A DNA stretch of 64,000 nt, from positions 62,001 through 126,000 of the IMG/VR virus record IMGVR_UViG_3300037882_003354. One strand, 5' to 3'. Under the pieces are notes generated by a model. It worked only from the letters and a program-made list of their open reading frames with translations, made no database searches and was not told the DNA's origin. Positions 1 through 64,000 of the stretch are shown piece by piece. The translations under genes were made by a program, and so were the position numbers. Every line of letters begins with the position of its first letter. Within the stretch, counting starts at the first letter, position 1.

Positions 1-2
1 TG

Positions 3-605
3 AAGATCTCTGCTGCACATGAAGATCACACCACGACGTATGTTGGTTCCATACACTTCGTTATGTGCTTCTGCGTAGGCCACCAGTTGTACGTAGTAGT
101 CTTCCACCCATTCTGCCTTCTTGGGTTTGTTGGTTTGTTTGTGGTCAGCAATGGCTGGCTCACCGTCATACACACCCACCAGGTCTGTGGTGCCGCTGTA
201 CAAGCCGGGAAAGTACAGGCTCTGCTCCATGGCCCAGACTTCATTCATTTTGCTCAATCCATGTTCAATGATGACATCAGCCATGCGATTGGCCTGTACA
301 TGCACTGGATTGTTCCCCGGTTGTCGCTGCTCACCGATTAGGAATCGTTCCAGATTGGCGTGCATGGCACTTCCTACTCCGGCCGCTTCTGTGGTGATTT
401 GTTGAGCTTTTTCCACTCCCACACGCTTCCGCCATTCGTTGAGTGCTGTCATGTCCTTGGTGGCACTCAGTATGGTGGTCACCGAGGGCAGTCGTTCACC
501 GTCGGGTGTCAGATACACTCGCTTGCGTGTCACAGGATCATTGATCTGTTGACATTTTTTATATTGGAATCTTTCGACGAACGGTGGAGGATTGTAAGTG
601 GTCAT
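3..605 (-). CDS. PD-(D/E)XK exonuclease (Cas4/MGME1-like phage exonuclease), 3' end runs off window start
   Basis: Not in ORF track (no stop in window). Manual translation from ATG at 605: MTTYNPPPF...LPSVTTIL...EWRKRVG...G..MH...YSGTTDLVG...IADHKQT...YYVQLVAYAEAHNE, the typical motif order of this family. Confidence 0.8.
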   Translation of the reverse strand, partial: MTTYNPPPFVERFQYKKCQQINDPVTRKRVYLTPDGERLPSVTTILSATKDMTALNEWRKRVGVEKAQQITTEAAGVGSAMHANLERFLIGEQRQPGNNPVHVQANRMADVIIEHGLSKMNEVWAMEQSLYFPGLYSGTTDLVGVYDGEPAIADHKQTNKPKKAEWVEDYYVQLVAYAEAHNEVYGTNIRRGVIFMCSRDL

Positions 606-640
606 ATACTGACTATAACATCAGTATTGGAATACTTCAA
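606..640 (-). promoter_or_regulatory. sigma70-like promoter, probably leaderless transcript
   Basis: TTGAAG(635-640)-17 nt-TATAGT(612-617), 6 nt before the ATG at 605, no SD. Confidence 0.5.
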
Positions 641-979
641 CTATTTTATTGCAGTTTTGGCGTTGCGGCTGGCCATTTGATCCACGCTGGGACCTGCTGG
701 CGTTTGAGCAGCATCCGGCTTCTGATTGCTGGCAGTCTTGGTTTTCAGAACAACTGTGCCGTTGTCCAGTATGTCAGAGATGACATCACCTGCAGGATCC
801 AGGGAGTTTTTCAGTGCTCTCAGGCCGTCAGGGGTGGATATGCCCAGTCCCAGTGGCTTGAGCATGTGCATGACCACTGGAAAGGGCAATTCAGAAGATT
901 GGCCCTGCTGGTTGGCCTGGCCTTGAAGTACCGCCAGAACGTCTCTGGCGGACCCTTGATCTACTTCAAACAATCTCAT
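641..979 (-). CDS. hypothetical protein, possible head-associated protein
   Basis: 112 aa ORF overlapping stop of upstream gene (ATGA); N-terminus MRLFE resembles other x-x-E leader proteins in window. Confidence 0.7.
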   Translation of the reverse strand: MRLFEVDQGSARDVLAVLQGQANQQGQSSELPFPVVMHMLKPLGLGISTPDGLRALKNSLDPAGDVISDILDNGTVVLKTKTASNQKPDAAQTPAGPSVDQMASRNAKTAIK

Positions 980-2790
980 CTGGCCAGTTTGCTCATGATG
1001 CTGTGACTTTCGGACAATTTTCTGGCGCGCTGCTGAGCCCGGCTTTCACGCATTTCGCGTCCACTGGTCTCATCGCCGCCAGCGGCAGCATCACTAGCAC
1101 CGAACTCATCGCCAGCTGGCGTTGGGTTCATCTCGTCTGGTGCACTCAGGTCCATGCCTGGCTCTTGACCACCCATGTCTGGTTCCATGCCCATGGGCTC
1201 TTCTGCGCCAGCCTCACCGGCCAGAGTGGCCACTGCGTTGCTGATGGCTTCACGTTGTTGTGTCAGTGTTTCCAGTGTGGCAGACAAGGCAGGTGCCACT
1301 GATTGTTTGAATGCCTCAGCTTCAGCAGCACCAAACTCTGAACGAATCTCGTCAGCCAATTCGATGATGGCCTTGGTCTGATACTGGCCCACACGTTGCA
1401 TCCAGCTGGTGAAGTCATTGACCATGTCACCGGCGGCGGTGATGGCTTTAGCCTTGGCTTCTTCATCTTCCATCAGGAAGAATTCAATACTTTCGTTGAC
1501 AAACTTGACGTTCTGCTTGAATACTGAACGTGATTCCTTGGCCTGCTGTTTCCACATGGCGGCGGCGGCCACTGCCTTGGGATCACGGGCACCGCTCTTG
1601 GCGGCTGCTTTCTCCACCTTGGCGAAACCCTTGCCTGGCTTGCCGATGTCGCCACCTGCCTTGGCCTTCTTGACCACAGCAGACTTTTCCTTGGCACTCA
1701 TACCAGCACTGGGCTTGGTTTCGGCAACGCTTTCACGTTCCATTCTGTCAGCATATGCCTGGTCGTCGGCTGCCTTTTCACGTGCCATTCTGGCCAGTGT
1801 GGCCTTGGCGCGCTCGTCACCTGCGGCGGCTTTCTTTTGCAATTCTTTTTCACGATGAGCCCTGAGCTCTCTGCCCTGCTGTGCATCTGGTGAGTTTGGA
1901 TTATATGCTTCCTTGACCTTCTTGGACTTCTTTTCTTCAGGCTCAGGTTGGTCTTTGGTGGCTTTCTTGGTGTAAACTGTGCCAGTAGTGGTGTTCTTCT
2001 TGTCGAATTTGTCAGTACCCTTGGCGCGCTTTTCGGCGGCATGGCGTTCAGCATTGGCCTTTTCCATGTCATCGAAACCCTCGTCAAGTTCGTAGCCTTC
2101 TTTCATATGGCCATGTAGTTTAGCCCGTTGCACAATTCGTTTCGCATCATCAATGGATTTTACTGAATCAATGTCGTAAAGATTATGGTGTTCTGGCGGG
2201 ATCGAACGTTTTAGATTGTTTATCATACCGATTAACTTACCCGCAGCCCAGTTTGTCTTTATGTCATTGAAAATGCCTTCTTCTACTGCGCACTTGCAGG
2301 TGGCGGCTGGCTTCTTGCACTTGGCGCACATCTTCTTGGCGGCTTCTTGGAATGGCTTGCCGGCCTTGTCGGCTTTTTTACCGCCCTTTTCGTCCTTGCC
2401 CAGACGTCCAGCAATAACATCGCCCTGGGTGACCTTGTCGTAAGGTTTGGCGTTGTTGGCTAAGTTGCCATCACCCTTGGCCTTCTTGGCTTCGGTCAGT
2501 TGGTCCATTTTATCGCGCAATTGTTTCATTTGTTCACCTAACATTTCTTTAATCCTTGTGTTGAGCAATTCTAACATTGCTTTGTCTTTTTGGTATGTTT
2601 CGTTGGTCAGCAGGTCATTGATACCAGCTGAACCCTCTTGTTGAAAAATCCGGGTGCGCAACTTGTTGCGAATGTCTTCCAACTGCTCACGATCATACTT
2701 GTTCAAGTTGATCCGGGCGCCGAACTGCTTCTCTAAACTTTCTTGCAATTTGGCACTGGAAAGTTTGCTGTAAAAGACGTTTGTTTTCAT
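976..2790 (-). CDS. putative prohead core/scaffold or internal head protein
   Basis: 604 aa, K/E/A-rich and helical, many hydrophobic-x-E sites (LQE, LTE, MKE, LDE, VKE, VAE, VNE, LME, MRE, LSE); perfect TATAAATA upstream at 2818-2825. Function inferred. Confidence 0.55.
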   Translation of the reverse strand: MKTNVFYSKLSSAKLQESLEKQFGARINLNKYDREQLEDIRNKLRTRIFQQEGSAGINDLLTNETYQKDKAMLELLNTRIKEMLGEQMKQLRDKMDQLTEAKKAKGDGNLANNAKPYDKVTQGDVIAGRLGKDEKGGKKADKAGKPFQEAAKKMCAKCKKPAATCKCAVEEGIFNDIKTNWAAGKLIGMINNLKRSIPPEHHNLYDIDSVKSIDDAKRIVQRAKLHGHMKEGYELDEGFDDMEKANAERHAAEKRAKGTDKFDKKNTTTGTVYTKKATKDQPEPEEKKSKKVKEAYNPNSPDAQQGRELRAHREKELQKKAAAGDERAKATLARMAREKAADDQAYADRMERESVAETKPSAGMSAKEKSAVVKKAKAGGDIGKPGKGFAKVEKAAAKSGARDPKAVAAAAMWKQQAKESRSVFKQNVKFVNESIEFFLMEDEEAKAKAITAAGDMVNDFTSWMQRVGQYQTKAIIELADEIRSEFGAAEAEAFKQSVAPALSATLETLTQQREAISNAVATLAGEAGAEEPMGMEPDMGGQEPGMDLSAPDEMNPTPAGDEFGASDAAAGGDETSGREMRESRAQQRARKLSESHSIMSKLAR

Positions 2791-2820
2791 ATGAGTTCCA
2801 AAAAGTATCTTATAGGTTAT

Positions 2821-3291
2821 TTATACTGATTGTACTTGTTTTCTAAGTTTCTCAAAACTCACAACAATCTGTTTCTTGTATTGATCTTTTTTCTGTTTGG
2901 CCACCAGGTATTTGACCAGCATGATGTTGGCACGATCCGGATCCCGGGCACGATGGCGCTCGTTGGATTGTTTGAGTAATGTTTCTTCAAACAGAGCATA
3001 CCCGTAGTTGGCATCCTGCGTGATCAGTGTACCCACAGACCTGCCCAGTGCCATGTTGTTGGCAATCATGATGGCGGTTTGTGGCAAATTGATCAGCTGA
3101 GCTATGACGTCATGCTTGGTCACCACAGAATAAAATCCATCTGCATGCTTGACAATGGTGTACATGCCCAGACTGACTGATCCATCCTCATGATCCATGG
3201 GGATGGCCAATCCACGGCTGCGAAATTTTTTGCTGGTTTCGTTGGTCAAAAGTATAAACTTTTGATAAATTTCATCACTTATTGGTTTCAT
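2821..3291 (-). CDS. hypothetical protein
   Basis: 156 aa ORF in tightly overlapping operon. Confidence 0.75.
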   Translation of the reverse strand: MKPISDEIYQKFILLTNETSKKFRSRGLAIPMDHEDGSVSLGMYTIVKHADGFYSVVTKHDVIAQLINLPQTAIMIANNMALGRSVGTLITQDANYGYALFEETLLKQSNERHRARDPDRANIMLVKYLVAKQKKDQYKKQIVVSFEKLRKQVQSV

Positions 3292-3484
3292 TGATTGTTC
3301 TAATTAATGTGTTGCTGTCTTCACCCACACCGTATGCGCCCTTGCGCACCAGATTCTGGGCAATCCAGGAGTCATGTTCGCTCAAACTGGACACTGTGAC
3401 GATACCGGCATGCCGGTCCATGAACATCTGCTCTTCATTGGTCACAGGGAGGTTGACGCCGGCCAGCAGTTGGTGTATTTTCAT
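3275..3484 (-). CDS. hypothetical protein
   Basis: 69 aa ORF overlapping both neighbours. Confidence 0.7.
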   Translation of the reverse strand: MKIHQLLAGVNLPVTNEEQMFMDRHAGIVTVSSLSEHDSWIAQNLVRKGAYGVGEDSNTLIRTINETNK

Positions 3485-3726
3485 ACAGATGGAGCTGCTC
3501 GCAGATCGGACAATTGTTTCTGCAAGGCTGTAATTTGATCTTGAAGAGCTTTTTCTTGCTGTGTTTTCTGTTGTTTGGCCTTCACTGCCTGTGCCGCCTG
3601 CATGGCATTGTTGGGTTGAGCTGCTCCGCCCGGGGGGACTGGCGCGCCGCCAGGTGGTGGGACAGTTGCGCCCAGCGCCATTGGCTGAGGTGCAACTGTC
3701 TGCTCAAATAATTCCCTAATTCTCAC
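3481..3726 (-). CDS. Pro/Gln-rich hypothetical protein with MRIRELFE leader
   Basis: 81 aa, C-terminal coiled coil, ATGA overlaps on both sides. Confidence 0.7.
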   Translation of the reverse strand: MRIRELFEQTVAPQPMALGATVPPPGGAPVPPGGAAQPNNAMQAAQAVKAKQQKTQQEKALQDQITALQKQLSDLRAAPSV

Positions 3727-3962
3727 ATTGCGCCCTTGTTTAATATGACAATTAGCACAGTCAGAACACCAGTGACTATGGTGCCTGCTGTGCCCACAAT
3801 GACCTTGGTCATGCTGTCACGGCTCTCTTCAATGATGGTTTGCAAAGAACCCACTTTGCTTTCAATGCTGGTCAGTCTCTTTTCCAGACTGTCATATCTC
3901 TGTGAACAGAGTTCCACGTGTGCCTCTAGGTTTTCTTTTTCGATGTCAGTGGGATTTACCAT
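3723..3962 (-). CDS. small coiled-coil protein with C-terminal transmembrane helix
   Basis: Start moved to 3962 (AAGGAG SD); LEAHVELC..RY coiled coil then VIVGTAGTIVTGVLTVLIVIL. Confidence 0.7.
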   Translation of the reverse strand: MVNPTDIEKENLEAHVELCSQRYDSLEKRLTSIESKVGSLQTIIEESRDSMTKVIVGTAGTIVTGVLTVLIVILNKGAM

Positions 3963-4028
3963 TTTCAGCTCCTTATAATAATCGGTCGTCTTAATCTTAA
4001 CATTGGTGATCATGATCAACGTGATTCC

Positions 4029-4457
4029 TTAGTTTGTGCCTGGCAATGCCTTGACTATTGTGTTCTTACTGGCGATGTCTTTGAGATCAAATATGGCCTT
4101 GCTAATATTTATGGTTTCCGTGAGATTTTTAATGATTGGAACCCCATTTAAGTCGTCGATCAAACAGCCCACTGGATCCCCATGTTCATTTATGTACACA
4201 CCACTTCTATCTGGTCTAAGTATAAAAGTCCAGATGGCATGTTTGCCCTTGAATGCATTGCCAAAACCCTGTGATTTAACGTCTGCCACCTCCCTGATGG
4301 GCGGGTCATCGTAAGAAATTATACTGCGTATTTCTGCACACTGAGTCAGTGTGATGAAGTTCTTGTTTTGATCCAGCTGTCGTTGTGAGCCCTGAGTCAA
4401 TCGTATGATGCCAGTGTGTGTGATATCCACCAGCGTTCGAATTTCTATTGTGTCCAT
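4029..4457 (-). CDS. hypothetical late protein
   Basis: 142 aa ORF; perfect TATAAATA at 4476-4483. Confidence 0.75.
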   Translation of the reverse strand: MDTIEIRTLVDITHTGIIRLTQGSQRQLDQNKNFITLTQCAEIRSIISYDDPPIREVADVKSQGFGNAFKGKHAIWTFILRPDRSGVYINEHGDPVGCLIDDLNGVPIIKNLTETINISKAIFDLKDIASKNTIVKALPGTN

Positions 4458-4486
4458 AAAGTACCTACTTTATGATATTTATAGTC

Positions 4487-4516
4487 AAAAGAATGGGGAG
4501 TTAAAAAACTCCCCAT
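4487..4516 (-). terminator. intrinsic terminator
   Basis: 10-bp perfect stem ATGGGGAGTT/AACTCCCCAT (4493-4516) followed on minus strand by TCTTTT, just after the 4538..4936 stop. Confidence 0.75.
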
Positions 4517-4537
4517 CACATGCTCTAATTTGTTAGA

Positions 4538-4936
4538 TTAGAATGTGAAAGCAGTCACAGTGGCAGATGCTAGGTTGACAGACCGGTGTGTACCAGCGGC
4601 CTGTACTAGATCTTCCAGGTGAGCAGCAAATGTTTCGCTATTTGTACCGTCATAAGTGTCAGTACCAAAGGAACCGCCGGCTGCTGCAACAGCAAAACGT
4701 AGCAATTGGCCAGCGTTAGAACCGCTGTCAGCTTGTACTGTACCGATGACTTCGATGGAACAGACTTGTTGGATTGCTTCCAATGCCACTGCAACAGGGC
4801 TACGAGCACCTGCTGCTGTTGCTTCTAGCAAGGCAGAAACGTCTGCAGCGAAGTCAATTTGGAAAAACTGTAGTGTCACGCCGTTCTTGTAAAACGGTGC
4901 TACTACGTCTTCGTGTTTTTTGATTAATGATGCCAT
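4538..4936 (-). CDS. putative abundant virion structural protein (possible head decoration)
   Basis: 132 aa Ala-rich; own late promoter (4995-5002), AGGAG SD and own terminator, i.e. a stand-alone high-expression unit. Function inferred. Confidence 0.5.
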   Translation of the reverse strand: MASLIKKHEDVVAPFYKNGVTLQFFQIDFAADVSALLEATAAGARSPVAVALEAIQQVCSIEVIGTVQADSGSNAGQLLRFAVAAAGGSFGTDTYDGTNSETFAAHLEDLVQAAGTHRSVNLASATVTAFTF

Positions 4937-5037
4937 GTTAATATCTCCTGTTTTTTATCAGTTGGTGAGACTCCGTGTGAGTCTCTAGTAGAAGTATTTA
5001 TTCATAAATTGAAAAAACTGCTGCATATGCAAAAATT

Positions 5038-5337
5038 TCAATCGGAATTGTCAAGATTGCCTGAAATAACCTTGAGACGACTGACCGTTTCCTTGTTGTC
5101 TCTGAGTTTGCGTATGCTGCGTACAAACTTGCTGGGGTCTCCGGCCTTGATGCTGTTGATGAACCTGCGTTCCAACTCATAGGCTTGTTCAGGAGTAAAG
5201 GTTTCCTTGATGAGATTGAGTAAATTTATACTACTATCAATCACATGTGTGGCTCTAGACTCAATGATGGCCTCCCCGTGTTTTTTCTCGGATATGGAGT
5301 TTAATTCTTCCAACAAGCTACGAGTTGTTTTTTTCAA
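5038..5337 (-). CDS. hypothetical late protein
   Basis: 99 aa helical ORF; CTAAATA at 5356-5362. Confidence 0.75.
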   Translation of the reverse strand: MKKTTRSLLEELNSISEKKHGEAIIESRATHVIDSSINLLNLIKETFTPEQAYELERRFINSIKAGDPSKFVRSIRKLRDNKETVSRLKVISGNLDNSD

Positions 5338-5410
5338 GACACATTCCTTTTGTAATATTTAGCATGCATGGACACGGTGTAAAAACATATACATAATTCG
5401 CCCAAACCAG

Positions 5411-5470
5411 TTGATGTTGTGCATTAATGTGCGTATACTAAATACTTGCGCTGGTAATAGTTACCAGCGC
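5411..5470 (+). promoter_or_regulatory. overlapping sigma70-like and late promoters followed by a 10-bp hairpin
   Basis: TTGATG-17-TATACT (5411-5439), CTAAATA (5438-5444), stem GCGCTGGTAA-TAG-TTACCAGCGC (5448-5470). Confidence 0.55.
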
Positions 5471-5501
5471 ACAGACATTAACACACACATAAGGAGATTA
5501 C

Positions 5502-5780
5502 ATGTCAACACCTTTCACCACCCCCAAGCTGCCAGAAGTCAAGTTTAATAAGAATGGATACGAGATCCGTTCAGATATCCTGGACATGGCCAAGAATCTG
5601 GTCACTGAAGAATATCATTCCAAGTTTCACGGCTGGGAAATGTCAGTGGCCAAGGACGAAAAGACCGGCGCGTTGGTTACCACAGTGGGCATGCCTGCTT
5701 TCCCAGGCCTGGACAAAGTTCTTGAAACAGCAGAAAAAATGTACAGTTTTGTAAATGCCGGTGCTGTCAAGAGTAAATAA
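5502..5780 (+). CDS. hypothetical protein
   Basis: 92 aa, AAGGAG SD; lone plus-strand gene in this block. Confidence 0.8.
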   Translation: MSTPFTTPKLPEVKFNKNGYEIRSDILDMAKNLVTEEYHSKFHGWEMSVAKDEKTGALVTTVGMPAFPGLDKVLETAEKMYSFVNAGAVKSK

Positions 5781-5857
5781 AGAGTTAGAAATCATAATAT
5801 CGGCATAGCCGAAATAATAATCGATGAAGTGAAGGCGCTCCAGCAATGGGGCGTTTT

Positions 5858-6442
5858 CTATTTGCGCTGGATCATGCGCTTCTTGATTATTTTTACCACC
5901 TGTTCACTCAACACCACCTCGTAGTGGTTGTAATCCAGTTCGATCAATTCCATGTCATGCTCGTGGTGACGTTGACTGGCCACAGTGACCACCCCGTCAT
6001 TGGACTCGCGTATCCAGGCAGCATCACCCTTGGTGGTCACCACGTTACACCAGGGATGCTGTATTTTCATACGACTTGCCTGCTGCATGGGCCAACTTGA
6101 AGGACCAATGTCCCGTAACAGTCTGCTGAATGGCAGGAAATACTTGGCGTAATCTGCAATCTCAGCGCCACCATAAGGGGTGCTTAATGTCACAGCACCA
6201 CGTACCTGTTGTGGCATGGCATTGGCCAGGTGTAGAGAATATATACCACCCAGGCTATGTGCTACAAAAAATATGTCCTCAACATCATTCAGTGTTTTCT
6301 GCATGTCTCGGAGATTGTTTTCAAATCCGTTGGCGCTGTCATAATTCATCACCAGGTCCTGCCCACTCACCCGACCTCTAATGTAGTTGAAACTTTCACT
6401 AGTGGCCCGGGCACCATGAATATAAACCAAGGTCATGATCAA
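5858..6442 (-). CDS. alpha/beta-hydrolase (esterase/lipase-like)
   Basis: YIHG oxyanion motif, AHSLGG nucleophile elbow, TLSTPYGG, NDGVV, terminal NHYEV. Confidence 0.85.
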   Translation of the reverse strand: MIMTLVYIHGARATSESFNYIRGRVSGQDLVMNYDSANGFENNLRDMQKTLNDVEDIFFVAHSLGGIYSLHLANAMPQQVRGAVTLSTPYGGAEIADYAKYFLPFSRLLRDIGPSSWPMQQASRMKIQHPWCNVVTTKGDAAWIRESNDGVVTVASQRHHEHDMELIELDYNHYEVVLSEQVVKIIKKRMIQRK

Positions 6443-7434
6443 TGCCCAGTGGTTATGGGTTCGCTGCGTAAATATTTGGGATAACGCTTGTTAAAGTGAC
6501 GCATGACCACGCCCGCCAATTGATTGGCTTGATTTTCTTCTGGCGACCCAGTCTGCCCACTGTCCGGATTCAATTGATCCTTGATGTCCTGACGATAATG
6601 CACCAGCTCATGGGCAATGGTTCGTAGTATGTCGTTGGGGTGACGATTGATCAATGCCACATGCAACACCCGAGTGTCACTGTTATACTTGCCAAATGTC
6701 GGCTGTTCTTGGTCAGCTATACTGGTCTCAAAACGCATCTCAGGCAGGCTGTTTAATTCCAGATGGTGCATGGCCAAGGGTAGAAATTTAGAGAATACAT
6801 CCAGGAAATCGGCTTTGTGCTGCGTTAAATGCCCAACACCTTCACGTATGGCCTGTGTGGCTCCGCTAGGTCCCACATAATATGCCCTAAAGTCCACATC
6901 AGGGTACTCTACTTTCAGGCTCTTGAACACCCGGAGGTTGCTCATGCTGTCATCGTATAATCTCACGTGATCATATTTGCCAGTGTCCAGATATCTGCGT
7001 ACCCAGATGGCTTTCTTTTCTGCAGGGATGTCATCACCCGGCAGATTGCCGGCACGATGCACATGCACCTGGCTCATGTCAATGCCCAGGTCACTGAATG
7101 TCTTGAGGAACAAGTGTTTGTCATCAAAGTCTGCACGAGCAGTCAGCATGATGATTTCAGCATTAGCAGCATGAGCCATGATGGTGTTCAATTTGTTGAT
7201 CATGGGCTGTATGGGGCGACTCTCTTGATTGAACTTTTCAGCCGACCGAAACTCACCAAAGTCAAACTGTTCACCTGGTTCAAGTTCGTAACTGTTAAAC
7301 TCTTGATTGGTCAGTTCACGAGTCACCTGACCATCTTTGACCACCTTGATCCGGGCAGTGGTGTGCAGCAGGGTGTCATCTATGTCAAATATGACCAGAC
7401 TCTTTTTAGGCTGATTGAATTCTTTGGCTCTCAT
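6439..7434 (-). CDS. HAD-family phosphatase fused to HExxH metallopeptidase-like domain
   Basis: VIFDIDDTL (DxDxT), LTAR, LYDD motifs; C-terminal LRTIAHELVHYRQ...ENQA. Confidence 0.75.
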   Translation of the reverse strand: MRAKEFNQPKKSLVIFDIDDTLLHTTARIKVVKDGQVTRELTNQEFNSYELEPGEQFDFGEFRSAEKFNQESRPIQPMINKLNTIMAHAANAEIIMLTARADFDDKHLFLKTFSDLGIDMSQVHVHRAGNLPGDDIPAEKKAIWVRRYLDTGKYDHVRLYDDSMSNLRVFKSLKVEYPDVDFRAYYVGPSGATQAIREGVGHLTQHKADFLDVFSKFLPLAMHHLELNSLPEMRFETSIADQEQPTFGKYNSDTRVLHVALINRHPNDILRTIAHELVHYRQDIKDQLNPDSGQTGSPEENQANQLAGVVMRHFNKRYPKYLRSEPITTGH

Positions 7435-7624
7435 AGGAGTATTTAGTTATAAAAGTGCCCCCTGGTTTTTAGCATCCGGGTAGCGAATCCATTTGCTCAA
7501 GGCCGGGGGCCCGCCTCCATCACGCAACTAGTGCGGGTCCTAAGGATGGTCCTGTTTAAGTTCTGGCGGATGTGGTATGTTCACCATGTCATACCCGTAT
7601 CTCGCAAGACCTTGTATTATTTGT

Positions 7625-8443
7625 TCAATCAACTGCTGCATTTATGCCACATTGAGACTGTTTCGCTCGGGACAAGTCACCAAAGTTCACTGGCCATTCT
7701 TGGCCGGCATTCAGTTCCTTGACATCTACTGGAAATGCAAAATCCACACCAGACGATTTTTCAATTTGATCTATGGGCACGCGGAATTTTGTTAGATCCT
7801 TGCCCAGGTTGGGGTAAGGTTTGACATGCGGAAACTGCCAGGCTGCTGCTTGTCCAGTGGTGTTGTTGATCACTATCTTGTAAAAAGCATGGGGGACTGT
7901 CACAGCCTTGCCAATTTTTTTATCATTGCTGTTGTATAGACTGCCCACATGCACGGTATAACTCTGCCCAGTGGACACTGTCCAATCTCTGATGCTGGTT
8001 TCCAACAATTTCCATATGCCACGGTTCAGGGATGGAGCCTGCGGCGAAATATTGGTCATCAAGAAACTTTCAAATTCAACTTGGGCGTCCCAGGATAGAT
8101 CACCGCTAGGACTCATGTGACCCTTGTCGAACCCTGTGCCAACATAGTCGCTGGTCCTGGCTCCATTTTTAATGCTTTGATCTGCAGTAAACGTATTTGT
8201 GCGAATCACGCACCCCAATGCATTTTGGGATGTCAAATTATATGTGACATATCGGGGAATTTTGGCGGCAGCGTCATAGCCCACCAAGTATGCCTGACGG
8301 CAGATGGTGTGCACTCCTGAGGTCTGTGGAAAACCCCAGGGTGCATGTATTTTACATGTGACTAAATCTTGCGGTGGTCTTTGTGTCCAGGCCTGCACAA
8401 CTGTGGATGCACATAGTAATAATATCGCAAGTAATTTTTTCAT
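7625..8443 (-). CDS. DNA/RNA non-specific endonuclease (NucA/EndA family) with signal peptide
   Basis: MKKLLAILLLCASTVVQA signal; DKGHMSP, FLMTNISPQAPSLNRGIWKLLE, VPHAFYKIV motifs. Confidence 0.9.
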   Translation of the reverse strand: MKKLLAILLLCASTVVQAWTQRPPQDLVTCKIHAPWGFPQTSGVHTICRQAYLVGYDAAAKIPRYVTYNLTSQNALGCVIRTNTFTADQSIKNGARTSDYVGTGFDKGHMSPSGDLSWDAQVEFESFLMTNISPQAPSLNRGIWKLLETSIRDWTVSTGQSYTVHVGSLYNSNDKKIGKAVTVPHAFYKIVINNTTGQAAAWQFPHVKPYPNLGKDLTKFRVPIDQIEKSSGVDFAFPVDVKELNAGQEWPVNFGDLSRAKQSQCGINAAVD

Positions 8444-8478
8444 ATAATAGTAGTGACCGTCAACTACTATTATTTATG

Positions 8479-11400
8479 TCACCTTCGAACGAAATGATAG
8501 TCGCCGTCCGGCCCATTGTTACAAAATATGCCCATGCAATCAAACCCCTGTTGGTGCATGTATGCTATCACTGGCAGGGCCAGGGGCGCACCCTTGTTGT
8601 ATTCCACAACCTGCAGTTCCAGTATGACATGATTGACTGATTTCAATGTCTCTGTTGCACCACGCAGCACATCCAACTCAGCACCCTGTACATCCATTTT
8701 GATTAAATCTGGTGGCGGAAACCCTCTTTGAGATACTATGGAATCCAGAGTACATGCGGTGAGCATTCGACGTATACTTTCAGGATACAACTGATCGGCT
8801 GCCGGGCTGAGTTCTGAATTTTCCCTGTAGTAACTGTTACCACCTGGGTTTTCTGTATTCTCATAAAAGCCGATTTCCCTGCCGTCTTGATCACTCAGCA
8901 GACCAATGTTGTATGTCATTCCGGCTTCTTGGTACAAGAATTCGCTGGCTGACATGGCTTCAAATGCTATGTATTCTGCATCACCCCACACTCGTTTGGC
9001 GCAGTTGGTCCAGTGTAACACGCATGCACCTATGTCATATATGACCCGTGGTGCAACTTTTAGATTTTGCTGCATGTGCACCAGATAGTTATAGTGGTCA
9101 TTGGGCAGTAGAGACATAGTGCTCAACTCTCGAAGTCTCCGTTTGACTGGATCTTCTGCAACAGCGGCTGGGATGTTGTTGTCCACTTGAAATGTATGCG
9201 ATCCAATGTGTCGGCATTGAATACTGGTATCAGCCCAGATCCTGAATCCCTTGGCCAGTGCTTTGGCGCAGAAGTCTGTGTCCTCAGATATGGTGTGAGC
9301 ATGGTCGATGGCCGAGTGATATTTAAATTGTGGGTATTCGATGGCCCTGATGACATCTGTCTTGACCAGCACACAGCCAAATCCGCATCCGGCAATCTCC
9401 ACCAGGCCGCGACCTTTGATCTTTTCATATGGAATGTTGGTGACACCGCCGCGTCCATTGTGCTCATAGAGTTCCAGGGTGTGTTCACCAAACTTGCGTT
9501 GTATGTACAGTCCTGACACCATGTCACAGTCATGAGCCAGCATTTTCTTGAGCGTGTCTCGATCAAATGCTATGTCACTGTCTATGGAGAACAAATAGTC
9601 GTAATTCATGGACCAGTGTGCAATGAGATTGCGCACTTGATCAATGTTATATCCGTAGAAATATTGGAATTCCACTTGATATCCATCTGGCACTTCCATG
9701 TCGTAGATGGATTTAAATGTGTCCACCTCGATGTTCTTGGCAGTGGGTATGCCAATTAGAATACGTTTCTTGACCGCAGGTACGGGTACAACCATGGATT
9801 CCACCGGCCTAATCGAGAGTGCAGGCACAGTTGGTGTCACCACTGCACTGGTGGACTTTTCCAAAACTGTGAGTCCGTTGTTATGAACAGTATGATATTT
9901 AAAACGCCATTCTGGATGTTGGATCATGAACTCAATGATGGCCGGCAACAGTCCAGGGCTATCTATTGTGCCTGTTGCAAATGTAAAGGTGTCATGAAAT
10001 ACAATGTATTTGTTCACTTTATTGTGGTGTCTGGTCAGCTCAGCAGACAGTTGTTCATAAGAATGATCAGTGTCTATGAACAGCAAATCAGTGGGCTCAA
10101 TGAGTAGTGTTCGCGTGTCTGCCGCAGCATATGTACAGTCCTTGCCCAGCTGTCGAGCAACATCAAACAGTCGACCGACTGATTCAACTAGATATAGATC
10201 ATAAGATGTTAGTTTGCAATCACTCACCAACCAGGCCCTGGTTGACGAACCGTTTCTCACACCAAACTCAGTGACGGTCTTGCATTCGCCCGCCAGTTTT
10301 CTCAGTAGTGGCAAGTGTTGGTTGATGTCACTGGGCGATTGGCATTCCAATTGATATTCGTGTTCTAATATGTCCGTGTTGTTCATTTTAAGTTTTTCCT
10401 GTTCATATACAATTCTTTCTCGCTCTAAAAAGCCATCAGTGATGTCAGTATTGCCAGTGGTGGCGGCAAATGTGCCAGTGAATTTCATATTGGTTATGAA
10501 ATAATTTGTGCGTCCTTTTTTCAACTGTAAATCAAAGATAAAATTATCACCGTAATATATATTCAGCCCTGGGGGAATGTCCTGCCAGATGCTTCGGTGC
10601 AGAAACATCAGGCATCCAAACCCATAGGTATGCTGACCAGTCCAGGGCAGGATGTCAATGGCACCGTCAGTGATGGCTGGCTGATCAAAATCAGGTTCAC
10701 CGGGACACAGACCAAACACTCCGTTGGCTGGAGTCAGCAGATCTTCCAATCTGGAGAATACATCCAGATCGAAATACATGTCGTCGTTGACTATACAAAT
10801 CCTGTCATTACGAGCCACCTTGACACCCAGATTCCAGGCTGGGTTTACGTAGATGTTGAGCCCAAAGTCAAACATATGGATCTTGGCATGATCGGCCACA
10901 CCCACCGGTGTTCGGGTGGTGTCGTTGTTGATGATGATGACCTCATCAACAGCAGGGTGATCGCATAACCGGGCCAGGAAGGAGACAAACTCTGCAGGAC
11001 GGCGCCACATGGTGGGTACAATTACAGAATACTGTTTGACTGTGGATCGAGTGCTGATGATTCGAGCGTTGATGTTCTGCTCCTCTGCATTGACCTTGTA
11101 ATCGTTCAAGGGGTTGGCATCGTTGTAGTTGTACACCACATCCTGCAGACATTTGACCCGGTTGGGGTCAGCCGCCTCAATCAGTGCGTAGAACACAGCA
11201 CCGTCGCCACCGGCCTTGAACCATTGCCCTTGCGGATCCTGGAACAGGGCATCTGGCAGATCATTCACCAGATGCTTCTTGAAGGTTCTCAAGTGTGTGT
11301 AGGGCAAGATCCAGTTGAAGTGGTGATTTCTGTAATCACGATTTTGTTTGACTGCCTCGGGATACGGCTGACTGATCAAGGGTATGTTGTCCACCATGCT

Positions 11401-13101
11401 CCAGCAGGAGCCGTAGGTGAATTCAGTTGATCCGTCATAGATGGCATTGTAACGAGCGAATATTGAATTGTCGTTGACCAGTTTGTCATCACCATCCAAG
11501 AGCATGATGATGGCTTGATCATTTAATTTACGAATGGTGTCCATCTGATTTTTCACAGCACCCTGATTGACAGAGTTCCGGATCAGTGTAAACCGATCGC
11601 GTAGATCAGCTGGCAGGTCATCAATGGTCCTTGCAGCAACTTGATGTCCCTGGTCACTGGAACAGTCGTCAATCAAAATGTGCCGGTAGTTGGTGTAGTC
11701 CTGTGAGGCCACACTAAGGATGCAATCAGCGACATATGCTTGGCCATTGTAGAAGGGACTGACCACCACGATCTCTTGCTCGGTGTTGGCACGATGATCC
11801 TCAAATTCCACCTGATTGGTGAATCTGCGATTCCAGATTTTATGCACTCTGTGGTTGATCCTGCTGGCCCGACGATATTCCTCCACCGGCAGGTATGCGC
11901 CAGTCTTACGATAAATTATCTGCTTCCATTGCATGGCCACACTGTCCCAGCCGGCGATGTCTTTGACGATGTTACAGTAGTATTGTTTTTGTTGATGTAG
12001 GTATCGATCGTTGTAGGCTCTGACCACCATGTCCACAAACCGGTCCACTTGTTGCTGCTGATTGACGTTGGGATATAATCCGTTGGGTTCAATGGGGTAG
12101 TCTATATGATAGCAGGCACCATCCAGGGCTGTTTCTTCCATGGCACCAAACCTACAGGTGAGCACAGGTGTGTTATACAGCAGGCTTTCCAGGGTGGATA
12201 TGCCAAATGTTTCAGGGAACGCGGTGGGATAGATGGTAAAATTAGCCTGGGCTAGAATTTGCGCAATTTCTTTCTGTGGTATGACGCCAGTAAATTCCAG
12301 ACCACGGGCTGCATTGGTGGGATCGTTGGCCATGATCCTCCATCGTTTTTCCTGATCGTCAGGTTCACTGGCTGTGCTAAATCTGTAGTAGCCACCGATG
12401 ATTTTCAGTTGTGCTCGTGGTATGTGTTGCTTGACTCTGGGCCACACATGTTCAATCAGTGGAATCATGCCCTTGGTCACTGATGCATTGTATACGAACA
12501 GGTTGGGATCCTTGGCAGCAATGTCCACCTCGGGAATGTAATTTCTAACACCATTACGTGTACAGGTGATCCGGCGCTTGAGCACTTCAAACATGCGCTT
12601 GCCACCGTGATCGCAGGTGGCAACATAGGATGTATGCCAGTCACTTAATGTGAACACATCAGTGATTCGATCTGCCAGTGCCAAGGGTTCAATAAAGACA
12701 TCGCCCAGGCAGAATGTGTCATGCATCCAGAGTATACGCATCCGGGCTCGGCTCAGTATACGATCATACAGATTCATGTCCTTGAACTGCCAGGCTCTGT
12801 GATCTTGCAGTCGCTCAGTATTCTGTGGATCAATAAACGGAATCACAGTTCGTGAACTGATCACCACATCAAATTCATGATCCTGGTTAAGATCTTGCAA
12901 GGGACGATAGGTCACACCATCGTAGACACCAGGTCTAGCATGATCGATATCACAGTTGTTGAAAATGGTCACAGCAAAACCCAGCCGCTGCAACTCCAGG
13001 CCCATGAGTGTGACTGCACTCTCCGAACCACCCAGTCCCTGACGGAATACCGTGGTGCCGTCGTAGGGAATACCAATAATGTCAATAATAGCAAGTTTCA
13101 T
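8479..13101 (-). CDS. multidomain glycosyltransferase/methyltransferase polyprotein (GT-B + 3 GT-A + 2 SAM MTases)
   Basis: GLGGSES and ETFGISTLE (GT4-like); SPFYN..ILIDDCSSD..LDGDD and IVPT..VNDD (GT2-like); EFGVRNG..FIDTDH..FHDT (MTase); IGIPT..SIDSD..GFGCVL..SED (GT-A); YDIGA..IKMDVQGAE (FkbM-like). Confidence 0.85.
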   Translation of the reverse strand: MKLAIIDIIGIPYDGTTVFRQGLGGSESAVTLMGLELQRLGFAVTIFNNCDIDHARPGVYDGVTYRPLQDLNQDHEFDVVISSRTVIPFIDPQNTERLQDHRAWQFKDMNLYDRILSRARMRILWMHDTFCLGDVFIEPLALADRITDVFTLSDWHTSYVATCDHGGKRMFEVLKRRITCTRNGVRNYIPEVDIAAKDPNLFVYNASVTKGMIPLIEHVWPRVKQHIPRAQLKIIGGYYRFSTASEPDDQEKRWRIMANDPTNAARGLEFTGVIPQKEIAQILAQANFTIYPTAFPETFGISTLESLLYNTPVLTCRFGAMEETALDGACYHIDYPIEPNGLYPNVNQQQQVDRFVDMVVRAYNDRYLHQQKQYYCNIVKDIAGWDSVAMQWKQIIYRKTGAYLPVEEYRRASRINHRVHKIWNRRFTNQVEFEDHRANTEQEIVVVSPFYNGQAYVADCILSVASQDYTNYRHILIDDCSSDQGHQVAARTIDDLPADLRDRFTLIRNSVNQGAVKNQMDTIRKLNDQAIIMLLDGDDKLVNDNSIFARYNAIYDGSTEFTYGSCWSMVDNIPLISQPYPEAVKQNRDYRNHHFNWILPYTHLRTFKKHLVNDLPDALFQDPQGQWFKAGGDGAVFYALIEAADPNRVKCLQDVVYNYNDANPLNDYKVNAEEQNINARIISTRSTVKQYSVIVPTMWRRPAEFVSFLARLCDHPAVDEVIIINNDTTRTPVGVADHAKIHMFDFGLNIYVNPAWNLGVKVARNDRICIVNDDMYFDLDVFSRLEDLLTPANGVFGLCPGEPDFDQPAITDGAIDILPWTGQHTYGFGCLMFLHRSIWQDIPPGLNIYYGDNFIFDLQLKKGRTNYFITNMKFTGTFAATTGNTDITDGFLERERIVYEQEKLKMNNTDILEHEYQLECQSPSDINQHLPLLRKLAGECKTVTEFGVRNGSSTRAWLVSDCKLTSYDLYLVESVGRLFDVARQLGKDCTYAAADTRTLLIEPTDLLFIDTDHSYEQLSAELTRHHNKVNKYIVFHDTFTFATGTIDSPGLLPAIIEFMIQHPEWRFKYHTVHNNGLTVLEKSTSAVVTPTVPALSIRPVESMVVPVPAVKKRILIGIPTAKNIEVDTFKSIYDMEVPDGYQVEFQYFYGYNIDQVRNLIAHWSMNYDYLFSIDSDIAFDRDTLKKMLAHDCDMVSGLYIQRKFGEHTLELYEHNGRGGVTNIPYEKIKGRGLVEIAGCGFGCVLVKTDVIRAIEYPQFKYHSAIDHAHTISEDTDFCAKALAKGFRIWADTSIQCRHIGSHTFQVDNNIPAAVAEDPVKRRLRELSTMSLLPNDHYNYLVHMQQNLKVAPRVIYDIGACVLHWTNCAKRVWGDAEYIAFEAMSASEFLYQEAGMTYNIGLLSDQDGREIGFYENTENPGGNSYYRENSELSPAADQLYPESIRRMLTACTLDSIVSQRGFPPPDLIKMDVQGAELDVLRGATETLKSVNHVILELQVVEYNKGAPLALPVIAYMHQQGFDCMGIFCNNGPDGDYHFVRR

Positions 13102-13136
13102 GCTATTAATTATACATTACTGGCCCCCAGTGTCAA
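13102..13136 (-). promoter_or_regulatory. consensus sigma70 promoter of the GT polyprotein gene (leaderless)
   Basis: TTGACA(13131-13136)-16 nt-TATAAT(13109-13114), 7 nt before ATG at 13101, no SD. Confidence 0.75.
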
Positions 13137-13150
13137 TGATCCTGGTTATT

Positions 13151-16100
13151 TTACCAGAACAACAATTGACGGAAATGTTCCTGCGCCATTTGACGGTTGA
13201 TCCACATGTATTTCAATCCATCCACAGTGGTGAACACCTCCATCCTGTTGCCAATGCCCGCACCACCTGCGATGTATGGACACACACCAGCGCCATGTAT
13301 CCAGTTGGTGTTGACGTCGATATAATACACACGTTGCGTCAGATCCTTGGTGAAGTAAATTCTGTCACCGCCGTCGTATGCATACATGCTGCCAGAGCCC
13401 AGGGTTTCTGTGATGGGTATGGGGTAGTTCAATACGATGCGATCAGTGTTCAAGTCCAATTTATCTATGCCCACCAGTGCACCGCCGCGGGATATCCACA
13501 GGTACCTGCCCCGGGTGGCAGCATTGTAGTTACCGGATACCCAGTTGGTGGCATGACCCACACCGTGCACTGGTATGGACAGCAAGGAATACACGGCCAC
13601 ACCGTTCACTGGTGCCGTGGCAGTGCCAAATCCCAGTGTACCAGTGGCTGCTGTCACTGATGTGATGATCAACTCCTGATTTAGACCAGTGGAGCCTGAC
13701 TGAATCTTGATACGTCTGCCCACTAGTGATTGGTTCCATGCAGCACAAGTAATGGTACCGGAAACTGCACCACTGTGCGCCACACTCAGTGTTAGTACAT
13801 TTGTACCAGCACCAGACACTATGTAGGCGCCAGCGTTGATACCAGTGCCTGTCACATACCAGCCGTTGACGTTACCTGGCGCATTTGCACCACCTGCCAA
13901 GGTTATTGTGGTGCCCTGTGCTGAACCAGTGCCAGTGGCAGTGGCCCAGAATGCGCTGGCGTCCACCAGGGTGGTTGTACTACCACCAGTTGCAACACCA
14001 GTGTTGTAGTTGGTCAAGGTCTGATCCATGGCCGCGCCCAGCAGTGCCGGACTGCTGACCACATACCTAGACAATGCTGCCACGGGCGCTGTGCCCAATG
14101 TGGTCAGAAAACCCATGGTGCCACCAGCAATGCCAGAACTGCTGGATTGCATCAACTGTCCGGTGGTTGCACCGGTGGTAAGCGTCGGAGCGGTGGTGCT
14201 CATGACTATCTGACGTCCAGCCACGTTAGGTGGGTAGAACGTTATGTTACCAGATACCGAACCAGTACATGCGTTGGATAGCACAATGGTGTTAGTACCT
14301 GCACCGCTGGTCACAGTTGCACCAATGGCAATACCAGTGCCCACTGCATACCAACCTGTGATGTTGGCGTTGGTGCTAGCAGTCATGACCACAGTGGCCA
14401 CACCTGCACCGCCGCCGGATGAGAACGCGCTGGTCAATGCGGTGGTTGGGCCCCAGGGTGTGAAGAGCATGACACCACTGGGTGTACCGCTCTGTGTGGC
14501 TGACAGTGTCAAGGTGGTGGTACCTGCACCACTGGTCACTCTGGTGCCAGCAGTGATGTTGGTGCCAGTCACATACCAACCGTTGATGTTACTGGGTGTG
14601 GCACGTGTGAAGGTCAGAGTAGTGTTGTTGGCTGATGCAATACTATCACGAAAGTCCTTGCTGGCATCTGACAAGTTACTGGTACTCAATGCTGTCAAAT
14701 ATGCGTATGTACCTGTTCCCGCAGCACTAGGTGTATAGGTAAATGTGGTGGTACTTGGTACTGTGACAATTTGAACCAAACCTGTCACGTTGTATTGGTC
14801 GGCGGCTGCTGAGGTGACACCACGAATACTCACATATTGACCCACCTTGAAGTTGTGTGCCTGTGTAGTGGTGGCCGTGATGGTGGTGGTGCCAGCCAGT
14901 GAAGTAATAGCAAAGGGCATCTGTTCATATATGGTATGTGCTGAATCTGACAGCAGGGCTGCTGCCACACAAGCCACACCAGTTTCTAATGCTCTGCCGT
15001 GAGTCAGCATGTCACTGTTGCCGCCATTGTGCATGAACACTTCAGCAACACCGCCCCAGGAGAAGTAGGCAATGTCAGGATCACCTTGTATGACATAAAC
15101 TGATGTGCTGTCAGGTAATATGTTCCAGGATCCGTTGATGGTCAATGTGGTGCTGGAATTGGCGTTAATTCTGCGCACTTGTCCTGCACCCAGGCCGGAC
15201 ACAATGCGCACCGCATAGTTGACATAGCGGTTGACTGGCCAGGATTTCGTACTGTCAATCAAGGTGCTGGCAGCATTGGATCCGCTGCTCTTGCCTGCAT
15301 CATATCCCAGAATTTGATAGCGTGATGTGGCATCAGGTGCAGTTGATATTGTACTGAATGTCAAGGTGTTGGCAGTATTGCTGGTGATGGGGATCATTTG
15401 ACCTCGCCCAGTGCCAGTATAAATGTAGGCATAATAACCAGCCCACTGGTTCACAATCCAGTTTTCTGTACTGTCCACCAAGGTCTCAGTGGTACCTGAA
15501 GTGGCAATGCTTTGTTCCCAGATGGAAGAATTTTCCGTGATACGTTCAAGTGATACATCTGATGGTGCTGCGCCCACCATGTTGGTCAATGCTGGCTTGG
15601 AATACCATATGTCGTGTAGTACATCGTAGTATTGTAATGTGTAAAACGGGGCTGTACCTGCGCCGGATATCAGCCAGATGGCACCAGATTGAATGACTAT
15701 TCGGCTGGTGTTATCAGGTGTTACATCCCAGGCTGTATCAATAGTACAAACGCTGGACTCAATTTGATACACGGTACCAGCGGCCGGTGCCACCATGGTG
15801 TTGCTGGCAAACGGATCGTTCTGGAAATAGTTGATGTCGCCTGTGGTCAGCACAGTGGCTGAATTGTAGAGAATTTTACGCACCTGGTTGAGACCGGTGC
15901 CGAACAGGGTGCGTACAACATATCCCACCCAGCTGTTGACGTTCAATGTTGCGCCCACATAACCTGTGGTCCAGGTCTTGGCGGTATCAGTCAGTGAGGT
16001 GGTGCTACCAGCGGTGGCTGCACCGTAATCTGCCACCACGGGATCGGCAACAGAGGTGATGTATCGTTCTTGCCCTGCACCCTTGCCGGAAATAATACGA

Positions 16101-16459
16101 ACTTTGTAGCCAGCAGCACCGATACCAAATGGCAGGCCAGTGGTGAACGATGTTGACGATGCTGTGATGATTCTGTTGTGGTATCCTTGTCCACCTGCAA
16201 ATCTCATGCTGCTGGCAGTGAGTGGTGCTTGTGGCGGGTTGGCCAACTGTTCATATGAGTCAGCGATGGTGTCATAACGCCAAAAGTTTGTGGCGTTGAG
16301 TAGATAGTATATGTAGCGTCCGCTGTTTTCGTTAAACTTTGAGTTGTCTGCCGCACACGAGCATGACAGGCCGGTAGTGGGCACCACTGGTGAAAAACGC
16401 AGCCACTCCCAGACTGGCAGGTCCACTTGTTTTCTTAATTGATTTGCTGTTAAGGCCAT
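13151..16459 (-). CDS. large virion fibre/adhesin protein
   Basis: 1102 aa T/S/G/A-rich beta protein; repeated 'ATxGxTTxLxD..K.W' modules and Kelch-like segments. Confidence 0.7.
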   Translation of the reverse strand: MALTANQLRKQVDLPVWEWLRFSPVVPTTGLSCSCAADNSKFNENSGRYIYYLLNATNFWRYDTIADSYEQLANPPQAPLTASSMRFAGGQGYHNRIITASSTSFTTGLPFGIGAAGYKVRIISGKGAGQERYITSVADPVVADYGAATAGSTTSLTDTAKTWTTGYVGATLNVNSWVGYVVRTLFGTGLNQVRKILYNSATVLTTGDINYFQNDPFASNTMVAPAAGTVYQIESSVCTIDTAWDVTPDNTSRIVIQSGAIWLISGAGTAPFYTLQYYDVLHDIWYSKPALTNMVGAAPSDVSLERITENSSIWEQSIATSGTTETLVDSTENWIVNQWAGYYAYIYTGTGRGQMIPITSNTANTLTFSTISTAPDATSRYQILGYDAGKSSGSNAASTLIDSTKSWPVNRYVNYAVRIVSGLGAGQVRRINANSSTTLTINGSWNILPDSTSVYVIQGDPDIAYFSWGGVAEVFMHNGGNSDMLTHGRALETGVACVAAALLSDSAHTIYEQMPFAITSLAGTTTITATTTQAHNFKVGQYVSIRGVTSAAADQYNVTGLVQIVTVPSTTTFTYTPSAAGTGTYAYLTALSTSNLSDASKDFRDSIASANNTTLTFTRATPSNINGWYVTGTNITAGTRVTSGAGTTTLTLSATQSGTPSGVMLFTPWGPTTALTSAFSSGGGAGVATVVMTASTNANITGWYAVGTGIAIGATVTSGAGTNTIVLSNACTGSVSGNITFYPPNVAGRQIVMSTTAPTLTTGATTGQLMQSSSSGIAGGTMGFLTTLGTAPVAALSRYVVSSPALLGAAMDQTLTNYNTGVATGGSTTTLVDASAFWATATGTGSAQGTTITLAGGANAPGNVNGWYVTGTGINAGAYIVSGAGTNVLTLSVAHSGAVSGTITCAAWNQSLVGRRIKIQSGSTGLNQELIITSVTAATGTLGFGTATAPVNGVAVYSLLSIPVHGVGHATNWVSGNYNAATRGRYLWISRGGALVGIDKLDLNTDRIVLNYPIPITETLGSGSMYAYDGGDRIYFTKDLTQRVYYIDVNTNWIHGAGVCPYIAGGAGIGNRMEVFTTVDGLKYMWINRQMAQEHFRQLLFW

Positions 16460-16473
16460 TTATAAACTCCGAT

Positions 16474-16842
16474 TTAGCTGAATGTTAGTTTGTTGCGAAT
16501 AGCGTTTGAATAAGTATTTCTCGCCACGTCGATGAACTGACGCTGATCTGCACCTGCCATGGCGGTGATGGCGCCGATGGCGTTGGCGCCTGCAGGCAGT
16601 GCGTTGGTAATACCAGTCACGGCACTCACAGTGCCCACGGTACCCACTGAGGTGATGGTGGCCAGGGTCAATGAACCAGTGATGGCATCAATGGTCACAC
16701 GCTGGCGGCTGCCAATGTCAGTGGCACTCTGGGACTCCAGGATTTTGACCATACGTCGTAACAGGATGATCGATTCATCCGTTGCGGGATTTACCGCCAC
16801 ACCTCGATCGTTAGTTATATTAGTCTGCTCAAAATAAGCCAT
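16474..16842 (-). CDS. small virion-associated protein
   Basis: 122 aa between fibre genes, GGAG SD. Confidence 0.7.
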   Translation of the reverse strand: MAYFEQTNITNDRGVAVNPATDESIILLRRMVKILESQSATDIGSRQRVTIDAITGSLTLATITSVGTVGTVSAVTGITNALPAGANAIGAITAMAGADQRQFIDVARNTYSNAIRNKLTFS

Positions 16843-16851
16843 GTGAATTCC

Positions 16852-19302
16852 TTAGAAAATAAACCAGTTGGTGCCATCAGATACCACGCCCAGGGAGGAA
16901 TTTGTATACTGTAGTATCATGTTGGCACCACCATCTATGGTATTGCCCCCTGTGCATGCCACAGTGATCTCCCCTGTTCCCACATTCTTTATCTGCATGT
17001 TCTTGCCGGTATTTATAGCGGCGCTGGGTAGGCTGATGGTAATGGTTCCCGACGCCAGTAATATGCCAGTGACATTGGTGATGGCAGTGTTGGATGAGGT
17101 GGTGACCACAGTGAATACTGAACTTCCACCACCGCTGCCCAGTGCAATGCCACCACTATAGACTGTGCCGCCCACATGCAGATCTCGTCCCACACCAGCG
17201 CCGCCATAGACCACCAGGGCACCGGTGATGGTGGATGTCGCTTGAGTGGTGGCAGTGTTGAATATGGCAGTGACCTTGTCTGTGCCAGTGCCTGCCACAA
17301 TTATTTTAATTTGAGTGCCTGCACCCAGTGTGCCAATTGCTAACTTTCCTTCACCTGGGGTGGAATTCTCACCCACCAGCAGATAGCCATCGTTAATTCC
17401 CAGATTGCTACCGAAACTGTTGGGTTGAGTGCCGTCCCAGAAACTACTGGTGATGCCCATGTCAATGAAGCCATTGCTTTCACTGACATTGTCAGCACTG
17501 GCCACAATGTCAGTGCTGGCCTGGGCACCAGCATTGATGTTCTGTACATTGATTTCCATGTAACTGTTTAGATCACCTGTGGCCTGGATCATGGTCTGAG
17601 CGAATGGCGTGTGGCCAACCACGCCGGCATATAGTGCACCGCTACCTGAGGCATCACCGAAGAAGGTGGCGCTGTTGGCGGCCACCACATTCAATGTCAC
17701 ACTGGTGCCAGTCACATATCCTGTGACATTCAAATTGCCAGTTAGATATCCGTCACCATTGATGTTAAATCCACTATTACCACCAATGCCACCTGCCACG
17801 TACAGAGCATTGGTACTGAATGAGCTGGTGCTGGACAGGGTGTTGGTGATCACCACCTGCTGATTGGTTGTACCAGTGAATGATCCCTGACTGCCAGTGT
17901 ACCCAATGTCACCTTGACTGCCTGTGTAGCCCAGACTGCCGACACTACCAGTGTACCCTGAAACTCCCTGTGACCCGGTGTAACCAAGATTCCCACTGGG
18001 TCCCAGGACGCCAGTCAGTTGTATGGACCAACCAGTGGCAGGGGTGGATATGGGTGTTCCACTGGAGCCCAATACGGTAAACGATATTTCCCAGCCAAAT
18101 CCACCGGCGTACAATATGTTGGTGATTTGTGCGTAATGATAAAAAGTGGATCCTGGTGTGGTGTTGATTACATTGACATAATTGCCTATGGCAAAGGCGC
18201 CGTACTCAGCAGTATACACACTGACCGTGGTGCCAATCAGACTGTTGTCAGCGGCCAGGTTGCTGCTGGTGGCCAAGGGTGTAAATCCAGTGCCGCTGCT
18301 GCCTGTATATCCAGTGTTGCCTTGACTGCCCACATATCCAGTTGATCCCATGACACCTTGACTGCCGACGTAACCTGAAATTCCCTGTGACCCAGCATAA
18401 CCAGTTGAATTCCAGCAGGTGTTGTTGATGTACAAGCCAGTGTCATCCACCCTGATACGCTCGCAGGCACCGGCACCTATTAGGACTGTACTCACACATG
18501 CAGCGGCTGCTGGCAGGCTGCCAATCACCGTGTTGTTGTATCCGGTGGTCAGCAGACAACCTGCACAGACACCCACACCAATGTTACCGCCAGTGGTGGC
18601 TCTTGAACAGTACAGAGACTGTGCACCCAGGGCCACATTATTACTGCCAAAGTTGTTGTTGAACAGCGCGCTGTGGCCCACTGCTGTGTTACAGCAGCCC
18701 GTGATATTATAGGCAAGTCCATAGTTGCCAATGGCCACGTTTGCACATCCGCAGGTGTTGTTCCAAAGTGCCCTCATGCCCAGGGCTGTATTACAATTGC
18801 CACAAGTATTACTGACCAGGGAACACGTGCCCACGGCTGTGTTATAGGAACCATTAGCATTTGCCAGCAATGCACATGTGCCCACGGCCACATTACGATC
18901 GCCATAGCAACTGTTTTGCATGGCGCACACACCTATGGCGATGTTATCACAACCACGCTTGTTACATTCCATGGCCAGATCGCCCAGGGCAATATTATTA
19001 CTATAAAAGACATCACCACCACCGCCAAATAGTGCTCTACGCCCAATGGCAATACTTCTCTCAAAAGATCGGAAGTTTCCGTCATTGCCCAGGGCTTGAG
19101 TGCCAATGGCCACAATGTGACATGAACAACAAGAAGACGCCAGCGCCTCATGACCAATGGCCACATTACAATGACCGCAGCCGGCGATCAATGAGCCGGC
19201 GCCCAGGGAAATATTACCGTTACCCAGCTGACGATAGCCCTGGGAAACGTTGCCAATGGCCACGTTATTACAGGCATTGTTCACGCCACCCAATGCCGAC
19301 AT
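16852..19302 (-). CDS. tail fibre: Cys-rich YadA-like repeats, GYTGSQG collagen-like repeats, C-terminal beta domain (probably the 3' part of a frameshifted gene)
   Basis: NxAxG..AL repeats with many Cys; GxxGxxG repeats; ends SDGTNWFIF. Fibre-like repeat continues about 25 codons upstream of the ATG in the same frame. Confidence 0.7.
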   Translation of the reverse strand: MSALGGVNNACNNVAIGNVSQGYRQLGNGNISLGAGSLIAGCGHCNVAIGHEALASSCCSCHIVAIGTQALGNDGNFRSFERSIAIGRRALFGGGGDVFYSNNIALGDLAMECNKRGCDNIAIGVCAMQNSCYGDRNVAVGTCALLANANGSYNTAVGTCSLVSNTCGNCNTALGMRALWNNTCGCANVAIGNYGLAYNITGCCNTAVGHSALFNNNFGSNNVALGAQSLYCSRATTGGNIGVGVCAGCLLTTGYNNTVIGSLPAAAACVSTVLIGAGACERIRVDDTGLYINNTCWNSTGYAGSQGISGYVGSQGVMGSTGYVGSQGNTGYTGSSGTGFTPLATSSNLAADNSLIGTTVSVYTAEYGAFAIGNYVNVINTTPGSTFYHYAQITNILYAGGFGWEISFTVLGSSGTPISTPATGWSIQLTGVLGPSGNLGYTGSQGVSGYTGSVGSLGYTGSQGDIGYTGSQGSFTGTTNQQVVITNTLSSTSSFSTNALYVAGGIGGNSGFNINGDGYLTGNLNVTGYVTGTSVTLNVVAANSATFFGDASGSGALYAGVVGHTPFAQTMIQATGDLNSYMEINVQNINAGAQASTDIVASADNVSESNGFIDMGITSSFWDGTQPNSFGSNLGINDGYLLVGENSTPGEGKLAIGTLGAGTQIKIIVAGTGTDKVTAIFNTATTQATSTITGALVVYGGAGVGRDLHVGGTVYSGGIALGSGGGSSVFTVVTTSSNTAITNVTGILLASGTITISLPSAAINTGKNMQIKNVGTGEITVACTGGNTIDGGANMILQYTNSSLGVVSDGTNWFIF

Positions 19303-19310
19303 GCCCAGGG

Positions 19311-20039
19311 CTATGTTACATGATCCTGTGCCACCATAAACGCCGTATCCATAATCGTAGCCGCGTAATGCACCGATCCCAGGCTCTGAACAGTGTCTTC
19401 GAGTGGAATGAGGTCTTGATTGACCAGTATGTTGCCATTAACACCGGGTTGTAACAGTATACTGGTATTTTCAGGTGATTGGATTTTAAATGCCAGGGTT
19501 TCAACTGGACGAGCGAGGGTCACCACCTCGCCTGGCTGTGGATGAGCCACAGGGTCGATATTCGATAAATCAGTTGCTGTGATGATCAGTGAGGAGAATG
19601 TATCAGTGCCCACAAACGTGACGTAGCTAGGCACAAGATACCCAGCACCAGATATAATATCGCCCACTAACAACGCGACCGGCGGTGACACAGTGAATTC
19701 CGTAACAACATACGGAGCCAGAATTACATCAGGATTTCCATAGGTACCTGTGGAAATAAAGTCAGTGGATGTTGTACTTTGGTCCACCAGCCCAGCAATC
19801 ACAGCATCAGCCAGGTTGAACACCACACTGGCGGTTGAATCGCTCATGGTGGTAAGAGTTGGGAATGTGACAGTTCCATCTGCAGCTACAAGAAGTTGGC
19901 TGGTGCCACTGGACAAACTATCGGTGGGCGGTGTCGCCACTTGTCCATTCCAGTGGATGCCGTCGTAGGTGTATGTGGTACCGTTGGTGCTAACGTATAC
20001 TGTGCCCGTGCTGGGTCCACTTGGAAAATCTAATGCCAT
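19311..20039 (-). CDS. tail fibre N-terminal part (anchor motif), out of frame with 16852..19302
   Basis: MALDFPSGP..G..Y...NG.TY.YDG..W anchor; late promoter CTAAATA 20119-20125; last 20 aa are an off-frame reading of the next gene's repeat. Confidence 0.65.
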   Translation of the reverse strand: MALDFPSGPSTGTVYVSTNGTTYTYDGIHWNGQVATPPTDSLSSGTSQLLVAADGTVTFPTLTTMSDSTASVVFNLADAVIAGLVDQSTTSTDFISTGTYGNPDVILAPYVVTEFTVSPPVALLVGDIISGAGYLVPSYVTFVGTDTFSSLIITATDLSNIDPVAHPQPGEVVTLARPVETLAFKIQSPENTSILLQPGVNGNILVNQDLIPLEDTVQSLGSVHYAATIMDTAFMVAQDHVT

Positions 20040-20141
20040 GATATTTTTACCCCTTGAACTTTCTCATGTTACCATTACCAGGATTGGGTCGTTACACCAA
20101 ATCACCAGCTGTTTATTATATTTAGCAAGGGATCACATCAA

Positions 20142-21611
20142 TCATGCGAGTCCAAATCGTGCCTTGGTTGCGTTGTAGTTTTGCAAGATTTCAGCATTGT
20201 TCAATGCGGTGTTGTATATTCTGACAAGTCCGATGATACCATTGCGTTTATTTGTACTGTCATCTGTCATAAGAAACAGATCCGTGGCGGTGGCGCTATT
20301 GGGATAAGGATATGTTTGCGAAACACTTCTTATGGCTGTAGCAGAATTGATGGTCCGAATCATGTGGCCGTCAGCACCTCCAACTTTTCTAAGAGTAATT
20401 TGATACCAAGTGCCTGCGACAAGGTTTGGAGTGTTGACGGGTGTGTTAGACTGGGCAGACAGGTATTTAGACGAAGCCGCTATTCTATTATAGCTCGTCG
20501 TACCAGTTCCAATGTTACGTAATGCCCATGGTGTATTACTTGGATCCACATAACTGCTAATAATGGGAATTACTAGACTAGCAGTGGTTGTTGGTTTATA
20601 CCAAATTTCCACAGTCATGTTATCTGTATTGACCAATGAACTGAGACTGGCACCATATTGCGATGATGCTGCAACAAATGTCAACTGTCCCCCTGAAGTG
20701 CTGGAATCATATGCGGGAGTATTGTACAACGTCATGTCGGCTGTGCCCACCTGATCTCGCCAAACACCGCTACTATCGTATCCAACACCACTATATTTTG
20801 TGGGCGATACACCAGATGGGGCAGTATCAAAATAATTAGTAAGACCAGTGGTAGCGGCCGTGGTGGGTTGCGTATAAACAAATCTGGCTTGGACTGCATT
20901 ATAATTTTGCAGCACTTCGGCGTCCGTAATAATTCTATCATATGCTCTGATTATTGCAATGCTACCGTCCCCGGCCGATATGGTAGTTGCTCCAGTGGCG
21001 GGCACTACTGGGGAAACATCTGCGCTGGTGGCCACCAGAGCTCCGTTGACATAGAGTTTGACATATGATCCCAGACCAAAAGTCATGACCACCTGATTCC
21101 ATGCTCTGGGAACAAGATATTGATAAACATTATTAATAGTGGCACTAACGGGTGGATCCATGTTGTCACTCACAACAATCTGATTGTTTAACTCCCAACT
21201 TGGTACAAACCCGACGTTCACATTACAATTGATAATTATACCATCAGTTGACGGCACATAAAAATGCCAGGTTTCTATAGATAATTCAGTTAGAGGATCT
21301 TCACTTCCCGAAGTTGTTCCAAACGTGCCATTGAATGTTGCACTGATAAGAGGGGTAAATTCAAAACTACCACCACCAAATGTTGGCAAATATCGTATTC
21401 TAGCATTTGTTGTGATGTCCTCAACATATTCAGAATCTGGTGTGGGCAACCAATTACCAGTACCTGAATATGTTGCTGCATCAAAATCGTTGGTGCGACC
21501 CAAGGTGACCACCTCAGGTGGTGGCTCCGCCACTTGAACCCTGGGCACACGACTGGCCAGTGGGCTTTGGTGGGTGGCACCAGAGTTAATGCTGCCTATG
21601 CGATTCCACAT
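20142..21611 (-). CDS. virion protein with two LamG/concanavalin-A-like domains
   Basis: S/T(I/V)ExW..., W.Q(V/I)..T, G.I.IxR.Y...L...E(V/I)LQNYNA twice. Confidence 0.8.
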   Translation of the reverse strand: MWNRIGSINSGATHQSPLASRVPRVQVAEPPPEVVTLGRTNDFDAATYSGTGNWLPTPDSEYVEDITTNARIRYLPTFGGGSFEFTPLISATFNGTFGTTSGSEDPLTELSIETWHFYVPSTDGIIINCNVNVGFVPSWELNNQIVVSDNMDPPVSATINNVYQYLVPRAWNQVVMTFGLGSYVKLYVNGALVATSADVSPVVPATGATTISAGDGSIAIIRAYDRIITDAEVLQNYNAVQARFVYTQPTTAATTGLTNYFDTAPSGVSPTKYSGVGYDSSGVWRDQVGTADMTLYNTPAYDSSTSGGQLTFVAASSQYGASLSSLVNTDNMTVEIWYKPTTTASLVIPIISSYVDPSNTPWALRNIGTGTTSYNRIAASSKYLSAQSNTPVNTPNLVAGTWYQITLRKVGGADGHMIRTINSATAIRSVSQTYPYPNSATATDLFLMTDDSTNKRNGIIGLVRIYNTALNNAEILQNYNATKARFGLA

Positions 21612-21668
21612 TCGTGCGAGTCCCGATGTTGTTTTGATTGTACATATGATTCAGTTTCTGCTGTCATA

Positions 21669-22289
21669 TTAGAATCCGTTGGTGTTTGAGTTGTAAAATA
21701 CCAGACCAGTCACGTTGGTGGTTTTGGCAATGGTGGGCGTTTGATAGTTGAATTCTAAGAAATCTTCTCCATCGAGTTCACCAAACTGAATCCTTACGGG
21801 ATAATACTGGCCAGCAGTCAGTGCAATACTGCCGCTGACTTCGTTAGCGCCGTGTGCGCCGCCGTTGTTGATTAGTGCATTGCCTGCGTCAAATCCTGTG
21901 ACAGCATTGGGACCAATCCACATGTAACTGGCATCATCGCTGTTGAGGAAGAATGTGTGAGTCTGAGTGGTGGTGGGTTTGAAGTAGCCCAACCATTGCA
22001 CACTGAAATTGCCGCCGTCAGAATAGTCAGTATCACCATCATTAGGTCCATTATTTTGTTCGAAAATATCTGTGGTTTGCACAGATGTGGCTGGGTTTGA
22101 ACCGAATCCCTGTGGGGTGGCACCGGCAAAAAAATTCACATTATCGTCGAAATATCCTGCATAAGTGGTTTTGAACAATCCTGCGACATAGACGGCAGTG
22201 GCTGCGACGGCTGGCAGGCGTGGTCGTCGACTGGCCAGGGGGCTTTGGTTCACTGCACCAGCACTTGTCCTGCCTATGCGATTCCACAT
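21669..22289 (-). CDS. virion protein with PA14 domain
   Basis: Start moved to MWNRIG at 22289; FSVQWLGYFKP..T.TFFLNSDDASYMWIG...GQYYPVRIQFGE is the PA14 pattern. Confidence 0.8.
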   Translation of the reverse strand: MWNRIGRTSAGAVNQSPLASRRPRLPAVAATAVYVAGLFKTTYAGYFDDNVNFFAGATPQGFGSNPATSVQTTDIFEQNNGPNDGDTDYSDGGNFSVQWLGYFKPTTTQTHTFFLNSDDASYMWIGPNAVTGFDAGNALINNGGAHGANEVSGSIALTAGQYYPVRIQFGELDGEDFLEFNYQTPTIAKTTNVTGLVFYNSNTNGF

Positions 22290-22290
22290 G

Positions 22291-22593
22291 TTAGGAGTTG
22301 GGCAGTTCCATGACACTCATCAGACCCGAGGTGCTGGCTGTGCGGCCGGCCACCTGTTCCAGTCCCTCCACCGCGTAATATTCTGTGGTGCCTGCTGTCA
22401 ACAACACAGAAGCGGTGGTGGCGGTGCTCACGGCTCCGGGACTGCCAATGTTCAGGTAGGTGTCTTGTGTGACTGCCACACGTATGATGCCGGTCTGGCT
22501 GTTGAGTGCCAGTGTGGCTGTGCTGGTGGCACTGGTCACTGAGAGATTTTGAACTGTGCCAATCCTGGGGGCACCTTTTCTTAAATATGTCAT
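22291..22593 (-). CDS. small beta-rich virion protein
   Basis: 100 aa, late promoter CTAAATA 22615-22621, AAGGA SD. Confidence 0.65.
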   Translation of the reverse strand: MTYLRKGAPRIGTVQNLSVTSATSTATLALNSQTGIIRVAVTQDTYLNIGSPGAVSTATTASVLLTAGTTEYYAVEGLEQVAGRTASTSGLMSVMELPNS

Positions 22594-22627
22594 GGTTGAT
22601 TCCTTGCGTTGCTGTATTTAGCCGTCA

Positions 22628-22885
22628 TCATGCAGGTGATTCCGTGGTTTTTGGGAGTAAAATTTCTTCCACCAACTGCACCACTCCACGCACATTGTAA
22701 ATTTTACTGGCCCGGTGTTCTGGCAACTGTATGTTGAAGTGATCTTCCACCACCAGAACCAGTTCCATGTAGTCCAGACTGTCCAAGCCTAGATTTCGTT
22801 TGAAATGGCTGTCCATGGTGACTGAATCTTCGCGCATGCGCAATTCCCTGGCTATAACTTGTATGATCTGCTGTTCAATGTTCAT
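22628..22885 (-). CDS. acpP: acyl carrier protein
   Basis: 85 aa with LGLDSLDYMELV (phosphopantetheine Ser) and FNIQLPE motif. Confidence 0.9.
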   Translation of the reverse strand: MNIEQQIIQVIARELRMREDSVTMDSHFKRNLGLDSLDYMELVLVVEDHFNIQLPEHRASKIYNVRGVVQLVEEILLPKTTESPA

Positions 22886-23668
22886 TTATGTCTTGATGTA
22901 ATTTAATAGTATGCTGTGATCACGGTGATCAGGGTGCCAGTCTGGGCGCATGAATTCCAGCACGGCACAGGTGACTGTCCAGAACACACCACATTGACGG
23001 TCAAACAACACGGCAACTGCATCCTTGAGTGTGCGCCATTTCCACAACTGGCCATCTGATCGCAGGAATATCACGGTGTTTTTCATCACATGGTACATGT
23101 AACACACGTAAACCAACAACATGACCCATCTTCTGTGATTGACACCGCCATCCACCAGTTGCCATACGTTCATGGCCACTGACTTGTGCTCGATTTCTTC
23201 CACGGCGTGCCAGCGCCAGATGGTTTCAAAATGTGGATGCATGCGGCGCAGAGCAGTTCTGTATCTCAGCAGGTATTCTGCATTGACTGCTGTCATGTGC
23301 TCAATGCACACAGTGGCGGTCAAACACACGCGATCGCTCCAACGTGTGCGTAGATGGGACCAAAATTTGTGCTGTCGCTGGGCCGCAGCCTGTGCCGGTA
23401 ATCCCTGCTGCTCCAGCCATTGTGTGTACTGTGCATGCACATGACCGTGCCAATTTTCCTGTTTGACAAAGGTATTGAAATCCACCAACTGCGCAGGATC
23501 TGTCACAGCGTGCCGATAGGCCTTGAGTGAATCTATGAAGAATCGTTCCCCGTCAGGAAAGTTTATATTCAGGGAATTCAACCAGTGTGTTTTGAATGGG
23601 CTGCCATCATTCCAATAATATGGAAGTTCTTGATCCCAATCTAATTTCAGTGGCTGTGACGTAAACAT
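22886..23668 (-). CDS. ferritin-like di-iron protein ('predicted metal-dependent hydrolase' family)
   Basis: FPDGERFFIDS, QENWHGHVH, IEHMTA, WHAVEEIEHKSVA: E / ExxH / E / ExxH ligand pattern. Confidence 0.8.
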   Translation of the reverse strand: MFTSQPLKLDWDQELPYYWNDGSPFKTHWLNSLNINFPDGERFFIDSLKAYRHAVTDPAQLVDFNTFVKQENWHGHVHAQYTQWLEQQGLPAQAAAQRQHKFWSHLRTRWSDRVCLTATVCIEHMTAVNAEYLLRYRTALRRMHPHFETIWRWHAVEEIEHKSVAMNVWQLVDGGVNHRRWVMLLVYVCYMYHVMKNTVIFLRSDGQLWKWRTLKDAVAVLFDRQCGVFWTVTCAVLEFMRPDWHPDHRDHSILLNYIKT

Positions 23669-23678
23669 CAGATATTTA

Positions 23679-24446
23679 TCATGGATTATTCACTGATGTG
23701 ATGATCCAGAAATCTGAACTCATGCTGGTATTCTGCACCACTTGGTAGGGCATGTAGAAGTAACCGCGGTCACCCCAGCCGGTGCCCCAGGAATTTCTTG
23801 CTATGAATTGCTGAGTGCTGTCTCGATAACCCACCAGGGCCACCGCATGTCCCCCCAGCAACCGTTCTGTTTGAACATTGGGGTAGGGCATTTGTCCTGT
23901 ACGTGCCACCGCCAGGGTTTGAAAACTTGAATACACATTGAATCCCATGACCACAGGGTATCCCTGCGCCAGGGCTGTCTTGACTCCATCAAAGTCGGTT
24001 ATGCGACGATAGGCACCCACTCGTCGTTTGAGAGCGTCTTTGTATGCTGCCGCGCTGGGCTTGATGGCGAACCTGCCAATGATATAAGGCCACAGGCTTT
24101 CCAAGGGTGCACCAAATTTGTTCACAGCCTTGATGCCGTCTCGCAGGTAGGCGCCACTGTCATAGTTCACTGTGCCGTACAGCAACCGCTCCTGGTAATA
24201 GATGAACAGTCGGCTGACGTCCAGATTCTTCTTGGCTTTACGATTGAGGTATTCAACTAGTCCAGCAATGGCCTGGCCAGTGCATGATCCCAACTGCCCT
24301 TGGTTTTCTATGGGGCTGCATCCCGGTCTTAAATCCACCAGCGCAGGTAATGCCAATTGCGGTGCAGCATACAAGTAATCCCTGGCATCTGGTGGATCTG
24401 GACGCCAGTGTAATCGGGGTATGGTTATATTAGTTGGACGTGGCAT
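23679..24446 (-). CDS. papain-like (C1A) cysteine protease
   Basis: QGQLGSCTG, GGHAVALVGY, RNSWG catalytic motifs; start moved to 24446 (AGGA SD). Confidence 0.9.
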   Translation of the reverse strand: MPRPTNITIPRLHWRPDPPDARDYLYAAPQLALPALVDLRPGCSPIENQGQLGSCTGQAIAGLVEYLNRKAKKNLDVSRLFIYYQERLLYGTVNYDSGAYLRDGIKAVNKFGAPLESLWPYIIGRFAIKPSAAAYKDALKRRVGAYRRITDFDGVKTALAQGYPVVMGFNVYSSFQTLAVARTGQMPYPNVQTERLLGGHAVALVGYRDSTQQFIARNSWGTGWGDRGYFYMPYQVVQNTSMSSDFWIITSVNNP

Positions 24447-24505
24447 GTGTTTTTTCCTGGGTTGACTGTGCAAAAATCATTATAAGATTGTGAATAAGAT
24501 TTACG

Positions 24506-27500
24506 TCATTGTATGCTTACCAAATCAACATCCAACCTTTCTAACTTGTTGTGCACATAATCACTAATATATTCAGCGGTATACTGTGCAGGTTGTTCTT
24601 GTAGACGTAATCCTGAGATGTATTTGGGATCAATGTTGGCAAATTCTTCTAAAGATCTCAACGCTCTGTTGTCCTTGACAAACTTCATATCCCGAATAGG
24701 ATAGATGTTGTTAAATCTATTGCTGGTCAATATGCCTTGAGCAAACAGATTCAAGTGATACTGGGTCCATACGTTGTAAAACTTTACAGGTTCTTCAATA
24801 GTTTCTTTGGAAATCAGTGTGACTTCTTCACCCTGTTCATTAAATGTAATAGTTCCCACTGGCGTGGTATCTCTAACCAACATGGTAAACGCACCTGCTT
24901 GTTTATTAAACACATGGTGTCCCACTGTGCGTAACACAGTTCCATCACTGAATGTAAATCGATAGTGTTTGTCATGTGTTTCTTCCTGTTTAACAAACAC
25001 TGGCAATGCTTCGCTAAACTCACCCAAGTCAAAGTTCCATACACGAAGTAAATCATTGTACCTAACGTCCTCAATGGCTTTATATGAACCGTCAGCCATG
25101 GTGACCATGGTACCTTCGACCAGGCAAACCACACTCCATGCTCCTGTGTAGATATTACTAGTACATCCATTGAGTCCCGAGTCAATGGTTATTTGGGTAG
25201 TCAAATCACTCCCACTGCCATATAACCCAAGATCGGGCGATGTATATGTATTAGCACCAGGATTGACTGTCAGGGTGTGAGGGCCGCTAAATTCTCCGCC
25301 GCTGAACCATTCAAAGAAAATAGTACCTGTCGTGGATGTTGAAACAGTGGACGTAAAATCAACAGTTGCTGCCCTACTTTCAAAACCCACTGACACGTTG
25401 GTTATTGTCATAGTTGCCGGCACAATCACTGGCACATCAACACTTGTGGTCACACCGTTATTGGTGGTAACACGAGCAGTGGCGTCAACAGTTGGCGCAA
25501 CTGATCCCAAGAACAGTCGAGTATTTGCATCAACAGTATATGTTGTTGTGGGTATAAATGGTGCCAGATACTTGGCCGTGTTGCTGATTCTAACTAAAGA
25601 CATCTTACCGCTTAAGGTGCCACCGTTTGCTGGACCCAGTCGACCTATACGCAATGGGTCTACAGAGTTGGTATAACTGGCTGTGCCAAATGTACCACTA
25701 ACCTTGGTCTGTTCAATACCATTGTACCAGACCGTTTGTGTGCTTGCGTTGTTGACTATGGCCACATGCGTCCATACACCTGGAGTAGGTTCGGTGTATC
25801 GGACATCTTCGTTAGCGCCACTACCTGATAAGAATACCAGTTTGTTATCGCTCAATGCCACAACCACGGCGTTGGTGGTACTCCAGCCCACTTGGTTTAA
25901 TAATCCCCAGATGCCGCCACCCGCTGTATCTGATGCGGCATTGGCTTTGAGCCAGAACTCTATGGTCCAAGTTGTGCCCAGATTAAACGGAGCATTTGCA
26001 GGGTCATACAGGCTGTAGTTTTCGTCCATGTATAAATTGTCTGCCAACTTTGGAGCCCAGGTCAGGTCCCAGGTTGTGCCACCATCTGAGACGCCTGTGA
26101 GCGTTACTTGATAGGGTACACCAGTCCCCTGTTGGCCAACGAGTATCCAGCCCACTTGTGGTTCTGGATAACTGCCTTTGAGGATATCACCACCTGATAT
26201 AGTGCCGCTCCACGCATGACTGGTGGCGGTGCCCAGCGCGGTGTAACTTGGCTGTGCCACTGATAGGTAATCGTTTTCACTATTTACAAACTGTAGACTT
26301 TGATAACTTGGAAAGTCATTGCTGATCACTGCTCCATTATTGGTAATAGAATGTCTAGCACCACTGAAGTTGTATGGACCAGGAGTGGGCACATTAGTAA
26401 CTGGTACTCCCCAATTGTCAGGATCTGCTGAGACTACTGCTCCAGTGACAGTTGCGGTAGTTGATGTGTTTAATGAACTTACTATATCTCCTGCCTTTAT
26501 TTGATTATTTAAATTGGGATATGTTGACTTAGAGAAATACATGGTATCTAAATTATTAGTAAATATCGATACTTCATTCAACTCATAATTAGATAGATCG
26601 GTCAGCGGACTATCACTGCCCAACATCAGTCGAGTGTCTGCGCCAGCACCATAGGACAACGATGGGCTAAAGTTTGCCAGATACGTGGCTGTGTTGCTGA
26701 CTCGGATCATGGCCAGTTTACCAAGGAAGCCTTGCCCGTTCACTCCTAGTCTACGGCCAATGTTTACATCCGATGATCCATCACTTAATGCGCCTGGGCT
26801 TACTATGGTTCCCTGATGTACTCCATTATAGTATACCTTGGTGTCACCACCCCCATTGGCCACATAGGCCACATGGTTCCATATTCCCGGTGTGGGTTCA
26901 GGAATTCCGCTCTGTTGGACATTTCTGAACAGCGTGCTTCCATACATAAATCCTAAATCTATCTTGCCAGCGTCCGGACCTTGTGACATCACAGTTCGTA
27001 TGTTGCTGGTGCTGGCATTGGTTTGTTTGCTCCAGAACTCAACGGTGTATGTTGTGCCCAGGTTCCAATCAGCTTGTGTGTTGGATACCAATAGATATGG
27101 ATTTCCTGCTGGGAAGTCTAGACTAAATGGGGCCACTAGTGATAGACTGGTGTCGTTGATGGTGACTGAAGTGCTGGTGCTTAATATTGTGCCGCTGGTG
27201 CTAGCCGAACGCAGGGCAACCGTGAATGTCTCACTGCCTTCAGTGGTAGTATCAGCAGTGGGTGTTACTGAGAATGAACCGCTATTGCTGGTAATGCTGA
27301 ATGATCCAAATGTTGTACCAAAATCACCCGTGTTGGTTTGAACAGTCCAATAATACGTTCCGTTGACAATGTTTGTACCTGTGACATTAAATGTTATTGC
27401 TGAACCTTCGTTAGTGCTGGTTGTTGCTGGTGTTAAAGTATACAGGGGTGGTGGGGGAGGGGGAGGTGTATAACCACCACTGGACGCAATGGCTCCCGCT

Positions 27501-27520
27501 AATGTTTGAACAATGCTCAT
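24506..27520 (-). CDS. adhesin: Calx-beta-like + 2 LamG domains + C-terminal Hint domain
   Basis: NEG..ITF..TEG.ETFTV (Calx-like); TVEFW/TIEFW..WxHVA (LamG); CLVEGT..TVGH..FYNV..ILTSN (Hint). Confidence 0.8.
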   Translation of the reverse strand: MSIVQTLAGAIASSGGYTPPPPPPPLYTLTPATTSTNEGSAITFNVTGTNIVNGTYYWTVQTNTGDFGTTFGSFSITSNSGSFSVTPTADTTTEGSETFTVALRSASTSGTILSTSTSVTINDTSLSLVAPFSLDFPAGNPYLLVSNTQADWNLGTTYTVEFWSKQTNASTSNIRTVMSQGPDAGKIDLGFMYGSTLFRNVQQSGIPEPTPGIWNHVAYVANGGGDTKVYYNGVHQGTIVSPGALSDGSSDVNIGRRLGVNGQGFLGKLAMIRVSNTATYLANFSPSLSYGAGADTRLMLGSDSPLTDLSNYELNEVSIFTNNLDTMYFSKSTYPNLNNQIKAGDIVSSLNTSTTATVTGAVVSADPDNWGVPVTNVPTPGPYNFSGARHSITNNGAVISNDFPSYQSLQFVNSENDYLSVAQPSYTALGTATSHAWSGTISGGDILKGSYPEPQVGWILVGQQGTGVPYQVTLTGVSDGGTTWDLTWAPKLADNLYMDENYSLYDPANAPFNLGTTWTIEFWLKANAASDTAGGGIWGLLNQVGWSTTNAVVVALSDNKLVFLSGSGANEDVRYTEPTPGVWTHVAIVNNASTQTVWYNGIEQTKVSGTFGTASYTNSVDPLRIGRLGPANGGTLSGKMSLVRISNTAKYLAPFIPTTTYTVDANTRLFLGSVAPTVDATARVTTNNGVTTSVDVPVIVPATMTITNVSVGFESRAATVDFTSTVSTSTTGTIFFEWFSGGEFSGPHTLTVNPGANTYTSPDLGLYGSGSDLTTQITIDSGLNGCTSNIYTGAWSVVCLVEGTMVTMADGSYKAIEDVRYNDLLRVWNFDLGEFSEALPVFVKQEETHDKHYRFTFSDGTVLRTVGHHVFNKQAGAFTMLVRDTTPVGTITFNEQGEEVTLISKETIEEPVKFYNVWTQYHLNLFAQGILTSNRFNNIYPIRDMKFVKDNRALRSLEEFANIDPKYISGLRLQEQPAQYTAEYISDYVHNKLERLDVDLVSIQ
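24719..25126 (-). other. Hint (hedgehog/intein-like) autoprocessing domain
   Basis: Cys1 codon at 25124-25126, block B TVGH, block F/G FYNVWTQYHLNLFAQGILTSN ending at 24719; followed by Arg and a 70-aa tail. Confidence 0.8.
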
Positions 27521-27529
27521 TGTTGATCC

Positions 27530-30500
27530 TTAATCGTTGTCGTAAATGTCAGCACCAGCAACCATCCAAACGTCACCGTCGTTTTCACTATCGTCTGAAC
27601 GTGTGCCTTCTCTGATCTTGATTAAGGTAATCATTTGTCCACTACCGTTGTCTGGGAATCGAATCCACTGAGTTTTGGTATCGCCTCCTGACAACCACAT
27701 CTCGCCTCGAAGGCCGTCATTTTCACATTCTACATAAGCATCGTTGTTGCTGATGTTGACCAAGGTCACAGTATATCCCACGGGCAGTGTGACTCGTTCC
27801 CAGTTGGGAATAATCACATCATAGTTACTGTCTTCAATAAGAATATGTCTGCCTGAATCTTCAGGACGTAGCATATAACGACCAGCACTGATTCTCACCT
27901 GCGGTACAATGGCTGTGCTGAATGTCTGACGACTACCATCGGCAAACTCAACAGCACCGCCTTGGTTGCTCCGGATCACCTGTGGATAGAATGTGAAGTC
28001 ATAGTCAGGATAGTCAGTGTAGTAATATTTCACGTTGTCCACGCTGGTAATACCACCAGTATGCTCTGTGGCAGTAAATGCGGTCGATGTTCTACCACTC
28101 AGTCTCCAAACTTGGATTCTCTCATCGTCAAGTTCCGCATAGGTCCATAAACCGTGTAGGCCAACGCCCGTGCCGTCCAATGGCAGTGTGACAATGAACG
28201 CATTGTTATCATTGTCATCATTTGGAGCATCAGTAAAGCCCACCAAGGTAAACTGGTCACCGTGTATACTCAGGGCCTTGTTGCCATAACCCTGATAGCA
28301 CATTTGCGTGTCACTTTCATGAACGCCAAATAGACGCTTCCAAATGACTTCTCCATCAGTGTCTAGTTTGACAATCGCAATGGCCTGATCGTTAACCAAA
28401 TCACTACCGTCATCGTGTTCACAAGCAATTACAATCTCATCTGTGGCAGGATCCACTGCCACACTGATGTTGCTTTCTGGACTTCGCCACTGGCCATTAC
28501 CGTTTTTATAACCAATGAACTGTTGCCATATGATGTTTAGACTGCTGTCTAACTTGGTGACCAACACTTCGTCAGTCTCATCATGGTCCTGGTTATACTG
28601 ATCGTGAACTACCACAATTGAGTCGTTGGCCATCAGGGCCACTGCTCCTCGATTGGCAGAGTTGTTGCCCAGGTTGTTGTTGAGGAACTTGCTGGCTACC
28701 AATGTGCCTGTGCTGGAAAACTTGACCACCAGAGCTTGGTCATAGTTGACTTCATAGGTGCCTTGACCCACGGCATACAAGTGTGTGCCAGCCGCGTTCC
28801 AAACAACACCAGTGAAAGCATCGTCGGTTATGCCACCAATGGCCTTGGTAAAGTCCGGAGTCCAAACAAATGCCTCCCCATCCATGTTCTGCTTGATGGC
28901 AAATGTTGTGCCGGTTGCAGCATAGTCAACACTGGCATCGGTGGTTAACTGTAGGTGTGTTGATGCATGTGTGCCAGTTGAAGTGTCAATGTCTATAATC
29001 GCGCCGCCGGCGCCATCAGCATTGGTAACTGTTACGGTGATATTATTAGCAGGTGCTGTGCCACCAGCAAAACTTGTTCCTAGAATGGTAATAACATCAC
29101 CAGTAACATAGTCTTCACCAACAGTGGCAACTTGGGTACTGCTAACGGTTCCAGTAGTTGGATCAAAGTTTATATTGAATACCGCTCCAATACCAGTTAG
29201 ATAGTTGGTGCCTGTTACCAATGTGTATTGCGTAGATGTACCAGTTGAAGTTCCACTGTTGCTCACACTACTTATAGCACCCGAAGTTGAAGCGTCCACT
29301 GTAATGATACAATCGTTAGTACCATCCACTCCACCCAGTGCCGAACCTAATACTTTGATCTTGTGTCCTACTAGATAGTCTGTACCGCTGTTAGTAATTG
29401 CCGTGACAGAGTAAGAGCCGGTACTGATAACTTCATATGTGATTGACTGCGGCACTTCGTTTAATCCCTCAGTACCAGAAGCCCATACTCCAGTCCAAAT
29501 CACATCCACTCCTGTGTTAGTTGTTTTGTTATTAGTTGTGAATGTCTGAGGGCCACCACCTGTAATAACTGTGAATACTGTTCCGGTAGACAGGGCTTCA
29601 AAAGTATCGTAGTCAGTACCAATATTCCAATCTGCCTTGGTGGCTGTGATAGTAGCAACGCCGGGTTCTCCCACAACACTTAGACCAACTCCGAATGAAG
29701 TCGATGTATAAGTAGTACTGGTACTAGTCCCAGTTTTATCAATGGTGAACACTGCACCACTACCCTGTTTAACTGTGCCAGTCGATCCTGTATATTGGTT
29801 TACCGTCTGAACTCGAATCTGGTCAGTGATACCAGTGCCAGTAATCCACCAGTCACTAATACTGCTGCCGCCCGGAATATCTTCCCCTGGAAAGTGTTCA
29901 GCATCAATGTCTGCCTTGGTAACCCAAAGTTTATCTACCGCACTGCCCGCCAATGGAGTAATAGTACCGTATTCTGTGTATTCGTTGAACTTTTCACCCA
30001 CAACAGCAATCTTACCAGTAACACTGACATCAGTGTCGATAGCGTAGACATCACCTTCATCTTTAAGCGTAGTTGTGCTGACCACTGCGCCTGAACCTGA
30101 ATCCATGGTTACGATCACTGTTTCTGACCAGTTGCCGTCAAGGTTAAACATGTCAGAGTCACCCAACTCTGTTGAAGTTATGATGATGACCTCAAGGTTG
30201 CCAGAGACTGGATTGTAGGTCATTGACCTTATTTCGCATTCCGCGTCGTCATTATAGTCTTGAACGGAGGTATATGTATTTGAATGGCCAACTGCGCCGG
30301 TGCCGCTGTCAATAGTAACTGTGGCTACTTCTCCAACATAGTCATTAGCATTGGTAATAGTTGCTACTTCTAACACCAGTGTATTACTGGCATCTCCTCC
30401 AAGATCCTCACCATCGATAAGGATCCTATCACCCACTTTATAGTTATTGCCGCCATAGGTCACTATGGGAGTAGCATAGGTGCCGGTTGTAACCGTCACA

Positions 30501-32446
30501 GTGAACTCAGCACCCGAACCGCTGAATAGTTCTCTCTGCCATACTACCGCACCTTCTGGGGTAAATTTATAAATGTAGGCGCGGTCTCCGTCAAACCAGT
30601 TACTGCCCACGGCATAGGCAAAACCTTCAGCATCGTGACATACACTTTCAAACCAAATGTCACTGCTTGTGTTAGGGAACCTGCCGTACATGGTGGCGTA
30701 GCCCAACTGACGTTGTTGCAGTCGAATGTCAGCATCTGCTGGTGCTGTAAATGTGCCGTCCTTGCCAAATGTCCAGGTGTTGACCCGACTGGCTGTGCGT
30801 CTCACACTGACACTCACTGCCTGTGTGGCGATACTGGCCGTGCCGCCTTCAGTCATGGCAATATCATTTTGTAGAGACACTGGACCGTTGACTGCCACCA
30901 GAGTGTTGGTCAATCTGCCGGGAATACGGCTTGTTGACAGTGTCCAACCATCTGCTATGAATTTGGTGGCATCGGTGTCAAACTGTGCCAAGAAGCCTTG
31001 ATTAAAGTATTTTTCGTAGCTCCACGGTGCGTCAAGATCTGCGTCACTTTGGCCAAGTCTTACCGCACCACCAATAAGAATCTTCCCGTCTTGTACAGCC
31101 ATTAAGTCTGTGGCGACTCCGCCAAATGGACCATCGTTACCATATCCTGGAACTTCTTGTGCCAACGGATTGTCAAAATAACTTTGCCAAATCACAGCAC
31201 CTGTGGTCTTGTTGTATCGGGCCAAGGCCAATCGATTGGTGTAATAGCCTGCATCACTACCTTCTACTTCGGACAGGGGGTTTAATTCGTAGGTGCTGGC
31301 GTATAGATATAGATCACCGTCGTCGCCCACTGCGGTGCTGACACCAACCCAATCACACGCTCCTGGACCAACTCTACGATCCCAGGCCATGGCACCCAGT
31401 GTGGTCATCTTGAATAAGACAACAGCATTGCTTTTACCTGAAGAAACAAAATTGTCGCCTGGGTTGTCCACATAATATGTGCCGGCAACATAGATGTTGC
31501 CAATTGAGTCGAGACTTAGATTCCAGGCCTCACCAAAAGGTGTGTCATTTTCCAGTCTCACTGACTTTTGCCAACCCGATCCGCCAAGGGCAGTGATCTT
31601 GGCCACTAACATTTCGTCGTTTGTAGCAGTGGCTCCGTTGACTGTGCGTTCAACTTCAGCTTTGCCCACCGCAACGATGTCGTCATTGAAATCAACTGCC
31701 ACTGAGTAAATGCTTGAGGCACCGCTGTCAACAGTCAAAGACTTTTGCCAAGTGATGTCAGTGGCAGTAGGGTTCAGTTTGGCCACAAACGCGGTAGTAG
31801 TTGCGGCGCTGGTGAAATAAAAGTCGCCACCAATGATGATGTTGTTGCCACTGTCAACTGCCATGGCCCGGATCTCGAAATTGCTGGCCAAGTTCAATTC
31901 TTCACTGAATACAACAGCACCAGTGTCACCGTTGAGTTTAACAATGATCTTAGTGGTACCACTGTCTGGATTTACCACAAGCAAGATGTTATCAGCACTG
32001 TCAATCACAGCATTGCTTTCTGGGTAGAAGCCATTGTCGACAGCATCTATGCTTTTCTTCCAAACCAAGTGACCTGCTGGTGTAAACTTGGCAACTGCCA
32101 CACCGTCATCGTTTAGATTGAGTCGAGCAACAACAATGGCGTTGCCCAGACTGTCGTAGTTGGTGCTATAGACTGTGACACCTTTAGTGGCAACTGGGTT
32201 GCTGCTGTCTTCTCTACGCAGTCGAACCAACCAACGATCCGCATCGCCAGTTTGAACTGTGATAGCACCGTCACTGGCCAGATCATCGCCAACACCGTAT
32301 TCAAGTGAATTCCAACGGCTGGTACCGTCACCATACTTGATCTTGCCAGTGTCGGTTTCTAAACCTGGTTCACCAGCCGCCAGTATGGGATTGACACTGG
32401 TCCAGTTGGCCTCTGTGTCTCTGCGTAGTTTAATTCGTGTTGCCAT
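27530..32446 (-). CDS. giant tail fibre with Mtd_N-type anchor and beta-propeller repeats
   Basis: Start moved to 32446; RIKLRRDT..NW...NP.LAAGEPGLETDTGKIKYGDG..W (Mtd_N/hyaluronidase-N type), repeated 'vaKl...G...WqK' blades. Confidence 0.8.
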   Translation of the reverse strand: MATRIKLRRDTEANWTSVNPILAAGEPGLETDTGKIKYGDGTSRWNSLEYGVGDDLASDGAITVQTGDADRWLVRLRREDSSNPVATKGVTVYSTNYDSLGNAIVVARLNLNDDGVAVAKFTPAGHLVWKKSIDAVDNGFYPESNAVIDSADNILLVVNPDSGTTKIIVKLNGDTGAVVFSEELNLASNFEIRAMAVDSGNNIIIGGDFYFTSAATTTAFVAKLNPTATDITWQKSLTVDSGASSIYSVAVDFNDDIVAVGKAEVERTVNGATATNDEMLVAKITALGGSGWQKSVRLENDTPFGEAWNLSLDSIGNIYVAGTYYVDNPGDNFVSSGKSNAVVLFKMTTLGAMAWDRRVGPGACDWVGVSTAVGDDGDLYLYASTYELNPLSEVEGSDAGYYTNRLALARYNKTTGAVIWQSYFDNPLAQEVPGYGNDGPFGGVATDLMAVQDGKILIGGAVRLGQSDADLDAPWSYEKYFNQGFLAQFDTDATKFIADGWTLSTSRIPGRLTNTLVAVNGPVSLQNDIAMTEGGTASIATQAVSVSVRRTASRVNTWTFGKDGTFTAPADADIRLQQRQLGYATMYGRFPNTSSDIWFESVCHDAEGFAYAVGSNWFDGDRAYIYKFTPEGAVVWQRELFSGSGAEFTVTVTTGTYATPIVTYGGNNYKVGDRILIDGEDLGGDASNTLVLEVATITNANDYVGEVATVTIDSGTGAVGHSNTYTSVQDYNDDAECEIRSMTYNPVSGNLEVIIITSTELGDSDMFNLDGNWSETVIVTMDSGSGAVVSTTTLKDEGDVYAIDTDVSVTGKIAVVGEKFNEYTEYGTITPLAGSAVDKLWVTKADIDAEHFPGEDIPGGSSISDWWITGTGITDQIRVQTVNQYTGSTGTVKQGSGAVFTIDKTGTSTSTTYTSTSFGVGLSVVGEPGVATITATKADWNIGTDYDTFEALSTGTVFTVITGGGPQTFTTNNKTTNTGVDVIWTGVWASGTEGLNEVPQSITYEVISTGSYSVTAITNSGTDYLVGHKIKVLGSALGGVDGTNDCIITVDASTSGAISSVSNSGTSTGTSTQYTLVTGTNYLTGIGAVFNINFDPTTGTVSSTQVATVGEDYVTGDVITILGTSFAGGTAPANNITVTVTNADGAGGAIIDIDTSTGTHASTHLQLTTDASVDYAATGTTFAIKQNMDGEAFVWTPDFTKAIGGITDDAFTGVVWNAAGTHLYAVGQGTYEVNYDQALVVKFSSTGTLVASKFLNNNLGNNSANRGAVALMANDSIVVVHDQYNQDHDETDEVLVTKLDSSLNIIWQQFIGYKNGNGQWRSPESNISVAVDPATDEIVIACEHDDGSDLVNDQAIAIVKLDTDGEVIWKRLFGVHESDTQMCYQGYGNKALSIHGDQFTLVGFTDAPNDDNDNNAFIVTLPLDGTGVGLHGLWTYAELDDERIQVWRLSGRTSTAFTATEHTGGITSVDNVKYYYTDYPDYDFTFYPQVIRSNQGGAVEFADGSRQTFSTAIVPQVRISAGRYMLRPEDSGRHILIEDSNYDVIIPNWERVTLPVGYTVTLVNISNNDAYVECENDGLRGEMWLSGGDTKTQWIRFPDNGSGQMITLIKIREGTRSDDSENDGDVWMVAGADIYDND

Positions 32447-32465
32447 TACTCTGCTCCGATTATTT

Positions 32466-32669
32466 TTATGCTGTGCCGCCGTCCAACTCAATGTCTATCA
32501 GTGGATCGTATACTGACCCAGCGTACAGTCCATCCAGTGCATATAATGCCTGTTGAGTGGTCAAGGCCTGCTTTGCAGACCAGCGATCGCCAGTCCAGAT
32601 GTAGGTGACTGTATTGTCTGCTAGATAGTTCTGCCCCACTGCAGGGTTGACTGGGAAAATTATTGCCAT
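32466..32669 (-). CDS. small fibre-anchor-like protein
   Basis: 67 aa FP.NP..GQ.Y....TY.W.G..W motif; late promoter CATAAATA 32686-32693. Confidence 0.7.
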   Translation of the reverse strand: MAIIFPVNPAVGQNYLADNTVTYIWTGDRWSAKQALTTQQALYALDGLYAGSVYDPLIDIELDGGTA

Positions 32670-32763
32670 TGATATGTCCTATTCATATTTATGTGGTCAT
32701 GTTAATCCCACAAAAACTCGCTCATTGTTACCACTTGTGCTGCTGTCACTTGCTGGGACATGG

Positions 32764-33405
32764 TCATGCTGTTTGAATAGTGATCGGGCCAACATAGGTG
32801 TACAAGTAACTATCTGAGCCGTAAGTTGTTGTGACGGAACATCCAAAATACCCCGCAGACGAGATAGAAGTGTCCGTCACTTGAATGACTTGCACCCCAT
32901 TCACGACGACTCTAAGTGCTGTTCCGCTCACGGTGAAGGAGGTCACTACGTCATAAGGGGAACAAGATGCTGTTGTTATTGGAGTGTCATTCCCTGCAAG
33001 CCGCTTGTAGAGGGATACCGTCCCTGATCTAACAATAAGATAGTACCCCTGTGTTATTGCAGCAGTAGGGCCGGGGGTAGAGCGCGCCCAGACAAGGATG
33101 TCTGAGGGGTATTCAGTGTCTCCAGAATAGGTCGAAGATACCGTAGCATTTGTGAGTTGAACCGAATGTCTAAATGTCCCAATCTCTGGTGGTGGATCAT
33201 CAACCACCGCTCTCGCAAACCCGGACGCACACTCAACCGCACCTTCAGTGGCAATAAGCTGCCATGTTCCGTCACCAGAGATCGGGGAAGGGGTTCTGCC
33301 GCTTAGAGTGCCGCTACCTACCCAATTATCTTGTACCAGTGTTACGGGCACAAATGGTGGCACTGACGCACCGTAACTGGCCATTATTGCTGATACGCCT
33401 GTCAT
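32764..33405 (-). CDS. putative fibre-tip/lectin-like protein
   Basis: 213 aa beta-rich, starts 1 nt after the 1388-aa fibre stop; MTGVSAIMAS.G leader. Confidence 0.6.
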   Translation of the reverse strand: MTGVSAIMASYGASVPPFVPVTLVQDNWVGSGTLSGRTPSPISGDGTWQLIATEGAVECASGFARAVVDDPPPEIGTFRHSVQLTNATVSSTYSGDTEYPSDILVWARSTPGPTAAITQGYYLIVRSGTVSLYKRLAGNDTPITTASCSPYDVVTSFTVSGTALRVVVNGVQVIQVTDTSISSAGYFGCSVTTTYGSDSYLYTYVGPITIQTA

Positions 33406-33406
33406 A

Positions 33407-36400
33407 TTATGTTAGTCCTGTTCCGTTGATGTACCACACGCCACTGGAACTTGTGCCACTGACCTTGACTGCTGTGGCCATGCCGTTGGCTGCCAGAGTT
33501 CGGGTGCCAGTGCTTGTGCCACCTGCCAATCTCAATGTATCTGTGGTAATGGCGATCAGCACTGTGGTGGCACTTGCACCTGCTATGAATGTAATGGTGG
33601 TTCCAATGGGATATGCCACTGATGCGGCCGCTGGAATAGTTATGGTCTGACCTGCGGTTGTCACATAAATGTGTTTGCCAGCATCACTCATGGTCAACGT
33701 GGTAGTGCCAGTGGCGTTTTGTGGCAGGCCCATGTATCCCACACTGGCGGCTGTGCTTGCTGTTGTGGCCGCTGAAGCCTGGGCAGTTATACTGGCGGCA
33801 GTCACAGTTCCACCCACAAACATGCCACCGCCCACGCCCACACCACCAGCAACAGTTAGTGCACCTGTGTTTGTTGATGTCGCGGCAGTTGTATTAGTTG
33901 TTTGAATAATGTCGTCTGTTTGAATAAGAGTGGTAGTTACTGTGGTAAGTTCAATTGTTAATTTTTGTGCAACAATTTCTCCACCAACATACAAGTTACC
34001 GCCAATGCCAACTCCACCGGTAACAACCAATGCACCTGTGGCGGTAGATGTTGATGATGTGGTGTTTGACATCACAAATGTTGATGTGGTACCAGTATTA
34101 GTCCATGCTGTGGTCTGAACTGTTGAGTCTGGGAATGTTATTGTTCCAGTTGAACTGAGACTAAGTGTAGATGTACCGTTAACTAGTGTCGATGTCGAAG
34201 TTGCTCCGGTATAGGCTGTGGTCTGAACTGTTGAGTCTGGGAATGTTATTGTGCCAGTTGTTCCAAATGTCCAATGATTGGTATTGGTATTAGTAGTAGT
34301 GTTGGTACCAATGACAACATTGCCGTGATTTTTTTCAATCTTAACATACTGGTCATCATCACCTAGATATAGATCAACTGTGACAGGATCACCTGACAGC
34401 AGATGTATGTGATTTGTTTCAGTATTGACAGGGTCAGCAGTTGGACGAATGACCAAACTCTGGCCAGCAACGGCCCCAGGTGGTGATATAACTGTGGTGG
34501 TGGTTGTTTCACCAATGGTGCTACCTTGGGGTAATGTTATTGTGCCAGTTGTTCCAAACGTCCAATGACTGCTGCCAGAACCCAGTCCCATGTTGCCTGT
34601 ACTGCTAATGTTGTCATATCTTGCAGGCGGTGTGCCGCTGACATAGGTTGGTATTGTGCCAGTAATTGTTGCGCCTGCTGAGTCCAGGGCAAAATTAAAT
34701 GTTATATCATTACCAATACCAGTACCATCGCCGGTTCCGCCAGGGAAAGTGGTGCCAGGTACACTTAGGTTAATAGTACCGTCAGGTGGCCCGTAACCAC
34801 CGACACCCAAAGTTACTATTGCGTCGCTAATAGTCCCATCAGGCTGAACAGTAAAAGTCAACTGTGTTTCCCCATAACCCACTTCTATATTAGAAAAAGT
34901 TGTTGGCACATAATTCCACAGCACTGTTGGTAATGTTGTAGTACCATCACCACCAAATGTCCATGCCTTGCTATTGACTGTGAGGTCCACAGTTCCGCCT
35001 GTGTTGGTGGCAACTAGTCCACCAAAGTCACTGGTGTAAGTGGGCTGTGAAACATTATTTTTCCACTGTAAGTCTAAAGTACCACTACCGGCAATATTGG
35101 CATATAGCACCTTGTAGGAAACTATCTGCCCTTGTGTCAGTACAACCACTGCTGGAGTGTTTATTTCTGGAACTGGACTGATATCGCCATCGATTATAAT
35201 GAAATAATAATCGTCAGCAGATACGTTAAACGTGTAAGTGCCGGCTTCTGGTGCTCTAAAGTATCCAGTAAGTTCCCAAGTTTGTTCAGAAATACCTGTC
35301 CAATAGATGGGATTAACGATGTCTGTAATGTCAGCAGTCCATGTGGCCATTGACGATGACAATTCACCATACGTTGGAAGAGGAAGAGCGTACCCGCCCA
35401 CATACTCACTATAAATGTTTCTAGTCAGTCCCGATGTGGTACCAAGTTGAAGTCCCACATCGAGAACTCCGCTGTTTGGAAATGTTATACCACCAGCTCC
35501 ATTAGTTCCACTTAATGTCAACATGCCCGAAGCAGGGTTGATTGTTACTTTAGATGTACTCTGCCATGCGTCATCCGCATAAAATGTCATCCAAGCATTA
35601 CCACTTGTGCCATCACCATTAACCGGAGGTAACATTCCAGTGTAGGCGGAACTCTGAACTGTTAAGTCTGGAAATGTTAGACCGCCATCAGTACCAAATG
35701 TCCATGTTTCAGTTCCAACTATGACGTTGACAGTGTTAACCCCTGTGTTAACTGTACTAGTAGGAACAGGTAGTCCACCCGTGCCATTACTCCAAGTAAT
35801 TAGGTCATCAGTTGATATGTATTTTGCATCGAGGCCTTGAACAATAAACCAAACCCCGGGACTGATTTCTTCAATAGTTACACCATTACTACCTGTATAA
35901 AGTGTGGGACTAGTATTGATGTAGGTTTGGTTTACTGCGGCCAGTCCGGCACCAACAAGAGTAAGTGTTTCAGCACCAAGGGTTTCATTAATCACGCCAC
36001 CTTGAGGTAATGTCAACGCACCATCAGTAGCAAATGTCCAATGATTGGTATTTGTACTGGTTGCAATGACCACATCACCACCGTTCTTCTCAATCTTGAC
36101 ATACTGATTGTCGTCGCCCAGGTACAGATCAACTGTGACAGGATCACCTGACAGCAGATGTATGTGATTGTTTTCTGAGACTGCTGAGCCGTCCAGGGTG
36201 ACTGTGATGTCAATGGGCAGCCCAGAGGTGCCTCCAAATCCAGTTGCGGTGGTCAGAGCAAATGTAAAGGTGGTCATGCTGCTCAATGCAGGTATGGTCC
36301 AGGTCAGTGAGGTGGTGGTGCTGGTGGCCTCAATCACCAGTGTGCCAGTGGTTCCGGTGCCCAATTGTTGGGTGGTGGCTCCAGTGAATTCATAATCCAA

Positions 36401-37573
36401 TGTGCCGCCAGCATTGCCCATTGTATCTGTCGCTGTTATGGTTATACTTTCACCTGGAACAAAACCACCTGGGTGATCTGTTGATAAAGCAAATGTTCCC
36501 ACAGTGGGACGAATGACCAGACTCTGTCCTGCCAGTGCACCCGGAGGTGTTAGCACCATGGTGGTGGTCGTTTCAGCTATGGTGCCGCCTTGTGGAAGAG
36601 TTAATGTGCCGGTTGATCCCAGTACCACGCTGTAACTTCCAGTGGTCAATCTGTCAACTGCCACCGGATTGCCGTTTATATACAGCCCAGTATTATCAAC
36701 ACGCATGCGCTCACAGGCACCAGCGCCAATTAACACAGTGCATGCGCAGCCGGGGGCAGCTGGCAGACTGCCAATGATGGTGTTGCTAATTCCGGTGGTC
36801 AACAGACATCCTGCACTGGCACCAATGCCAATGTTACCGCCATAGCCACCATACGAATTTGCGCGCATCAGAGCCGAGTTGCCTATGGCCACGTTGTTGT
36901 TGCCAGAGATATTGGCGCACAGGGCTACATTACCCAATGCTATGTTGTTGCTGCCATTGCAGGTGTTGGCCAGTGAACGACATCCAATGGCAATGTTATT
37001 ATTTCCGTAACCATATCCGGCTTCTGAATCTCCAGTGCGTTGCAATCGATAGGCGGAGCATTGTCCAATGGACACATTGTTGTCATTGCCATAGTTATTG
37101 CAAAATTGTGACCTATGACCCAATGCAACATTGTTGCAGCCAGACCTATTGTTGACCAATGACTGACATCCCACAGCAATGTTGTTGCTACCGTCGTCGT
37201 TAAAACTTAATGATTGATAACCGATGGCGGTATTGTTGCAACCATATCCATTGCTGTAGAGCGCACATTTACCCTGTGCAAAGTTGTTGGACCCTATGCT
37301 ATTGGTGAAGAGTGCCTGTGTGCCCAGGGCTGTATTACTACAACCGCTGGCGTTGCCGTATAATGCCTGGAAGCCCACGGCCACGTTATCTTTACTGTTG
37401 CCATTGGCCGAAAGCCCACCGCCTCCCAGAAATAAACTGCAACGTGCATCAAAAGTCACGTTGCCCACGCTGCCGGTGTATCCAGTGAGGTCAAAATATC
37501 TTTGAACTCGATATGCTGTGATCAAGTCTTCACGTGAAAAGTCGTCGCTGTTTATTCCGTTGGCTGTTGGCAT
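33407..37573 (-). CDS. long modular tail fibre (Cys-rich YadA-like repeats, WTFG.DG.LT(F/L)P repeats, PA14 domain)
   Basis: 1388 aa; internal DNA-level duplications; WELTGYFRAP..GTYTF..SADD (PA14); ends GVWYINGTGLT. Confidence 0.8.
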   Translation of the reverse strand: MPTANGINSDDFSREDLITAYRVQRYFDLTGYTGSVGNVTFDARCSLFLGGGGLSANGNSKDNVAVGFQALYGNASGCSNTALGTQALFTNSIGSNNFAQGKCALYSNGYGCNNTAIGYQSLSFNDDGSNNIAVGCQSLVNNRSGCNNVALGHRSQFCNNYGNDNNVSIGQCSAYRLQRTGDSEAGYGYGNNNIAIGCRSLANTCNGSNNIALGNVALCANISGNNNVAIGNSALMRANSYGGYGGNIGIGASAGCLLTTGISNTIIGSLPAAPGCACTVLIGAGACERMRVDNTGLYINGNPVAVDRLTTGSYSVVLGSTGTLTLPQGGTIAETTTTMVLTPPGALAGQSLVIRPTVGTFALSTDHPGGFVPGESITITATDTMGNAGGTLDYEFTGATTQQLGTGTTGTLVIEATSTTTSLTWTIPALSSMTTFTFALTTATGFGGTSGLPIDITVTLDGSAVSENNHIHLLSGDPVTVDLYLGDDNQYVKIEKNGGDVVIATSTNTNHWTFATDGALTLPQGGVINETLGAETLTLVGAGLAAVNQTYINTSPTLYTGSNGVTIEEISPGVWFIVQGLDAKYISTDDLITWSNGTGGLPVPTSTVNTGVNTVNVIVGTETWTFGTDGGLTFPDLTVQSSAYTGMLPPVNGDGTSGNAWMTFYADDAWQSTSKVTINPASGMLTLSGTNGAGGITFPNSGVLDVGLQLGTTSGLTRNIYSEYVGGYALPLPTYGELSSSMATWTADITDIVNPIYWTGISEQTWELTGYFRAPEAGTYTFNVSADDYYFIIIDGDISPVPEINTPAVVVLTQGQIVSYKVLYANIAGSGTLDLQWKNNVSQPTYTSDFGGLVATNTGGTVDLTVNSKAWTFGGDGTTTLPTVLWNYVPTTFSNIEVGYGETQLTFTVQPDGTISDAIVTLGVGGYGPPDGTINLSVPGTTFPGGTGDGTGIGNDITFNFALDSAGATITGTIPTYVSGTPPARYDNISSTGNMGLGSGSSHWTFGTTGTITLPQGSTIGETTTTTVISPPGAVAGQSLVIRPTADPVNTETNHIHLLSGDPVTVDLYLGDDDQYVKIEKNHGNVVIGTNTTTNTNTNHWTFGTTGTITFPDSTVQTTAYTGATSTSTLVNGTSTLSLSSTGTITFPDSTVQTTAWTNTGTTSTFVMSNTTSSTSTATGALVVTGGVGIGGNLYVGGEIVAQKLTIELTTVTTTLIQTDDIIQTTNTTAATSTNTGALTVAGGVGVGGGMFVGGTVTAASITAQASAATTASTAASVGYMGLPQNATGTTTLTMSDAGKHIYVTTAGQTITIPAAASVAYPIGTTITFIAGASATTVLIAITTDTLRLAGGTSTGTRTLAANGMATAVKVSGTSSSGVWYINGTGLT

Positions 37574-37574
37574 A

Positions 37575-39017
37575 TTAAAAACTCTCTGAAATTAAGGGTG
37601 CAGTGGCTGCGTAGGGGCGGTACAGTGGGTCACCATGAGCTGAAATGACTCCACCATTGGTGGCTGCTAGCGATGTTAGTCCAGTGTTGGTGGCGTTAAA
37701 TGTGCCCTTGTACACTGCTTCGGCACCGCACATGCCGCGTAATAAATTTACCAGTATGACATCAGCATCGGCCAGATTTTGCGCACCTGGCTCGCCTGCT
37801 ACGCCTATGCCCAATGAGCCGCCGTTGCGCAGGCAAAACTCAGCTGGCCAACCGGCTCCTGATCCCCAACTGTAGATCCAGCCGCCGGGTTCAAAACCCA
37901 GACGGTCTTGATACTCTGTGGTGGCCCTGATGGAGTTGCCGTCACCAGTAAACATGCCCGGTATAAAAGTATACAGCCTAGGACAACTGGCCGCAAACAC
38001 TGTGACTTTTTCACCATCTAGACCTTGGATGGAGAAATCTCCCTGAGTTCCCACATATGGTTTGACTGAAGGTGTACCATGCCAGGCTGATTTTGCAGCC
38101 CATCGATTGTCTTCATCAGTACCAATGCCTGCCAATACATTACGACTATTGGGATCAGCGGGATTACTCAAAGTACCATCGTCCAGCACGTAATAGGTGT
38201 TCAATCCAAAATCTCGGGCTGCTAGGTTGGCAGCAACTGACAACCAAACTCCGCCTCCCCAGATGTATGCCGAACCACCTATAACATGCGGTTTTGTTTT
38301 ATTATTTTCCTTCTCGACCTGAATGGCATTATTCACAATAGTCTGCACTTCTGACAGACTGGAGAACAAGATGCCCAACCTGGTGCTTTGAGCCCAGCCC
38401 ACTCTGCCCCAGGCTGGCAGATCAGCTGACAGGGCCTTGTTGGTCAACGGTGCTGGAGCCGCACGTCTGGTGGCGCCTGAAGTGTTCCCGGTAGTGGTCA
38501 ATCCTCCAATGATATTAGTCAGTCTTCTGGTATAGGTGCCGCCAATGGCGCTATAGTTATTGGCAAATATGCGAGCAGAAGATGCAAACATGAGTTCAGA
38601 CCAATATGTGGAAAAATAAGGCACAATTACATTCGTAATTATGCTGGTGACCCCGGGCAGTGAGAACACTGCCTCAATTTTATTTTCTAAAATTATTTCT
38701 TTTAGTGCTTGAATTAACTCCAGCCCCACCTTGCCACTGGATATTTTTGGTGAAACTGCCGTGCACAGAGTGGGCGACGTCTGACTGTTGACCACTTGAT
38801 GACTGCTGGTGGTCAGTGACATGAGAGCCACTGCCTCTTTGGTGGTCAAACTTTTGGTACAATCACCAAAGTCAAAACTAACCCAGTAGTAATCTGTGGG
38901 GTCCAAGTCAGTCAAACCTCGCGCAGTGGCATACCAGTCGGAGGTCTGCTGAGACAGTTCAGCAAAGGCTGCATTGCTGTTTCTGATCAACAACACTTTT
39001 TTATGATTAATAGCCAT
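37575..39017 (-). CDS. TIGR03790-like protein
   Basis: Start moved to 39017. N-terminal VLLIRNSN...S...WYA.ARGL and C-terminal G..GEP...LLRG...AEA.Y...HGDPLYRPY resemble that family from memory; not search-verified. Confidence 0.5.
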   Translation of the reverse strand: MAINHKKVLLIRNSNAAFAELSQQTSDWYATARGLTDLDPTDYYWVSFDFGDCTKSLTTKEAVALMSLTTSSHQVVNSQTSPTLCTAVSPKISSGKVGLELIQALKEIILENKIEAVFSLPGVTSIITNVIVPYFSTYWSELMFASSARIFANNYSAIGGTYTRRLTNIIGGLTTTGNTSGATRRAAPAPLTNKALSADLPAWGRVGWAQSTRLGILFSSLSEVQTIVNNAIQVEKENNKTKPHVIGGSAYIWGGGVWLSVAANLAARDFGLNTYYVLDDGTLSNPADPNSRNVLAGIGTDEDNRWAAKSAWHGTPSVKPYVGTQGDFSIQGLDGEKVTVFAASCPRLYTFIPGMFTGDGNSIRATTEYQDRLGFEPGGWIYSWGSGAGWPAEFCLRNGGSLGIGVAGEPGAQNLADADVILVNLLRGMCGAEAVYKGTFNATNTGLTSLAATNGGVISAHGDPLYRPYAATAPLISESF

Positions 39018-40767
39018 CGTCTGTGATTCCGGAAACTCCAATTGCCCACTTACTTATGGACAACCATTCTCCCACTGAATTAAGGTTGATGTTGTAATGG
39101 AATGTGGCTGTGGTAAATGCCCGTGCGATGGTGGTGGTGGTGGTCACCACATTGTCTCCCCTGGTGGGAGTGAACACACATGTGATGTTATTAGGATTGC
39201 TGGTGGGAGGATCGTATGTGGGGCGCTCCGGCGGTGTAATATAAGTACCAGCAGCACTCAAAAAGTGAATGGTGCTGGTGGATCCACTGACCATCTGATG
39301 GGGATATACTGACGTGCTGGTGTTCCAGGCTGTTGTTGAGGTGGTGCCATCTGGGAATGTGAGTGCACCATCTGCACCAAATTCCCAAATGTTTGCTGCG
39401 ACTGGTCCTGTGATTTCACCTGTTAATATTTGTACGGTGCCAGTACTCGATGAAAACATACTATTCAGTATCACGGCCGCCACAGTGCTGGTTGATGTTG
39501 TGATGTCAATCCATTGCAGGGCAACGGCTCCGCCCACACCTTGACCCACCATTGCCACAGTTGTATCTGTAGCGGCTACAATAGCAGAGCCACCTCCCGA
39601 GTCGCTTATTTGTAAATTACCACCGGGGAATGTTAAGATACCATCTGCACCCAGTACCATGCTATAACTGCCAGTGGTCAATCTATCAGATGACGATGCA
39701 CCGCCACTGACAAACGCAGTTCCGTTCAAGGTGACCACACCGGTGGAACTGACAGCAAATGTCCAGGTGCCGTTTGCCAACTGACTTGTACTGCCAGTCC
39801 AGGCTGTGGACTGCATGGTGTCATCAGGGAATATCAATACACCATCTGCGCCAAATTGCCAGGAAGATGTGTTGTTGTTGATGATCACAGCCTCAGTGCC
39901 AGTGGTGTTGGTCTGACTGATGGTTGTTCCGCTGATGCTCAACTCATCCAGGTATGTACTGGGCTGTGGGATCACAGTGGGACTCAGATCCACCCAGACA
40001 TCTTGGTATTTGATGTAGGCGCGACCTTCCACTGAGTTGAACCATAATTGTCCGTTGGGGCTGGAGACAGGTGCTGTGGCGGTGGATGTCACATAGACCA
40101 GGGAGTTGCCGTTGCCGTCAACGATGTCTGCACCAACGTTTTGAACCAGTCCATATGGTCCTGAGCCTGCTCTGCCAATGCGTAATATTCCACTGGGATC
40201 AAAGTACCATACATTTATGTTGGTGCCAGTGCTATCACTGTTGGTGGATTCATTAACGATGTACGTTCCACTTGAATCCACGCCCACGTATGCATCCAAG
40301 GTCTCATGGGCATCGCCAGTTATGTTGTTATTATGCCATGCCAGTTCTGAGTTTACGTAACTGGCAACTGCAATACTGCTGGTGCCAGCATCAATGGTAT
40401 TGTTGGGAAAATTGAGAGTGCCGTCGTCGTCGAGCTCAACAATATACGCACCGTTGATCAACTGTGATGGATTAAAGTATGTCCATGTTAGCACTGTGCC
40501 AGTGGTGGGCCAGGTCAGCGTCTGTCCTGCAGTGCCTGTCGAATTTACCAGGGTGAATGATGGCAATTCAAAGTTGCCATCAACGTCGAGCTGGGCGATA
40601 TTACTGTTATTGACCAATGCACTGGTGCCTGGTGCCAAATTTCGGCTGCGGCCCACCCATTTGACACCGTCATATATGTAGGTGACACCGTTGTCACCTA
40701 CATACTGATCTCCCGATTGCAAGGGATCGCCATTGAGTCTGGTCTTGGGAAAAATTAATGCTGCCAT
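39007..40767 (-). CDS. tail fibre protein
   Basis: 586 aa; FP..G.QY..DNG.TY.YDG.KW anchor, GQLWFNS..GR.Y..Y..WVD.SP joint, W.FGADG.L.FPD repeats; AATAAATA 40790-40797. Confidence 0.75.
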   Translation of the reverse strand: MAALIFPKTRLNGDPLQSGDQYVGDNGVTYIYDGVKWVGRSRNLAPGTSALVNNSNIAQLDVDGNFELPSFTLVNSTGTAGQTLTWPTTGTVLTWTYFNPSQLINGAYIVELDDDGTLNFPNNTIDAGTSSIAVASYVNSELAWHNNNITGDAHETLDAYVGVDSSGTYIVNESTNSDSTGTNINVWYFDPSGILRIGRAGSGPYGLVQNVGADIVDGNGNSLVYVTSTATAPVSSPNGQLWFNSVEGRAYIKYQDVWVDLSPTVIPQPSTYLDELSISGTTISQTNTTGTEAVIINNNTSSWQFGADGVLIFPDDTMQSTAWTGSTSQLANGTWTFAVSSTGVVTLNGTAFVSGGASSSDRLTTGSYSMVLGADGILTFPGGNLQISDSGGGSAIVAATDTTVAMVGQGVGGAVALQWIDITTSTSTVAAVILNSMFSSSTGTVQILTGEITGPVAANIWEFGADGALTFPDGTTSTTAWNTSTSVYPHQMVSGSTSTIHFLSAAGTYITPPERPTYDPPTSNPNNITCVFTPTRGDNVVTTTTTIARAFTTATFHYNINLNSVGEWLSISKWAIGVSGITDDGY

Positions 40768-40800
40768 TGTTTATATCCAGTTATTTTCATATTTATTGTG

Positions 40801-42405
40801 TTAGCCCACATAGGTCGCGCCCCAACTGTCATTGGCGTCAAAGTCGATCAATCCTGCCACCACATTGGCTTGCAGGGTGTCTCCCACTGACATCATGACA
40901 TGGCTGCTGACCCCCATGTGTCCCACTGTGCTGGTGCTGGACACCTCCCAGAAGCAAACATTAGTGCTGCTGTTCTTGACCACTGCAGCCTGACTGAGCA
41001 CGTTGTTGCTGGTGCTGGTTTTAGCATTGAAGAACACGCTGTATATGCCTGCCTGTGGTGCTGTGAATATGCCAGTACTGGTATTAAGATGATCGCCTTG
41101 GTTGTAGTCTACTACAAAGTGGACATTGGTCAGTGTGCCTGGTGTGATGTCAGTGGCAGATGCACCACCACCGTTGACCCTAAATGCCGGCACCACTGGA
41201 GTTATGGGGCTGCCACCCGCGGGGCTGGCGTCAACCCAGGTGTCATCAAAGTATACATAAAGTCGCCCCACGCCCGAGTCATACCAGAATGTTCCGGTGC
41301 TGGCTGAGCCTGGCGGAGTCACATCAGTGGTGGCTCCACCATTCATAATGTTGCCATCAATGGTTAGACTGCCAGATGTGGTGATGGTCATCACATGATT
41401 GTTGATGTCTAATTGGTCTACATATATACTGCCCAGTACTGTGAGATCGGCTGGCAATTCCAGCGTGCCAGTGGAGCTCAGAGTTGCAGTATATATGCCG
41501 TTGACCAAACTTGAGGGATTGGAACTGATGACCCCAGCAGTGTCCACAGTAATGGTGATCCCATCCACAATGACGCCGCCCAATGTACTGGTGGTTGCTG
41601 GCAGTAGGTCCAGTTGCGGACTGGCATCCACCCAACTACCATCGTATTCTATGTACATGCGTCCGTCTACAGTGTCATACCACAATGAACCCATGATGGC
41701 ATCGACTGGTGCAGTATCAGAAACTTTAATGCTGCCACTTATGGGAATACCGTTGGCATATGCTGTGCCTGATGATGTGATATAGAAGGGCAATCCATCC
41801 AGATAAAAATCTTTCAGTATGTCCACACTACCGTCAATACTGTCAATGAACACACTGGGGGCGTGTGTGGCCGAGGTGTCATAGTAACGGTTTTGATTGG
41901 CCCAGAGATAGATGTCACTATATCGGCCGATGTTCAGGTTGCCAGCTGGCGAATCTGAATATATGTAATTTTCGTCAGCACGGTCCAACGTGGAGGAACT
42001 GCCTCCATTTTTGTGTTTAATTATAAAACTGCTGTATGTCAGGGGATCAGTCAACTTGAGTGCCGAGTTGCCGCGATCGTAATTATTGAACAATCGGAAA
42101 TCTAAATTTCTTGGAGTGGTGGTATTACTATAGATTCCAGCAGTGTCCACAGCTCTTAAAAATTCATCTACATATTCACCCACAAACAAGTTTTGCACAA
42201 TGGTGGCAGTATTACGCACCAAAATACTGTCAAATGTACTGGTTCCTAGGAACGATCCCACAGTCAAATTGTTTATGGTCAGGGTGTCTGTGCCCACACC
42301 CGACAACAATCCAAAGTTGCGATTTATTTTGTCAAACGCCAGCCTGATGCTGTCGCCATCGCCCTTGTTGGCACTGCTGCCGGTGTTTACATATAATATA
42401 GACAT
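40801..42405 (-). CDS. baseplate-anchored protein (T4 gp9/gp10-like N-terminus) with C-terminal C1q-like domain
   Basis: VNTGSSANKGDGDSIRLAFDKINRNF; two G..WYD...GR.Y..(Y/F)D..WVDASP joints; PAFRV..DYNQG...TGIFTAPQAGIYSVFF..GDTL..W.ATYVG. Confidence 0.75.
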   Translation of the reverse strand: MSILYVNTGSSANKGDGDSIRLAFDKINRNFGLLSGVGTDTLTINNLTVGSFLGTSTFDSILVRNTATIVQNLFVGEYVDEFLRAVDTAGIYSNTTTPRNLDFRLFNNYDRGNSALKLTDPLTYSSFIIKHKNGGSSSTLDRADENYIYSDSPAGNLNIGRYSDIYLWANQNRYYDTSATHAPSVFIDSIDGSVDILKDFYLDGLPFYITSSGTAYANGIPISGSIKVSDTAPVDAIMGSLWYDTVDGRMYIEYDGSWVDASPQLDLLPATTSTLGGVIVDGITITVDTAGVISSNPSSLVNGIYTATLSSTGTLELPADLTVLGSIYVDQLDINNHVMTITTSGSLTIDGNIMNGGATTDVTPPGSASTGTFWYDSGVGRLYVYFDDTWVDASPAGGSPITPVVPAFRVNGGGASATDITPGTLTNVHFVVDYNQGDHLNTSTGIFTAPQAGIYSVFFNAKTSTSNNVLSQAAVVKNSSTNVCFWEVSSTSTVGHMGVSSHVMMSVGDTLQANVVAGLIDFDANDSWGATYVG

Positions 42406-42480
42406 GTGTTATCCTCTTGGTGCGCTCATTACCCGTTGTGTATTTAGTTTTGTATTCTGTAATCTTAATGTAAATACCTG

Positions 42481-42768
42481 ATGCTATTAAAAACACGCAA
42501 GGTCACGACCACCCACACAAGAAACAGCAAGCTGGGCGTGAGTCATCATTACTCTAGAACCAAAACCATTGCTGTGATCGAATGCGACCATTGCAAAGCA
42601 GTGTTTGAGCGTGATCGAGGTCACATGGACCCCAGGCGATTGAGCAACGATTATTTTCATGTGTGCACTGCATGTAACCCCAAGCAATTTGCCCAGCGCA
42701 GAGCAGCAGATCGCAGACGATTGTGGGACATGCCAGTGGACAGCGATCTGGACATCAGCAGAATCTAA
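42481..42768 (+). CDS. Cys-pair (Zn-ribbon-like) hypothetical protein
   Basis: CDHC and CTAC pairs; TAAATA 4 nt before ATG. Confidence 0.75.
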   Translation: MLLKTRKVTTTHTRNSKLGVSHHYSRTKTIAVIECDHCKAVFERDRGHMDPRRLSNDYFHVCTACNPKQFAQRRAADRRRLWDMPVDSDLDISRI

Positions 42769-42837
42769 ACTTGCATCCCTGACTGATTTCAAGTATAATC
42801 AAGTGGTAACACTGATTTCAACTTAAATATCTATACC

Positions 42838-43350
42838 ATGAGCGCCGTACTAATATTAAATTCCGACGCATCACCCATCAGCCTGCTGCCCTTGAGTTTG
42901 ATCAGCTGGGAGGAAGCCATTCGGTACATGGTGACTGACAAAGCCACGGTGCTAGAATGGTATGATGACTGGATTGTGCGCAGTCAGAATTGGAGCACCC
43001 CAGTACCAGCTGTCATGATACTCAAACATTATCAGAAGAAGAAGACCACCATAAGATTCAGCAAGCAAAATATATTTTTGCGTGATGGGTACATTTGTCA
43101 ATATTGCGGTGTGGATGTCAACCGCAAGACTGCCACCCTGGATCACATACTACCCATCAGTCTGGGGGGCAAAAATTCATGGACCAACACCTGCTGTGCC
43201 TGTTCCCACTGCAATAGTAACAAGGGCAATGACCATCGCATTGTACCTCGAACCAAGCCCGGTGTGCCCACCTACTTCCAACTGGCGGAAAAAAGAAAAC
43301 GTCTGTGTTGGGACACCATCCATCCCAAGTGGAGATGCTACTTGGAATAA
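42838..43350 (+). CDS. HNH endonuclease
   Basis: RDGYICQYCG..TLDHILPISLGGKNSWTN..CACSHCNSNKG. Confidence 0.9.
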   Translation: MSAVLILNSDASPISLLPLSLISWEEAIRYMVTDKATVLEWYDDWIVRSQNWSTPVPAVMILKHYQKKKTTIRFSKQNIFLRDGYICQYCGVDVNRKTATLDHILPISLGGKNSWTNTCCACSHCNSNKGNDHRIVPRTKPGVPTYFQLAEKRKRLCWDTIHPKWRCYLE

Positions 43351-43380
43351 AAGAAAAGGACCTGCCGGTCCTTTTTCTTT
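43349..43380. terminator. bidirectional intrinsic terminator
   Basis: AAAGGACC-TGCC-GGTCCTTT flanked by A- and T-tracts between convergent HNH and infA genes. Confidence 0.85.
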
Positions 43381-43597
43381 ACTTCTCTCTGAATACAATC
43401 CTGCCGCGTGTAAGATCGTAGACTGATAGTTCTGTCTTGACCCGATCTCCCAGCAAGATTTGGATTTTGTTCTGGCGGATGCGACCGCTGATGTGTCCCA
43501 GTATCAAGGACCCATTCTCCAATCTGACCCTGAACATGGAATTGGGTAAAACTTCTTCCACCATGCCGCCTAATTCAATTACATCGTTTTTTGCCAC
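43379..43597 (-). CDS. infA: translation initiation factor IF-1
   Basis: [57 protein letters not shown] is near-canonical IF-1. Confidence 0.95.
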
Positions 43598-43837
43598 TTA
43601 GATTGTATCTCCTTTTAGTGTGTTAATAACCATGCTCTTGGCTCTCTGGTCCAATTCAGCATGTTCAGTATGTATCATGATACAGGCCATGACACGTAGA
43701 TATTCGGTCAGAGCCAGCATGCCCGAATCAGTCCACCTGCTGTAGTCTGATCCCACGGATTTATAGAAGTATCGTTCGTCCTGTGCTATTTCCAGCACAC
43801 CACCATACAACAAATCCTTGGCTGCTCGTCGGTCCAT
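43598..43837 (-). CDS. hypothetical protein
   Basis: Start moved to 43837, immediately after upstream stop. Confidence 0.65.
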   Translation of the reverse strand: MDRRAAKDLLYGGVLEIAQDERYFYKSVGSDYSRWTDSGMLALTEYLRVMACIMIHTEHAELDQRAKSMVINTLKGDTI

Positions 43838-43838
43838 G

Positions 43839-44276
43839 TCATGCCTCTTGATGACTGCGAGCCCGTGCACGTTGAACACGTTGCTGAATTCGCTCCATGG
43901 CCAGCACCGCAGGTAACAACAGGGTGGCTGCAGGATGTTCGCTCAGTTCCTTCCATATGCGCAGACGTTCGCTGGACATGCTGAGGAATTGACCTGCATC
44001 ATCATAAGCAGCCAAGGCTAATGCGGCGTCCTCCACTACCGTGGGAGTTGTCCAGAGCAGATGAGTGTCAACTATGTAGCCAGCACGACTTCTTGCAGCC
44101 AGCCAGGCCCTGGTGCGTTCACTGGCCCAGTGCATGGGCCATACTGCATCAAATGCATCTCTCCATATCATGGGATAGGTATAAAACGAATACATCACTG
44201 CTTCAATACTAGCGGCATTTGGCAGCCGCTGTTCCCTAATGGAGTCACGTATGTGTTCTATGTCTTGTTGATTCAC
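43839..44276 (-). CDS. hypothetical protein
   Basis: 145 aa ORF in operon. Confidence 0.65.
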   Translation of the reverse strand: MNQQDIEHIRDSIREQRLPNAASIEAVMYSFYTYPMIWRDAFDAVWPMHWASERTRAWLAARSRAGYIVDTHLLWTTPTVVEDAALALAAYDDAGQFLSMSSERLRIWKELSEHPAATLLLPAVLAMERIQQRVQRARARSHQEA

Positions 44277-44282
44277 AACTTC

Positions 44283-45047
44283 TCACCTAAATACAACATT
44301 TACATTATATCCCATTTTTTTAGTGGCTTCAAGTTTAGCCATATTCTTTTCTTTATACTTTGCCCAGGTATATTTGGATTTTACTTCAATAATTAAATTT
44401 AACTTAGGGATATAGATGTCAGGATAATATCTATGATTATTCCCATTGAAAAAATAAGGTATGTGTGGGACGTTACCTTGCCCAGTGATTATATCGTCTT
44501 CAGTTAAACCAGATTTTAATAAATCTAATATTACTTTATTTTCAAATCCCTGATAACGGCGTGTATCACCGCTGGGCATCACCATTGTCTTGGTAAGATA
44601 ATCGTTCTGTGAGTTCTTTAGTAATACTTTTTCAAGTATATCTGTATTCTTTGTTGGGTTATCTACACCGTATTTTTCCATCCAAGTGGCTTTTCGGCGA
44701 TTTTTAAATTCGTCTGTGCTATTGTAACTCTCAACTCCATACTTTTCTAACATAGTTTCTTTTCGCTTGCGACCCACTTCAGGCCAAGCATCTTTAATCT
44801 TATCTTTGTTTATTTGTGCTTTAGAAGGATTATCCACTCCATAATTCTTCATCCAGGTTTCTTTCTTTTTATTCAAAACATCTGCTATCTGGCTTACATT
44901 AGTCACACCGTAAGTATCCATTAAAAATTGTTTTTTCTTTGCCTGAACGCCTGGACAACTATTTGGACTTACTGCACACCCCCATTTTCCGCTTTTAAAC
45001 AACTTTATTGCAGATTTCCCACATCCATAATCGCATATATGTTCCAT
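44283..45047 (-). mobile_element. free-standing homing-type endonuclease (PD-(D/E)XK) with KYGVxN repeats
   Basis: Start moved to MEHIC at 45047 (GGAG SD, own CATAAATA 45065-45072); four (K/T)YGV(D/E/T)N repeats; YYPDIYIPKLNLIIEVKS; AT-rich island. Confidence 0.7.
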
Positions 45048-45093
45048 AGTATTACTCCTACATATATTTATGCTTATGAGGGTATTATGATGG

Positions 45094-46407
45094 TTATAGT
45101 TTGTCGCCGGCGGAAAATCCCCTAAACCGCTCAAATCGTGGAAACCTTAAACTATATACAGATTCAGAATCTTGACTCTGCGTAATACAATCTGCCTTAA
45201 CCTCAATCACTTGTCCAATAACATTTTCCCGATCGCTCCAGATTTCATCTCGTTGTTCATCAGTGAGACCAGATCCTACGTTTACCCGGATAAATTTATC
45301 TTGATCAATACCTTCACAAATTAAAGCACCTAACTTGCCTGCATTTTTCCCAGTACCTTCTTCTAAATTAATGATAGTTAAGTCAACAGTAAGCACTGGT
45401 TTAACCTTTAACCAGGATACGCTGCGTTTAAACGAATATGATGCTGATGGATCTTTAATTAGAATGCCTTCAAATCCTGACTGAATGGCATCCAGATTGA
45501 ATTGCCGGAATTCCAGTTCACCCACACATGTGCCCAGATCCACTTCCTGTTGCGGCACCATGTCCATGTGACCCACCGCTTCAAAGATGGGCAGCATGTT
45601 CCGGAGTGCCTGACTGCGGCGTGCTTGTGATTGTGAACTGAATCCGCGCTGGAATTCCGGCAGTGGCAACAGGTCGAACAACATGAGACGAGCATCGTCA
45701 CTCTTGACGTTACTCTTGCGGTGTACTTGTTTCATCAAGGCCTGGAAACTACTGGACACCATCTCACCATCCAGTACCACGCTGGACTTGAACAAGTCCA
45801 TGTTGGCTTCAATGGCTTCGGTGATGTGCGGAAAGTTTTCCAGGATCTTGCCGTTACGGCTATACATGGTGGCGGTTCGGTTGTCCACGTTGACCACTGT
45901 GATGACGCGCACACCATCCAGTTTGATCTCCAACAACTTTTTACCCGCAATCTTCTTTTCATGGTTAGCACCGTCGTGGGCCAGCATGCACTCAAATAGT
46001 GGCACAGCATAGTCGGCCCGTCCTGCCAGTTTGACCATCTTGTTCACAGTGGTCTCACTGAAGCCGGCTCGCATGTCCTTGATCAGTATGCGACGATACC
46101 AGCCGTTCCATTGTGCCGCGGTGCTGGCCGACAGTGCCAGTTCGATGGCATCACGGGCATCATGTCCCGTGAATTCTCGTTGTGACAATGCACGGGCCAG
46201 TTCGGCAAATGCCACCCAGGGCAATCCCTGTCCATCTGGACCAGTGAACGTGGGCACCTTCTTGACACCGAATGTGATCATGGGATCGAAGCAAAGTCGT
46301 AGACCCTGAAAGAATTCAGTGTTACCTGCCTCGGCTTCACGACGTACAATGGCCTCTTTGAACAGACGACTGTTGTCAGATTCAAGTTCTTGGATAATTT
46401 CATGCAT
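45094..46407 (-). CDS. lig: ATP-dependent DNA ligase
   Basis: EIKLDGVR (KxDG), LDGEM, FDLL, EGILIK, WLKVK, LRFPRF motifs. Confidence 0.95.
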   Translation of the reverse strand: MHEIIQELESDNSRLFKEAIVRREAEAGNTEFFQGLRLCFDPMITFGVKKVPTFTGPDGQGLPWVAFAELARALSQREFTGHDARDAIELALSASTAAQWNGWYRRILIKDMRAGFSETTVNKMVKLAGRADYAVPLFECMLAHDGANHEKKIAGKKLLEIKLDGVRVITVVNVDNRTATMYSRNGKILENFPHITEAIEANMDLFKSSVVLDGEMVSSSFQALMKQVHRKSNVKSDDARLMLFDLLPLPEFQRGFSSQSQARRSQALRNMLPIFEAVGHMDMVPQQEVDLGTCVGELEFRQFNLDAIQSGFEGILIKDPSASYSFKRSVSWLKVKPVLTVDLTIINLEEGTGKNAGKLGALICEGIDQDKFIRVNVGSGLTDEQRDEIWSDRENVIGQVIEVKADCITQSQDSESVYSLRFPRFERFRGFSAGDKL

Positions 46408-46438
46408 GATATATCAGCAGTTGATTGAACATACGCAT

Positions 46439-46467
46439 AGTATACAACACATTCATCAGATTGTCAA
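46439..46467 (-). promoter_or_regulatory. sigma70 promoter of ligase
   Basis: TTGACA-17-TATACT. Confidence 0.75.
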
Positions 46468-46785
46468 TCACTTGAACAGAATGAACCCCATGAGCATGGT
46501 CTGTGCAAAGAATCCCACACAGATGGTGGCAATGTACAGCACATTTCTTTCGATCAGGGCCTTGAACAGAATGGTGATCAGGGCACTCCACACGAAGATC
46601 ATGAGATCCACCGGCGGCAATCGATCACTCTGTCCAGTCAGCACAGCCAACAGCGTGGGCAGACTGGCAAAGTGCAGCAGCACGATGGCCACCCAGCCCA
46701 GCGTGTGTGCACTGATCTTGCCCAGATGATCACGGAAAAAGGCGCACACTGTGCTGGGAATATTTTGAATGGTTTGCAGTTTCAT
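46468..46785 (-). CDS. small multi-pass membrane protein
   Basis: 105 aa with three hydrophobic segments. Confidence 0.75.
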   Translation of the reverse strand: MKLQTIQNIPSTVCAFFRDHLGKISAHTLGWVAIVLLHFASLPTLLAVLTGQSDRLPPVDLMIFVWSALITILFKALIERNVLYIATICVGFFAQTMLMGFILFK

Positions 46786-46793
46786 TTGAGTCC

Positions 46794-47363
46794 TTATTTG
46801 TAAAAAATGTGATGGCCAATGTGTGCCACTCGCTGTCGTTTCCAGCCTGGGCTGATATAGTCTCCGTGGAAATACTTGGCATCCTTCAGGCTGGGCAGGG
46901 TGAATCCCTCCAACAGCACCTTCTTGGCAGCAATCATGCTCTCGTCATAACTGGCCTGATTGACAGGTCTGAACATGACCTCCCTGTCGCAGAACCAGCT
47001 GAACTGACAGATGACTTTGTCATATACCACGTTCTTCTGATAGATCACGCGACAGACATCTCCGGGAAATTCGCCGCTGTTCACACGGTTCATTACCACT
47101 TGTGCCACGGCCACCTTGCCTTCAAATGGTTCCCCGCCGGCTTCATAATACACATTCTTGGCCAGACATGCCAGCTCACGTTCCCTGACTGCGGCGGTCA
47201 CTTCTGATGTTTCCACCACTTGGATTTTGGACATCTTATCTGTGACAGCCCAGTCCAGCAGAGCGGCTGCCGCCATTAGACCCACGGCCATGAGCAGGAC
47301 ATTGATCATCCTGATGAAAAATACAGATACTTGTATGGGCTGATCTATTACATCTTCAGTCAT
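46794..47363 (-). CDS. SleB-like cell wall hydrolase (Hydrolase_2) with N-terminal TM anchor
   Basis: CLAKNVYYEAGGEPFEGKVAVAQVVMNR, CQFSW, YFH, IGHHIFY. Confidence 0.9.
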   Translation of the reverse strand: MTEDVIDQPIQVSVFFIRMINVLLMAVGLMAAAALLDWAVTDKMSKIQVVETSEVTAAVRERELACLAKNVYYEAGGEPFEGKVAVAQVVMNRVNSGEFPGDVCRVIYQKNVVYDKVICQFSWFCDREVMFRPVNQASYDESMIAAKKVLLEGFTLPSLKDAKYFHGDYISPGWKRQRVAHIGHHIFYK

Positions 47364-47474
47364 ATTGACTCCTTATTTGTTTAATGGTAAGAATAATTAT
47401 GCTTGAAGCACACACTCTACACTAAAATGAAATAAAGTCAAGTGGCCCGGCAACCACAGGACTTTACTGGGTCG

Positions 47475-50051
47475 TCACTTGGGGTAGGATACTATGCTGG
47501 TGCGAATTGCGCCCAGTCTGTTGAATCCCAGGAAGTACTGAGTCTGGGTGCTGTCACCCACCGGTGCTGACAATTGACTGTAACGAGTGCCCAACAACGA
47601 ATAATAGTAGGGCGTATATTGCAAGTTGTACAACGTGGCATCGGTTGCAACAGACAGTCCATTGCTGGACACCCTTCTCAAGTTTGCAGATTGAAATGAT
47701 ATGCCCACGTTGCCAACACCGTCGTCAGTGGCTGTAAAAAAACTACCATCTGATCCAAAAAACGCACCATATGAATCCATCATGGTGTTGCCGTAGTATT
47801 TGATATAATAATTTTTACTACGATAGGTACCAGCACCCAGTGTCAATGGTATCCGGTAAACTTCTCGCCAGTAGGCATATGCTGGCAAGGATCTCACTGG
47901 GGTCAATGTTGACCAGATGATCAAGTTGTCACTGGCACGTTTTAGTCGTATGGCCGCTGATGCACCAGTGTAGCCCACCTTGGTGTTGGTCACATACCAG
48001 GTGAGTGCATGTGTGCCAGCCGTCAGGTAAACCTCACCAGTGTGTTCCACTTGGTACGGGTTGGGCATGTTGCGCAGGTCGCCCACCAGTGTGCCATCAA
48101 TGTCAAACCAACCATAGTCATCCATGGCCAGTGACCAGGCGTAATTGCCAGAGGTGGGCACCTGGATGGTGTAACTTCTGTTCACCAGAGAGTCCGTGGG
48201 TGACACCAGGTCTGGATTGACCCAGACTCCGAAATCATTTAGGAAACGGCTATACACTGACTCAGACTTTGACTTGTACACCACTGGTCCACTGGTAAAT
48301 TTGGCATCGGCATCGAATTTCAGTGTGGATGCGGACATGTAGGAGATGCCGCCTGTGGCCAGTGGTGGTGCCAGGTCGCCGCCGCCGCCAATGCCCACCG
48401 TGAGATATCTGATGCCACTGATAATGTCATAGCTCACACCCACCACACTGTTGTCTGCACCCAGTGCACTCAACCAACTGCCCAGTCGCTGGTCTGCAGG
48501 TTGAGTGTAATTCACAATCAGGTTGGTCACTGTGGTGGCGGTGCTCAATTCCGATGCAATGGACACCACCGTGAGAGTGGAAGTGTAGGTGCCCGTGGGT
48601 GCTGACCCAGGATTGAACACCACCAGCACATCACTGTCAGCTGTGATGGATGCAGACTGTGATCTATTGGGGAAAGTAAATCCAGCATGACCATTCAGCG
48701 TGGCTGAAGATGTGTTGATGGCATAGCCGGATGGGATGATGTTGAAGGCCTGATTCAGCTCAGACAATGAGCCACTGCTGGTGGACCAGCTGGCTGGACT
48801 TAGTGATGTCCTGAATGTGGCCGTGGAAACCACCTGAGTGAACCTGACGGTGTATAGCCCTGCAGTGTTGTCACTGGCCACAGTGAAACTGTTTTGCCAG
48901 GTGCCCACTGTGATGCCTGAATAGGTCAGGTCAAATTGGGTGGTTGATCTAGGCGGCATCACCACCGGAAAACTGCCTAATCCGCTGTAATCAGGGATGG
49001 CCACCACATCACCATTGTTAGTGAAAGTGATGCCGCTAATGGTCAGTGAGCTGTTGCCAGTATTGCGCAGAGTTATAGTGGTTGCTGTGGAACTTTCATA
49101 TGCACGCCAGGCAAATCCACCCACTGGCGAATTTATGGACAGTATCTTGGAGGTGCTGGATGAAAACGGACTGGCGTCACCAAAGCCTAGCACACTGGTC
49201 AACTCTGGCTGTGTGGCGGCCAGTCCCTGAATGGCCTGATCAGCATCACCGCGACTGTAATAGTAGGTGGCGGTGTTGTATACGTCCAGACGTATGGCGG
49301 TGCCTGCATGAGCCAGGGTCATGGTGGCAGTCACCTGTTGATTGGTAAAGCCCGACACTGCCATACGCATGGTCATGACTTCCGGGCGGGTACCCACAAT
49401 GGTGGATGTGGTCAGTGAGATTGCTCTATCGTTGCCCAATTTATTGTAGTCTGACAGTGAAAACTGGTTGACTGGCAATTGCAACTGACCACGCATCCAA
49501 TCTATATGACCCATCCAGGCACTCTCCAGCGTGGTGGGGTTGGTGATACTGACATAGGCCGGTTGCATGACCAGCCGTCCGCCCAATCTAAAAAATTGCT
49601 GTATGCTGATGTCATTATCAGTGCCATCAAACCAGTCATAAGTCACCGTGTGCGTCAGGGTGGATGTCCAGTCGGTTGCAGTGAAGGTGTCACGTGCACC
49701 GGTGCTCAGTGTGGCCAGGCCCAGTTGTGCAGGACTGTGCAGCGTGGCGGTGTTGGCCACGATGAAATTGGTGGCTGAAATAATGGCGTTGACGTAGGTG
49801 GCTGTCAACCATGTGGAGGTGGTGGCTGGTACTTGCGTGTTGGTCTGGTGTGCCATGGCTCGACTGAGATCGTCGTACAATTCCTGCCAGTCTGCCACTG
49901 TCACTGTGGCACCTGCACTCACTGTGTTGCTGCGCATCTGGGCAGCGTCCAGCTTGTAATAGCCGGTGATCACACCCGCCACATCACTCTGTATTTCATT
50001 ATATTGGGCGGCTGTGACGATGGAGTTGGTGGTGACTGTGGTTATTGCCAT
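47475..50051 (-). CDS. virion structural protein with Ig-like (ASH/Hydin-like) and PA14-like domains
   Basis: I.A.QYN N-terminus; ITLRNTGNSSLTISGI (Ig-like); MDDYGWFDIDG..LTAGTH.L (PA14-like); CTAAATA 50076-50082. Confidence 0.7.
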   Translation of the reverse strand: MAITTVTTNSIVTAAQYNEIQSDVAGVITGYYKLDAAQMRSNTVSAGATVTVADWQELYDDLSRAMAHQTNTQVPATTSTWLTATYVNAIISATNFIVANTATLHSPAQLGLATLSTGARDTFTATDWTSTLTHTVTYDWFDGTDNDISIQQFFRLGGRLVMQPAYVSITNPTTLESAWMGHIDWMRGQLQLPVNQFSLSDYNKLGNDRAISLTTSTIVGTRPEVMTMRMAVSGFTNQQVTATMTLAHAGTAIRLDVYNTATYYYSRGDADQAIQGLAATQPELTSVLGFGDASPFSSSTSKILSINSPVGGFAWRAYESSTATTITLRNTGNSSLTISGITFTNNGDVVAIPDYSGLGSFPVVMPPRSTTQFDLTYSGITVGTWQNSFTVASDNTAGLYTVRFTQVVSTATFRTSLSPASWSTSSGSLSELNQAFNIIPSGYAINTSSATLNGHAGFTFPNRSQSASITADSDVLVVFNPGSAPTGTYTSTLTVVSIASELSTATTVTNLIVNYTQPADQRLGSWLSALGADNSVVGVSYDIISGIRYLTVGIGGGGDLAPPLATGGISYMSASTLKFDADAKFTSGPVVYKSKSESVYSRFLNDFGVWVNPDLVSPTDSLVNRSYTIQVPTSGNYAWSLAMDDYGWFDIDGTLVGDLRNMPNPYQVEHTGEVYLTAGTHALTWYVTNTKVGYTGASAAIRLKRASDNLIIWSTLTPVRSLPAYAYWREVYRIPLTLGAGTYRSKNYYIKYYGNTMMDSYGAFFGSDGSFFTATDDGVGNVGISFQSANLRRVSSNGLSVATDATLYNLQYTPYYYSLLGTRYSQLSAPVGDSTQTQYFLGFNRLGAIRTSIVSYPK

Positions 50052-50147
50052 GGTGGTTCCGTAATTTAGTGCTAATATTTAGTCACATTCTGGTTGGCGT
50101 CAGGTTCCTGGGTTGTAAATAACATTATATACATGTATAATATGCTT

Positions 50148-50912
50148 ATGAAAAAATTTAAACATTCAGGAACTTCAGGAGACCTCATCTACGGACTGGC
50201 CCTGATGAAACATTTCGGTGGAGGTGAGTTTTATCTGCACTTGAATCAGGTGGACTGGACCACCAGACACTACTATGGCGGCGAATCTGATGCATTCCAC
50301 CGGGGACGCATGAACCAGGCCGATGCTGAATTCATGCGAGGCTTCCTGCTGGCACAGGATTACATCACATCGTTTGGCACCCTGGACAACTCCACGGAAA
50401 TCACTCACAATCTGGACAGATTCCGAACCCTGTTCGTGGGTCATCCCACCAATTACCTGGACATCTATTCCCGAGTGTTCAACCTGACGCCGGACCAGCA
50501 GGCAGTGGTGAATTCCACGCCCTGGCTGACCGTGCCCACGCCCACTGTGATTCCCGGCAAGAGTGTGGTGATCAGTCGCACTCAGCGATGGATTCCTGCC
50601 CAGCCGGGCAGCATCTGGCAGGACATCAAGGGCGAAGCGGAGCCGCATGCTGTGTTTGTGGGCTTGCCCGAGGAACATGTGGCATTCAAACAACAGATGA
50701 ACTGGGACATACCGCATGTGGTCACGCACACCCTGCTGGAGTTGGCACAGGTGATAGCCGGAGCAGAAACATTTGTGGGCAATCAGAGTCAGGCCCTGGC
50801 CCTGGCAGTGGGGCTGGGGGTCAGTGACATCATATGTGAATCACGAGTGGACCTGCCCTTGGAGCGGAACGAATGTTACTTCCCACGCATGCCAAATGTC
50901 AGATACACCTGA
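50148..50912 (+). CDS. GT-B glycosyltransferase (GT9/heptosyltransferase-like)
   Basis: HSGTSGDLIYGL and LLELAQVIAGAETFVGNQSQALALA motifs; TTGTAA-17-TATAAT (50113-50141) 6 nt before ATG at 50148. Confidence 0.7.
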   Translation: MKKFKHSGTSGDLIYGLALMKHFGGGEFYLHLNQVDWTTRHYYGGESDAFHRGRMNQADAEFMRGFLLAQDYITSFGTLDNSTEITHNLDRFRTLFVGHPTNYLDIYSRVFNLTPDQQAVVNSTPWLTVPTPTVIPGKSVVISRTQRWIPAQPGSIWQDIKGEAEPHAVFVGLPEEHVAFKQQMNWDIPHVVTHTLLELAQVIAGAETFVGNQSQALALAVGLGVSDIICESRVDLPLERNECYFPRMPNVRYT

Positions 50913-50917
50913 TGTGG

Positions 50918-50946
50918 TTGACAATGCATGCTGATCACTGTATAAT
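50918..50946 (+). promoter_or_regulatory. consensus sigma70 promoter
   Basis: TTGACA-17-TATAAT. Confidence 0.8.
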
Positions 50947-50981
50947 AAAGACTGCACAACAACACTGGAAAGACCAACATC

Positions 50982-51125
50982 ATGTACACATTTGAAGTCT
51001 GGGTTCGCCTGAACACCTATCAAACCACACGAGTTCGCATTCAAGCTGACAACGGCAATGATTGCCGTCTGATCGCCGAGGCCCAATACGGCCAGGGCAA
51101 TGTTTTAGACTACCGGCATGTGTGA
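50982..51125 (+). CDS. 47-aa hypothetical protein
   Basis: Below ORF-track cutoff; MYTFEVWVRLNTYQTT...AQYGQGNVLDYRHV; follows promoter, stop overlaps next ATG. Confidence 0.7.
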   Translation: MYTFEVWVRLNTYQTTRVRIQADNGNDCRLIAEAQYGQGNVLDYRHV

Positions 51126-51892
51126 TGGCCAAACAAAAACAAAAACGACTGGGCATAATTCAATCGCGTGGACTGGGTGACATTGTCATCTCCCTGCCCA
51201 TAGCTCATTACTATCATGAGCAGGGCTGGCACGTGCACTGGCCCATCATGGAGCAGTGGGTGCAGCAGATGCAGGAGGCCGCGCCCTGGGTCAAATGGAT
51301 TCCAGTGGCCCAGGATTCAGGTGCCTTCTTCTATGATGTGCCCTTGGAGCGTCTGCAGAACTTCAAGTGTGACGAGATCCTGTGCCTGTATCAGGCCCTG
51401 TCAGGTCATCCGGAGTTCACTCAGGAGCCCTGGTTCCAGCACACCAATTTTGATCAGTACAAGTACATACGTGCTGGAGTGCCATTCATGAACAAATGGC
51501 GTCTGGCTGATTGTATAACCAGAAATCCTGCACGAGAGCAAGCACTACATGATCGCCTGGTCACACAGCATGATTATGTGGTGGTTCATTTGACCGGCAG
51601 CAATCACACTGCGGCATTTGACACTGCCATGATACCTGAAGACTGGCAGGTGATCGAGATTCAGGATCAGGCTGAATCCATCTGGGATTGGCTGGGAGTG
51701 CTGTCAGGTGCTCAGAGCATCGTGTGCGTGGACAGTGTGTTCAGCAACCTGGTGGACCAACTGGGTCTGGGAGAAGACCGATACTTCATTCCCCGCAGCC
51801 ACATACAACTGACCCCCACCCTGGGTCAGGCGTGGACCTGGTTACACAATGCCCGACTGGATCCTGCCGTGCGTATATTTGGAAGCAAATAA
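51125..51892 (+). CDS. GT-B glycosyltransferase (GT9-like)
   Basis: Start moved to 51125 (TGATG); QSRGLGDIVISLP and IVCVDSVFSNL motifs. Confidence 0.7.
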   Translation: MAKQKQKRLGIIQSRGLGDIVISLPIAHYYHEQGWHVHWPIMEQWVQQMQEAAPWVKWIPVAQDSGAFFYDVPLERLQNFKCDEILCLYQALSGHPEFTQEPWFQHTNFDQYKYIRAGVPFMNKWRLADCITRNPAREQALHDRLVTQHDYVVVHLTGSNHTAAFDTAMIPEDWQVIEIQDQAESIWDWLGVLSGAQSIVCVDSVFSNLVDQLGLGEDRYFIPRSHIQLTPTLGQAWTWLHNARLDPAVRIFGSK

Positions 51893-51922
51893 AAATCCAC
51901 TACAGCCAGTCACTGGCATGTT

Positions 51923-52549
51923 TTACTCATCTGCCGCCTGAGACTCATCTGACAGCACCATCAGCGGCTGAGAAAAACCAATTTTCAGTGGATCCACATT
52001 GCCCTCCAGGACCATGGCATTTTGTGGAATTAGACCGATCTTCTGTAATGCTGCCCAGGTATAGGGATTTGACATGGCGTTGCGAAGTTTTGCTGGTGAT
52101 GGGTGACCTGTGGCAATCAGTTCGGCATGAATTTCCTTGCCAATCATCACCGTGAATTCGTTGGCAGCATTGGCTTCAAACATCTGCTCGTCTGTGTATC
52201 CTGGAATACGAGTGGGCTCGGCAATTTCATACAATTCAGCAAGCAGCCGTTGGAGAATGGCAATCTCCTGGCGATTGAGTTCAAATGCTTCTTCTTGTGT
52301 TTTTAGCACAGAATTGAGCTCAATGAGTTCCGCTTGTAGATTGAGAATGATGTGTTCCAGCGCACCAATGGATTTTAGATGCTCTATTTCACTTATCTTG
52401 GCCCGATACTTGAGAGCAGCCACCTCTTCCAGTGCCGCCGCCCGGATACGACCCTCAAGGAATCCTTGTAAGGTTTTGATCTTTTCCCAGGGCGTCTCAC
52501 CAATAACTTGATAACGATAATTAAATTCAGAGTTTAGTTTTACAGCCAC
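51923..52549 (-). CDS. helical coiled-coil protein next to adhesin genes (possible chaperone)
   Basis: 208 aa, GTG start, AAGGAA SD, AATAAATA 52574-52581. Confidence 0.7.
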   Translation of the reverse strand: MAVKLNSEFNYRYQVIGETPWEKIKTLQGFLEGRIRAAALEEVAALKYRAKISEIEHLKSIGALEHIILNLQAELIELNSVLKTQEEAFELNRQEIAILQRLLAELYEIAEPTRIPGYTDEQMFEANAANEFTVMIGKEIHAELIATGHPSPAKLRNAMSNPYTWAALQKIGLIPQNAMVLEGNVDPLKIGFSQPLMVLSDESQAADE

Positions 52550-52659
52550 GTTGTATTTCCTTGGTTAAAAAAATATTTATTAGCTGGCAAAACCGGCTGC
52601 TGTTAAACTGGATCTAGCACTGCCTACACTTTGAAGGTGTTGCCATGGGTGGTTTCCTG

Positions 52660-53739
52660 TCAGCCGAATGTGGCGGCTGCTAGCCTGGTTCTAGTATTAC
52701 CCACCCCTGCAGTATCTAGGGCAACTACACCTGTATTGGACACTAAGTTGGTCATAGATAAATACGTAATAGCAGTCTCACCAAACCCAAATATAGCTTT
52801 ATCACCACCATAACCTGCGGCTGCTAGTACGTATCTAGCAGTGCCCACACCTGCAGTGTCTCCGGCAACTACACCTAGGTTAGACACTAGACTGGTTATA
52901 TTTACAACTCCGGGACTAGCCCCATATCCAAATATAACTTTATCACCGCCATAGCCAGCTGCTGCTGAACTATGTCTAGTAGTGCCCACACCTAGAGTAT
53001 CTCCGGCAACCACACCTAGGTTGGACACTAGGTTGGTCAAGGCATAAACGACAGCAGGGAAAACACCGGAAATCCCATATCCAAATATGGCTCGGTCACC
53101 GCCATAACCAGCTGCTGCCACGCCTTGTCTGGCAGTGCCCACACCTAGAGTATCTCCAGCAACCACACCTGTATTGGACACTAGGTTGGTCATAGATAAA
53201 TCTGAAGTAGATTTTCCATAGCCAAATATGGCACGGTCACCGCCATAACCGGCGGCTGCCAAACCGAATCTGGCAGTACCCACACCTAGGGTGTCTCCGG
53301 CAATCACACCTGTATTGGACACTAGGTTGGTTATGGATGAGTTTGTGGCAGGGGTAGTTGGTAGTATACCATGTCCGAATATGGCACGGTCACCGCCATA
53401 ACCAGCAGCAGCCAAGGAGCGCCTACCAGTGCCCAACACTGTGATATCTGCAGCAACTACACCTGTGTTGGACACTAAACTAGCCAAGTTATATGACTGT
53501 GGCGCTCCCGATGCCCCATAGCCAAATATAACCTTTGCGTTTGTATTAATTCTCCGAGTGCCATAATATTTGGATATACTGACTGCACCACTGCCAGGCA
53601 CAGCACCATTTGTCCCACTGGTACCTGCTATGGTGTACGATCCACCAGCATAGTATTCACTCAGGCTGATGGGATTGGCACCACCAAACTCGGTTTGAAT
53701 TTGACTGAATGAAATGCTGCCAGTGCCAGGTATTGCCAT
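52660..53739 (-). CDS. Kelch-like six-blade beta-propeller adhesin (paralogue 1)
   Basis: MAIPGTGSISFSQIQTEFGG.NPISLSEYY leader + 6 repeats TNLVSN.GVVAGDT.GVGT.R..AAAGYGGD.AIFGYG. Confidence 0.75.
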   Translation of the reverse strand: MAIPGTGSISFSQIQTEFGGANPISLSEYYAGGSYTIAGTSGTNGAVPGSGAVSISKYYGTRRINTNAKVIFGYGASGAPQSYNLASLVSNTGVVAADITVLGTGRRSLAAAGYGGDRAIFGHGILPTTPATNSSITNLVSNTGVIAGDTLGVGTARFGLAAAGYGGDRAIFGYGKSTSDLSMTNLVSNTGVVAGDTLGVGTARQGVAAAGYGGDRAIFGYGISGVFPAVVYALTNLVSNLGVVAGDTLGVGTTRHSSAAAGYGGDKVIFGYGASPGVVNITSLVSNLGVVAGDTAGVGTARYVLAAAGYGGDKAIFGFGETAITYLSMTNLVSNTGVVALDTAGVGNTRTRLAAATFG

Positions 53740-53754
53740 GTGTGGTTCTCCCTG

Positions 53755-54864
53755 TCAGCCAAATGTGGCTGCTGCTAGGCCGCTTCTAGCAGTTCCCACA
53801 CCTGCAATTTCTGAGACAACTGCACCCAGGTTGTTCACTCGGTTGGTTATGTTGTAGTAGGTGGTTATTCCGGATATTTTAGAACCATATCCAAATACGG
53901 CTTTATCACCACCATAACTGGCGGCTGCTACACCAGTTCTAGTGGTGCCCACACCTGCAATTTCTGAGACAACTGCACCCTGGTTGTTTACCAAGTTGGT
54001 TATAGAAAAATAGGTGGTGCTAAAGGTAGATCCATATCCAAATATAACCTTGTCACCACCATAGGTGGCGGCCGCTAGACCGCCTCTAGCAGTGCCCACA
54101 CCTGTGGCATTTGAGGCAACGTCGCCGGTGTTGGACACTAGGTTGGTTACAGATACCCATGCGCCTGCGGCAGTACTCCCATATCCAAATATAGCTCTAT
54201 TACCGCCAAATGTAGCTGCTGCTAAATTAGACCTAGCAGTGCCCACACCTGCGGTGTCGCCGGCCACGCCGCCGGTGTTGTTCACTCGGTTGGTAACAGA
54301 TAGCATTGTACCGCCGTTGGGTTGGCCGCCGAACCCATATCCAAATACAGCCCGATCACCACCATAGCCGGCGGCCGCTAAACTATATCGAATAGTGCCC
54401 ACACCTGCGGTGTCGCCGGCCACGCCGCCGGTGTTGTTCACTCGGTTGGTAACAGATACTATTACAGCGAACTGGTTGCTGCTGTATCCATAGCCGAATA
54501 TGGCTTTATCACCACCATAGCCAGCGGCTGCTAAAATGTATCTGAGTGTGCCCACACCCGTGACATCCCCGGCGACCACACCTGCGTTGGACACCAGGTT
54601 GGTCATGGATACACTGCTGAGCTGATTGGCGAACCCATAGCCAAATATAACTCTGGCGTTGGTGTTTATAATAAGTTTTTGAGTGCCATAAAATTTACTC
54701 ATGGCAAAGCTACTGCTGCCAGGCACAGCACCATTGGTTCCGCTGGCACCTGTGGGTGTGTACAAGCCACCAGCATAATACTCACTCAGGCTGATGGGGT
54801 TACTACCACCAAATTCGGCTTGAATTTGACTGAATGATATGCTGCCAGTGCCAGGTATTGCCAC
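53755..54864 (-). CDS. Kelch-like six-blade beta-propeller adhesin (paralogue 2)
   Basis: Same leader (GTG start) and six repeats of the same framework. Confidence 0.75.
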   Translation of the reverse strand: MAIPGTGSISFSQIQAEFGGSNPISLSEYYAGGLYTPTGASGTNGAVPGSSSFAMSKFYGTQKLIINTNARVIFGYGFANQLSSVSMTNLVSNAGVVAGDVTGVGTLRYILAAAGYGGDKAIFGYGYSSNQFAVIVSVTNRVNNTGGVAGDTAGVGTIRYSLAAAGYGGDRAVFGYGFGGQPNGGTMLSVTNRVNNTGGVAGDTAGVGTARSNLAAATFGGNRAIFGYGSTAAGAWVSVTNLVSNTGDVASNATGVGTARGGLAAATYGGDKVIFGYGSTFSTTYFSITNLVNNQGAVVSEIAGVGTTRTGVAAASYGGDKAVFGYGSKISGITTYYNITNRVNNLGAVVSEIAGVGTARSGLAAATFG

Positions 54865-54867
54865 GAG

Positions 54868-55203
54868 TTACACCCGAGTCAGTGCCGCAAGTGCCTGTGA
54901 TTCAGTGACGTCCAGATCATAGTTGCGGGCCAGGAATCGGGCGAACAGAGCCTGACGACCCGGTGAGTATTTGAGTTGTTCACGATAGGCTTCTACCTCA
55001 TACTCAAATCGTCGGGTCCGAGACAGCCAGTAGGGTATGCCAAAAAGTCCGAAACTACGCCAAAATTGTCGGACATGTACCAATTCGTGTTGTAATAGTC
55101 CCACATCATCTCGACAGCGTGGTCTAATGAGCACCAAGGGTCCCAGTGTGTAACCACTGAATCGGTCAGGCATGAGGTCGGTGTATATGATCAGGTGTAG
55201 CAT
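54868..55203 (-). CDS. small HExxH-motif protein
   Basis: LLQHELVHVRQ...EYEVEAY. Confidence 0.7.
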   Translation of the reverse strand: MLHLIIYTDLMPDRFSGYTLGPLVLIRPRCRDDVGLLQHELVHVRQFWRSFGLFGIPYWLSRTRRFEYEVEAYREQLKYSPGRQALFARFLARNYDLDVTESQALAALTRV

Positions 55204-55240
55204 GTGATGAGTCCTTTTAAAGGTTAAAGGTGGTGCAAGA

Positions 55241-55564
55241 TCAGGGTGCGCGAGCTGGCTGAATGCTGACCAGTGGAAATTCGGTCACGGTGCCAATCTC
55301 CTGAGTCAATTGGCTGACCAGCTGACCAAACGGTGCGCTTTCCTCCCTGAGCTGACGTTCACACTCCTGAATGCCCATGTGTGCCAGATGTGCCAGCGTG
55401 GCATGCACCTGTGCACTGGGCTCAGGCAGCCGACTGAGTGGCACCACATGGGTGGGGTATTCATCCAGGGGGCGTTGACTCTGATCACTGGCCCAGATCA
55501 CACTCAGTGTGTTGCTCAGGGTGTCAATGTTGGTTATTTTCAATCGAACGGTGCTCATGCTCAT
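55241..55564 (-). CDS. hypothetical late protein (possible fibre assembly factor)
   Basis: 107 aa, GGAG SD, GATAAATA 55591-55598. Confidence 0.65.
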   Translation of the reverse strand: MSMSTVRLKITNIDTLSNTLSVIWASDQSQRPLDEYPTHVVPLSRLPEPSAQVHATLAHLAHMGIQECERQLREESAPFGQLVSQLTQEIGTVTEFPLVSIQPARAP

Positions 55565-55593
55565 GCGGTCACTCCAGGTTTATATGTATATAT

Positions 55594-55995
55594 TTATCGG
55601 TCCAGCCGGCGCTCACTCACAGCATACACTGGATCAGGTGTCAGGAACTGGGGCTTGCGCATGATGGTCTTGGTGACCAGACGCCGGGAATCACCTGAAT
55701 CCTGAACGACAAAGGGCAGATTGATCTGAGTCAAGAGATCACGCATGACAGCCTCACTGCCCGAACCCAGATGAGCGATGGCTCGGCCATGTCGCTGATA
55801 CTCTTGTTTGAACAAGCGTATGAGTTCGGAGACAGTGATGTCACGACCATTGCGTGGATCATTCAGTCGGTCCAGGAAGTGTCGGGTGAATGACACATCT
55901 ATGCCCAGTCGACCCCACAGGCCGTCGGCAAAAGTCTCCACTTGATCCAGTTGTTGCTGGTCCAGGGTTTCACAGATGAGTTCGCGTAGTAGCAT
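55594..55995 (-). CDS. hypothetical late protein with MLLRELICE leader
   Basis: 133 aa; FTRHFLDRLNDPRN core; GATAAATA 6 nt before ATG. Confidence 0.75.
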   Translation of the reverse strand: MLLRELICETLDQQQLDQVETFADGLWGRLGIDVSFTRHFLDRLNDPRNGRDITVSELIRLFKQEYQRHGRAIAHLGSGSEAVMRDLLTQINLPFVVQDSGDSRRLVTKTIMRKPQFLTPDPVYAVSERRLDR

Positions 55996-56028
55996 GTGAA
56001 ATATTTATCCTGGTGGTACCGCCGGTGA

Positions 56029-56057
56029 TTGACTGATGAAGGGAGCCAGTGTATAGT
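56029..56057 (+). promoter_or_regulatory. sigma70 early promoter
   Basis: TTGACT-17-TATAGT. Confidence 0.75.
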
Positions 56058-56091
56058 AAACACACATTCACTCACACACCAAGGAAGACAC

Positions 56092-56664
56092 ATGAGTACC
56101 AGCTACTGGCTGTACATGCACCCGGAACTCACGGGCGAACCCGGCTATTGGAAGGTGGGCAAGAGCCTGACTCCCTACTCGGCAGTCAGAAGCCGACAGC
56201 GATTCCTGGTCAATGACTTCTATTTGACTGCGGTATGGTTCGGTCATCCCAATGACATAGCTGACCAGGAACGAGACATACTGGTACGGTTCCGACCACC
56301 TCACACTCAGCGACTGGGCAGCAGCCGTAGCGAATTGATCTACTACCAGCCACCGGCAGGGCAGCCACAACTGGCACAGGTGCTGGATCAGATGATACTG
56401 AGCAGTCAACGCAGGATCCAGCGCATGCACCCGGATGATGCCCGGGGCTATCATGCCACCAACAGTGGTCAATGCTGCTTTGGGAGTGACAGGGAGGCAT
56501 ATGCCCATGAATGGAGTGCCATGAAATTGATGGACATGTTCAACGTTCAGAGTCCACGCATGCGCAGTCAGCAGGACTATCAGGCTCTGGTGAACCATTT
56601 CGGAGCCAGGTATCGTAGTTCGCAGCCGGAGACAGACGCAGGAGTGCAGGAGACCGGGATGTAA
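56092..56664 (+). CDS. hypothetical protein, weak GIY-YIG/T5orf172-like pattern
   Basis: Start moved to 56092 (AAGGAA SD); YWLY...YWKVGKS..PY..VR.RQ. Confidence 0.6.
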   Translation: MSTSYWLYMHPELTGEPGYWKVGKSLTPYSAVRSRQRFLVNDFYLTAVWFGHPNDIADQERDILVRFRPPHTQRLGSSRSELIYYQPPAGQPQLAQVLDQMILSSQRRIQRMHPDDARGYHATNSGQCCFGSDREAYAHEWSAMKLMDMFNVQSPRMRSQQDYQALVNHFGARYRSSQPETDAGVQETGM

Positions 56665-56840
56665 AAAACCCCGCTAGACGTCATGGCATGACAGCATGTG
56701 TCCGGGCGCTCAGAGCAAATACCCCGCTAGACGCCTGGGCCGGGGAGCCAGGCATCATGCCCTGTATGCAAATACCCCGCTAGACGTATGAGCACCAGAG
56801 CAGGGTCTCATGCTCAGGGTGTAAAAAGCCCGCTAGACGT
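56664..56840. repeat. four 17-nt direct repeats with exact 53-bp period
   Basis: AAAWA(C/G)CCCGCTAGACG at 56664, 56717, 56770, 56823. Confidence 0.95.
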
Positions 56841-56860
56841 GCGGCCGGACCAGGCATGTA

Positions 56861-57034
56861 TGTGAATAACACTGTGATGAACCTGTGGATGGGCTGTGGG
56901 CGACCTGTGTACAGGCTGTGGATAACTTGGTGGACAGGGCAGGAGTATTTTGGCATAGTCTGCCTGCCTGCTCAGCGTGTGAAAACCCTGAATCAGAGTG
57001 ACCCTGTGACACCACCCCTGATTCATGTGGAATA
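56861..57034 (-). promoter_or_regulatory. DnaA-box cluster
   Basis: Perfect TTWTNCACA matches at 56861-56869 (TTATTCACA) and 56917-56925 (TTATCCACA); one-mismatch copies near 56978 and 57026, all same orientation. Confidence 0.6.
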
Positions 57035-57072
57035 CTCTGAATATTCACTGGCAGATCATGTGGTGGCCACCC

Positions 57073-57100
57073 TTGACAAGCTCAGGGTTTCCTGTATAAT
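57073..57100 (+). promoter_or_regulatory. sigma70 promoter upstream of tRNA
   Basis: TTGACA-16-TATAAT. Confidence 0.8.
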
Positions 57101-57145
57101 CTGATAAATAGACTCACCTGCTCAGATGGGTCACATGTTATTTAT

Positions 57146-57229
57146 GCCCGGGTGGTGAAATGGTAGACACAAGGGACTTAAAATCCCTCGGCGCAAGCTG
57201 TACCGGTTCGAGTCCGGTCCCGGGCACCA
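57146..57229 (+). tRNA. trnL-UAA: tRNA-Leu (anticodon UAA)
   Basis: GCCCGGG/CCCGGGC acceptor stem, TGGTAGAC D-loop, AGGGA-CTTAAAA-TCCCT anticodon arm, long variable arm, GTTCGAGTC, encoded CCA. Confidence 0.97.
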
Positions 57230-57231
57230 CA

Positions 57232-57640
57232 GAGTATGCTCCATACTCATCCGTTCACTGGAGCAAGACCTGTTTTGAGTACTCCAATATTATCCAATTG
57301 ATAATGATATGAGTATCTTGACAGGCCTCCGCTGAATATTTCCACATACTAGTATTGAGTATCTCCAGAGTAAGTCCTGATACTAATATCGAGTATCTGC
57401 CCGGGAGTATCTGAGTATTGAGTATGGGTATCTGCTCCGGAGTAAGTCCTGATACTAGTATTGAGTATGTATTATGTGTATGTATTTGGAGTATCATGGT
57501 AAATACTATACACACAGGAGTTACCATTATGATGATTGCACTATACTTTCTCTTCATGTTCATATTCTACATGGCGTTCTTATACTATTTCCGAGACTGA
57601 GTAACCGCATACTCCGGAGGTATGTTATCTCCTGGAGTAT
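57232..57640. repeat. GAGTA-rich tract with 18-bp direct repeat and palindromes
   Basis: 14 GAGTA copies counted on + strand; GAGTAAGTCCTGATACTA at 57368 and 57440. Confidence 0.85.
57529..57600 (+). CDS. 23-aa hydrophobic membrane peptide
   Basis: MMIALYFLFMFIFYMAFLYYFRD; AGGAG SD and TAAATA upstream. Confidence 0.5.
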   Translation: MMIALYFLFMFIFYMAFLYYFRD

Positions 57641-57721
57641 GTGATTCACACGCCCACCCTCGCCGTCCATCCCCAGACTGCCTGTTCGAACGCACGGTCA
57701 TCTTGTTGTTGTTGTGACTGT

Positions 57722-57749
57722 ATTATAGCGGTCTGACTCCATTCGTCAA
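57722..57749 (-). promoter_or_regulatory. leftward sigma70 promoter
   Basis: TTGACG-16-TATAAT on minus strand. Confidence 0.7.
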
Positions 57750-57752
57750 TCC

Positions 57753-57777
57753 AAGACCCTGCACCGTGTAGGGTCTT
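57753..57777. other. 11-bp inverted repeat between divergent promoters
   Basis: AAGACCCTGCA-CCG-TGTAGGGTCTT (one G-T pair). Confidence 0.75.
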
Positions 57778-57787
57778 TCTTCTGCGC

Positions 57788-57815
57788 TTGACAATCTCTC
57801 ACCGTGTGCTATAGT
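57788..57815 (+). promoter_or_regulatory. early promoter cassette (TATAGTACTGACAT type)
   Basis: TTGACA-16-TATAGT with TGn. Confidence 0.85.
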
Positions 57816-57842
57816 ACTGACATTGCAACAACGAAAGACATC

Positions 57843-58025
57843 ATGTATTTCCAACTCAGCTGGGTGTTCTCAAACGATCACGAGTGGCATAAGAACTTCG
57901 ACAGCCTGCACGAGCGTGAGATGTTCATTAACACCACCGGGCTCCTGACCCATCCGGACATCGTGCGTGTGACTGTTCAGATTGGCCAGTGCTCAGCTGA
58001 CCTGAAAAATGTCTTGACAGCCTGA
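57843..58025 (+). CDS. small early protein
   Basis: Start moved to 57843; 60 aa. Confidence 0.65.
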   Translation: MYFQLSWVFSNDHEWHKNFDSLHEREMFINTTGLLTHPDIVRVTVQIGQCSADLKNVLTA

Positions 58026-58041
58026 ATCATTGTGCTATAGT
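58014..58041 (+). promoter_or_regulatory. early promoter cassette
   Basis: TTGACA-16-TATAGT with TGn. Confidence 0.85.
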
Positions 58042-58067
58042 ACTGACATCAACGCAAGGAGCCACTC

Positions 58068-58256
58068 ATGGAATTTGATCTAGACATCAACTGGCGCGAG
58101 ATCCGGGATCAGAAGATCTGGCTGTTCAACGCCACCGACCACCAGAGCACACCCTGGGAGCGCCGACAATGCGATGCTCTGCTGGACCTGCTGAGTGACA
58201 TCCAGCGGCAGGCCCTGGAGTCAGGCCATGTGGAGAGCGACGTCTTGGGGTTTTAA
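58068..58256 (+). CDS. small early protein
   Basis: 62 aa, AAGGAG SD. Confidence 0.75.
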   Translation: MEFDLDINWREIRDQKIWLFNATDHQSTPWERRQCDALLDLLSDIQRQALESGHVESDVLGF

Positions 58257-58266
58257 CCACTACCGC

Positions 58267-58294
58267 TTGACAACCTGATGGATTGTGTTATAGT
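58267..58294 (+). promoter_or_regulatory. early promoter cassette
   Basis: TTGACA-16-TATAGT with TGn. Confidence 0.85.
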
Positions 58295-58324
58295 ACTGAC
58301 ATTGCAACAAAGAAGGAGAACCTG

Positions 58325-58519
58325 ATGACCAACGAACAACTGGCAAAAAGCATCCGTCACGGCATGTTCGGCAGCCGTAAGAGCTACGACGAGGCCATGG
58401 AGTACGCCCACAGTGTGGCACGAGCCACGGGTGAGACGGCGGCGGTGATGACTGCCGTGCAGGTGGTGGTGAACACCATCGCAGAAATGATCCTGGAGAA
58501 CGAACGTGCTGAGGCCTGA
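58325..58519 (+). CDS. small early protein
   Basis: Start moved to 58325 (AAGGAG); 64 aa. Confidence 0.75.
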   Translation: MTNEQLAKSIRHGMFGSRKSYDEAMEYAHSVARATGETAAVMTAVQVVVNTIAEMILENERAEA

Positions 58520-58623
58520 TGGCTGGACCGGCTGGCCGGCCGGGCTGTTGCAGGACGATGACCGGGGCCTGAGCCGGTGGCTGGCCACCCGTCTGGATGC
58601 CGGATACATCCTGCGCCACCGGC

Positions 58624-58651
58624 TTGACTTGTTGACGACACCTGCTATAAT
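58624..58651 (+). promoter_or_regulatory. early promoter cassette
   Basis: TTGACT-16-TATAAT with TGn. Confidence 0.8.
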
Positions 58652-58681
58652 ACACTCATGATGACGCAAAAGGAGATGGTG

Positions 58682-58909
58682 ATGAAGCGAGACCGTTTTG
58701 CCATGTACACGCCGGCTGGCGATCAGGCAGTGAGTCAGATGGTGGCCACGGCACGACGCCTGGCCTGGAGCTGGCCCGAGGTGCAGTTCCAACTGCAGGT
58801 GCTCAGCCGCACCGCCGGCTGTGAGGAGACCCTGGACACCGCCGTGCGCGAATGCGTGTATGATGCACTGGGTTTTGGCGCACAAGGAGTCTGCTTCTAT
58901 GACTACTGA
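58682..58909 (+). CDS. small early protein
   Basis: Start moved to 58682 (AGGAG); 75 aa. Confidence 0.7.
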   Translation: MKRDRFAMYTPAGDQAVSQMVATARRLAWSWPEVQFQLQVLSRTAGCEETLDTAVRECVYDALGFGAQGVCFYDY

Positions 58910-59108
58910 TGCCGCCGAGCGGGACCTGGACATCTTGATCCGGTGGATCGCCCATGAACACCTGAGCATCAGCACTCTGGAGGCCCGGGGCCGGGACAGC
59001 CTGGACTTCCACGATGTGCATGTGGATGCCATCAGGAGTGCGCTGCATGCGGCATTCCAACTGGGCCAGTCCAATGGATTGAACGCTGGCTACCGCGACC
59101 TGCTGTAA
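58899..59108 (+). CDS. DUF6900-like small protein
   Basis: IA..HL.I.TLE.R..DSLDFHDV.V..I..AL.AAF..G recalled as DUF6900 pattern; AAGGAG SD. Confidence 0.65.
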   Translation: MTTDAAERDLDILIRWIAHEHLSISTLEARGRDSLDFHDVHVDAIRSALHAAFQLGQSNGLNAGYRDLL

Positions 59109-59142
59109 TACATTCATCAACGTAACACAAGGAGAGATAAAA

Positions 59143-59346
59143 ATGGCACAATTTCAAGTCATGGTGACCATGATCGTGGAAGCCCACAGCGACTCAGAGG
59201 CCTGGAGCATAGCCGAGGCGGCCCTGGACCATCTGGTGTGGCCAGGCACGCCCATACTGCGCTGCACAGTGGGTGAAGTGGACGAGGGTACGCCTGACCA
59301 GCGCATCGCGGCTTCGTTGTCGGACCTTGACAACACCCTGGACTGA
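59143..59346 (+). CDS. small early protein
   Basis: 67 aa, AAGGAG SD. Confidence 0.7.
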   Translation: MAQFQVMVTMIVEAHSDSEAWSIAEAALDHLVWPGTPILRCTVGEVDEGTPDQRIAASLSDLDNTLD

Positions 59347-59355
59347 TGTTATAAT
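59327..59355 (+). promoter_or_regulatory. early promoter cassette (TATAATACATTCATCA type)
   Basis: TTGACA-17-TATAAT with TGn. Confidence 0.85.
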
Positions 59356-59385
59356 ACATTCATCAACGTAACGCAAGGAGATGAC

Positions 59386-59547
59386 ATGAGAAATTACCGA
59401 GCCTATTACAAGGGCAAGACCTTCGACGTGCAGGCGCCCAACTCATTCCAGGCGCAGGAGGCGGCTGCCCGGATCCTGCGCATCAAGAAGACCTGGGAGG
59501 TGGCTGTGGTGCTGTTGGATGTGCCACTTGACACCACCACACTCTGA
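59386..59547 (+). CDS. 53-aa early protein
   Basis: Below cutoff; MRNYRAYYKGKTFDVQAPNSFQAQEAAA...; AAGGAG SD. Confidence 0.7.
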   Translation: MRNYRAYYKGKTFDVQAPNSFQAQEAAARILRIKKTWEVAVVLLDVPLDTTTL

Positions 59548-59556
59548 TGCTATACT
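59528..59556 (+). promoter_or_regulatory. early promoter cassette
   Basis: TTGACA-17-TATACT with TGn. Confidence 0.8.
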
Positions 59557-59580
59557 ACGGCACGAACAACGCAAAAGGAC

Positions 59581-59796
59581 ATGAACATGACATGGGACAG
59601 AGCAGGCCAACGAGTGGCTGGAGTCTACCTGGGCTACACCGTGGCGGGCCTGGTGACGGAAAGCCGAGTCAAGTATGGTGGTCGGGTGCAACACACTCTG
59701 CAACTGGATCAGCCCATGACCTTGTTCAGCACGGAACGCTCGGTCTTGCTCATGGACGAACGCGATCTTTTTAAGACCGGCCGGGAGCCTGCATGA
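59581..59796 (+). CDS. small early protein
   Basis: 71 aa (or start 59587), AAGGA SD. Confidence 0.75.
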   Translation: MNMTWDRAGQRVAGVYLGYTVAGLVTESRVKYGGRVQHTLQLDQPMTLFSTERSVLLMDERDLFKTGREPA

Positions 59797-60047
59797 CGGA
59801 CACCATGAACCGGGAACAGTTCATCCGGTATGCCCGAGAGGCACTGAGCCCGGATGTTCTGGAGGGGCTCTACGAACGCATCAGTGAGCACAATGGCGAG
59901 GTCACTCAGTTCGGCGACAGCTGGCCCGGTGCCCTGGTCAGCATCCGGAGTCAGATTGAGGATGTGCATGCCATTGAGCGCCAGTTGGCCCGGCTGGAAG
60001 CTCGTGAGCCCAGGTGTTTCCACTTCCGTGTGCAGAGTCCCAGATAA
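59793..60047 (+). CDS. small early protein
   Basis: 84 aa, ATGA overlap. Confidence 0.7.
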   Translation: MTDTMNREQFIRYAREALSPDVLEGLYERISEHNGEVTQFGDSWPGALVSIRSQIEDVHAIERQLARLEAREPRCFHFRVQSPR

Positions 60048-60050
60048 GGC

Positions 60051-60078
60051 TTGACAATCTGAATCGTTCTGTTATAGT
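60051..60078 (+). promoter_or_regulatory. early promoter cassette
   Basis: TTGACA-16-TATAGT with TGn. Confidence 0.85.
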
Positions 60079-60109
60079 ACTGACATTGCAACAAAGAAAG
60101 GAAGACGAC

Positions 60110-60445
60110 ATGACTGAAGAAGAAATCATCATCCGTGCAGTGGAGTTGGGCCGTCAGGCTGCTCGCCAGGCCACCCAGGATTACCTGGATGCCAACGGTG
60201 AGCACCACTTCGACTGTGGGTTCGCATGGGTCAAGGTGTCCGCAGACGGCCGCAGTCGAGTGGGACGCGCACTCAAGAAGGCTGGCTTTAATAAGCCCTA
60301 CGGCGAAAAAGGTCTCCAGATGTGGAACCCGTCGGGCCACTTCACGCAGTCCAGGACTGCCAAGGAGTACGGCGCCAGGGCCATGGCTGAGGTGCTCAAG
60401 ACCCGCCTGGGAGTAGAGGCCGTTGGACTCGGCCGGGCAGACTGA
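60110..60445 (+). CDS. small early protein
   Basis: Start moved to 60110 (AAGGA); CGFAWV..WNP..TQS..KE.GA. Confidence 0.75.
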   Translation: MTEEEIIIRAVELGRQAARQATQDYLDANGEHHFDCGFAWVKVSADGRSRVGRALKKAGFNKPYGEKGLQMWNPSGHFTQSRTAKEYGARAMAEVLKTRLGVEAVGLGRAD

Positions 60446-60446
60446 C

Positions 60447-60602
60447 ATGAAGGTCATTTACAATGGCCTGCTGGGCGGGTGGTACATCGTGCGCGGCCCA
60501 CACCACACGCCCCTGGGCGGCAGGTTTGACAGCCGTGAGGCCGCGCTGGCGCATCTGAAAAGAAGGAATGCCCCTACAGGCAGTCGGGGCTTGACAAGTT
60601 GA
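60447..60602 (+). CDS. 51-aa early protein
   Basis: Below cutoff; MKVIYNGLLGGWYIVRGPHHTPLGGRF... Confidence 0.65.
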   Translation: MKVIYNGLLGGWYIVRGPHHTPLGGRFDSREAALAHLKRRNAPTGSRGLTS

Positions 60603-60618
60603 ATCGTTGTGTTATAGT
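60591..60618 (+). promoter_or_regulatory. early promoter cassette
   Basis: TTGACA-16-TATAGT with TGn. Confidence 0.85.
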
Positions 60619-60648
60619 ACTGACATTGCAACAAACAAGGGAAACAAG

Positions 60649-60909
60649 ATGAGCAACTACCCCAACATGTCGTATTGTGCGTTTGAGAACACCACCCTGG
60701 CCATGGGTCAGCTGTTGGGCATGATGTCGCAGGTGGACTGCCTGAAGGAAATGGACTTGTCGCGTGACGAGTTGCGCGCCTTCCGTAACTTGAAGGACCT
60801 GTGCGAGCAGTTCCTGGAGGGCGCCGAGGGCCTGGAGAGCGCCGACGAAGAATACGACGGGCAGCCGGATGAAGCCCAGGAATGGGAATCGTTTGATCCA
60901 GACTGTTGA
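60649..60909 (+). CDS. small acidic early protein
   Basis: Start moved to 60649; NMSYCAFENT motif, acidic tail. Confidence 0.75.
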   Translation: MSNYPNMSYCAFENTTLAMGQLLGMMSQVDCLKEMDLSRDELRAFRNLKDLCEQFLEGAEGLESADEEYDGQPDEAQEWESFDPDC

Positions 60910-60934
60910 CACAGGGCCGCAAGGCCTGTATAAT
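60906..60934 (+). promoter_or_regulatory. early promoter cassette
   Basis: TTGACA-17-TATAAT. Confidence 0.85.
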
Positions 60935-60967
60935 ACATTCATCACAACGCAACGAAAAGGAAACACC

Positions 60968-61171
60968 ATGGAACTGATCCTGAACACGCCCAAGCAACAC
61001 ATGATCGCCACCCTGCTCTGGGAGGCTCCCGACGATCTGACGGTGCAGGCAGTACTGCGCATCTACGGTGCTGAAGCTCGCGCCATCCAGGACCTGATGA
61101 TCGTCACCAGTCTGGACCACGTGGACAACGTGGAAGAAGCACAGAGCATCCTGCAATCCTTTCGCAAGTAA
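60968..61171 (+). CDS. small early protein
   Basis: Start moved to 60968 (AAGGA); 67 aa. Confidence 0.75.
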   Translation: MELILNTPKQHMIATLLWEAPDDLTVQAVLRIYGAEARAIQDLMIVTSLDHVDNVEEAQSILQSFRK

Positions 61172-61187
61172 TTAATAGGCTCACAAG

Positions 61188-61328
61188 ATGACCACGAAAA
61201 TCGGCACCAAGATCCCATCCAGCACCGGCGGTGTCATCACCTTCACCCGTACTGGGCTGATCCATACAGCAGGCAAGGCCTACAGCGGCCGCTCGGTGGA
61301 CACCACTGAGGCCAAGAAGAAGGCTTGA
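61188..61328 (+). CDS. 46-aa early protein
   Basis: Below cutoff; MTTKIGTKIPSSTGGVITFTRTGLIHTAG...; stop overlaps next -35. Confidence 0.55.
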   Translation: MTTKIGTKIPSSTGGVITFTRTGLIHTAGKAYSGRSVDTTEAKKKA

Positions 61329-61352
61329 CAAGCAGACTGATCCTGCTATACT
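61325..61352 (+). promoter_or_regulatory. early promoter cassette
   Basis: TTGACA-16-TATACT with TGn. Confidence 0.85.
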
Positions 61353-61382
61353 ACATTCATCAACAACGCAAAGGCAACAGAC

Positions 61383-61616
61383 ATGGACTACGATGTGCGC
61401 AAGTTTACCAACAAGTTGATTGACCTCCGTGACGAGGGCATGATCAGCGACCGTGACATTGTCATGGCAGCGCTCAAGTACATGAGCGAAGATGATGTGC
61501 GCGACATGTGCGAGTGCAACGGCTTTGACGAGATCATGGACCTGGTGCCGGATGAAGATGAAGACGAGGCCCTGTTGAGCAATTTCAACTATGTCGGCTC
61601 GCGCCACCACTATTAA
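61383..61616 (+). CDS. small acidic early protein
   Basis: 77 aa; LKYMSEDDVRDMCECN. Confidence 0.75.
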   Translation: MDYDVRKFTNKLIDLRDEGMISDRDIVMAALKYMSEDDVRDMCECNGFDEIMDLVPDEDEDEALLSNFNYVGSRHHY

Positions 61617-61628
61617 AAAGGATTTGAC

Positions 61629-61910
61629 ATGAAAGGCGGAACTCTGTTCTATCGCGTGATCCCGGCAGACAAGGATCGTGGCTACTCGCTGTTGACCAGC
61701 TGGGACAAACCAGTGGTCCAGCGCACCTGCTACACCATGAGCAGCATGACCAACCCCAGTCGTGCAGCCATGATGGCCAGTCTGGCTGAAACCCAGCGGC
61801 GTGGTGGTGCAGAGCATCTGGTGGACACCACGGAACTCAACATCCAGAAGAAATTAGCCCGACTCTTCGGTGAAGACGACGCACCCGCCAAAACCGACGT
61901 AACCTGTTGA
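61629..61910 (+). CDS. small early protein
   Basis: 93 aa, AAGGA SD. Confidence 0.6.
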   Translation: MKGGTLFYRVIPADKDRGYSLLTSWDKPVVQRTCYTMSSMTNPSRAAMMASLAETQRRGGAEHLVDTTELNIQKKLARLFGEDDAPAKTDVTC

Positions 61911-62017
61911 TTTATAAGACCCCAAGACGCTCTGTCGCAGCTGGAACGCCTCAAACGGGTCGGTATGCGTGAAAGAACATTTTAGAGCATTGTCGACGTC
62001 TTGAACCTGGAATCCTG

Positions 62018-62242
62018 ATGAATCACAGTCCCATTCTGCAGTGGACAGCCACTGCCGTGACACTGCTGGGCGCCATGCTCACAGCGGCAGCTCTGGATCC
62101 CTGGAATGTCTACTGTCTGAATGCCGGCAGTGGCCTGTGGCTCATCTGGGCCTGGCGGGTGCGCAGCCGCAGCTTGATCGTGGTCAACGCTGGCCTGGTG
62201 CTCATATACATGGCAGGCCTGGTCCGAGCCTTCTTTGCTTGA
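62018..62242 (+). CDS. small three-helix membrane protein
   Basis: 74 aa, largely hydrophobic. Confidence 0.7.
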   Translation: MNHSPILQWTATAVTLLGAMLTAAALDPWNVYCLNAGSGLWLIWAWRVRSRSLIVVNAGLVLIYMAGLVRAFFA

Positions 62243-62266
62243 CAATCTGGATCATTGTGCTATAGT
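62239..62266 (+). promoter_or_regulatory. early promoter cassette
   Basis: TTGACA-16-TATAGT with TGn. Confidence 0.85.
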
Positions 62267-62296
62267 ACTGACATCGCAACACAACAAGGAAGACAC

Positions 62297-62554
62297 ATGA
62301 AGAAAGACCTTATGACCCGTGACCTGAAACGGCATGCCCTGGTACAAGACACCGTGACTGGCTTTGTGCAGGCTCAGTACGAATTGCATGACAGCCATGC
62401 CTACGCCACCGGCTACATGGAGAGCCTGCTGGTGCAGATCTTGACCTATCACGTGACTGAGGCCAACCGTGCCCGATTCCTGGATGAGCTGGCTCGCAGC
62501 GCCGACAAGGCTCGGGTGGAGAGCACCTACAGGGCATTGACCCTGGCTGCGTGA
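62297..62554 (+). CDS. small early protein
   Basis: Start moved to 62297 (AAGGA); 85 aa. Confidence 0.7.
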   Translation: MKKDLMTRDLKRHALVQDTVTGFVQAQYELHDSHAYATGYMESLLVQILTYHVTEANRARFLDELARSADKARVESTYRALTLAA

Positions 62555-62733
62555 TGACTGACTACCAGTTCTGCATGATCCTCCGCGATGGCGGCCATCG
62601 GATCATCACCGTGGGGGCGGAGAATCAGGATCACGCCCATGACATGTTCCATCGCATCTACGGCACGGACCTGCCGGCCTTCCTGTACCAGCACCCGCCG
62701 GCCTTTGTTCAAGAACTGGTTGACAACTCCTGA
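62551..62733 (+). CDS. small early protein
   Basis: 60 aa, overlaps upstream stop. Confidence 0.65.
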   Translation: MMTDYQFCMILRDGGHRIITVGAENQDHAHDMFHRIYGTDLPAFLYQHPPAFVQELVDNS

Positions 62734-62747
62734 ACTCCTGCTATAAT
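62720..62747 (+). promoter_or_regulatory. early promoter cassette
   Basis: TTGACA-16-TATAAT with TGn. Confidence 0.85.
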
Positions 62748-62780
62748 ACATTCATCACAACGCAACAGGGGAAGCAGAGC

Positions 62781-63053
62781 ATGGCCTACGTATTGATCAA
62801 TCGCAACCAGAAGGGACGGCAAGAAGCCATCCGCACCTATGCCACCTACAAGGGTGCCCTGATTGGCATGCGCGTGAGCAACCGCAACGCCGGCTGGACT
62901 CGTAGCAGCCGCTGCTACCTGGGCTACTGCGCCATGGAATGGGGTCATGATGCCGCTGGCGACTACGAGTACGCACCCTACGCCATCATGCACGAGTTTG
63001 ATTACAAGATGCGGCATCAGCCTCTTGACACGGTGCGTGGGGCCGCTGTATAA
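62781..63053 (+). CDS. small early protein
   Basis: 90 aa directly after promoter leader. Confidence 0.7.
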   Translation: MAYVLINRNQKGRQEAIRTYATYKGALIGMRVSNRNAGWTRSSRCYLGYCAMEWGHDAAGDYEYAPYAIMHEFDYKMRHQPLDTVRGAAV

Positions 63054-63054
63054 T
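63025..63054 (+). promoter_or_regulatory. early promoter cassette
   Basis: TTGACA-18-TATAAT. Confidence 0.75.
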
Positions 63055-63084
63055 ACACACATGAAGACACAACAGGAGCAACAG

Positions 63085-63255
63085 ATGAATGACTTTAGAC
63101 GGGCCATGCGAGTCATGTGCTCTGCATGTCAAGAATTTCACCAGGTGAAGGATGTGAAATTCATTGACATCCAGGAAGATTATGCCGGCAGGGATCTGAT
63201 GACCTTTGAGTGCTCGGTGACCAGCACCCAACAAAAGGCCTACGTGCTGGGCTGA
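63085..63255 (+). CDS. small Cys-containing early protein
   Basis: Start moved to 63085 (AGGAG); CSAC...FEC. Confidence 0.7.
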   Translation: MNDFRRAMRVMCSACQEFHQVKDVKFIDIQEDYAGRDLMTFECSVTSTQQKAYVLG

Positions 63256-63259
63256 TCAC

Positions 63260-63287
63260 TTGACAATTGGTGCCATGATGTTATAAT
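63260..63287 (+). promoter_or_regulatory. early promoter cassette
   Basis: TTGACA-16-TATAAT with TGn. Confidence 0.85.
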
Positions 63288-63317
63288 ACACACATGATGA
63301 CACAACTGGAGCAACAC

Positions 63318-63518
63318 ATGAATGAATTCGTAGCATCGGCAGTGGATCGGGTGGAGAGCAAGTTCCTGGTCCACTGCGACACTGATGTTCCAGCCGAGAT
63401 CCTGGCTGATGTCCTGCACTATTGCCGGGTCAAAGGCATTGACTTCGACAACGAGCTGCGCCTGGCTCGTGACTACGTGGAGGCAGAACTGGCTGAGTTT
63501 TTCGGTGTAGGTGCTTGA
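63318..63518 (+). CDS. small early protein
   Basis: Start moved to 63318 (GGAG); LADVLHYC..KGIDF. Confidence 0.75.
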   Translation: MNEFVASAVDRVESKFLVHCDTDVPAEILADVLHYCRVKGIDFDNELRLARDYVEAELAEFFGVGA

Positions 63519-63542
63519 CAACCGGAGCGATCCTGCTATAAT
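63515..63542 (+). promoter_or_regulatory. early promoter cassette
   Basis: TTGACA-16-TATAAT with TGn. Confidence 0.85.
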
Positions 63543-63572
63543 GCTGACATGGACAACGCAAAGGAGCAGCAA

Positions 63573-63875
63573 ATGGAACTGAACACACGGCAGGTACGGG
63601 CAATTGCATTGAAGGCAACGGACAAGCCCTTCCACACTTGGACGGACAAGACCAGCGACTACGATGACGCACGACGCAGCGTGGTGTGGAGTTTTTATGG
63701 CACGGGTGGGGCACAGGCATTGTTTGACCTGTTGCAGGCAGAGTTTGCACGGCTGGGCGTGACGAATAAGTTGACGCTCACGGGCACTGCCTATGAATAC
63801 GTGCGCGTGATTGCACCCCTGGGCAATCTGCCTGCCCTGCGCTGGCAGGACTTGCCTGAAGTTTATCCCATCTGA
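63573..63875 (+). CDS. small early protein
   Basis: Start moved to 63573 (AAGGAG); 100 aa. Confidence 0.7.
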   Translation: MELNTRQVRAIALKATDKPFHTWTDKTSDYDDARRSVVWSFYGTGGAQALFDLLQAEFARLGVTNKLTLTGTAYEYVRVIAPLGNLPALRWQDLPEVYPI

Positions 63876-63889
63876 TGGTGGCAGGGTGC

Positions 63890-63918
63890 TTGACAACACC
63901 AGCACCCTGCGCTATAAT
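63890..63918 (+). promoter_or_regulatory. early promoter cassette
   Basis: TTGACA-17-TATAAT. Confidence 0.85.
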
Positions 63919-63951
63919 ACACACATGACGACGCAACAACAGGAGAGGCAA

Positions 63952-63999
63952 ATGACGGTGACCCAATACCTGATGACCCAGGGCTGCGGCCAGGAAGAG
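63952..63999 (+). CDS. early protein, partial (runs off window end)
   Basis: AGGAG SD then ATG ACG GTG ACC CAA TAC CTG ATG... Confidence 0.6.
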   Translation, partial: MTVTQYLMTQGCGQEE

Positions 64000-64000
64000 A

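What the first reader, a model, noticed from the sequence alone, without database searches (positions are those of the whole stretch)
51923..55564. Twin propeller adhesins: constant framework with hypervariable loops
Seen: two tandem paralogues, 12 blades in total, with an almost invariant framework (also similar at DNA level). Variation is concentrated in the 4-12-residue loop after IFG(Y/H/F)G (e.g. ILPTTPATN, KSTSD, ISGVFPAV, FGGQPNGGT, STAAGAW) and the 2-3 residues after the Arg. Known: in Kelch propellers these positions lie on one binding face; T-even gp38 likewise uses conserved Gly motifs around hypervariable segments. Inference: a recombination-driven, antibody-like receptor diversification locus with flanking chaperone-like genes and no RT in the window.
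Basis: partly seen in the sequence, partly recalled or inferred. Interest (0 to 1): 0.6.

Follow-up and report, generated by a model that had tools for sequence, protein, structure and literature searches.

The report
Tandem phage Kelch propellers, variable loops
Two neighbouring genes of a 322-kb freshwater jumbo phage encode six-bladed Kelch-type propellers with a near-constant scaffold and highly variable loops on one face; they are probably exchangeable host-binding tail modules, diversified by ordinary recombination and selection rather than by a programmed, antibody-like mechanism.

Summary
Window 52660-53739 and 53755-54864 (minus strand) encode paralogues of 359 and 369 aa. Each has a ~70-aa N-terminal module and six 44-52-aa repeats. 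AlphaFold2 with Foldseek gives a six-bladed Kelch-type propeller, although no Pfam Kelch model matches. Variation sits in the B-C loop (after IFGYG) and in the two residues after the Arg, which by blade topology lie on the same face. The pattern holds in 666 blades from 107 related genes.

The genes belong to a viral family of more than 2,000 metagenomic proteins. In 77 of 83 related phage loci, one to four six-blade genes lie directly upstream of a conserved 208-aa helical-hairpin gene.

Recombination is supported:
- identity to a sister phage jumps from ~72% to 98% at the stop codon of gene A;
- copy number varies;
- a third copy survives as a relic;
- a five-blade allele exists.

Programmed diversification is not supported. 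The genome has no reverse transcriptase and no serine or tyrosine recombinase. The locus has no inverted repeats, and substitutions show no adenine bias. Near-identical relatives show no targeted mutation.

The adhesin role is inferred from context. It is a new variant of a known kind.

The parts
53755..54864 (-). Propeller gene B, 369 aa, GTG start. The N-terminal anchor module is about residues 1-72 (54649-54864). The six Kelch-type blades are at 53758-54648.
   Evidence: 6 blade-HMM domains
52660..53739 (-). Propeller gene A, 359 aa. The N-terminal anchor module is about residues 1-70 (53530-53739). The six Kelch-type blades are at 52663-53529. The protein ends straight after the last strand A (LAAATFG), as expected if a C-terminal strand closes the ring.
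   Evidence: AF2 model pLDDT 82, above 90 in the propeller; Foldseek KLHL17/KLHL12/Keap1 TM 0.78-0.85
52580..52646 (-). Relic of a third propeller gene. The B/A intergenic motif and the start ATGGCAACACCT are joined directly to the last ~50 nt of a propeller gene, which read out of frame as ...GVGSARSSLTAAGFAS*. The relic is also present, 98% identical, in the sister contigs L003 and L004.
   Evidence: repeat family D1 copy at 52637-52766
51923..52549 (-). Conserved 208-aa gene encoding a long antiparallel helical hairpin plus a small helical domain. It lies directly downstream of the propeller array in 77 of 83 related phage loci. It is 98-99.5% identical in protein to L004, L005 and L007, whose propellers are only 61-65% identical.
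54868..55203 (-). 111-aa ORF with an HExxH-type motif (HELVH). It matches phrog_13761 and, weakly and below cut-off, eCIS_core/DUF4157. It lies upstream of the array here and in L005 but is not conserved with the module elsewhere.
55241..55564 (-). 107-aa ORF with no family match. It is included in the finding's span but is not conserved with the module.

Best explanation
The two genes encode small modular appendage proteins of a jumbo phage. Each has a ~65-70-aa N-terminal anchor that docks the protein on the tail apparatus, and a monomeric six-bladed Kelch-type beta-propeller that binds a host-surface ligand. The ligand-binding face would be the one formed by the six B-C loops and the six D-A loop ends. 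The scaffold (strands, Gly turns, the Arg) is held by purifying selection. The face loops are free to vary in sequence and length, so each paralogue probably has a different specificity.

Diversity is maintained across a large clade of aquatic phages as a pool of old, discrete alleles. Phages exchange, gain and lose whole genes, and occasionally whole blades, by ordinary homologous or illegitimate recombination. Breakpoints fall at conserved gene ends, and the repeated, conserved framework DNA offers further homology. The linked 208-aa helical-hairpin protein probably works with the conserved part of the propeller, as an assembly factor or an attachment partner.

Shown: the fold, the location of the variation, the family-wide pattern, the synteny, the recombination footprints, and the absence of a dedicated diversifier. 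Inferred: virion location, ligand binding, and the role of the 208-aa protein.
For: Fold:
- AF2 model has pLDDT above 90 over the propeller.
- Foldseek against PDB gives E down to 6e-15 and TM 0.78-0.85 to KLHL17, KLHL12 and Keap1 Kelch domains.
- BFVD hits include Kelch-like 'virion structural proteins' of phiKZ-like phages. The Kelch protein CBB_552 was found in virions by mass spectrometry (PMC5259590).

Variable face:
- In 666 blades from 107 genes, entropy is 2.8-3.8 bits at loop positions 6-15, which also vary in length, and 3.5-3.7 bits at the two positions after the Arg. Most framework positions are below 1.2 bits.
- In Keap1 the B-C and D-A loops form the binding pocket (PMC12314335).

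Tail association:
- The N-terminal motif recurs at the start of genes inside the tail module of Lentibacter phage ICBM1 and beside a tail-fibre gene of Xanthomonas phage RTH11.
- In relatives the same propeller is the C-terminus of proteins with tail-fibre or tail-spike N-termini, Laminin_G_3/baseplate-wedge-like repeats, fn3 or Mtd_N.
- The window itself is rich in tail-fibre and tail-spike genes.

Recombination:
- Identity to L004 is 68-82% in the propeller and 98-100% from its stop codon onward.
- dS is 0.04 in the 208-aa gene against 0.5-0.7 in the propeller framework.
- Arrays hold 1-4 copies.
- A third copy survives as a relic.
- An exact one-blade deletion allele is seen in L003 and again in a Logan contig of run X1.
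- For 67 of 69 array genes the nearest relative is in another phage.

No dedicated mechanism.
Against: - No direct evidence shows that the proteins are in the virion or bind anything. The host is unknown.
- The N-terminal module is modelled at low confidence (pLDDT 37-60).
- No Pfam, NCBIfam or informative PHROG match supports a tail function for A or B themselves.
- The face assignment rests on blade topology and the DSSP strand order. I could not reach the model's coordinates to measure it.
- Loop pN/pS is 0.83, below 1, from few substitutions (25 nonsynonymous, 10 synonymous). Relaxed constraint alone could explain the loop variation.
- Population-level diversity could not be measured, because only assembled contigs were available.
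Confidence: 0.6

Rival explanations
1. The propellers are intracellular host-takeover proteins. They would bind host proteins, as Kelch substrate adaptors of eukaryotes and poxviruses do. They are not virion components, and loop variation would track host-protein variation.
For: The closest solved folds are substrate-binding Kelch domains, and poxvirus Kelch proteins appear in the BFVD list. There is no direct virion evidence for A or B.
Against: There is no BTB/BACK or other adaptor domain. The N-terminal module and the fusion partners in relatives are tail-type: tail fibre, tail spike, baseplate-wedge-like and Mtd_N. The genes lie among tail-fibre genes. Multi-copy arrays of divergent alleles are typical of receptor-binding proteins.
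Confidence: 0.13
2. The propellers are enzymes, for example carbohydrate-active or oxidase-type Kelch propellers. They would act as depolymerases or surface-modifying enzymes rather than as pure binders.
For: Galactose-oxidase-type annotations occur among weaker BFVD hits. Many phage tail appendages are enzymatic. A cell-wall hydrolase lies downstream of the 208-aa gene in 14 loci.
Against: The best-conserved residues are scaffold residues (Gly, Ala, Val and the Arg), while the central face loops are the most variable part. No candidate catalytic residue was looked for. No enzyme family matches.
Confidence: 0.08
3. The proteins are virion decoration proteins. They would bind environmental or non-receptor surfaces weakly, as Ig-like decorations do, rather than determine host range.
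For: They are small, monomeric-looking modules. Copy number is variable and apparently dispensable (1-4 copies). A five-blade allele persists.
Against: The framework shows strong purifying selection, and the genes keep their place next to a highly conserved partner gene across a very large clade. Fusion partners are tail-type, not capsid-type.
Confidence: 0.12
4. The locus is subject to programmed diversification: a DGR-type retroelement, a shufflon or invertase switch, or another targeted hypermutation. This is the 'antibody-like' reading.
For: The proteins have a constant scaffold with hypervariable loops. Some relatives carry an Mtd_N domain, known from the Bordetella phage DGR target.
Against: No RVT_1 match at E<=1 anywhere in the complete 322-kb genome. 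Differences between A and B are spread over all four bases, with transitions leading. No inverted repeats in 51500-56000. No resolvase/invertase or tyrosine recombinase in the genome. Loops and framework have equal synonymous divergence in close pairs. Array members are ancient lineages.
Confidence: 0.02

Closest known systems
Kelch-repeat beta-propeller domains (Keap1, KLHL12, KLHL17)
   Same: Six four-stranded blades. The TM-score is 0.78-0.85. The repeat logic is the same: a hydrophobic strand A, a Gly turn, strand B ending in a Gly motif, a long variable B-C loop, and a conserved Arg in the D-A loop. The protein also ends right after a strand A, as in the C-terminal strand closure described for Keap1. 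In Keap1 the ligand pocket is formed by the B-C and D-A loops.
   Different: Sequence identity is only 12-16%. No Pfam Kelch model matches at E<=0.1. There is no BTB/BACK domain. The blades are far more uniform with one another than in cellular Kelch proteins.
Kelch-like proteins of jumbo phages (vB_PcaM_CBB CBB_550/552/554; phiKZ-like 'virion structural proteins'; BcepSaruman Kelch-motif protein)
   Same: They are jumbo-phage-encoded Kelch-type propellers. Some have been shown to be in virions (CBB_552). They are structural matches.
   Different: Those proteins are recognisable by InterPro Kelch signatures and are only 10-20% identical to A and B. In the sources I read they are not described as tandem arrays of alleles with a constant framework, and no function is established for them.
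T-even phage gp38 adhesins (glycine-rich motifs framing hypervariable segments)
   Same: The design principle is the same: conserved Gly-rich scaffold motifs alternate with hypervariable segments that point to one end, and diversity is generated by recombination among phages.
   Different: The fold is unrelated. No gp38 family appears among the PHROG matches. gp38 caps a long trimeric fibre, whereas these proteins carry their own short N-terminal anchor.
DGR target proteins (Bordetella phage Mtd, tentaclins)
   Same: Both are phage receptor-binding scaffolds with concentrated variability. Some relatives of A and B carry an Mtd_N domain at the N-terminus. Tentaclins are described in PMC10743442.
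   Different: The genome has no reverse transcriptase, the locus has no template repeat, the substitutions show no adenine bias, and the variable domain is not a C-type lectin fold.
Beta-propeller receptor-binding proteins of other phages (phi11 RBP, PRD1/PR772 P2)
   Same: They set a precedent for a propeller used as a phage host-recognition domain (titles and abstracts listed).
   Different: They have other propeller types and blade numbers, no detectable relationship to A and B, and no tandem allele arrays.

Membership tests
Kelch-type beta-propeller (structural class) | Six (or seven) four-stranded antiparallel blades arranged in a ring | tested here: met
   AF2 DSSP shows six repeats of strands B-C-(D)-A with propeller pLDDT above 90. 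The top 50 Foldseek PDB hits are all six-blade Kelch domains or designed Kelch-like propellers, E 6e-15 to 2e-12.
Kelch-type beta-propeller (structural class) | Ligand face formed by the B-C and D-A loops, with the variable positions on it | tested here: inconclusive
   Strand order from DSSP places the variable segment between strands B and C, and the two variable residues at the end of the D-A loop. By the meander topology of a blade these lie on the same face, as in Keap1. I could not reach the coordinates to measure it.
Pfam Kelch repeat families (Kelch_1 to Kelch_6) | Sequence match to a Kelch profile above the gathering score | tested here: not met
   No Pfam family at E<=0.1 for either protein. 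No NCBIfam match. A profile of 50 family members finds no PDB sequence at E<=1.
Diversity-generating retroelement target | A reverse transcriptase encoded in the element or genome | tested here: not met
   PF00078 finds no match at E<=1 in the complete 322,512-bp genome. The control genomes respond.
Diversity-generating retroelement target | Template/variable repeat pair that differs at adenines | tested here: not met
   The 343 differences between A and B are spread over all bases: 81 A, 83 C, 71 G and 108 T sites in A, with transitions the most frequent changes. The only repeats are the blade units at 63-85% identity and the N-terminal 153 nt at 86%.
Invertible or shufflon-type receptor switching | Inverted repeats flanking the segments, plus a site-specific recombinase | tested here: not met
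   Zero inverted repeats of 24 nt or more in 51500-56000. No Resolvase (PF00239) or Phage_integrase (PF00589) match in the genome.
Phage receptor-binding or tail-appendage protein | Modular build: a conserved N-terminal anchor shared with tail-module proteins, plus an exchangeable distal domain | tested here: met
   Homologues of the N-terminal motif start genes in the tail modules of cultured phages. The propeller is fused to tail-fibre, tail-spike and baseplate-like N-termini in relatives. The divergence pattern is mosaic.
Phage receptor-binding or tail-appendage protein | Presence in the virion and binding to the host surface | not testable with these tools
   The phage is uncultured and the host unknown. 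This needs proteomics, cryo-EM and adsorption assays.

The most novel reading that the evidence does not exclude
The propeller plus 208-aa gene pair is a self-contained, portable host-recognition cassette used across a very large clade of aquatic phages. In this reading the Kelch scaffold serves as a general combinatorial binding platform. It presents six B-C loops plus six D-A positions, with blade-level as well as gene-level shuffling, including 5-, 12- and 18-blade forms. The invariant helical-hairpin protein would be its dedicated folding or docking partner. That would be a natural loop-display system distinct from both DGR/C-type-lectin and gp38-type solutions.
Probability: 0.3. Interest if true: 0.7.

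Novelty: new variant of a known kind. Interest (0 to 1): 0.5.

Why it matters
Host-recognition proteins of uncultured jumbo phages are largely unknown. This work defines a very large, almost purely viral family: more than 2,000 metagenomic members, and only six hits, all in MAG contigs, among 185,579 species genomes. The binding face is easy to recognise, the module has a conserved partner gene, and the arrays have a clear genomic address. If the members are receptor-binding proteins, the arrays give a direct handle on host range and multi-receptor strategies in freshwater and marine jumbo phages. The uniform six-blade scaffold with tolerant loops would also be an attractive natural template for engineered binders. 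The work further shows that a pattern which looks antibody-like can arise with no dedicated diversifier detected.

Tried and rejected
- DGR: rejected.
- Invertase or shufflon: rejected.
- Recent tandem duplication or concerted evolution of whole genes: rejected. A and B are no closer to each other than to genes of other phages, and 67 of 69 array genes have their nearest relative elsewhere. Only the first ~150 nt look homogenised or strongly constrained.
- Recent gene-conversion tracts between A, B, L005 and L007: none found. Sliding windows give 49-92% identity without near-identical blocks.
- Propeller A (residues 60-359) co-folded with the 208-aa protein: no verdict, score 0.04 against a mark of 0.34. 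This counts neither for nor against binding.
- Fold of the 208-aa protein: it is a confident helical hairpin, but Foldseek finds nothing at E<=0.001 and VIA Z values of at most 9.8 are in the range common for long helices. The Atlas feature search was uninformative.
- Population pile-ups: only Logan contigs were on offer, with no raw reads. The contigs fragment inside the propeller genes. Many foreign contigs share only the ~40-nt LAAAGYGGDKAIFG framework segment.
- Literature: hits for 'Kelch' in phage structure papers were mostly an author's name.
- The large representative protein search was not used, because the word search already found the family. No alternative genetic code was needed.
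Full report
SETTING. The window is bases 62001-126000 of a complete 322,512-bp virus record with direct terminal repeats, so it comes from a jumbo phage. Runs that hold parts of the locus are freshwater or lake metagenomes. The window carries many large tail-fibre, tail-spike and structural genes on the minus strand. It also carries a SleB-type cell-wall hydrolase, a DNA ligase and one tRNA-Leu.

OBSERVATION. Two minus-strand ORFs lie 15 nt apart: A at 52660-53739 (359 aa) and B at 53755-54864 (369 aa, GTG start). Each has a ~70-aa N-terminal part followed by six repeats of 44-52 aa. The repeats run IFGYG, a variable loop, TNLVSNTGVVAGDT.GVGTAR, two variable residues, then LAAAGYGGD(K/R)A. Across the 12 blades, variation is concentrated in the loop after IFGYG, which is 5-10 residues long and also varies in length, and in the two residues after the Arg.

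The paralogues are 61-63% identical in protein and ~67% in DNA. Identity reaches 93% in the first 60 nt and 86% in the first 153 nt.

FOLD. No Pfam or NCBIfam family matches at E<=0.1. A 50-member profile finds no PDB sequence. An AlphaFold2 model built on 50 homologues has a mean pLDDT of 82. The propeller is above 90 and the N-terminal 65 residues are below 60.

Foldseek places the model among six-bladed Kelch domains (KLHL17, KLHL12, Keap1), with E down to 6e-15 and target TM-scores of 0.78-0.85. In the viral library the top hits are uncultured tailed phages. Lower down are the Kelch-motif protein of Burkholderia phage BcepSaruman, 'virion structural proteins' of phiKZ-like phages, and poxvirus Kelch proteins.

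The DSSP order is strand B (AIFGYG), the variable loop, strand C (..TNLV), the SNTG turn, a short strand D, the GVGTAR loop, two variable residues, strand A (LAAAG), and the YGGD turn. The variable segments are therefore the B-C loop and the end of the D-A loop. In a four-strand meander these lie on the same face. In Keap1 they form the ligand pocket (PMC12314335). I could not reach the coordinates, so this mapping is topological, not measured.

FAMILY. The word-based protein search scored 8,000 candidates and found 2,121 with E<=0.001. The propeller framework is 50-67% identical across them. The N-termini differ: Mtd_N, Laminin_G_3, fn3 and others. Only six contigs in 185,579 species genomes carry the family. 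All six are MAG contigs, assigned to six unrelated lineages, and one has the same length as a viral contig already in hand. The family is thus essentially viral.

In this phage only A and B carry the propeller or the N-terminal motif.

SYNTENY. The 208-aa gene downstream (51923-52549) has 146 relatives in IMG/VR at 63-97% identity. In 77 of 83 fetched loci, one to four tandem six-blade genes lie directly upstream of it. Some are C-termini of proteins of 759-1,653 aa, and one locus (L074) has ORFs with 12 and 18 blades. None of the other neighbours (111, 107, 133, 276, 272 and 858 aa) is conserved outside the closest relatives. The conserved unit is therefore [propeller array][208-aa gene].

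Fusion partners in long relatives are Laminin_G_3 repeats matching baseplate-wedge or virion structural PHROGs, tail-fibre and tail-spike N-termini, and RCC1- or lactonase-type propellers. The N-terminal motif of A and B recurs at the start of a gene in the tail module of Lentibacter phage ICBM1. It also starts small genes next to a tail-fibre gene of Xanthomonas phage RTH11, each time with a different C-terminal domain. This is the basis for calling A and B tail-appendage modules. It is contextual evidence.

VARIATION ACROSS THE FAMILY. In 666 blades from 107 distinct genes, loop positions 6-15 have 2.8-3.8 bits of entropy and variable length. The two post-Arg positions have 3.5-3.7 bits. Most framework positions have below 1.2 bits. 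The 'constant framework, hypervariable loops' pattern is a family property.

HOW DIVERSITY ARISES.

Against a dedicated mechanism:
- No RVT_1 match anywhere in the genome.
- No adenine bias among the 343 A/B differences.
- No inverted repeats in the locus.
- No serine or tyrosine recombinase in the genome.
- In six near-identical gene pairs, synonymous divergence is about the same in loops (0.042) and framework (0.035). pN/pS is 0.83 in loops, 0.51 after the Arg and 0.36 in the framework. This means relaxed or diversifying selection on the loops, not targeted mutation. The counts are small.

For recombination:
- Against the syntenic contig L004, identity is 68-82% through the propeller and jumps to 98-100% exactly at the stop codon of A. 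It stays there through the relic spacer and the 208-aa gene, and is 91-95% in the 276-aa gene. It falls to 59-65% in the 272-aa gene and the N-terminal half of the 858-aa Ig-like/PA14 protein, and is 85-91% in the hydrolase and ligase.
- dS is 0.04 for the 208-aa gene against 0.5-0.7 for the propeller framework (window against L005).
- L007 shares the 208-aa gene at 94% nucleotide identity, has a ~70%-identical single propeller, and shows no other flank similarity.
- L005 has one propeller gene between the 111-aa and 208-aa genes, where the window has two.
- The 110-nt spacer after gene A is a relic of a third copy: its start is joined to its last ~50 nt.
- Contig L003 is ~97% identical to gene A but lacks exactly blade 2 (153 nt, window 53263-53415), which gives a five-blade protein. 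The same junction appears as a loose end at 53262 in a Logan contig of run X1. It may be the same sample assembled independently.
- Array members are old lineages. Within-array identity averages 56% against 52% between loci, and 67 of 69 genes have their nearest relative in another phage.

THE 208-AA PROTEIN. It is modelled with confidence (pLDDT 86) as a long antiparallel helical hairpin plus a small helical domain. Structure searches give only generic coiled-coil matches. A co-fold with propeller A returned no verdict. Its role as a partner is inferred from linkage alone.

LIMITS. Only assembled contigs were available for read laying. Virion location, ligand and host are all unknown.

VERDICT. 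The finding is a real and well-defined feature. It is a new variant of a known kind: modular phage host-recognition proteins, here built on a Kelch-type propeller. The fold, the single variable face and the role of recombination are supported. The programmed, antibody-like reading is not.

Noticed in passing
window 52580-52646 (minus strand): Relic of a third propeller gene between gene A and the 208-aa gene. The conserved intergenic motif and start codon are fused to the last ~50 nt of a propeller ORF. It is conserved at 98% in L003 and L004.
   Followed up: yes
L003:26-952, against window 53263-53415: A ~97%-identical allele of gene A lacks exactly one blade (153 nt), giving five blades. The breakpoint has only ~5 nt of microhomology. 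The same junction is seen in a Logan contig of run X1. Every other family member examined keeps six blades per propeller.
   Followed up: partly
L074:1-2316, 2396-5746 and 6640-11601: A related phage contig has ORFs with 12 and 18 blade-HMM hits, which would be two or three propellers in one polypeptide. One of them lies downstream of the 208-aa gene.
   Followed up: no
window 47475-50912: Against the sister contig L004, the 272-aa gene (50094-50912, plus strand) and the N-terminal half of the 858-aa Ig-like/PA14 protein (47475-50051, minus strand) are as divergent as the propellers (59-65% nucleotide identity). The adjacent 276-aa and 208-aa genes are 91-100% identical. These may be further host-interaction hot spots.
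   Followed up: partly
window 44283-45134 (minus strand) and 42838-43350 (plus strand): A 283-aa DUF7487/TnsA-like endonuclease gene is missing from the syntenic contig L004 (a gap at ~44290-45190). An HNH endonuclease gene lies nearby. These are probably mobile homing-endonuclease genes.
   Followed up: partly
window 54868-55203 (minus strand): The 111-aa ORF directly upstream of the array carries an HExxH-type motif (HELVH). It matches phrog_13761 and, below cut-off, the eCIS_core/DUF4157 domain. It is also present in L005 but not elsewhere with the module.
   Followed up: partly
window 57146-57229 (plus strand): tRNA-Leu (anticodon TAA). A 38-nt stretch is 97% identical to a tRNA-Leu of Aeromonas phage AerS_266. 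This was the only near-identical DNA match of window 45000-58000 in the phage collection.
   Followed up: no
window 8479-13101 (minus strand): A 1,540-aa protein combines glycosyltransferase-like and methyltransferase-like PHROG matches within the structural gene region.
   Followed up: no
L088-L093 (genome contigs): The only 'cellular' hits of the propeller family are six MAG contigs. They are assigned to six unrelated lineages: Oligoflexia, Rhodoferax, Acidimicrobiia, Bacteroidales, Sulfurovum and SAR202. They are most likely viral contigs binned by mistake. L089 has the same length (39,858 bp) as IMG/VR contig L082.
   Followed up: partly
window 46794-47363 (minus strand): The SleB-type cell-wall hydrolase (Hydrolase_2) has a hydrophobic N-terminal segment that looks like a signal anchor. 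A homologue lies ~1 kb downstream of the 208-aa gene in 14 related loci.
   Followed up: no

What the first reader, a model, noticed from the sequence alone, without database searches (positions are those of the whole stretch)
56664..56840. Four helically phased 17-bp repeats (exact 53-bp period) at the strand switch
Seen: AAAWA(C/G)CCCGCTAGACG at 56664, 56717, 56770, 56823; the intervening 36-nt segments differ but keep exact length and contain small inverted repeats (TCATG-G-CATGA; CCTGG..CCAGG; TGAGCA..TGCTCA). 53 bp is about five helical turns, placing all sites on one face. Known: iterons are phased initiator-binding repeats. Inference: initiator or packaging-protein binding array, or a repeat-processed small RNA, at the point where gene orientation flips.
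Basis: partly seen in the sequence, partly recalled or inferred. Interest (0 to 1): 0.7.

Follow-up and report, generated by a model that had tools for sequence, protein, structure and literature searches.

The report
Conserved repeat boxes heading phage early genes
Four evenly spaced copies of a short DNA box in a 322-kb freshwater jumbo phage belong to a previously undescribed box family that marks the start of the early-gene block in about 30 related uncultured phages; it is most likely a row of protein-binding sites, but its role has not been shown.

Summary
Four copies of AAAWA(C/G)CCCGCTAGACG start at 56664, 56717, 56770 and 56823, exactly 53 bp apart, and form the only such cluster in the 322.5-kb genome.

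- **Family:** the conserved unit is a 14-nt box, AAWACCCCGCTRTA. I found it as 3-5 same-strand copies in 32 non-redundant phage or metagenome contigs. It always sits just upstream of, and co-oriented with, a dense run of sigma-70-type early promoters. Some relatives also carry 8-14 DnaA boxes at 11-bp spacing nearby.
- **Spacing:** it is not conserved. The commonest spacings are 26, 53 and 33 bp (range 26-125), so "all sites on one face" is a local feature.
- **Neighbouring gene:** ORF 56092-56664 has a GIY-YIG nuclease fold and looks like a mobile homing-endonuclease cassette. It accompanies only 4 of the 32 arrays, so it is not the array's dedicated binder.
- **Exclusions:** spacers are related to each other, which excludes a CRISPR array. 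No Rfam family, promoter geometry or coding repeat fits.

Best reading: an iteron-like array of head-to-tail binding sites within a roughly 1-kb non-coding control region. A replication origin is the leading role, a genome-end or packaging signal second. An RNA-level (nut/rut-like) role remains a live rival.

The parts
56029..56057 (+). Sigma-70-type promoter (TTGACT-17-TATAGT). It is the first of the + strand early promoters and drives ORF 56092-56664, and with it the array.
   Evidence: No terminator-like site lies between it and 57071 on the + strand.
56092..56664 (+). P0001, 190 aa: a GIY-YIG-fold (T5orf172-like) nuclease domain plus a C-terminal helical domain. It looks like a free-standing homing-endonuclease cassette. 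Its stop codon abuts box 1.
   Evidence: Z 6.2-6.8 to HIGLE and Slx1; homologue P0016 hits T5orf172. It is hypervariable compared with its flanks. Contig depth in run X1 is 2-3 against 10-16 for the flanks.
56664..56680 (+). Box 1 (AAAAACCCCGCTAGACG)
56717..56733 (+). Box 2 (AAATACCCCGCTAGACG)
56770..56786 (+). Box 3 (AAATACCCCGCTAGACG). Contigs from other strains break or recombine exactly at its 5' edge (56769).
56823..56839 (+). Box 4 (AAAAAGCCCGCTAGACG)
56680..56692 (+). Inverted repeat GTCAT-GGC-ATGAC, abutting box 1
56733..56753 (+). Inverted repeat GCCTGG-N9-CCAGGC, abutting box 2
56788..56811 (+). Inverted repeat ATGAG-N14-CTCAT after box 3. The stem is kept in L015 while the loop differs.
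56884..56937 (+). Five DnaA-box-like 9-mers at an 11-bp period, all in one orientation. Only 56917-56925 is a perfect TGTGGATAA. Some relatives have 8-14 consensus boxes at the equivalent place.
56840..57072 (.). Conserved non-coding block, 96-99% identical to L015 from 56881 on and 76% for 56840-56880. The 82-aa ORF 56856-57104 called here is not coding-like: its 12 differences are spread evenly over the codon positions.
57073..57100 (+). Perfect consensus promoter TTGACA-16-TATAAT for the tRNA
57146..57229 (+). tRNA-Leu(UAA)
57300..57500 (+). AT-rich (30-44% GC) stretch of GAGTATCT-type and 34-nt direct repeats. It is the only candidate unwinding element in the control region.

Best explanation
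The array is one member of a conserved family of 14-nt asymmetric boxes (AAWACCCCGCTRTA; here extended to a 17-mer). These boxes occur as 3-5 head-to-tail copies at a single locus per genome. They are found in a clade of uncultured freshwater jumbo phages whose large terminase is closest to that of Pseudomonas phage PA5oct.

Most likely the array works on double-stranded DNA as a row of binding sites for one sequence-specific protein, bound as monomers in one orientation, in the manner of iterons. It forms the upstream module of a roughly 1-kb non-coding control region. That region reads: boxes, a conserved block, DnaA-type boxes, a strong promoter with a tRNA gene, then AT-rich repeats. It separates the leftward late or structural genes from the rightward early block transcribed by host RNA polymerase.

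My leading guess for the role is assembly of a replication-initiation complex, an origin that uses host DnaA in at least some members. A genome-end, packaging or DNA-entry signal is the second guess.

Shown here: the box, its conservation, its uniqueness in the genome, its polarity and its context. Inferred: that a protein binds it, and what it does. The exact 53-bp period in this genome comes from tandem duplication of a 53-bp unit. It is a recurrent but not obligatory spacing.
For: - The array is unique in the genome. In four of the five related records scanned the box is confined to a single cluster; G002 has no cluster.
- Across 106 unique units from 32 arrays the box is near-invariant (part of this follows from the selection pattern), while the flanks carry no information. 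This excludes a fixed -10/-35 promoter geometry.
- All arrays are co-oriented with 4-10 strong sigma-70 promoters in the next 4 kb, against 0-1 upstream.
- DnaA boxes at an 11-bp period lie within 0.2-0.9 kb: 12 in L014, 11 in L018, 14 in L241, about 8 in L041 and L051, and one perfect plus four degenerate in the window.
- Substitutions between strains fall in the spacers, not in the box cores.
- Copy number varies by whole units: a contig in run X3 lacks exactly one 53-bp unit.
- Two unrelated homing-endonuclease families (GIY-YIG-like and HNH_3) are inserted flush against the array in different phages, as expected next to an indispensable conserved target.
- The array sits at a divergent late/early transcription border.
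Against: - No binding protein has been identified, and the adjacent gene is not a plausible dedicated initiator.
- Spacings of 26-125 bp are unlike the regular 21-24 bp of classical iterons.
- Cumulative GC skew has its extremes at about 30 and 294 kb, not at 118.7 kb.
- The window's own DnaA-box run is weak, and about two thirds of related loci have 0-2 boxes.
- The array itself is GC-rich, at 57-62%.
- Position-specific hairpins next to the boxes and a co-varying hairpin in the first unit of one subfamily point to a single-stranded, possibly RNA, form.
Confidence: 0.45

Rival explanations
1. RNA-level element. The boxes and their adjacent hairpins act in the nascent early transcript, as tandem nut/rut-like or processing sites. 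They would recruit a host or phage factor (Nus factors, Rho, an RNase) at the 3' end of the first early gene.
For: - In the window the array is transcribed from the 56029 promoter with no terminator in between.
- In at least 9 loci a + strand ORF stops exactly at the first box.
- Hairpins start at the box's 3' edge in 3 of 4 units (p about 0.001).
- The first-unit hairpin in 11 relatives keeps its stems through changes on both sides at 2 pairs and uses G-U pairs.
- The lone extra copy at genome position 128939 lies in a hairpin loop just after an early ORF.
- Lambda nutR has the same layout and a similar sequence: the cro stop codon TAA, then ATAACCCCGCTCTTA, then the boxB hairpin.
- Spacers show a mild C over G excess across the family (1.28).
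Against: - The region as a whole does not fold better than shuffles (z 0.07 and -0.69).
- The 26-bp units leave no room for a hairpin.
- The 3' half of boxA (CTCTTTA) is absent.
- Hairpin loops are not conserved.
- Many relatives have no clear promoter upstream of the array.
- The window's own spacers have G over C.
- No Rfam family matches.
- Early genes each have their own promoter and terminator, so antitermination is not obviously needed.
- The only metatranscriptome available shows no pieces over the array.
Confidence: 0.22
2. Genome-end, packaging or DNA-entry signal. The early block would lie in a long terminal repeat, as in PA5oct, T5 and SPO1. The array would mark its outer border as a small-terminase, end-binding or injection-control site (T5 iss-like).
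For: - TerL is 55% identical to that of PA5oct.
- The PA5oct genome has a 39-kb direct terminal repeat of early genes (PMC7318152). It carries a unique array of three 21-bp direct repeats at nt 50-121 of that repeat.
- T5 has a 1.2-kb untranslated region with nine direct repeats and eight DnaA boxes at the inner border of its terminal repeat, and an HNH gene is inserted between its repeat regions (bioRxiv 10.1101/866236).
- The window's record closes on a 99-bp overlap, consistent with a collapsed repeat or a permuted genome.
- A second repeat element (four 11-bp units) lies at the right edge of the early block.
Against: - Only assembled contigs were available, so no read-start pile-ups or clean two-fold depth step could be seen. 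Depths are confounded by mixed strains.
- Related contigs run straight through the array.
- T4-type terminases usually package by headful without a unique site.
- The box is absent from the other border of the early block.
Confidence: 0.15
3. A polar anti-nuclease (Chi-like) signal. The reverse complement, AGCGGGGT, would be read by the host RecBCD/AddAB enzyme entering from the left, protecting the early block.
For: - The reverse complement contains AGCGG, the Bacillus subtilis Chi sequence (from my own knowledge).
- All copies are on one strand.
- In one related record (G004) six dispersed single copies are all on the array's strand and none on the other. These include two exact 12-mers ACCCCGCTGTAG lying inside genes on the opposite strand.
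Against: - The conserved box is 14 nt, longer than any known Chi.
- The other related records show no dispersed copies at all, and the window's own genome has only 3 forward and 2 reverse, with no strand bias.
- The host is unknown, so over-representation in the host genome could not be tested.
Confidence: 0.04
4. A mini-CRISPR array or a solitary-repeat anti-CRISPR RNA.
For: Superficially it looks like a repeat-spacer array with a fixed period and spacers of about 33-36 nt.
Against: - The repeat is only 14-20 nt.
- Spacers are related to each other (mean identity 0.41 against 0.26 by chance, p < 2e-4).
- Spacer length varies from about 12 to over 100 nt in relatives.
- The spacers match no phage record.
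- There is no Rfam CRISPR repeat family match.
Confidence: 0.01
5. No function of its own: a recent tandem duplication, or scars of recombination left by homing-endonuclease cassettes.
For: - Units 1 and 2 belong to the hypervariable cassette, while units 3 and 4 belong to the conserved backbone.
- Strain breakpoints fall exactly at a box edge.
- Copy number is polymorphic.
Against: - The 14-nt box is kept in 32 arrays from phages whose proteins have diverged to about 50% identity, while the spacers are scrambled.
- Position and polarity are fixed relative to the early block.
Confidence: 0.08

Closest known systems
Iterons of theta-type plasmid and phage origins (RK2 oriV, P1 oriR, lambda ori)
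   Same: Several same-orientation copies of a 14-17 bp box at a unique locus, with DnaA boxes and an AT-rich stretch in the neighbourhood.
   Different: Spacing is irregular (26-125 bp) rather than about 22 bp. There is no initiator gene next door; the neighbour is a GIY-YIG-fold endonuclease-like cassette. The array is GC-rich and separated from the AT-rich stretch by a tRNA gene. Origin activity is untested.
Phage T5 untranslated Repeat Region 3 / injection stop signal (Davison, bioRxiv 10.1101/866236)
   Same: A roughly 1-kb non-coding region beside the host-polymerase-transcribed early genes, holding direct repeats plus a set of DnaA boxes. A 52-bp spacer was noted there as five helical turns. 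A homing endonuclease gene is inserted among the repeats. The function is unproven there too.
   Different: There is no sequence similarity. T5's region is defined by large inverted repeats and lies at a mapped terminal-repeat border. Here the termini are unknown and the repeats are simple direct boxes.
Phage T4 oriE '12-nt iterons' (Kreuzer and Brister review, PMC3016281)
   Same: Evenly spaced short direct repeats near a point of transcriptional divergence, dependent on an early promoter, in a phage with T4-like early (sigma-70) and late (TAAATA) promoters.
   Different: The T4 repeats lie inside gene 5. They follow the 24-nt period of its beta-helix coding repeats and have never been tied to origin activity. 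The repeats here are non-coding and have a 53-bp period, which is not a multiple of 3.
Lambda nutR / rutA region
   Same: A stop codon TAA of the first early gene, immediately followed by A-rich sequence plus CCCCGCT, and then a hairpin.
   Different: The boxA 3' half is missing. The hairpin loops are not conserved. The unit is repeated four times. No N-like protein has been identified.

Membership tests
Iteron-type replication origin | Three or more direct repeats of about 17-22 bp in one orientation at a single locus | tested here: met
   Four 17-mers, unique in the genome. The core box is 14 nt.
Iteron-type replication origin | Regular spacing of about two helical turns (21-24 bp), conserved among relatives | tested here: not met
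   53 bp here. Relatives show 26, 33, 45, 53 and up to 125 bp.
Iteron-type replication origin | An adjacent gene for the iteron-binding initiator | tested here: not met
   The adjacent ORF has a GIY-YIG fold and looks like a homing endonuclease. It is present at only 4 of 32 arrays.
Iteron-type replication origin | DnaA boxes and an AT-rich unwinding element nearby | tested here: inconclusive
   There is one perfect and four degenerate boxes at an 11-bp period at 56884-56937, and strong clusters in some relatives. The AT-rich repeats at 57250-57600 lie beyond the tRNA gene.
Iteron-type replication origin | Replication starts there | not testable with these tools
   GC skew is uninformative and no raw reads were available.
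CRISPR array | Repeats of at least about 23 nt separated by unrelated spacers of near-constant length | tested here: not met
   The repeat is 14-20 nt. Spacers are related to each other (0.41 against 0.26 by chance). Spacer length varies widely in relatives.
Lambdoid nut site | A boxA consensus (C/T)GCTCTT(T)A followed by a boxB hairpin with a conserved loop | tested here: not met
   Only CGCT and the upstream A-rich CCCC context are shared with lambda. The hairpin loops are 3, 9 and 14 nt and unrelated.
T5-type iss / terminal-repeat border region | A non-coding repeat region with DnaA boxes flanking the host-polymerase early genes | tested here: met
   compared.
T5-type iss / terminal-repeat border region | Position at the border of a long terminal repeat / first-step-transfer DNA | not testable with these tools
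   Only Logan contigs from mixed strains were available.
Sigma-70, late or phage-polymerase promoter array | Conserved elements at a fixed distance from the box, and many copies across the genome | tested here: not met
   The flanks carry no information. There are only 5 copies in 322 kb. The phage's late motif NTAAATA is distinct from the box.
Chi-like polar motif | Over-representation and strand bias in the host genome | not testable with these tools
   The host is unknown.

The most novel reading that the evidence does not exclude
The box array, together with the 11-bp-phased DnaA-box run and the tRNA promoter, is a conserved polar 'entry module' of a whole clade of uncultured freshwater jumbo phages. 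It would sit at the leading genome end, or at the border of a long terminal repeat, and control DNA entry, end protection or the start of replication by capturing host DnaA and a box-binding protein. That would make it a functional analogue of the still unexplained T5 injection-stop region, in T4-like jumbo phages.
Probability: 0.12. Interest if true: 0.75.

Novelty: new member of a known kind. Interest (0 to 1): 0.45.

Why it matters
Cis-acting sites such as origins, packaging sites and entry signals are almost unknown for jumbo phages related to PA5oct and Rak2, because most are known only from metagenomes. This work defines a 14-nt box family with a fixed place and polarity at the head of the early block. 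That gives a concrete, searchable landmark for three tasks: orienting such genomes, looking for their origins or termini, and fishing for the protein that binds the box. The repeated insertion of different homing endonucleases flush against the array marks it as a conserved target. If the link to phased DnaA boxes is functional, it would show large lytic phages making use of the host initiator.

Tried and rejected
- **Exact array elsewhere:** a search for the exact array in viral contigs found nothing. P0001 patterns in viral contigs also found nothing.
- **Relatives via the neighbouring gene:** relatives found through the neighbouring 133-aa protein are not syntenic and have no array.
- **Cultured phages:** blastn against cultured phages matched only the tRNA.
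- **RNA families and folds:** Rfam at gathering and at permissive thresholds found only the tRNA. Whole-array folds on either strand are no better than shuffles.
- **Annotation of flanking genes:** Pfam and PHROGs on flanking and early genes were mostly uninformative.
- **Bacterial genomes:** the scan returned only unrelated coding or high-GC repeats.
- **Reads:** public runs hold only assembled contigs from related strains. Termini, a coverage step and transcription of the array could therefore not be read. The depth ratios were inconsistent.
- **Promoter ideas:** late, middle, phage-polymerase and N4-type promoter readings were rejected on the logo.
- **T4 oriE:** T4 oriE iterons as a true analogue were rejected, because they are gp5 coding repeats.
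- **Rho-site composition:** the C over G test was weak and fails in the window itself.
- **Literature:** a search for the box sequence found nothing relevant.
- **P0001 and the 82-aa ORF:** Foldseek alone gave no significant match for P0001; the all-against-all aligner did. The 82-aa ORF 56856-57104 was rejected as a gene.

Full report
**Observation**

The window is bases 62001-126000 of a 322,512-bp IMG/VR phage record. The record's 99-bp "terminal repeat" is an assembly overlap. Four copies of AAAWA(C/G)CCCGCTAGACG start at 56664, 56717, 56770 and 56823, exactly 53 bp apart.

- The 11-nt core occurs 4 times in the window against 0.32 expected and nowhere else in the genome.
- A relaxed pattern finds one further copy, at genome position 128939. 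It sits in the loop of a hairpin just after an early ORF.
- The 17-mers are 88-100% identical. The 36-nt spacers are 28-56% identical, which is still above chance (mean 0.41 against 0.26, p < 2e-4). The units are therefore diverged copies of one 53-bp duplication, not unrelated spacers.
- A perfect 5-6 bp stem begins at the 3' edge of the box in three of the four units (shuffle p about 0.001, post hoc).
- The array as a whole does not fold better than shuffled sequence on either strand.

**Context in the window**

- Up to about 55995 the genes are on the minus strand. They are large structural and tail-fibre-like proteins plus a DNA ligase.
- A sigma-70-type promoter at 56029 starts the + strand.
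- It is followed by ORF 56092-56664 (P0001), then the array.
- Next comes a conserved non-coding block with five DnaA-box-like 9-mers at an 11-bp period. One of these, at 56917, is a perfect box.
- A perfect consensus promoter at 57073 and tRNA-Leu(UAA) at 57146-57229 follow.
- Then comes an AT-rich stretch of GAGTAT-type repeats.
- From 57788 to genome position about 135.5 kb there is a dense run of TTGACA-N16-TATAGT promoters in front of very small genes.

The divergent strand switch is therefore 0.6 kb upstream of the array. Long ORFs are preceded by NTAAATA (13-15-fold enriched). The phage thus has T4-like early and late promoter types.

Its large terminase is 55% identical to that of Pseudomonas phage PA5oct, followed by Atu_ph07 and Rak2-like phages.

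**Relatives**

Homologues of P0001 exist only in metagenomes. Their contigs carry the same box immediately after the gene, but with other spacings:
- L015: 62 and 53
- L014: 33, 33, 83 and 33
- L017: 49, 36 and 26

Pattern scans of viral and metagenome contigs, filtered for non-coding, non-identical units, gave 32 non-redundant arrays.

The logo from 106 unique units is AAWACCCCGCTRTA. Some positions were fixed by the search pattern, but A at -3 and T at +9 were free and are still conserved. Nothing is conserved in the flanks. That argues against any promoter with fixed -10/-35 geometry.

The spacings are 26 bp (22 times), 53 (10), 33 (8) and many other values up to 125. The 53-bp period recurs in L043, L228, L015, L056 and L202, but it is not obligatory. 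The commonest spacing puts neighbouring boxes on opposite faces of the helix.

In every array with enough flanking sequence, 4-10 strong promoters follow on the same strand within 4 kb, against 0-1 upstream. Of five related records scanned in full, four carry the box as one cluster and G002 has none. G004 also has six dispersed co-oriented single copies.

Several relatives have 8-14 consensus DnaA boxes at 11-bp spacing 0.6-0.9 kb downstream of the array (L014, L018, L241, L041, L051). About two thirds have 0-2.

**The adjacent gene**

- P0001 has no Pfam hit, but a distant homologue hits T5orf172.
- The AlphaFold model (pLDDT 81) aligns best with the GIY-YIG nucleases HIGLE and Slx1 (Z 6.2-6.8, next hit Z 4.0). 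I-TevI and UvrC appear lower in the list.
- Residues 131-180 form a helical pair that weakly resembles HTH domains.
- The gene accompanies only 4 of the 32 arrays. L019 has an HNH_3 endonuclease in the same place. Twelve loci have a small GIY-YIG-like early gene downstream instead (assigned by motif inspection only, Pfam gave no hit).
- Between the window and its close relative L015, the flanks are 90-99% identical, but P0001 is 68% and units 1-2 are 30-55% identical.
- In run X1, the contigs covering P0001 have depth 2-3 against 10-16 for the flanks. One contig replaces 54830-56768 with 157 other bases. Contigs from three runs (X1, X2, X5) break at 56768/56769, the 5' edge of box 3. One contig in X3 lacks exactly one 53-bp unit. 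In four runs the 5' leader of P0001 is joined to the promoter at 58014.

P0001 is therefore a mobile, homing-endonuclease-like cassette that carries box copies at its 3' end. It is not a dedicated partner of the array. Different endonuclease families sit flush against the array, which fits the array being a conserved and probably indispensable target.

**What it is**

The data establish five properties:
- A unique locus in the genome.
- A conserved 14-nt asymmetric box.
- Strict polarity with respect to the early block.
- Selection on the box but not on the spacer sequence.
- Variation in copy number by whole units.

The simplest mechanism is a row of head-to-tail binding sites for one sequence-specific protein on duplex DNA. 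This is the same class as iterons, cosB/pac repeats and the T5 repeat region.

- **Origin.** I rank this first. The reasons are the phased DnaA boxes, the AT-rich repeats and the divergent transcription. I hold it weakly, because GC skew is silent, no initiator gene is evident, and the spacing is irregular.
- **Genome end or packaging.** I rank this second. PA5oct has a 39-kb terminal repeat made of early genes and a unique array of three 21-bp repeats at its left edge. T5 has direct repeats plus DnaA boxes at the border of its terminal repeat.
- **RNA-level role.** This remains open. The array is co-transcribed with P0001. Hairpins abut the boxes. The first unit in one subfamily forms a hairpin with some compensatory changes. 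Lambda nutR shows a strikingly similar arrangement of stop codon, A-rich CCCCGCT and hairpin. Against it, the boxA 3' half is missing, the 26-bp units have no room for a hairpin, and the C over G bias is weak.
- **Rejected.** CRISPR, promoter-array and coding-repeat readings are all rejected. T4's oriE "iterons" proved to be the coding repeats of the gp5 beta-helix, so they are a poor precedent.

**Verdict**

This is a real, non-random and conserved cis-element family that appears to be undescribed; a literature search for the box found nothing. It belongs to the known kind of phage direct-repeat control arrays. The claims about helical phasing and about the neighbouring protein do not survive comparison with relatives.

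Noticed in passing
window 56884-56937; L014 2240-2440; L018 1520-1670: DnaA-type boxes are arranged head-to-tail at an 11-bp period, the spacing at which DnaA is known to oligomerise in oriC. The window has one perfect and four degenerate boxes. Relatives have 11-14 near-consensus boxes. The orientation relative to the array, and the position relative to the tRNA gene, differ between subgroups.
   Followed up: partly
window 57300-57500: A second repeat system lies in the most AT-rich part of the region (30-44% GC). It has at least six GAGTATCT/GAGTATG copies and three copies of a 34-nt unit (57329, 57363, 57435). One run (X5) has a contig that skips 79 bp here.
   Followed up: no
window 57740-63900 (continues to genome position about 135.5 kb): About 25 near-consensus TTGACA-N16-TATAGT(ACTGAC) promoters, several seen to be preceded by a terminator-like hairpin, stand in front of 50-100-aa genes. 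This resembles the 'promoter-early stem-loop' cassettes described for T4-type phages (from my own knowledge).
   Followed up: partly
L015 2990-3640: In the close relative, the first 30 nt or so of the tRNA-Leu gene are followed by a box copy (AAAAGCCCGCTGTA), an HNH-type endonuclease ORF and a second, different, complete tRNA-Leu(UAA). This looks like endonuclease-driven replacement of the tRNA gene.
   Followed up: no
window 58050 joined to 56074 (runs X1, X2, X3, X5): In four metagenomes a contig joins the promoter at 58014-58050 directly to the leader of P0001, with GCA between. The cassette, or at least its leader, therefore sits at another early-region position in other strains.
   Followed up: no
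genome 136341-136384 (outside the window; L323 10341-10384): Four tandem 11-bp units TCTTCAAATGA lie in a 400-bp non-coding gap at the right edge of the early promoter cluster. This may be a second border element.
   Followed up: no
genome 128939 (outside the window): A single extra box, AAAACCCCGCTGCAAGG, lies in the loop of a CACCCT/AGGGTG hairpin between an early ORF's stop codon and the next promoter.
   Followed up: partly
window 52660-54864, minus strand: Two adjacent paralogous ORFs (359 and 369 aa) contain 141- and 156-bp tandem coding repeats (TRF scores 353-439). Strain contigs show many rearrangements among these repeats, so this looks like a variable fibre or receptor-binding gene pair.
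   Followed up: no
window 57529-57600: A 23-aa very hydrophobic mini-ORF (MMIALYFLFMFIFYMAFLYYFRD) with a good ribosome-binding site is conserved in L015.
   Followed up: no
G004 (116.7-kb related record): All nine ACCCCGCT copies are on one strand: three in the array and six dispersed. Two of the dispersed copies are exact ACCCCGCTGTAG 12-mers inside genes on the opposite strand. This strand-polar scatter was not seen in the other records.
   Followed up: partly
whole genome: NTAAATA is 13-15-fold enriched in the 100 nt upstream of ORFs of 200 aa or more. This is a T4-like late-promoter motif.
   Followed up: partly

What the first reader, a model, noticed from the sequence alone, without database searches (positions are those of the whole stretch)
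56861..57034. Co-oriented DnaA boxes in a lytic phage
Seen: two perfect 9-mers 56 bp apart, two one-mismatch copies and several degenerate CTGTG repeats immediately after the phased array. Known: TTWTNCACA is the bacterial DnaA box; T4-type phages normally replicate without DnaA. Inference: host-DnaA-assisted early origin, or a datA-like sink that titrates DnaA to stop host replication.
Basis: partly seen in the sequence, partly recalled or inferred. Interest (0 to 1): 0.6.

Follow-up and report, generated by a model that had tools for sequence, protein, structure and literature searches.

The report
Phased DnaA-box array heading early genes
A lytic freshwater jumbo phage carries, just upstream of its first early promoter, six evenly spaced binding-site-like motifs for the host replication initiator DnaA, built like one arm of a bacterial origin, and similar arrays turn out to sit at the head of early genes in many other phages.

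Summary
Positions 56861-56925 hold six co-oriented 9-mers that all start with TGTG, spaced 12, 11, 11, 11 and 11 bp. The first and last are consensus DnaA boxes; the four inner ones have 2-3 mismatches. Box density alone is not significant, but the phased chain is unique in the 322-kb genome and never arose in 200 simulations. The layout matches one arm of E. coli oriC. The genome is a T4-capsid jumbo phage with no dnaA, integrase or Rep_3. The array lies 150-210 bp upstream of the first of 30 consensus sigma-70 promoters of the early region. Bacterial-origin features (adjacent unwinding element, DnaA-trios, IHF site) are absent, and family-level relatives lack the array. However, a distant phage sharing only the upstream gene carries 14 phased boxes in the same control region, and another carries two boxes in the same slot. 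Head-to-tail arrays of this kind are widespread in viral contigs. They also head the early genes of cultured SP6-like lytic phages and lie at a record end in a T7-like one. I read it as a host-DnaA loading pad acting locally on the early-promoter unit. Origin and sink remain open rivals. DnaA binding is untested.

The parts
56861..56925 (-). Six-unit head-to-tail DnaA-box array. Units start at 56861, 56873, 56884, 56895, 56906 and 56917. Units 1 and 6 are consensus boxes; units 2-5 are weak sites 2 bp apart (3 bp after unit 1). Boxes read TTATCCACA on the minus strand.
56978..56986 (-). One-mismatch DnaA box (TGTGAAAAC on +), not in 11-bp phase with the array
57026..57034 (-). One-mismatch DnaA box (TGTGGAATA on +), about 45 bp upstream of the -35 of the promoter at 57073
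56664..56875 (+). Four 53-bp direct repeats with core ACCCCGCTAGACG, found only here in the genome. Copy number is 3 in variants. The same core follows the homologous gene in every relative examined.
56092..56664 (+). 190-aa ORF with a GIY-YIG-like nuclease fold and a C-terminal helix-turn-helix-like part. It has its own sigma-70-like promoter at 56029-56057.
56943..56958 (+). Conserved block GAGTAT..ATAG immediately after the array, present at the same place in L168, L171, L172 and L174
57073..57100 (+). Perfect sigma-70 consensus promoter (TTGACA, 16 nt, TATAAT), the first of 30 plus-strand consensus promoters of the early region
57146..57229 (+). tRNA-Leu (anticodon TAA)
57232..57640 (.). 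AT-rich, easily melted region carrying ten GAGTAT motifs, a cluster unique in the genome. It is rich in insertions, deletions and rearrangements among natural variants.
57788..58294 (+). Three repeated consensus promoters (57788, 58014, 58267) with small early ORFs that are conserved in relative L169

Best explanation
Positions 56861-56925 are a loading pad for the host initiator protein DnaA. Two consensus boxes anchor DnaA. Four weaker 9-mers, each 2 bp from the next and all pointing the same way, let ATP-DnaA fill in cooperatively to a six-protomer filament on one face of the helix, as in one arm of E. coli oriC. The pad sits at the head of the phage's host-RNA-polymerase-transcribed early region, 150-210 bp upstream of the first consensus sigma-70 promoter, with its ATAA ends facing that promoter-tRNA-AT-rich unit. 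I take it to act locally and directionally on that unit. On this reading it gates or tunes the onset of early transcription, and any transcription-activated initiation in the AT-rich repeats behind the tRNA, according to the host's DnaA-ATP state. I do not take it to be a bacterial-type origin or a passive sink. Shown: architecture, statistical uniqueness, position, recurrence in other phages. Inferred: DnaA binding, filament formation, effect on the promoter unit.
For: (1) Six TGTG 9-mers at 11-bp steps, bounded by TTATTCACA and TTATCCACA, unique in the genome and never reached in 200 simulations. (2) The same rules are described for oriC arms: four low-affinity sites exactly 2 bp apart, same orientation, flanked by high-affinity anchors (PMC4451416). 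(3) The phage has no dnaA or DnaA-like DNA-binding domain, so the ligand would be the host protein. (4) The promoter at 57073 is the first of 30 plus-strand consensus promoters spanning 57073-73485, and the small plus-strand ORFs there are conserved genes. (5) Recurrence in this control region: L168 shares only the upstream gene (60-63% identity) yet has 14 co-oriented boxes, 9 of them perfect, in 11-bp phase beside its tRNA and AT-rich repeats. L178 has two boxes 22 bp apart in the same slot and orientation as the window's array. (6) At least 120 viral contigs carry head-to-tail arrays, and none of 50 tested encodes DnaA. The downstream gene is co-oriented in 67 of 85. A GC-rich 20 bp and then AT-rich DNA lie only on the ATAA side. 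(7) In cultured lytic SP6-like Klebsiella phages the array lies between the last late genes and the first early genes, with the same polarity; a T7-like Berlinvirus has one in the first 150 nt of its record. (8) Precedent for host cell-cycle regulator sites controlling phage early genes: CtrA sites in terminal repeats and gap regions, validated by EMSA and reporter assays (PMC9437464).
Against: There are no binding or expression data. The array is 150-210 bp from the -35 hexamer, which is far for direct contact with RNA polymerase. In L168 the 14-box array points away from the next downstream promoter; its polarity fits only the AT-rich repeats upstream of it. L171 has no boxes in the equivalent region. 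Family-level relatives (the L001 contig, Vibrio phage 2.275.O, GAP32, XaC1, Phosso) have no phased chain, so the element is dispensable for this phage group. Sequence conservation among close variants is uninformative because the whole 56861-57180 block is 95-99% identical. In small viral contigs the arrays often adjoin terminase, portal or scaffold genes rather than early genes.
Confidence: 0.42

Rival explanations
1. Early replication origin helper. DnaA bound to the array cooperates with the 53-bp repeats and the AT-rich GAGTAT repeats to open DNA or load a helicase for first-round replication, as DnaA boxes do beside iterons in P1, F or pSC101 origins. It might instead boost a T4-style promoter-plus-unwinding-element R-loop origin.
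For: Three repeat clusters, each unique in the genome, lie within 1.1 kb of non-coding DNA at a strand switch between minus-strand late genes and plus-strand early genes. An easily melted region in the top 1% of the window lies 340 bp downstream, behind a perfect promoter. The box-to-AT-rich polarity is shared by the window, L168 and the viral-contig class.
Against: The AT-rich DNA is on the ATAA side. In E. coli oriC (sequence from my own memory, unverified) the unwinding element lies on the TGTG/CACA side of R1. There are no DnaA-trios, no IHF consensus and only one GATC. The genome has no Rep_3 initiator, and the adjoining ORF has a GIY-YIG nuclease-like fold rather than a winged-helix Rep fold. 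There is no cumulative GC-skew turn at this position. Relatives lack the array. In T5 the DnaA boxes lie away from the mapped origins.
Confidence: 0.2
2. datA-like sink. As the phage genome multiplies, the arrays soak up or inactivate host DnaA and stop host re-initiation.
For: Cooperative arrays have high avidity. The number of boxes (6-8 here, 14 in L168) and their position and orientation relative to the tRNA vary between lineages, which suits a function that only needs many clustered boxes.
Against: There is no IHF consensus, which datA requires. One array per genome offers few sites until late in infection. The class shows a conserved polarity toward downstream genes and AT-rich DNA, which a passive sink does not need. 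The array is absent from close family relatives.
Confidence: 0.12
3. Entry or tether element of the T5 kind. Membrane-associated DnaA binds the array on incoming DNA and pauses, anchors or protects the leading early region.
For: T5-like phages keep 8 DnaA boxes in the repeat-rich untranslated region beside their first-entering, host-transcribed genes. A Berlinvirus phage carries an array in the first 150 nt of its record, and SP6-like phages carry arrays at the record start or at the late-to-early junction. Here too the array adjoins a repeat-rich untranslated region at the edge of the early region.
Against: The T5 model is itself an untested hypothesis. The physical ends and packaging mode of this genome are unknown; the 99-bp terminal repeat looks like an assembly overlap. 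The contig-only runs gave no read pile-ups.
Confidence: 0.08
4. The 11-bp CTGTG repeats are iterons for a phage-encoded protein, and the two consensus boxes are coincidental. Alternatively, the array is a decaying, non-functional remnant of a once-perfect array.
For: Only the TGTG core is kept in the four inner units. Substitutions among variants fall in their 3' halves. The region holds other phage-specific repeats.
Against: The end units match the DnaA consensus exactly, one of them TTATCCACA. L168 and more than 100 viral contigs use near-perfect DnaA boxes at the same 11-bp step. L139 and L169 have a unit 2 that is closer to consensus (TGTGCATGA). The chain is unique in the genome.
Confidence: 0.1

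Closest known systems
Low-affinity DnaA site arrays of E. coli oriC (R1-[R5M, tau2, I1, I2]-R2 and R2-[C3, C2, I3, C1]-R4; Rozgaja et al. 2011, as reviewed in PMC4451416)
   Same: Four weak 9-mers exactly 2 bp apart, all in one orientation, lying between two high-affinity consensus boxes, which puts the protomers on one face of the helix.
   Different: There is a single arm only, with no opposed second array. It has no adjacent unwinding element on the CACA side, no IHF site and no GATC cluster. It lies in a lytic phage that has no dnaA.
DnaA boxes of the injection-stop (iss) region of T5-like phages (Davison, bioRxiv 10.1101/866236)
   Same: It is a lytic phage. The boxes lie in a repeat-rich untranslated region beside the first host-transcribed genes, and a roughly 5-turn (52-53 bp) periodicity occurs nearby.
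   Different: T5 has pairs of boxes 3 bp apart embedded in inverted repeats, not a six-unit head-to-tail array. The T5 region lies in a long terminal repeat, whereas the termini here are unknown.
Head-to-tail DnaA-box arrays found here in SP6-like Klebsiella phages (Molineuxvirinae), Berlinvirus Shigella phage A7, Microviridae and at least 120 IMG/VR contigs
   Same: They share the 11-bp unit (TGTGGATAACY), co-orientation and an intergenic position, and TGTGGATAA reads on the sense strand of the downstream genes. In the SP6-like phages the array sits between the late genes and the early genes.
   Different: Those arrays consist mostly of near-perfect boxes. The window's array has strong ends and a weak interior. 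None of the cultured phages found is a T4-type or jumbo phage.
datA locus of E. coli
   Same: It is a non-origin cluster of DnaA boxes that could lower active DnaA.
   Different: datA needs an IHF site between specific boxes, and none is found here. Its boxes are not a 2-bp-spaced array (own knowledge).
CtrA-binding site clusters in terminal repeats and gap regions of Alphaproteobacteria phages (PMC9437464)
   Same: They are clustered sites for a host cell-cycle master regulator in non-coding DNA that controls phage gene expression.
   Different: The regulator is different. That study found no positional clustering of DnaA sites in its phage set.
Iteron origins with auxiliary DnaA boxes (P1 oriR, F oriS, pSC101; own knowledge)
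   Same: The order is gene, then direct repeats, then DnaA boxes, then AT-rich DNA.
   Different: The adjoining gene has a GIY-YIG nuclease-like fold, not a Rep fold. The repeats are spaced 53 bp rather than about 22 bp. No Rep_3 is present in the genome.

Membership tests
DnaA-oligomerising box array (oriC-arm type) | At least one consensus TTATNCACA anchor box | tested here: met
   Two anchors, TTATTCACA and TTATCCACA, at the two ends
DnaA-oligomerising box array (oriC-arm type) | Weak sites exactly 2 bp apart, all in one orientation, next to the anchor | tested here: met
   Start-to-start steps of 12, 11, 11, 11, 11 bp on one strand. The rule is quoted from PMC4451416.
DnaA-oligomerising box array (oriC-arm type) | Cooperative, ATP-dependent DnaA occupancy | not testable with these tools
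   Needs EMSA or footprinting
Bacterial-type replication origin (oriC / basal unwinding system) | AT-rich unwinding element adjoining the CACA/TGTG end of the proximal box | tested here: not met
   Upstream of 56861 is GC-rich repeat DNA. The nearest easily melted DNA is 340 bp away on the ATAA side.
Bacterial-type replication origin (oriC / basal unwinding system) | DnaA-trio run next to the box | tested here: not met
   No trinucleotide run on either side
Bacterial-type replication origin (oriC / basal unwinding system) | IHF site and/or GATC cluster (enterobacterial type) | tested here: not met
   No WATCAR-N4-TTR match in 56600-57700, and a single GATC. The host is unknown, so this is of limited weight.
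datA-type DnaA-inactivating locus | IHF-binding site among the boxes | tested here: not met
datA-type DnaA-inactivating locus | Stimulates DnaA-ATP hydrolysis or titrates DnaA in vivo | not testable with these tools
   Needs in vivo or in vitro assays
Iteron-type plasmid or phage origin | Rep initiator gene next to its iterons | tested here: not met
   No Rep_3 in the genome. The adjoining ORF folds like GIY-YIG nucleases, Z 6.2-6.8.
Iteron-type plasmid or phage origin | Direct repeats plus DnaA boxes plus AT-rich DNA | tested here: inconclusive
   All three are present, but the repeats are 53 bp apart and the AT-rich DNA is separated from them by a promoter and a tRNA gene.
T5 iss-type DnaA boxes | Box pairs 3 bp apart inside inverted repeats with a 52-bp spacer | tested here: not met
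   The arrangement here is a head-to-tail array with no such inverted repeats.
T5 iss-type DnaA boxes | Untranslated, repeat-rich DNA beside the first host-transcribed genes of a lytic phage | tested here: met
Head-to-tail 11-bp DnaA-box arrays of phages (class delineated here) | At least 4 units at 11-bp steps, intergenic, TGTGGATAA on the sense strand of the downstream gene | tested here: met
   Window. Class: (67 of 85 downstream genes co-oriented).
Head-to-tail 11-bp DnaA-box arrays of phages (class delineated here) | GC-rich about 20 bp, then AT-rich DNA, on the ATAA side only | tested here: met
   Class profile. In the window, GC-rich DNA follows the array and AT-rich DNA lies further downstream.

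The most novel reading that the evidence does not exclude
Host DnaA is a general, so far overlooked host factor for lytic phages. Head-to-tail DnaA-box arrays placed at the head of the host-transcribed early region would form a DnaA-ATP filament. They are seen in this T4-type jumbo phage and in SP6-like podophages; a T7-like podophage (array at its record end), T5-like phages (boxes in pairs) and many uncultured phages may belong with them. The filament would work as a checkpoint that couples the start of infection (early transcription, DNA entry or first initiation) to the replication state of the host cell.
Probability: 0.25. Interest if true: 0.85.

Novelty: new variant of a known kind. Interest (0 to 1): 0.64.

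Why it matters
DnaA is the one protein that reports a bacterium's readiness to replicate. If lytic phages of unrelated families place cooperative DnaA pads in front of their first genes, they may read host cell-cycle or growth state at the moment of infection. Alternatively they may use DnaA as a structural factor for entry or initiation. The idea is directly testable in cultivable phages that carry the same arrays (Klebsiella SP6-like phages, Shigella phage A7), using dnaA alleles, array deletions and DnaA ChIP. It would also tie the unexplained DnaA boxes of T5 into a wider pattern. For this jumbo phage, it marks the 1.1-kb non-coding hub at 56.66-57.8 kb as the control region of the early programme.

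Tried and rejected
1. Box density as evidence. The window count equals expectation, and a pair within 100 bp is common in simulations. I rejected it as a test and used the phasing statistic instead.
2. A phage-encoded DnaA. There is no Bac_DnaA match. The weak Bac_DnaA_C hit (E 0.02) lies in an I-TevI-like GIY-YIG endonuclease, so I rejected it.
3. The 53-bp repeats as structured RNA or a CRISPR-like array. Rfam found only the tRNA, the units do not fold better than shuffles, and the exact motif pair is absent from IMG/VR.
4. Purifying selection on the array among close variants. The whole 56861-57180 block is 95-99% identical in L139 and L169, so this is uninformative. The read laying tables are truncated, so the pattern 'substitutions only in 3' halves of inner units' is suggestive only.
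5. Conservation in family-level relatives. None was found.
6. A match to the basal unwinding system. The polarity is opposite, no trios are present, and there is no IHF consensus.
7. The upstream ORF as a Rep initiator. Its fold is GIY-YIG-like, and it has no Pfam or PHROG hit.
8. GC-skew turn at the locus. None is present.
9. Literature on DnaA arrays in podophage ends. No open paper mentioning them was found.

Full report
WHAT IS THERE. The window is bases 62001-126000 of a 322,512-bp IMG/VR virus record. Its 99-bp terminal repeat looks like an assembly overlap. On the plus strand, 56861-56925 holds six 9-mers that all begin with TGTG. They start at 56861, 56873, 56884, 56895, 56906 and 56917, giving steps of 12, 11, 11, 11 and 11 bp. 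The first (TGTGAATAA) and the last (TGTGGATAA) are perfect DnaA boxes when read on the minus strand (TTATTCACA and TTATCCACA). The inner four have 2, 2, 3 and 2 mismatches to TTWTNCACA. Two one-mismatch boxes follow on the same strand at 56978 and 57026. The 'degenerate CTGTG repeats' are in fact the interior of one phased array.

IS IT MORE THAN CHANCE.
- Box density is not significant. The window has 10 boxes against 8.1 expected.
- The genome has 52 boxes against 34 +/- 6 in locally composed Markov simulations. That is a mild general excess spread through coding DNA.
- Two boxes within 100 bp arise in 28 of 100 simulated genomes.
- What is not chance is the phasing. A chain of six TGTG at 10-12-bp steps occurs once in the genome, the next longest chain is 3, and the maximum in 200 simulations was 4.

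SETTING.
- The genome encodes a Gp23-type capsid protein, a family-B DNA polymerase and a DnaB-like helicase.
- The capsid protein is 68-71% identical to those of Vibrio phage 2.275.O, GAP32, CBB, XaC1 and Phosso. The phage is thus a T4-capsid jumbo phage of the GAP32/RaK2-like assemblage.
- It has no Bac_DnaA, no tyrosine integrase and no Rep_3. A weak DnaA_C hit is a homing-endonuclease-like ORF.
- Near-identical DNA occurs in freshwater and lake metagenomes from 14 studies.
- Left of 55995 the genes run on the minus strand; those identified further left include tail-fibre and virion proteins.
- From 57073 to 73485 there are 30 near-consensus sigma-70 promoters, all on the plus strand. Each precedes a small ORF, and those tested are conserved genes in a close relative.
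- The array therefore lies 150-210 bp upstream of the first promoter of the host-transcribed early region.

The non-coding hub reads, in order:
- a 190-aa ORF at 56092-56664;
- four 53-bp repeats with core ACCCCGCTAGACG;
- the array;
- a short conserved block at 56943-56958;
- the perfect promoter at 57073-57100;
- tRNA-Leu at 57146-57229;
- an AT-rich, easily melted stretch with ten GAGTAT motifs at 57232-57640.
Each of the three repeat kinds is unique to this place in the genome.

ANATOMY COMPARED WITH oriC. The review PMC4451416 states the rule for E. coli oriC. Each arm has four low-affinity sites, each exactly 2 bp from its neighbour and all facing one way. They lie in a gap flanked by high-affinity boxes, so that an anchored DnaA helps load the next site and the array fills progressively. 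The phage array follows this rule: two consensus anchors, four weak sites, 2-bp spacers (3 bp once) and one orientation. Other origin features are missing. The DNA on the TGTG side is GC-rich repeat, and the only easily melted DNA is 340 bp away on the ATAA side, behind a promoter and a tRNA gene. There is no DnaA-trio run, no IHF consensus and a single GATC. From my memory of the E. coli oriC sequence, its unwinding element lies on the TGTG side of R1, which is the opposite polarity.

RELATIVES.
- Family-level relatives do not have the element. The 310-kb IMG/VR contig behind L001, Vibrio phage 2.275.O, Phosso, XaC1 and GAP32 have no DnaA-like phased chain. In L001 the neighbouring 133-aa protein is 60% identical, and its boxes are at background with no cluster.
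- Close variants keep the element. L139 (a JGI lake contig) and L169/L170 carry the same six units. In L169/L170 the neighbouring genes are 91-99% identical at the protein level. Unit 2 there is TGTGCATGA, which is nearer to consensus. L169 also has a change at the free N position of unit 5.
- In Logan contigs from three further studies, the listed substitutions fall in the 3' halves of units 3 and 5. None is listed in the TGTG cores or in the two perfect boxes. Those tables are truncated. The whole 56861-57180 block is also 95-99% identical in L139 and L169. I therefore count this only as weak support.
- The informative comparison comes from the 190-aa ORF, which has 15 metagenomic homologues. 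In every contig with enough flank (L168, L169, L171, L172, L174, L178) the gene is followed by 3-5 repeats with the core ACCCCGCT. In all of these except L172, whose contig ends first, a sigma-70 promoter (mostly with a tRNA) follows as well.
- L168 shares nothing else detectable with this genome. Yet it carries 14 co-oriented DnaA boxes, 9 perfect and 5 with one mismatch, in three 11-bp-phased blocks directly after its tRNA and AT-rich repeats.
- L178 has TGTGGTAAA and TGTGGAAAA, 22 bp apart, in the same slot and orientation as the window's array. L172 has a one-mismatch box in that slot. L171 has none.
- DnaA boxes are therefore a recurrent, though not obligatory, component of this control region. 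In both the window and L168 the ATAA ends of the boxes face the promoter-tRNA-AT-rich unit, although the arrays lie on opposite sides of it.

A WIDER CLASS.
- Nearly all hits are arrays of 4-10 near-perfect boxes with the unit TGTGGATAACY.
- None of 50 such contigs encodes DnaA.
- With the array written as TGTGGATAA, the downstream gene is co-oriented in 67 of 85 cases and the upstream gene is divergent in 65 of 89.
- The first 20 bp after the array are GC-rich, and the next 80-400 bp are AT-enriched. The TGTG side shows no such enrichment.
- Neighbouring genes include terminase, portal and scaffold genes, RecT and a CI-like repressor.
- Among 185,579 bacterial species genomes, six-unit arrays are rare: 28 loci, mostly Binatia, all near-perfect repeats.
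- Among cultured phages, a BLAST search with the L168 array found 34 records. These are SP6-like Klebsiella phages (Molineuxvirinae), the T7-like Shigella phage A7 (Berlinvirus), others in Escherichia, Enterobacter, Proteus and Vibrio, and Microviridae.
- In Shigella phage A7 about ten boxes fill the first 150 nt of the record.
- In Klebsiella phage K61PH164C1 the array lies between the last tail-spike genes and the first early genes, which lead to the RNA polymerase gene. TGTGGATAA is on the early-gene sense strand, about 600 bp before the first early gene. This is the same arrangement as in the window.
- I found no open paper describing these arrays. The nearest is Davison's preprint on T5 (10.1101/866236). 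It reports eight conserved DnaA boxes in the repeat-rich untranslated injection-stop region of 25 T5-like phages, and argues that they are not origin-related.

MECHANISM.
- Shown: an oriC-arm-like arrangement of DnaA-box motifs, non-random, at the head of the early region, recurring in other phages with a consistent polarity.
- Inferred: host DnaA binds the two anchors, and ATP-DnaA fills the four weak sites to make a short filament.
- My pick (about 0.4) is that this filament acts locally on the downstream promoter-tRNA-AT-rich unit. It would tie the onset of early transcription, and possibly transcription-activated initiation in the AT-rich repeats, to host DnaA-ATP status. The precedent is the clusters of host CtrA sites in phage terminal repeats and gap regions that control phage genes (PMC9437464).
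- Origin helper (0.2) is weakened by the wrong polarity, the missing origin features and the absence of a Rep protein.
- A passive sink (0.12) is weakened by the conserved polarity and the lack of an IHF site.
- A T5-like entry or tether role (0.08) cannot be judged without knowing the genome ends.
- A non-DnaA ligand or a decaying remnant (0.1) is weakened by the perfect end boxes and by the perfect arrays elsewhere.

THE UPSTREAM ORF. It has no Pfam or PHROG match. An AlphaFold model built on 16 sequences has mean pLDDT 81. It matches GIY-YIG nucleases best: At-HIGLE and Slx1 at Z 6.2-6.8, with the next unrelated hit at Z 4.0, and I-TevI and UvrC lower. The C-terminal 50 residues resemble helix-turn-helix domains weakly. 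In L169 this gene is only 67% identical while its neighbours are 91-99% identical, like a swapped mobile allele. Because the ACCCCGCT repeats always follow it, its product may bind or cut them. This is inference only.

VERDICT. This is a new variant of a known kind of element. It belongs to a widespread and, as far as I could find, undescribed class of phage DnaA-box arrays.

LIMITS. There is no binding, expression or replication data, and the host is unknown. The reads were contigs only. Counts for the viral-contig class include related contigs. The E. coli oriC sequence polarity is from my own memory.

Noticed in passing
window 56664-56875; also L168 1570-1760, L171 4520-4640, L172 3665-3780, L174 1070-1195, L178 995-1095: Direct repeats with the core ACCCCGCT (four copies exactly 53 bp apart in the window) always follow the homologues of the 190-aa ORF. 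Their spacing (26-83 bp) and number (3-5) differ between lineages. Copy number is 3 in L139, L169 and one Logan run. They do not fold as RNA better than shuffled sequence.
   Followed up: partly
window 56092-56664 (+): A 190-aa protein family without a Pfam or PHROG match. The model shows a GIY-YIG nuclease-like fold (Z 6.2-6.8 to At-HIGLE and Slx1) plus a C-terminal helix-turn-helix-like part. In L169 it is only 67% identical while the flanking genes are 91-99% identical, like a swapped mobile allele.
   Followed up: partly
window 57232-57640: Ten GAGTAT motifs and ATACTAGTAT palindromes lie in the most easily melted DNA of the neighbourhood. The cluster is unique in the genome. Natural variants differ here by insertions, deletions and rearrangements (skips of 79, 116 and 160 bp).
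   Followed up: partly
window 57073-64000 and on to genome 135485: Thirty near-consensus sigma-70 promoters, all on the plus strand, span 16.4 kb, many with a TG-extended -10 element. Each precedes a small ORF. This is the phage's host-polymerase early region. The long minus-strand ORFs listed there are probably spurious.
   Followed up: partly
L169/L170 2990-3630: In a close relative the tRNA-Leu gene is interrupted after about 40 nt by a roughly 560-bp insert encoding an HNH-type endonuclease-like ORF, and an intact tRNA-Leu follows. This suggests a homing-endonuclease hotspot like the T4 tRNA region.
   Followed up: no
L015-L134 (IMG/VR), L140-L167 (bacterial genomes), L175, L176, L179 (cultured phages): Head-to-tail arrays of near-perfect DnaA boxes (unit TGTGGATAACY, 4-14 copies) are common in viral contigs that lack dnaA. 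They also occur in the first 150-200 nt of the records of lytic Autographiviridae or at their late-to-early junction, in Microviridae, on a Pantoea edessiphila plasmid, and as very long arrays in Binatia chromosomes. No open paper describing the phage arrays was found.
   Followed up: partly
genome 303797-309687 (outside the window): Nine TTWTNCACA boxes lie within 6 kb (maximum 5 in 100 simulations), including two TTATCCACA. They are in both orientations, unphased, and apparently inside coding DNA of a lower-GC segment.
   Followed up: partly
window 56074 / 58050: Contigs from four runs in four studies join 58050 to 56074 with three extra letters. In some relatives the GIY-YIG-like gene may therefore sit behind a promoter like the one at 58014, or the repeated promoter leaders may mislead the alignment.
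   Followed up: no
window 57529-57600 (+): A 23-codon, very hydrophobic ORF (MMIALYFLFMFIFYMAFLYYFRD) with a good ribosome-binding site, conserved in L139 and L169. It may be a small membrane peptide.
   Followed up: no
genome 43175-43879 (L010 1075-1779): An I-TevI-like GIY-YIG homing-endonuclease ORF. It is the source of the weak Bac_DnaA_C match.
   Followed up: yes
L178 1160-1330, L174 1290-1400, L168 1890-2000: Between the conserved block and the sigma-70 promoter, relatives carry T-tracts repeated at about 10-11-bp intervals. This suggests intrinsically curved DNA upstream of the promoter. The window has fewer of them.
   Followed up: no
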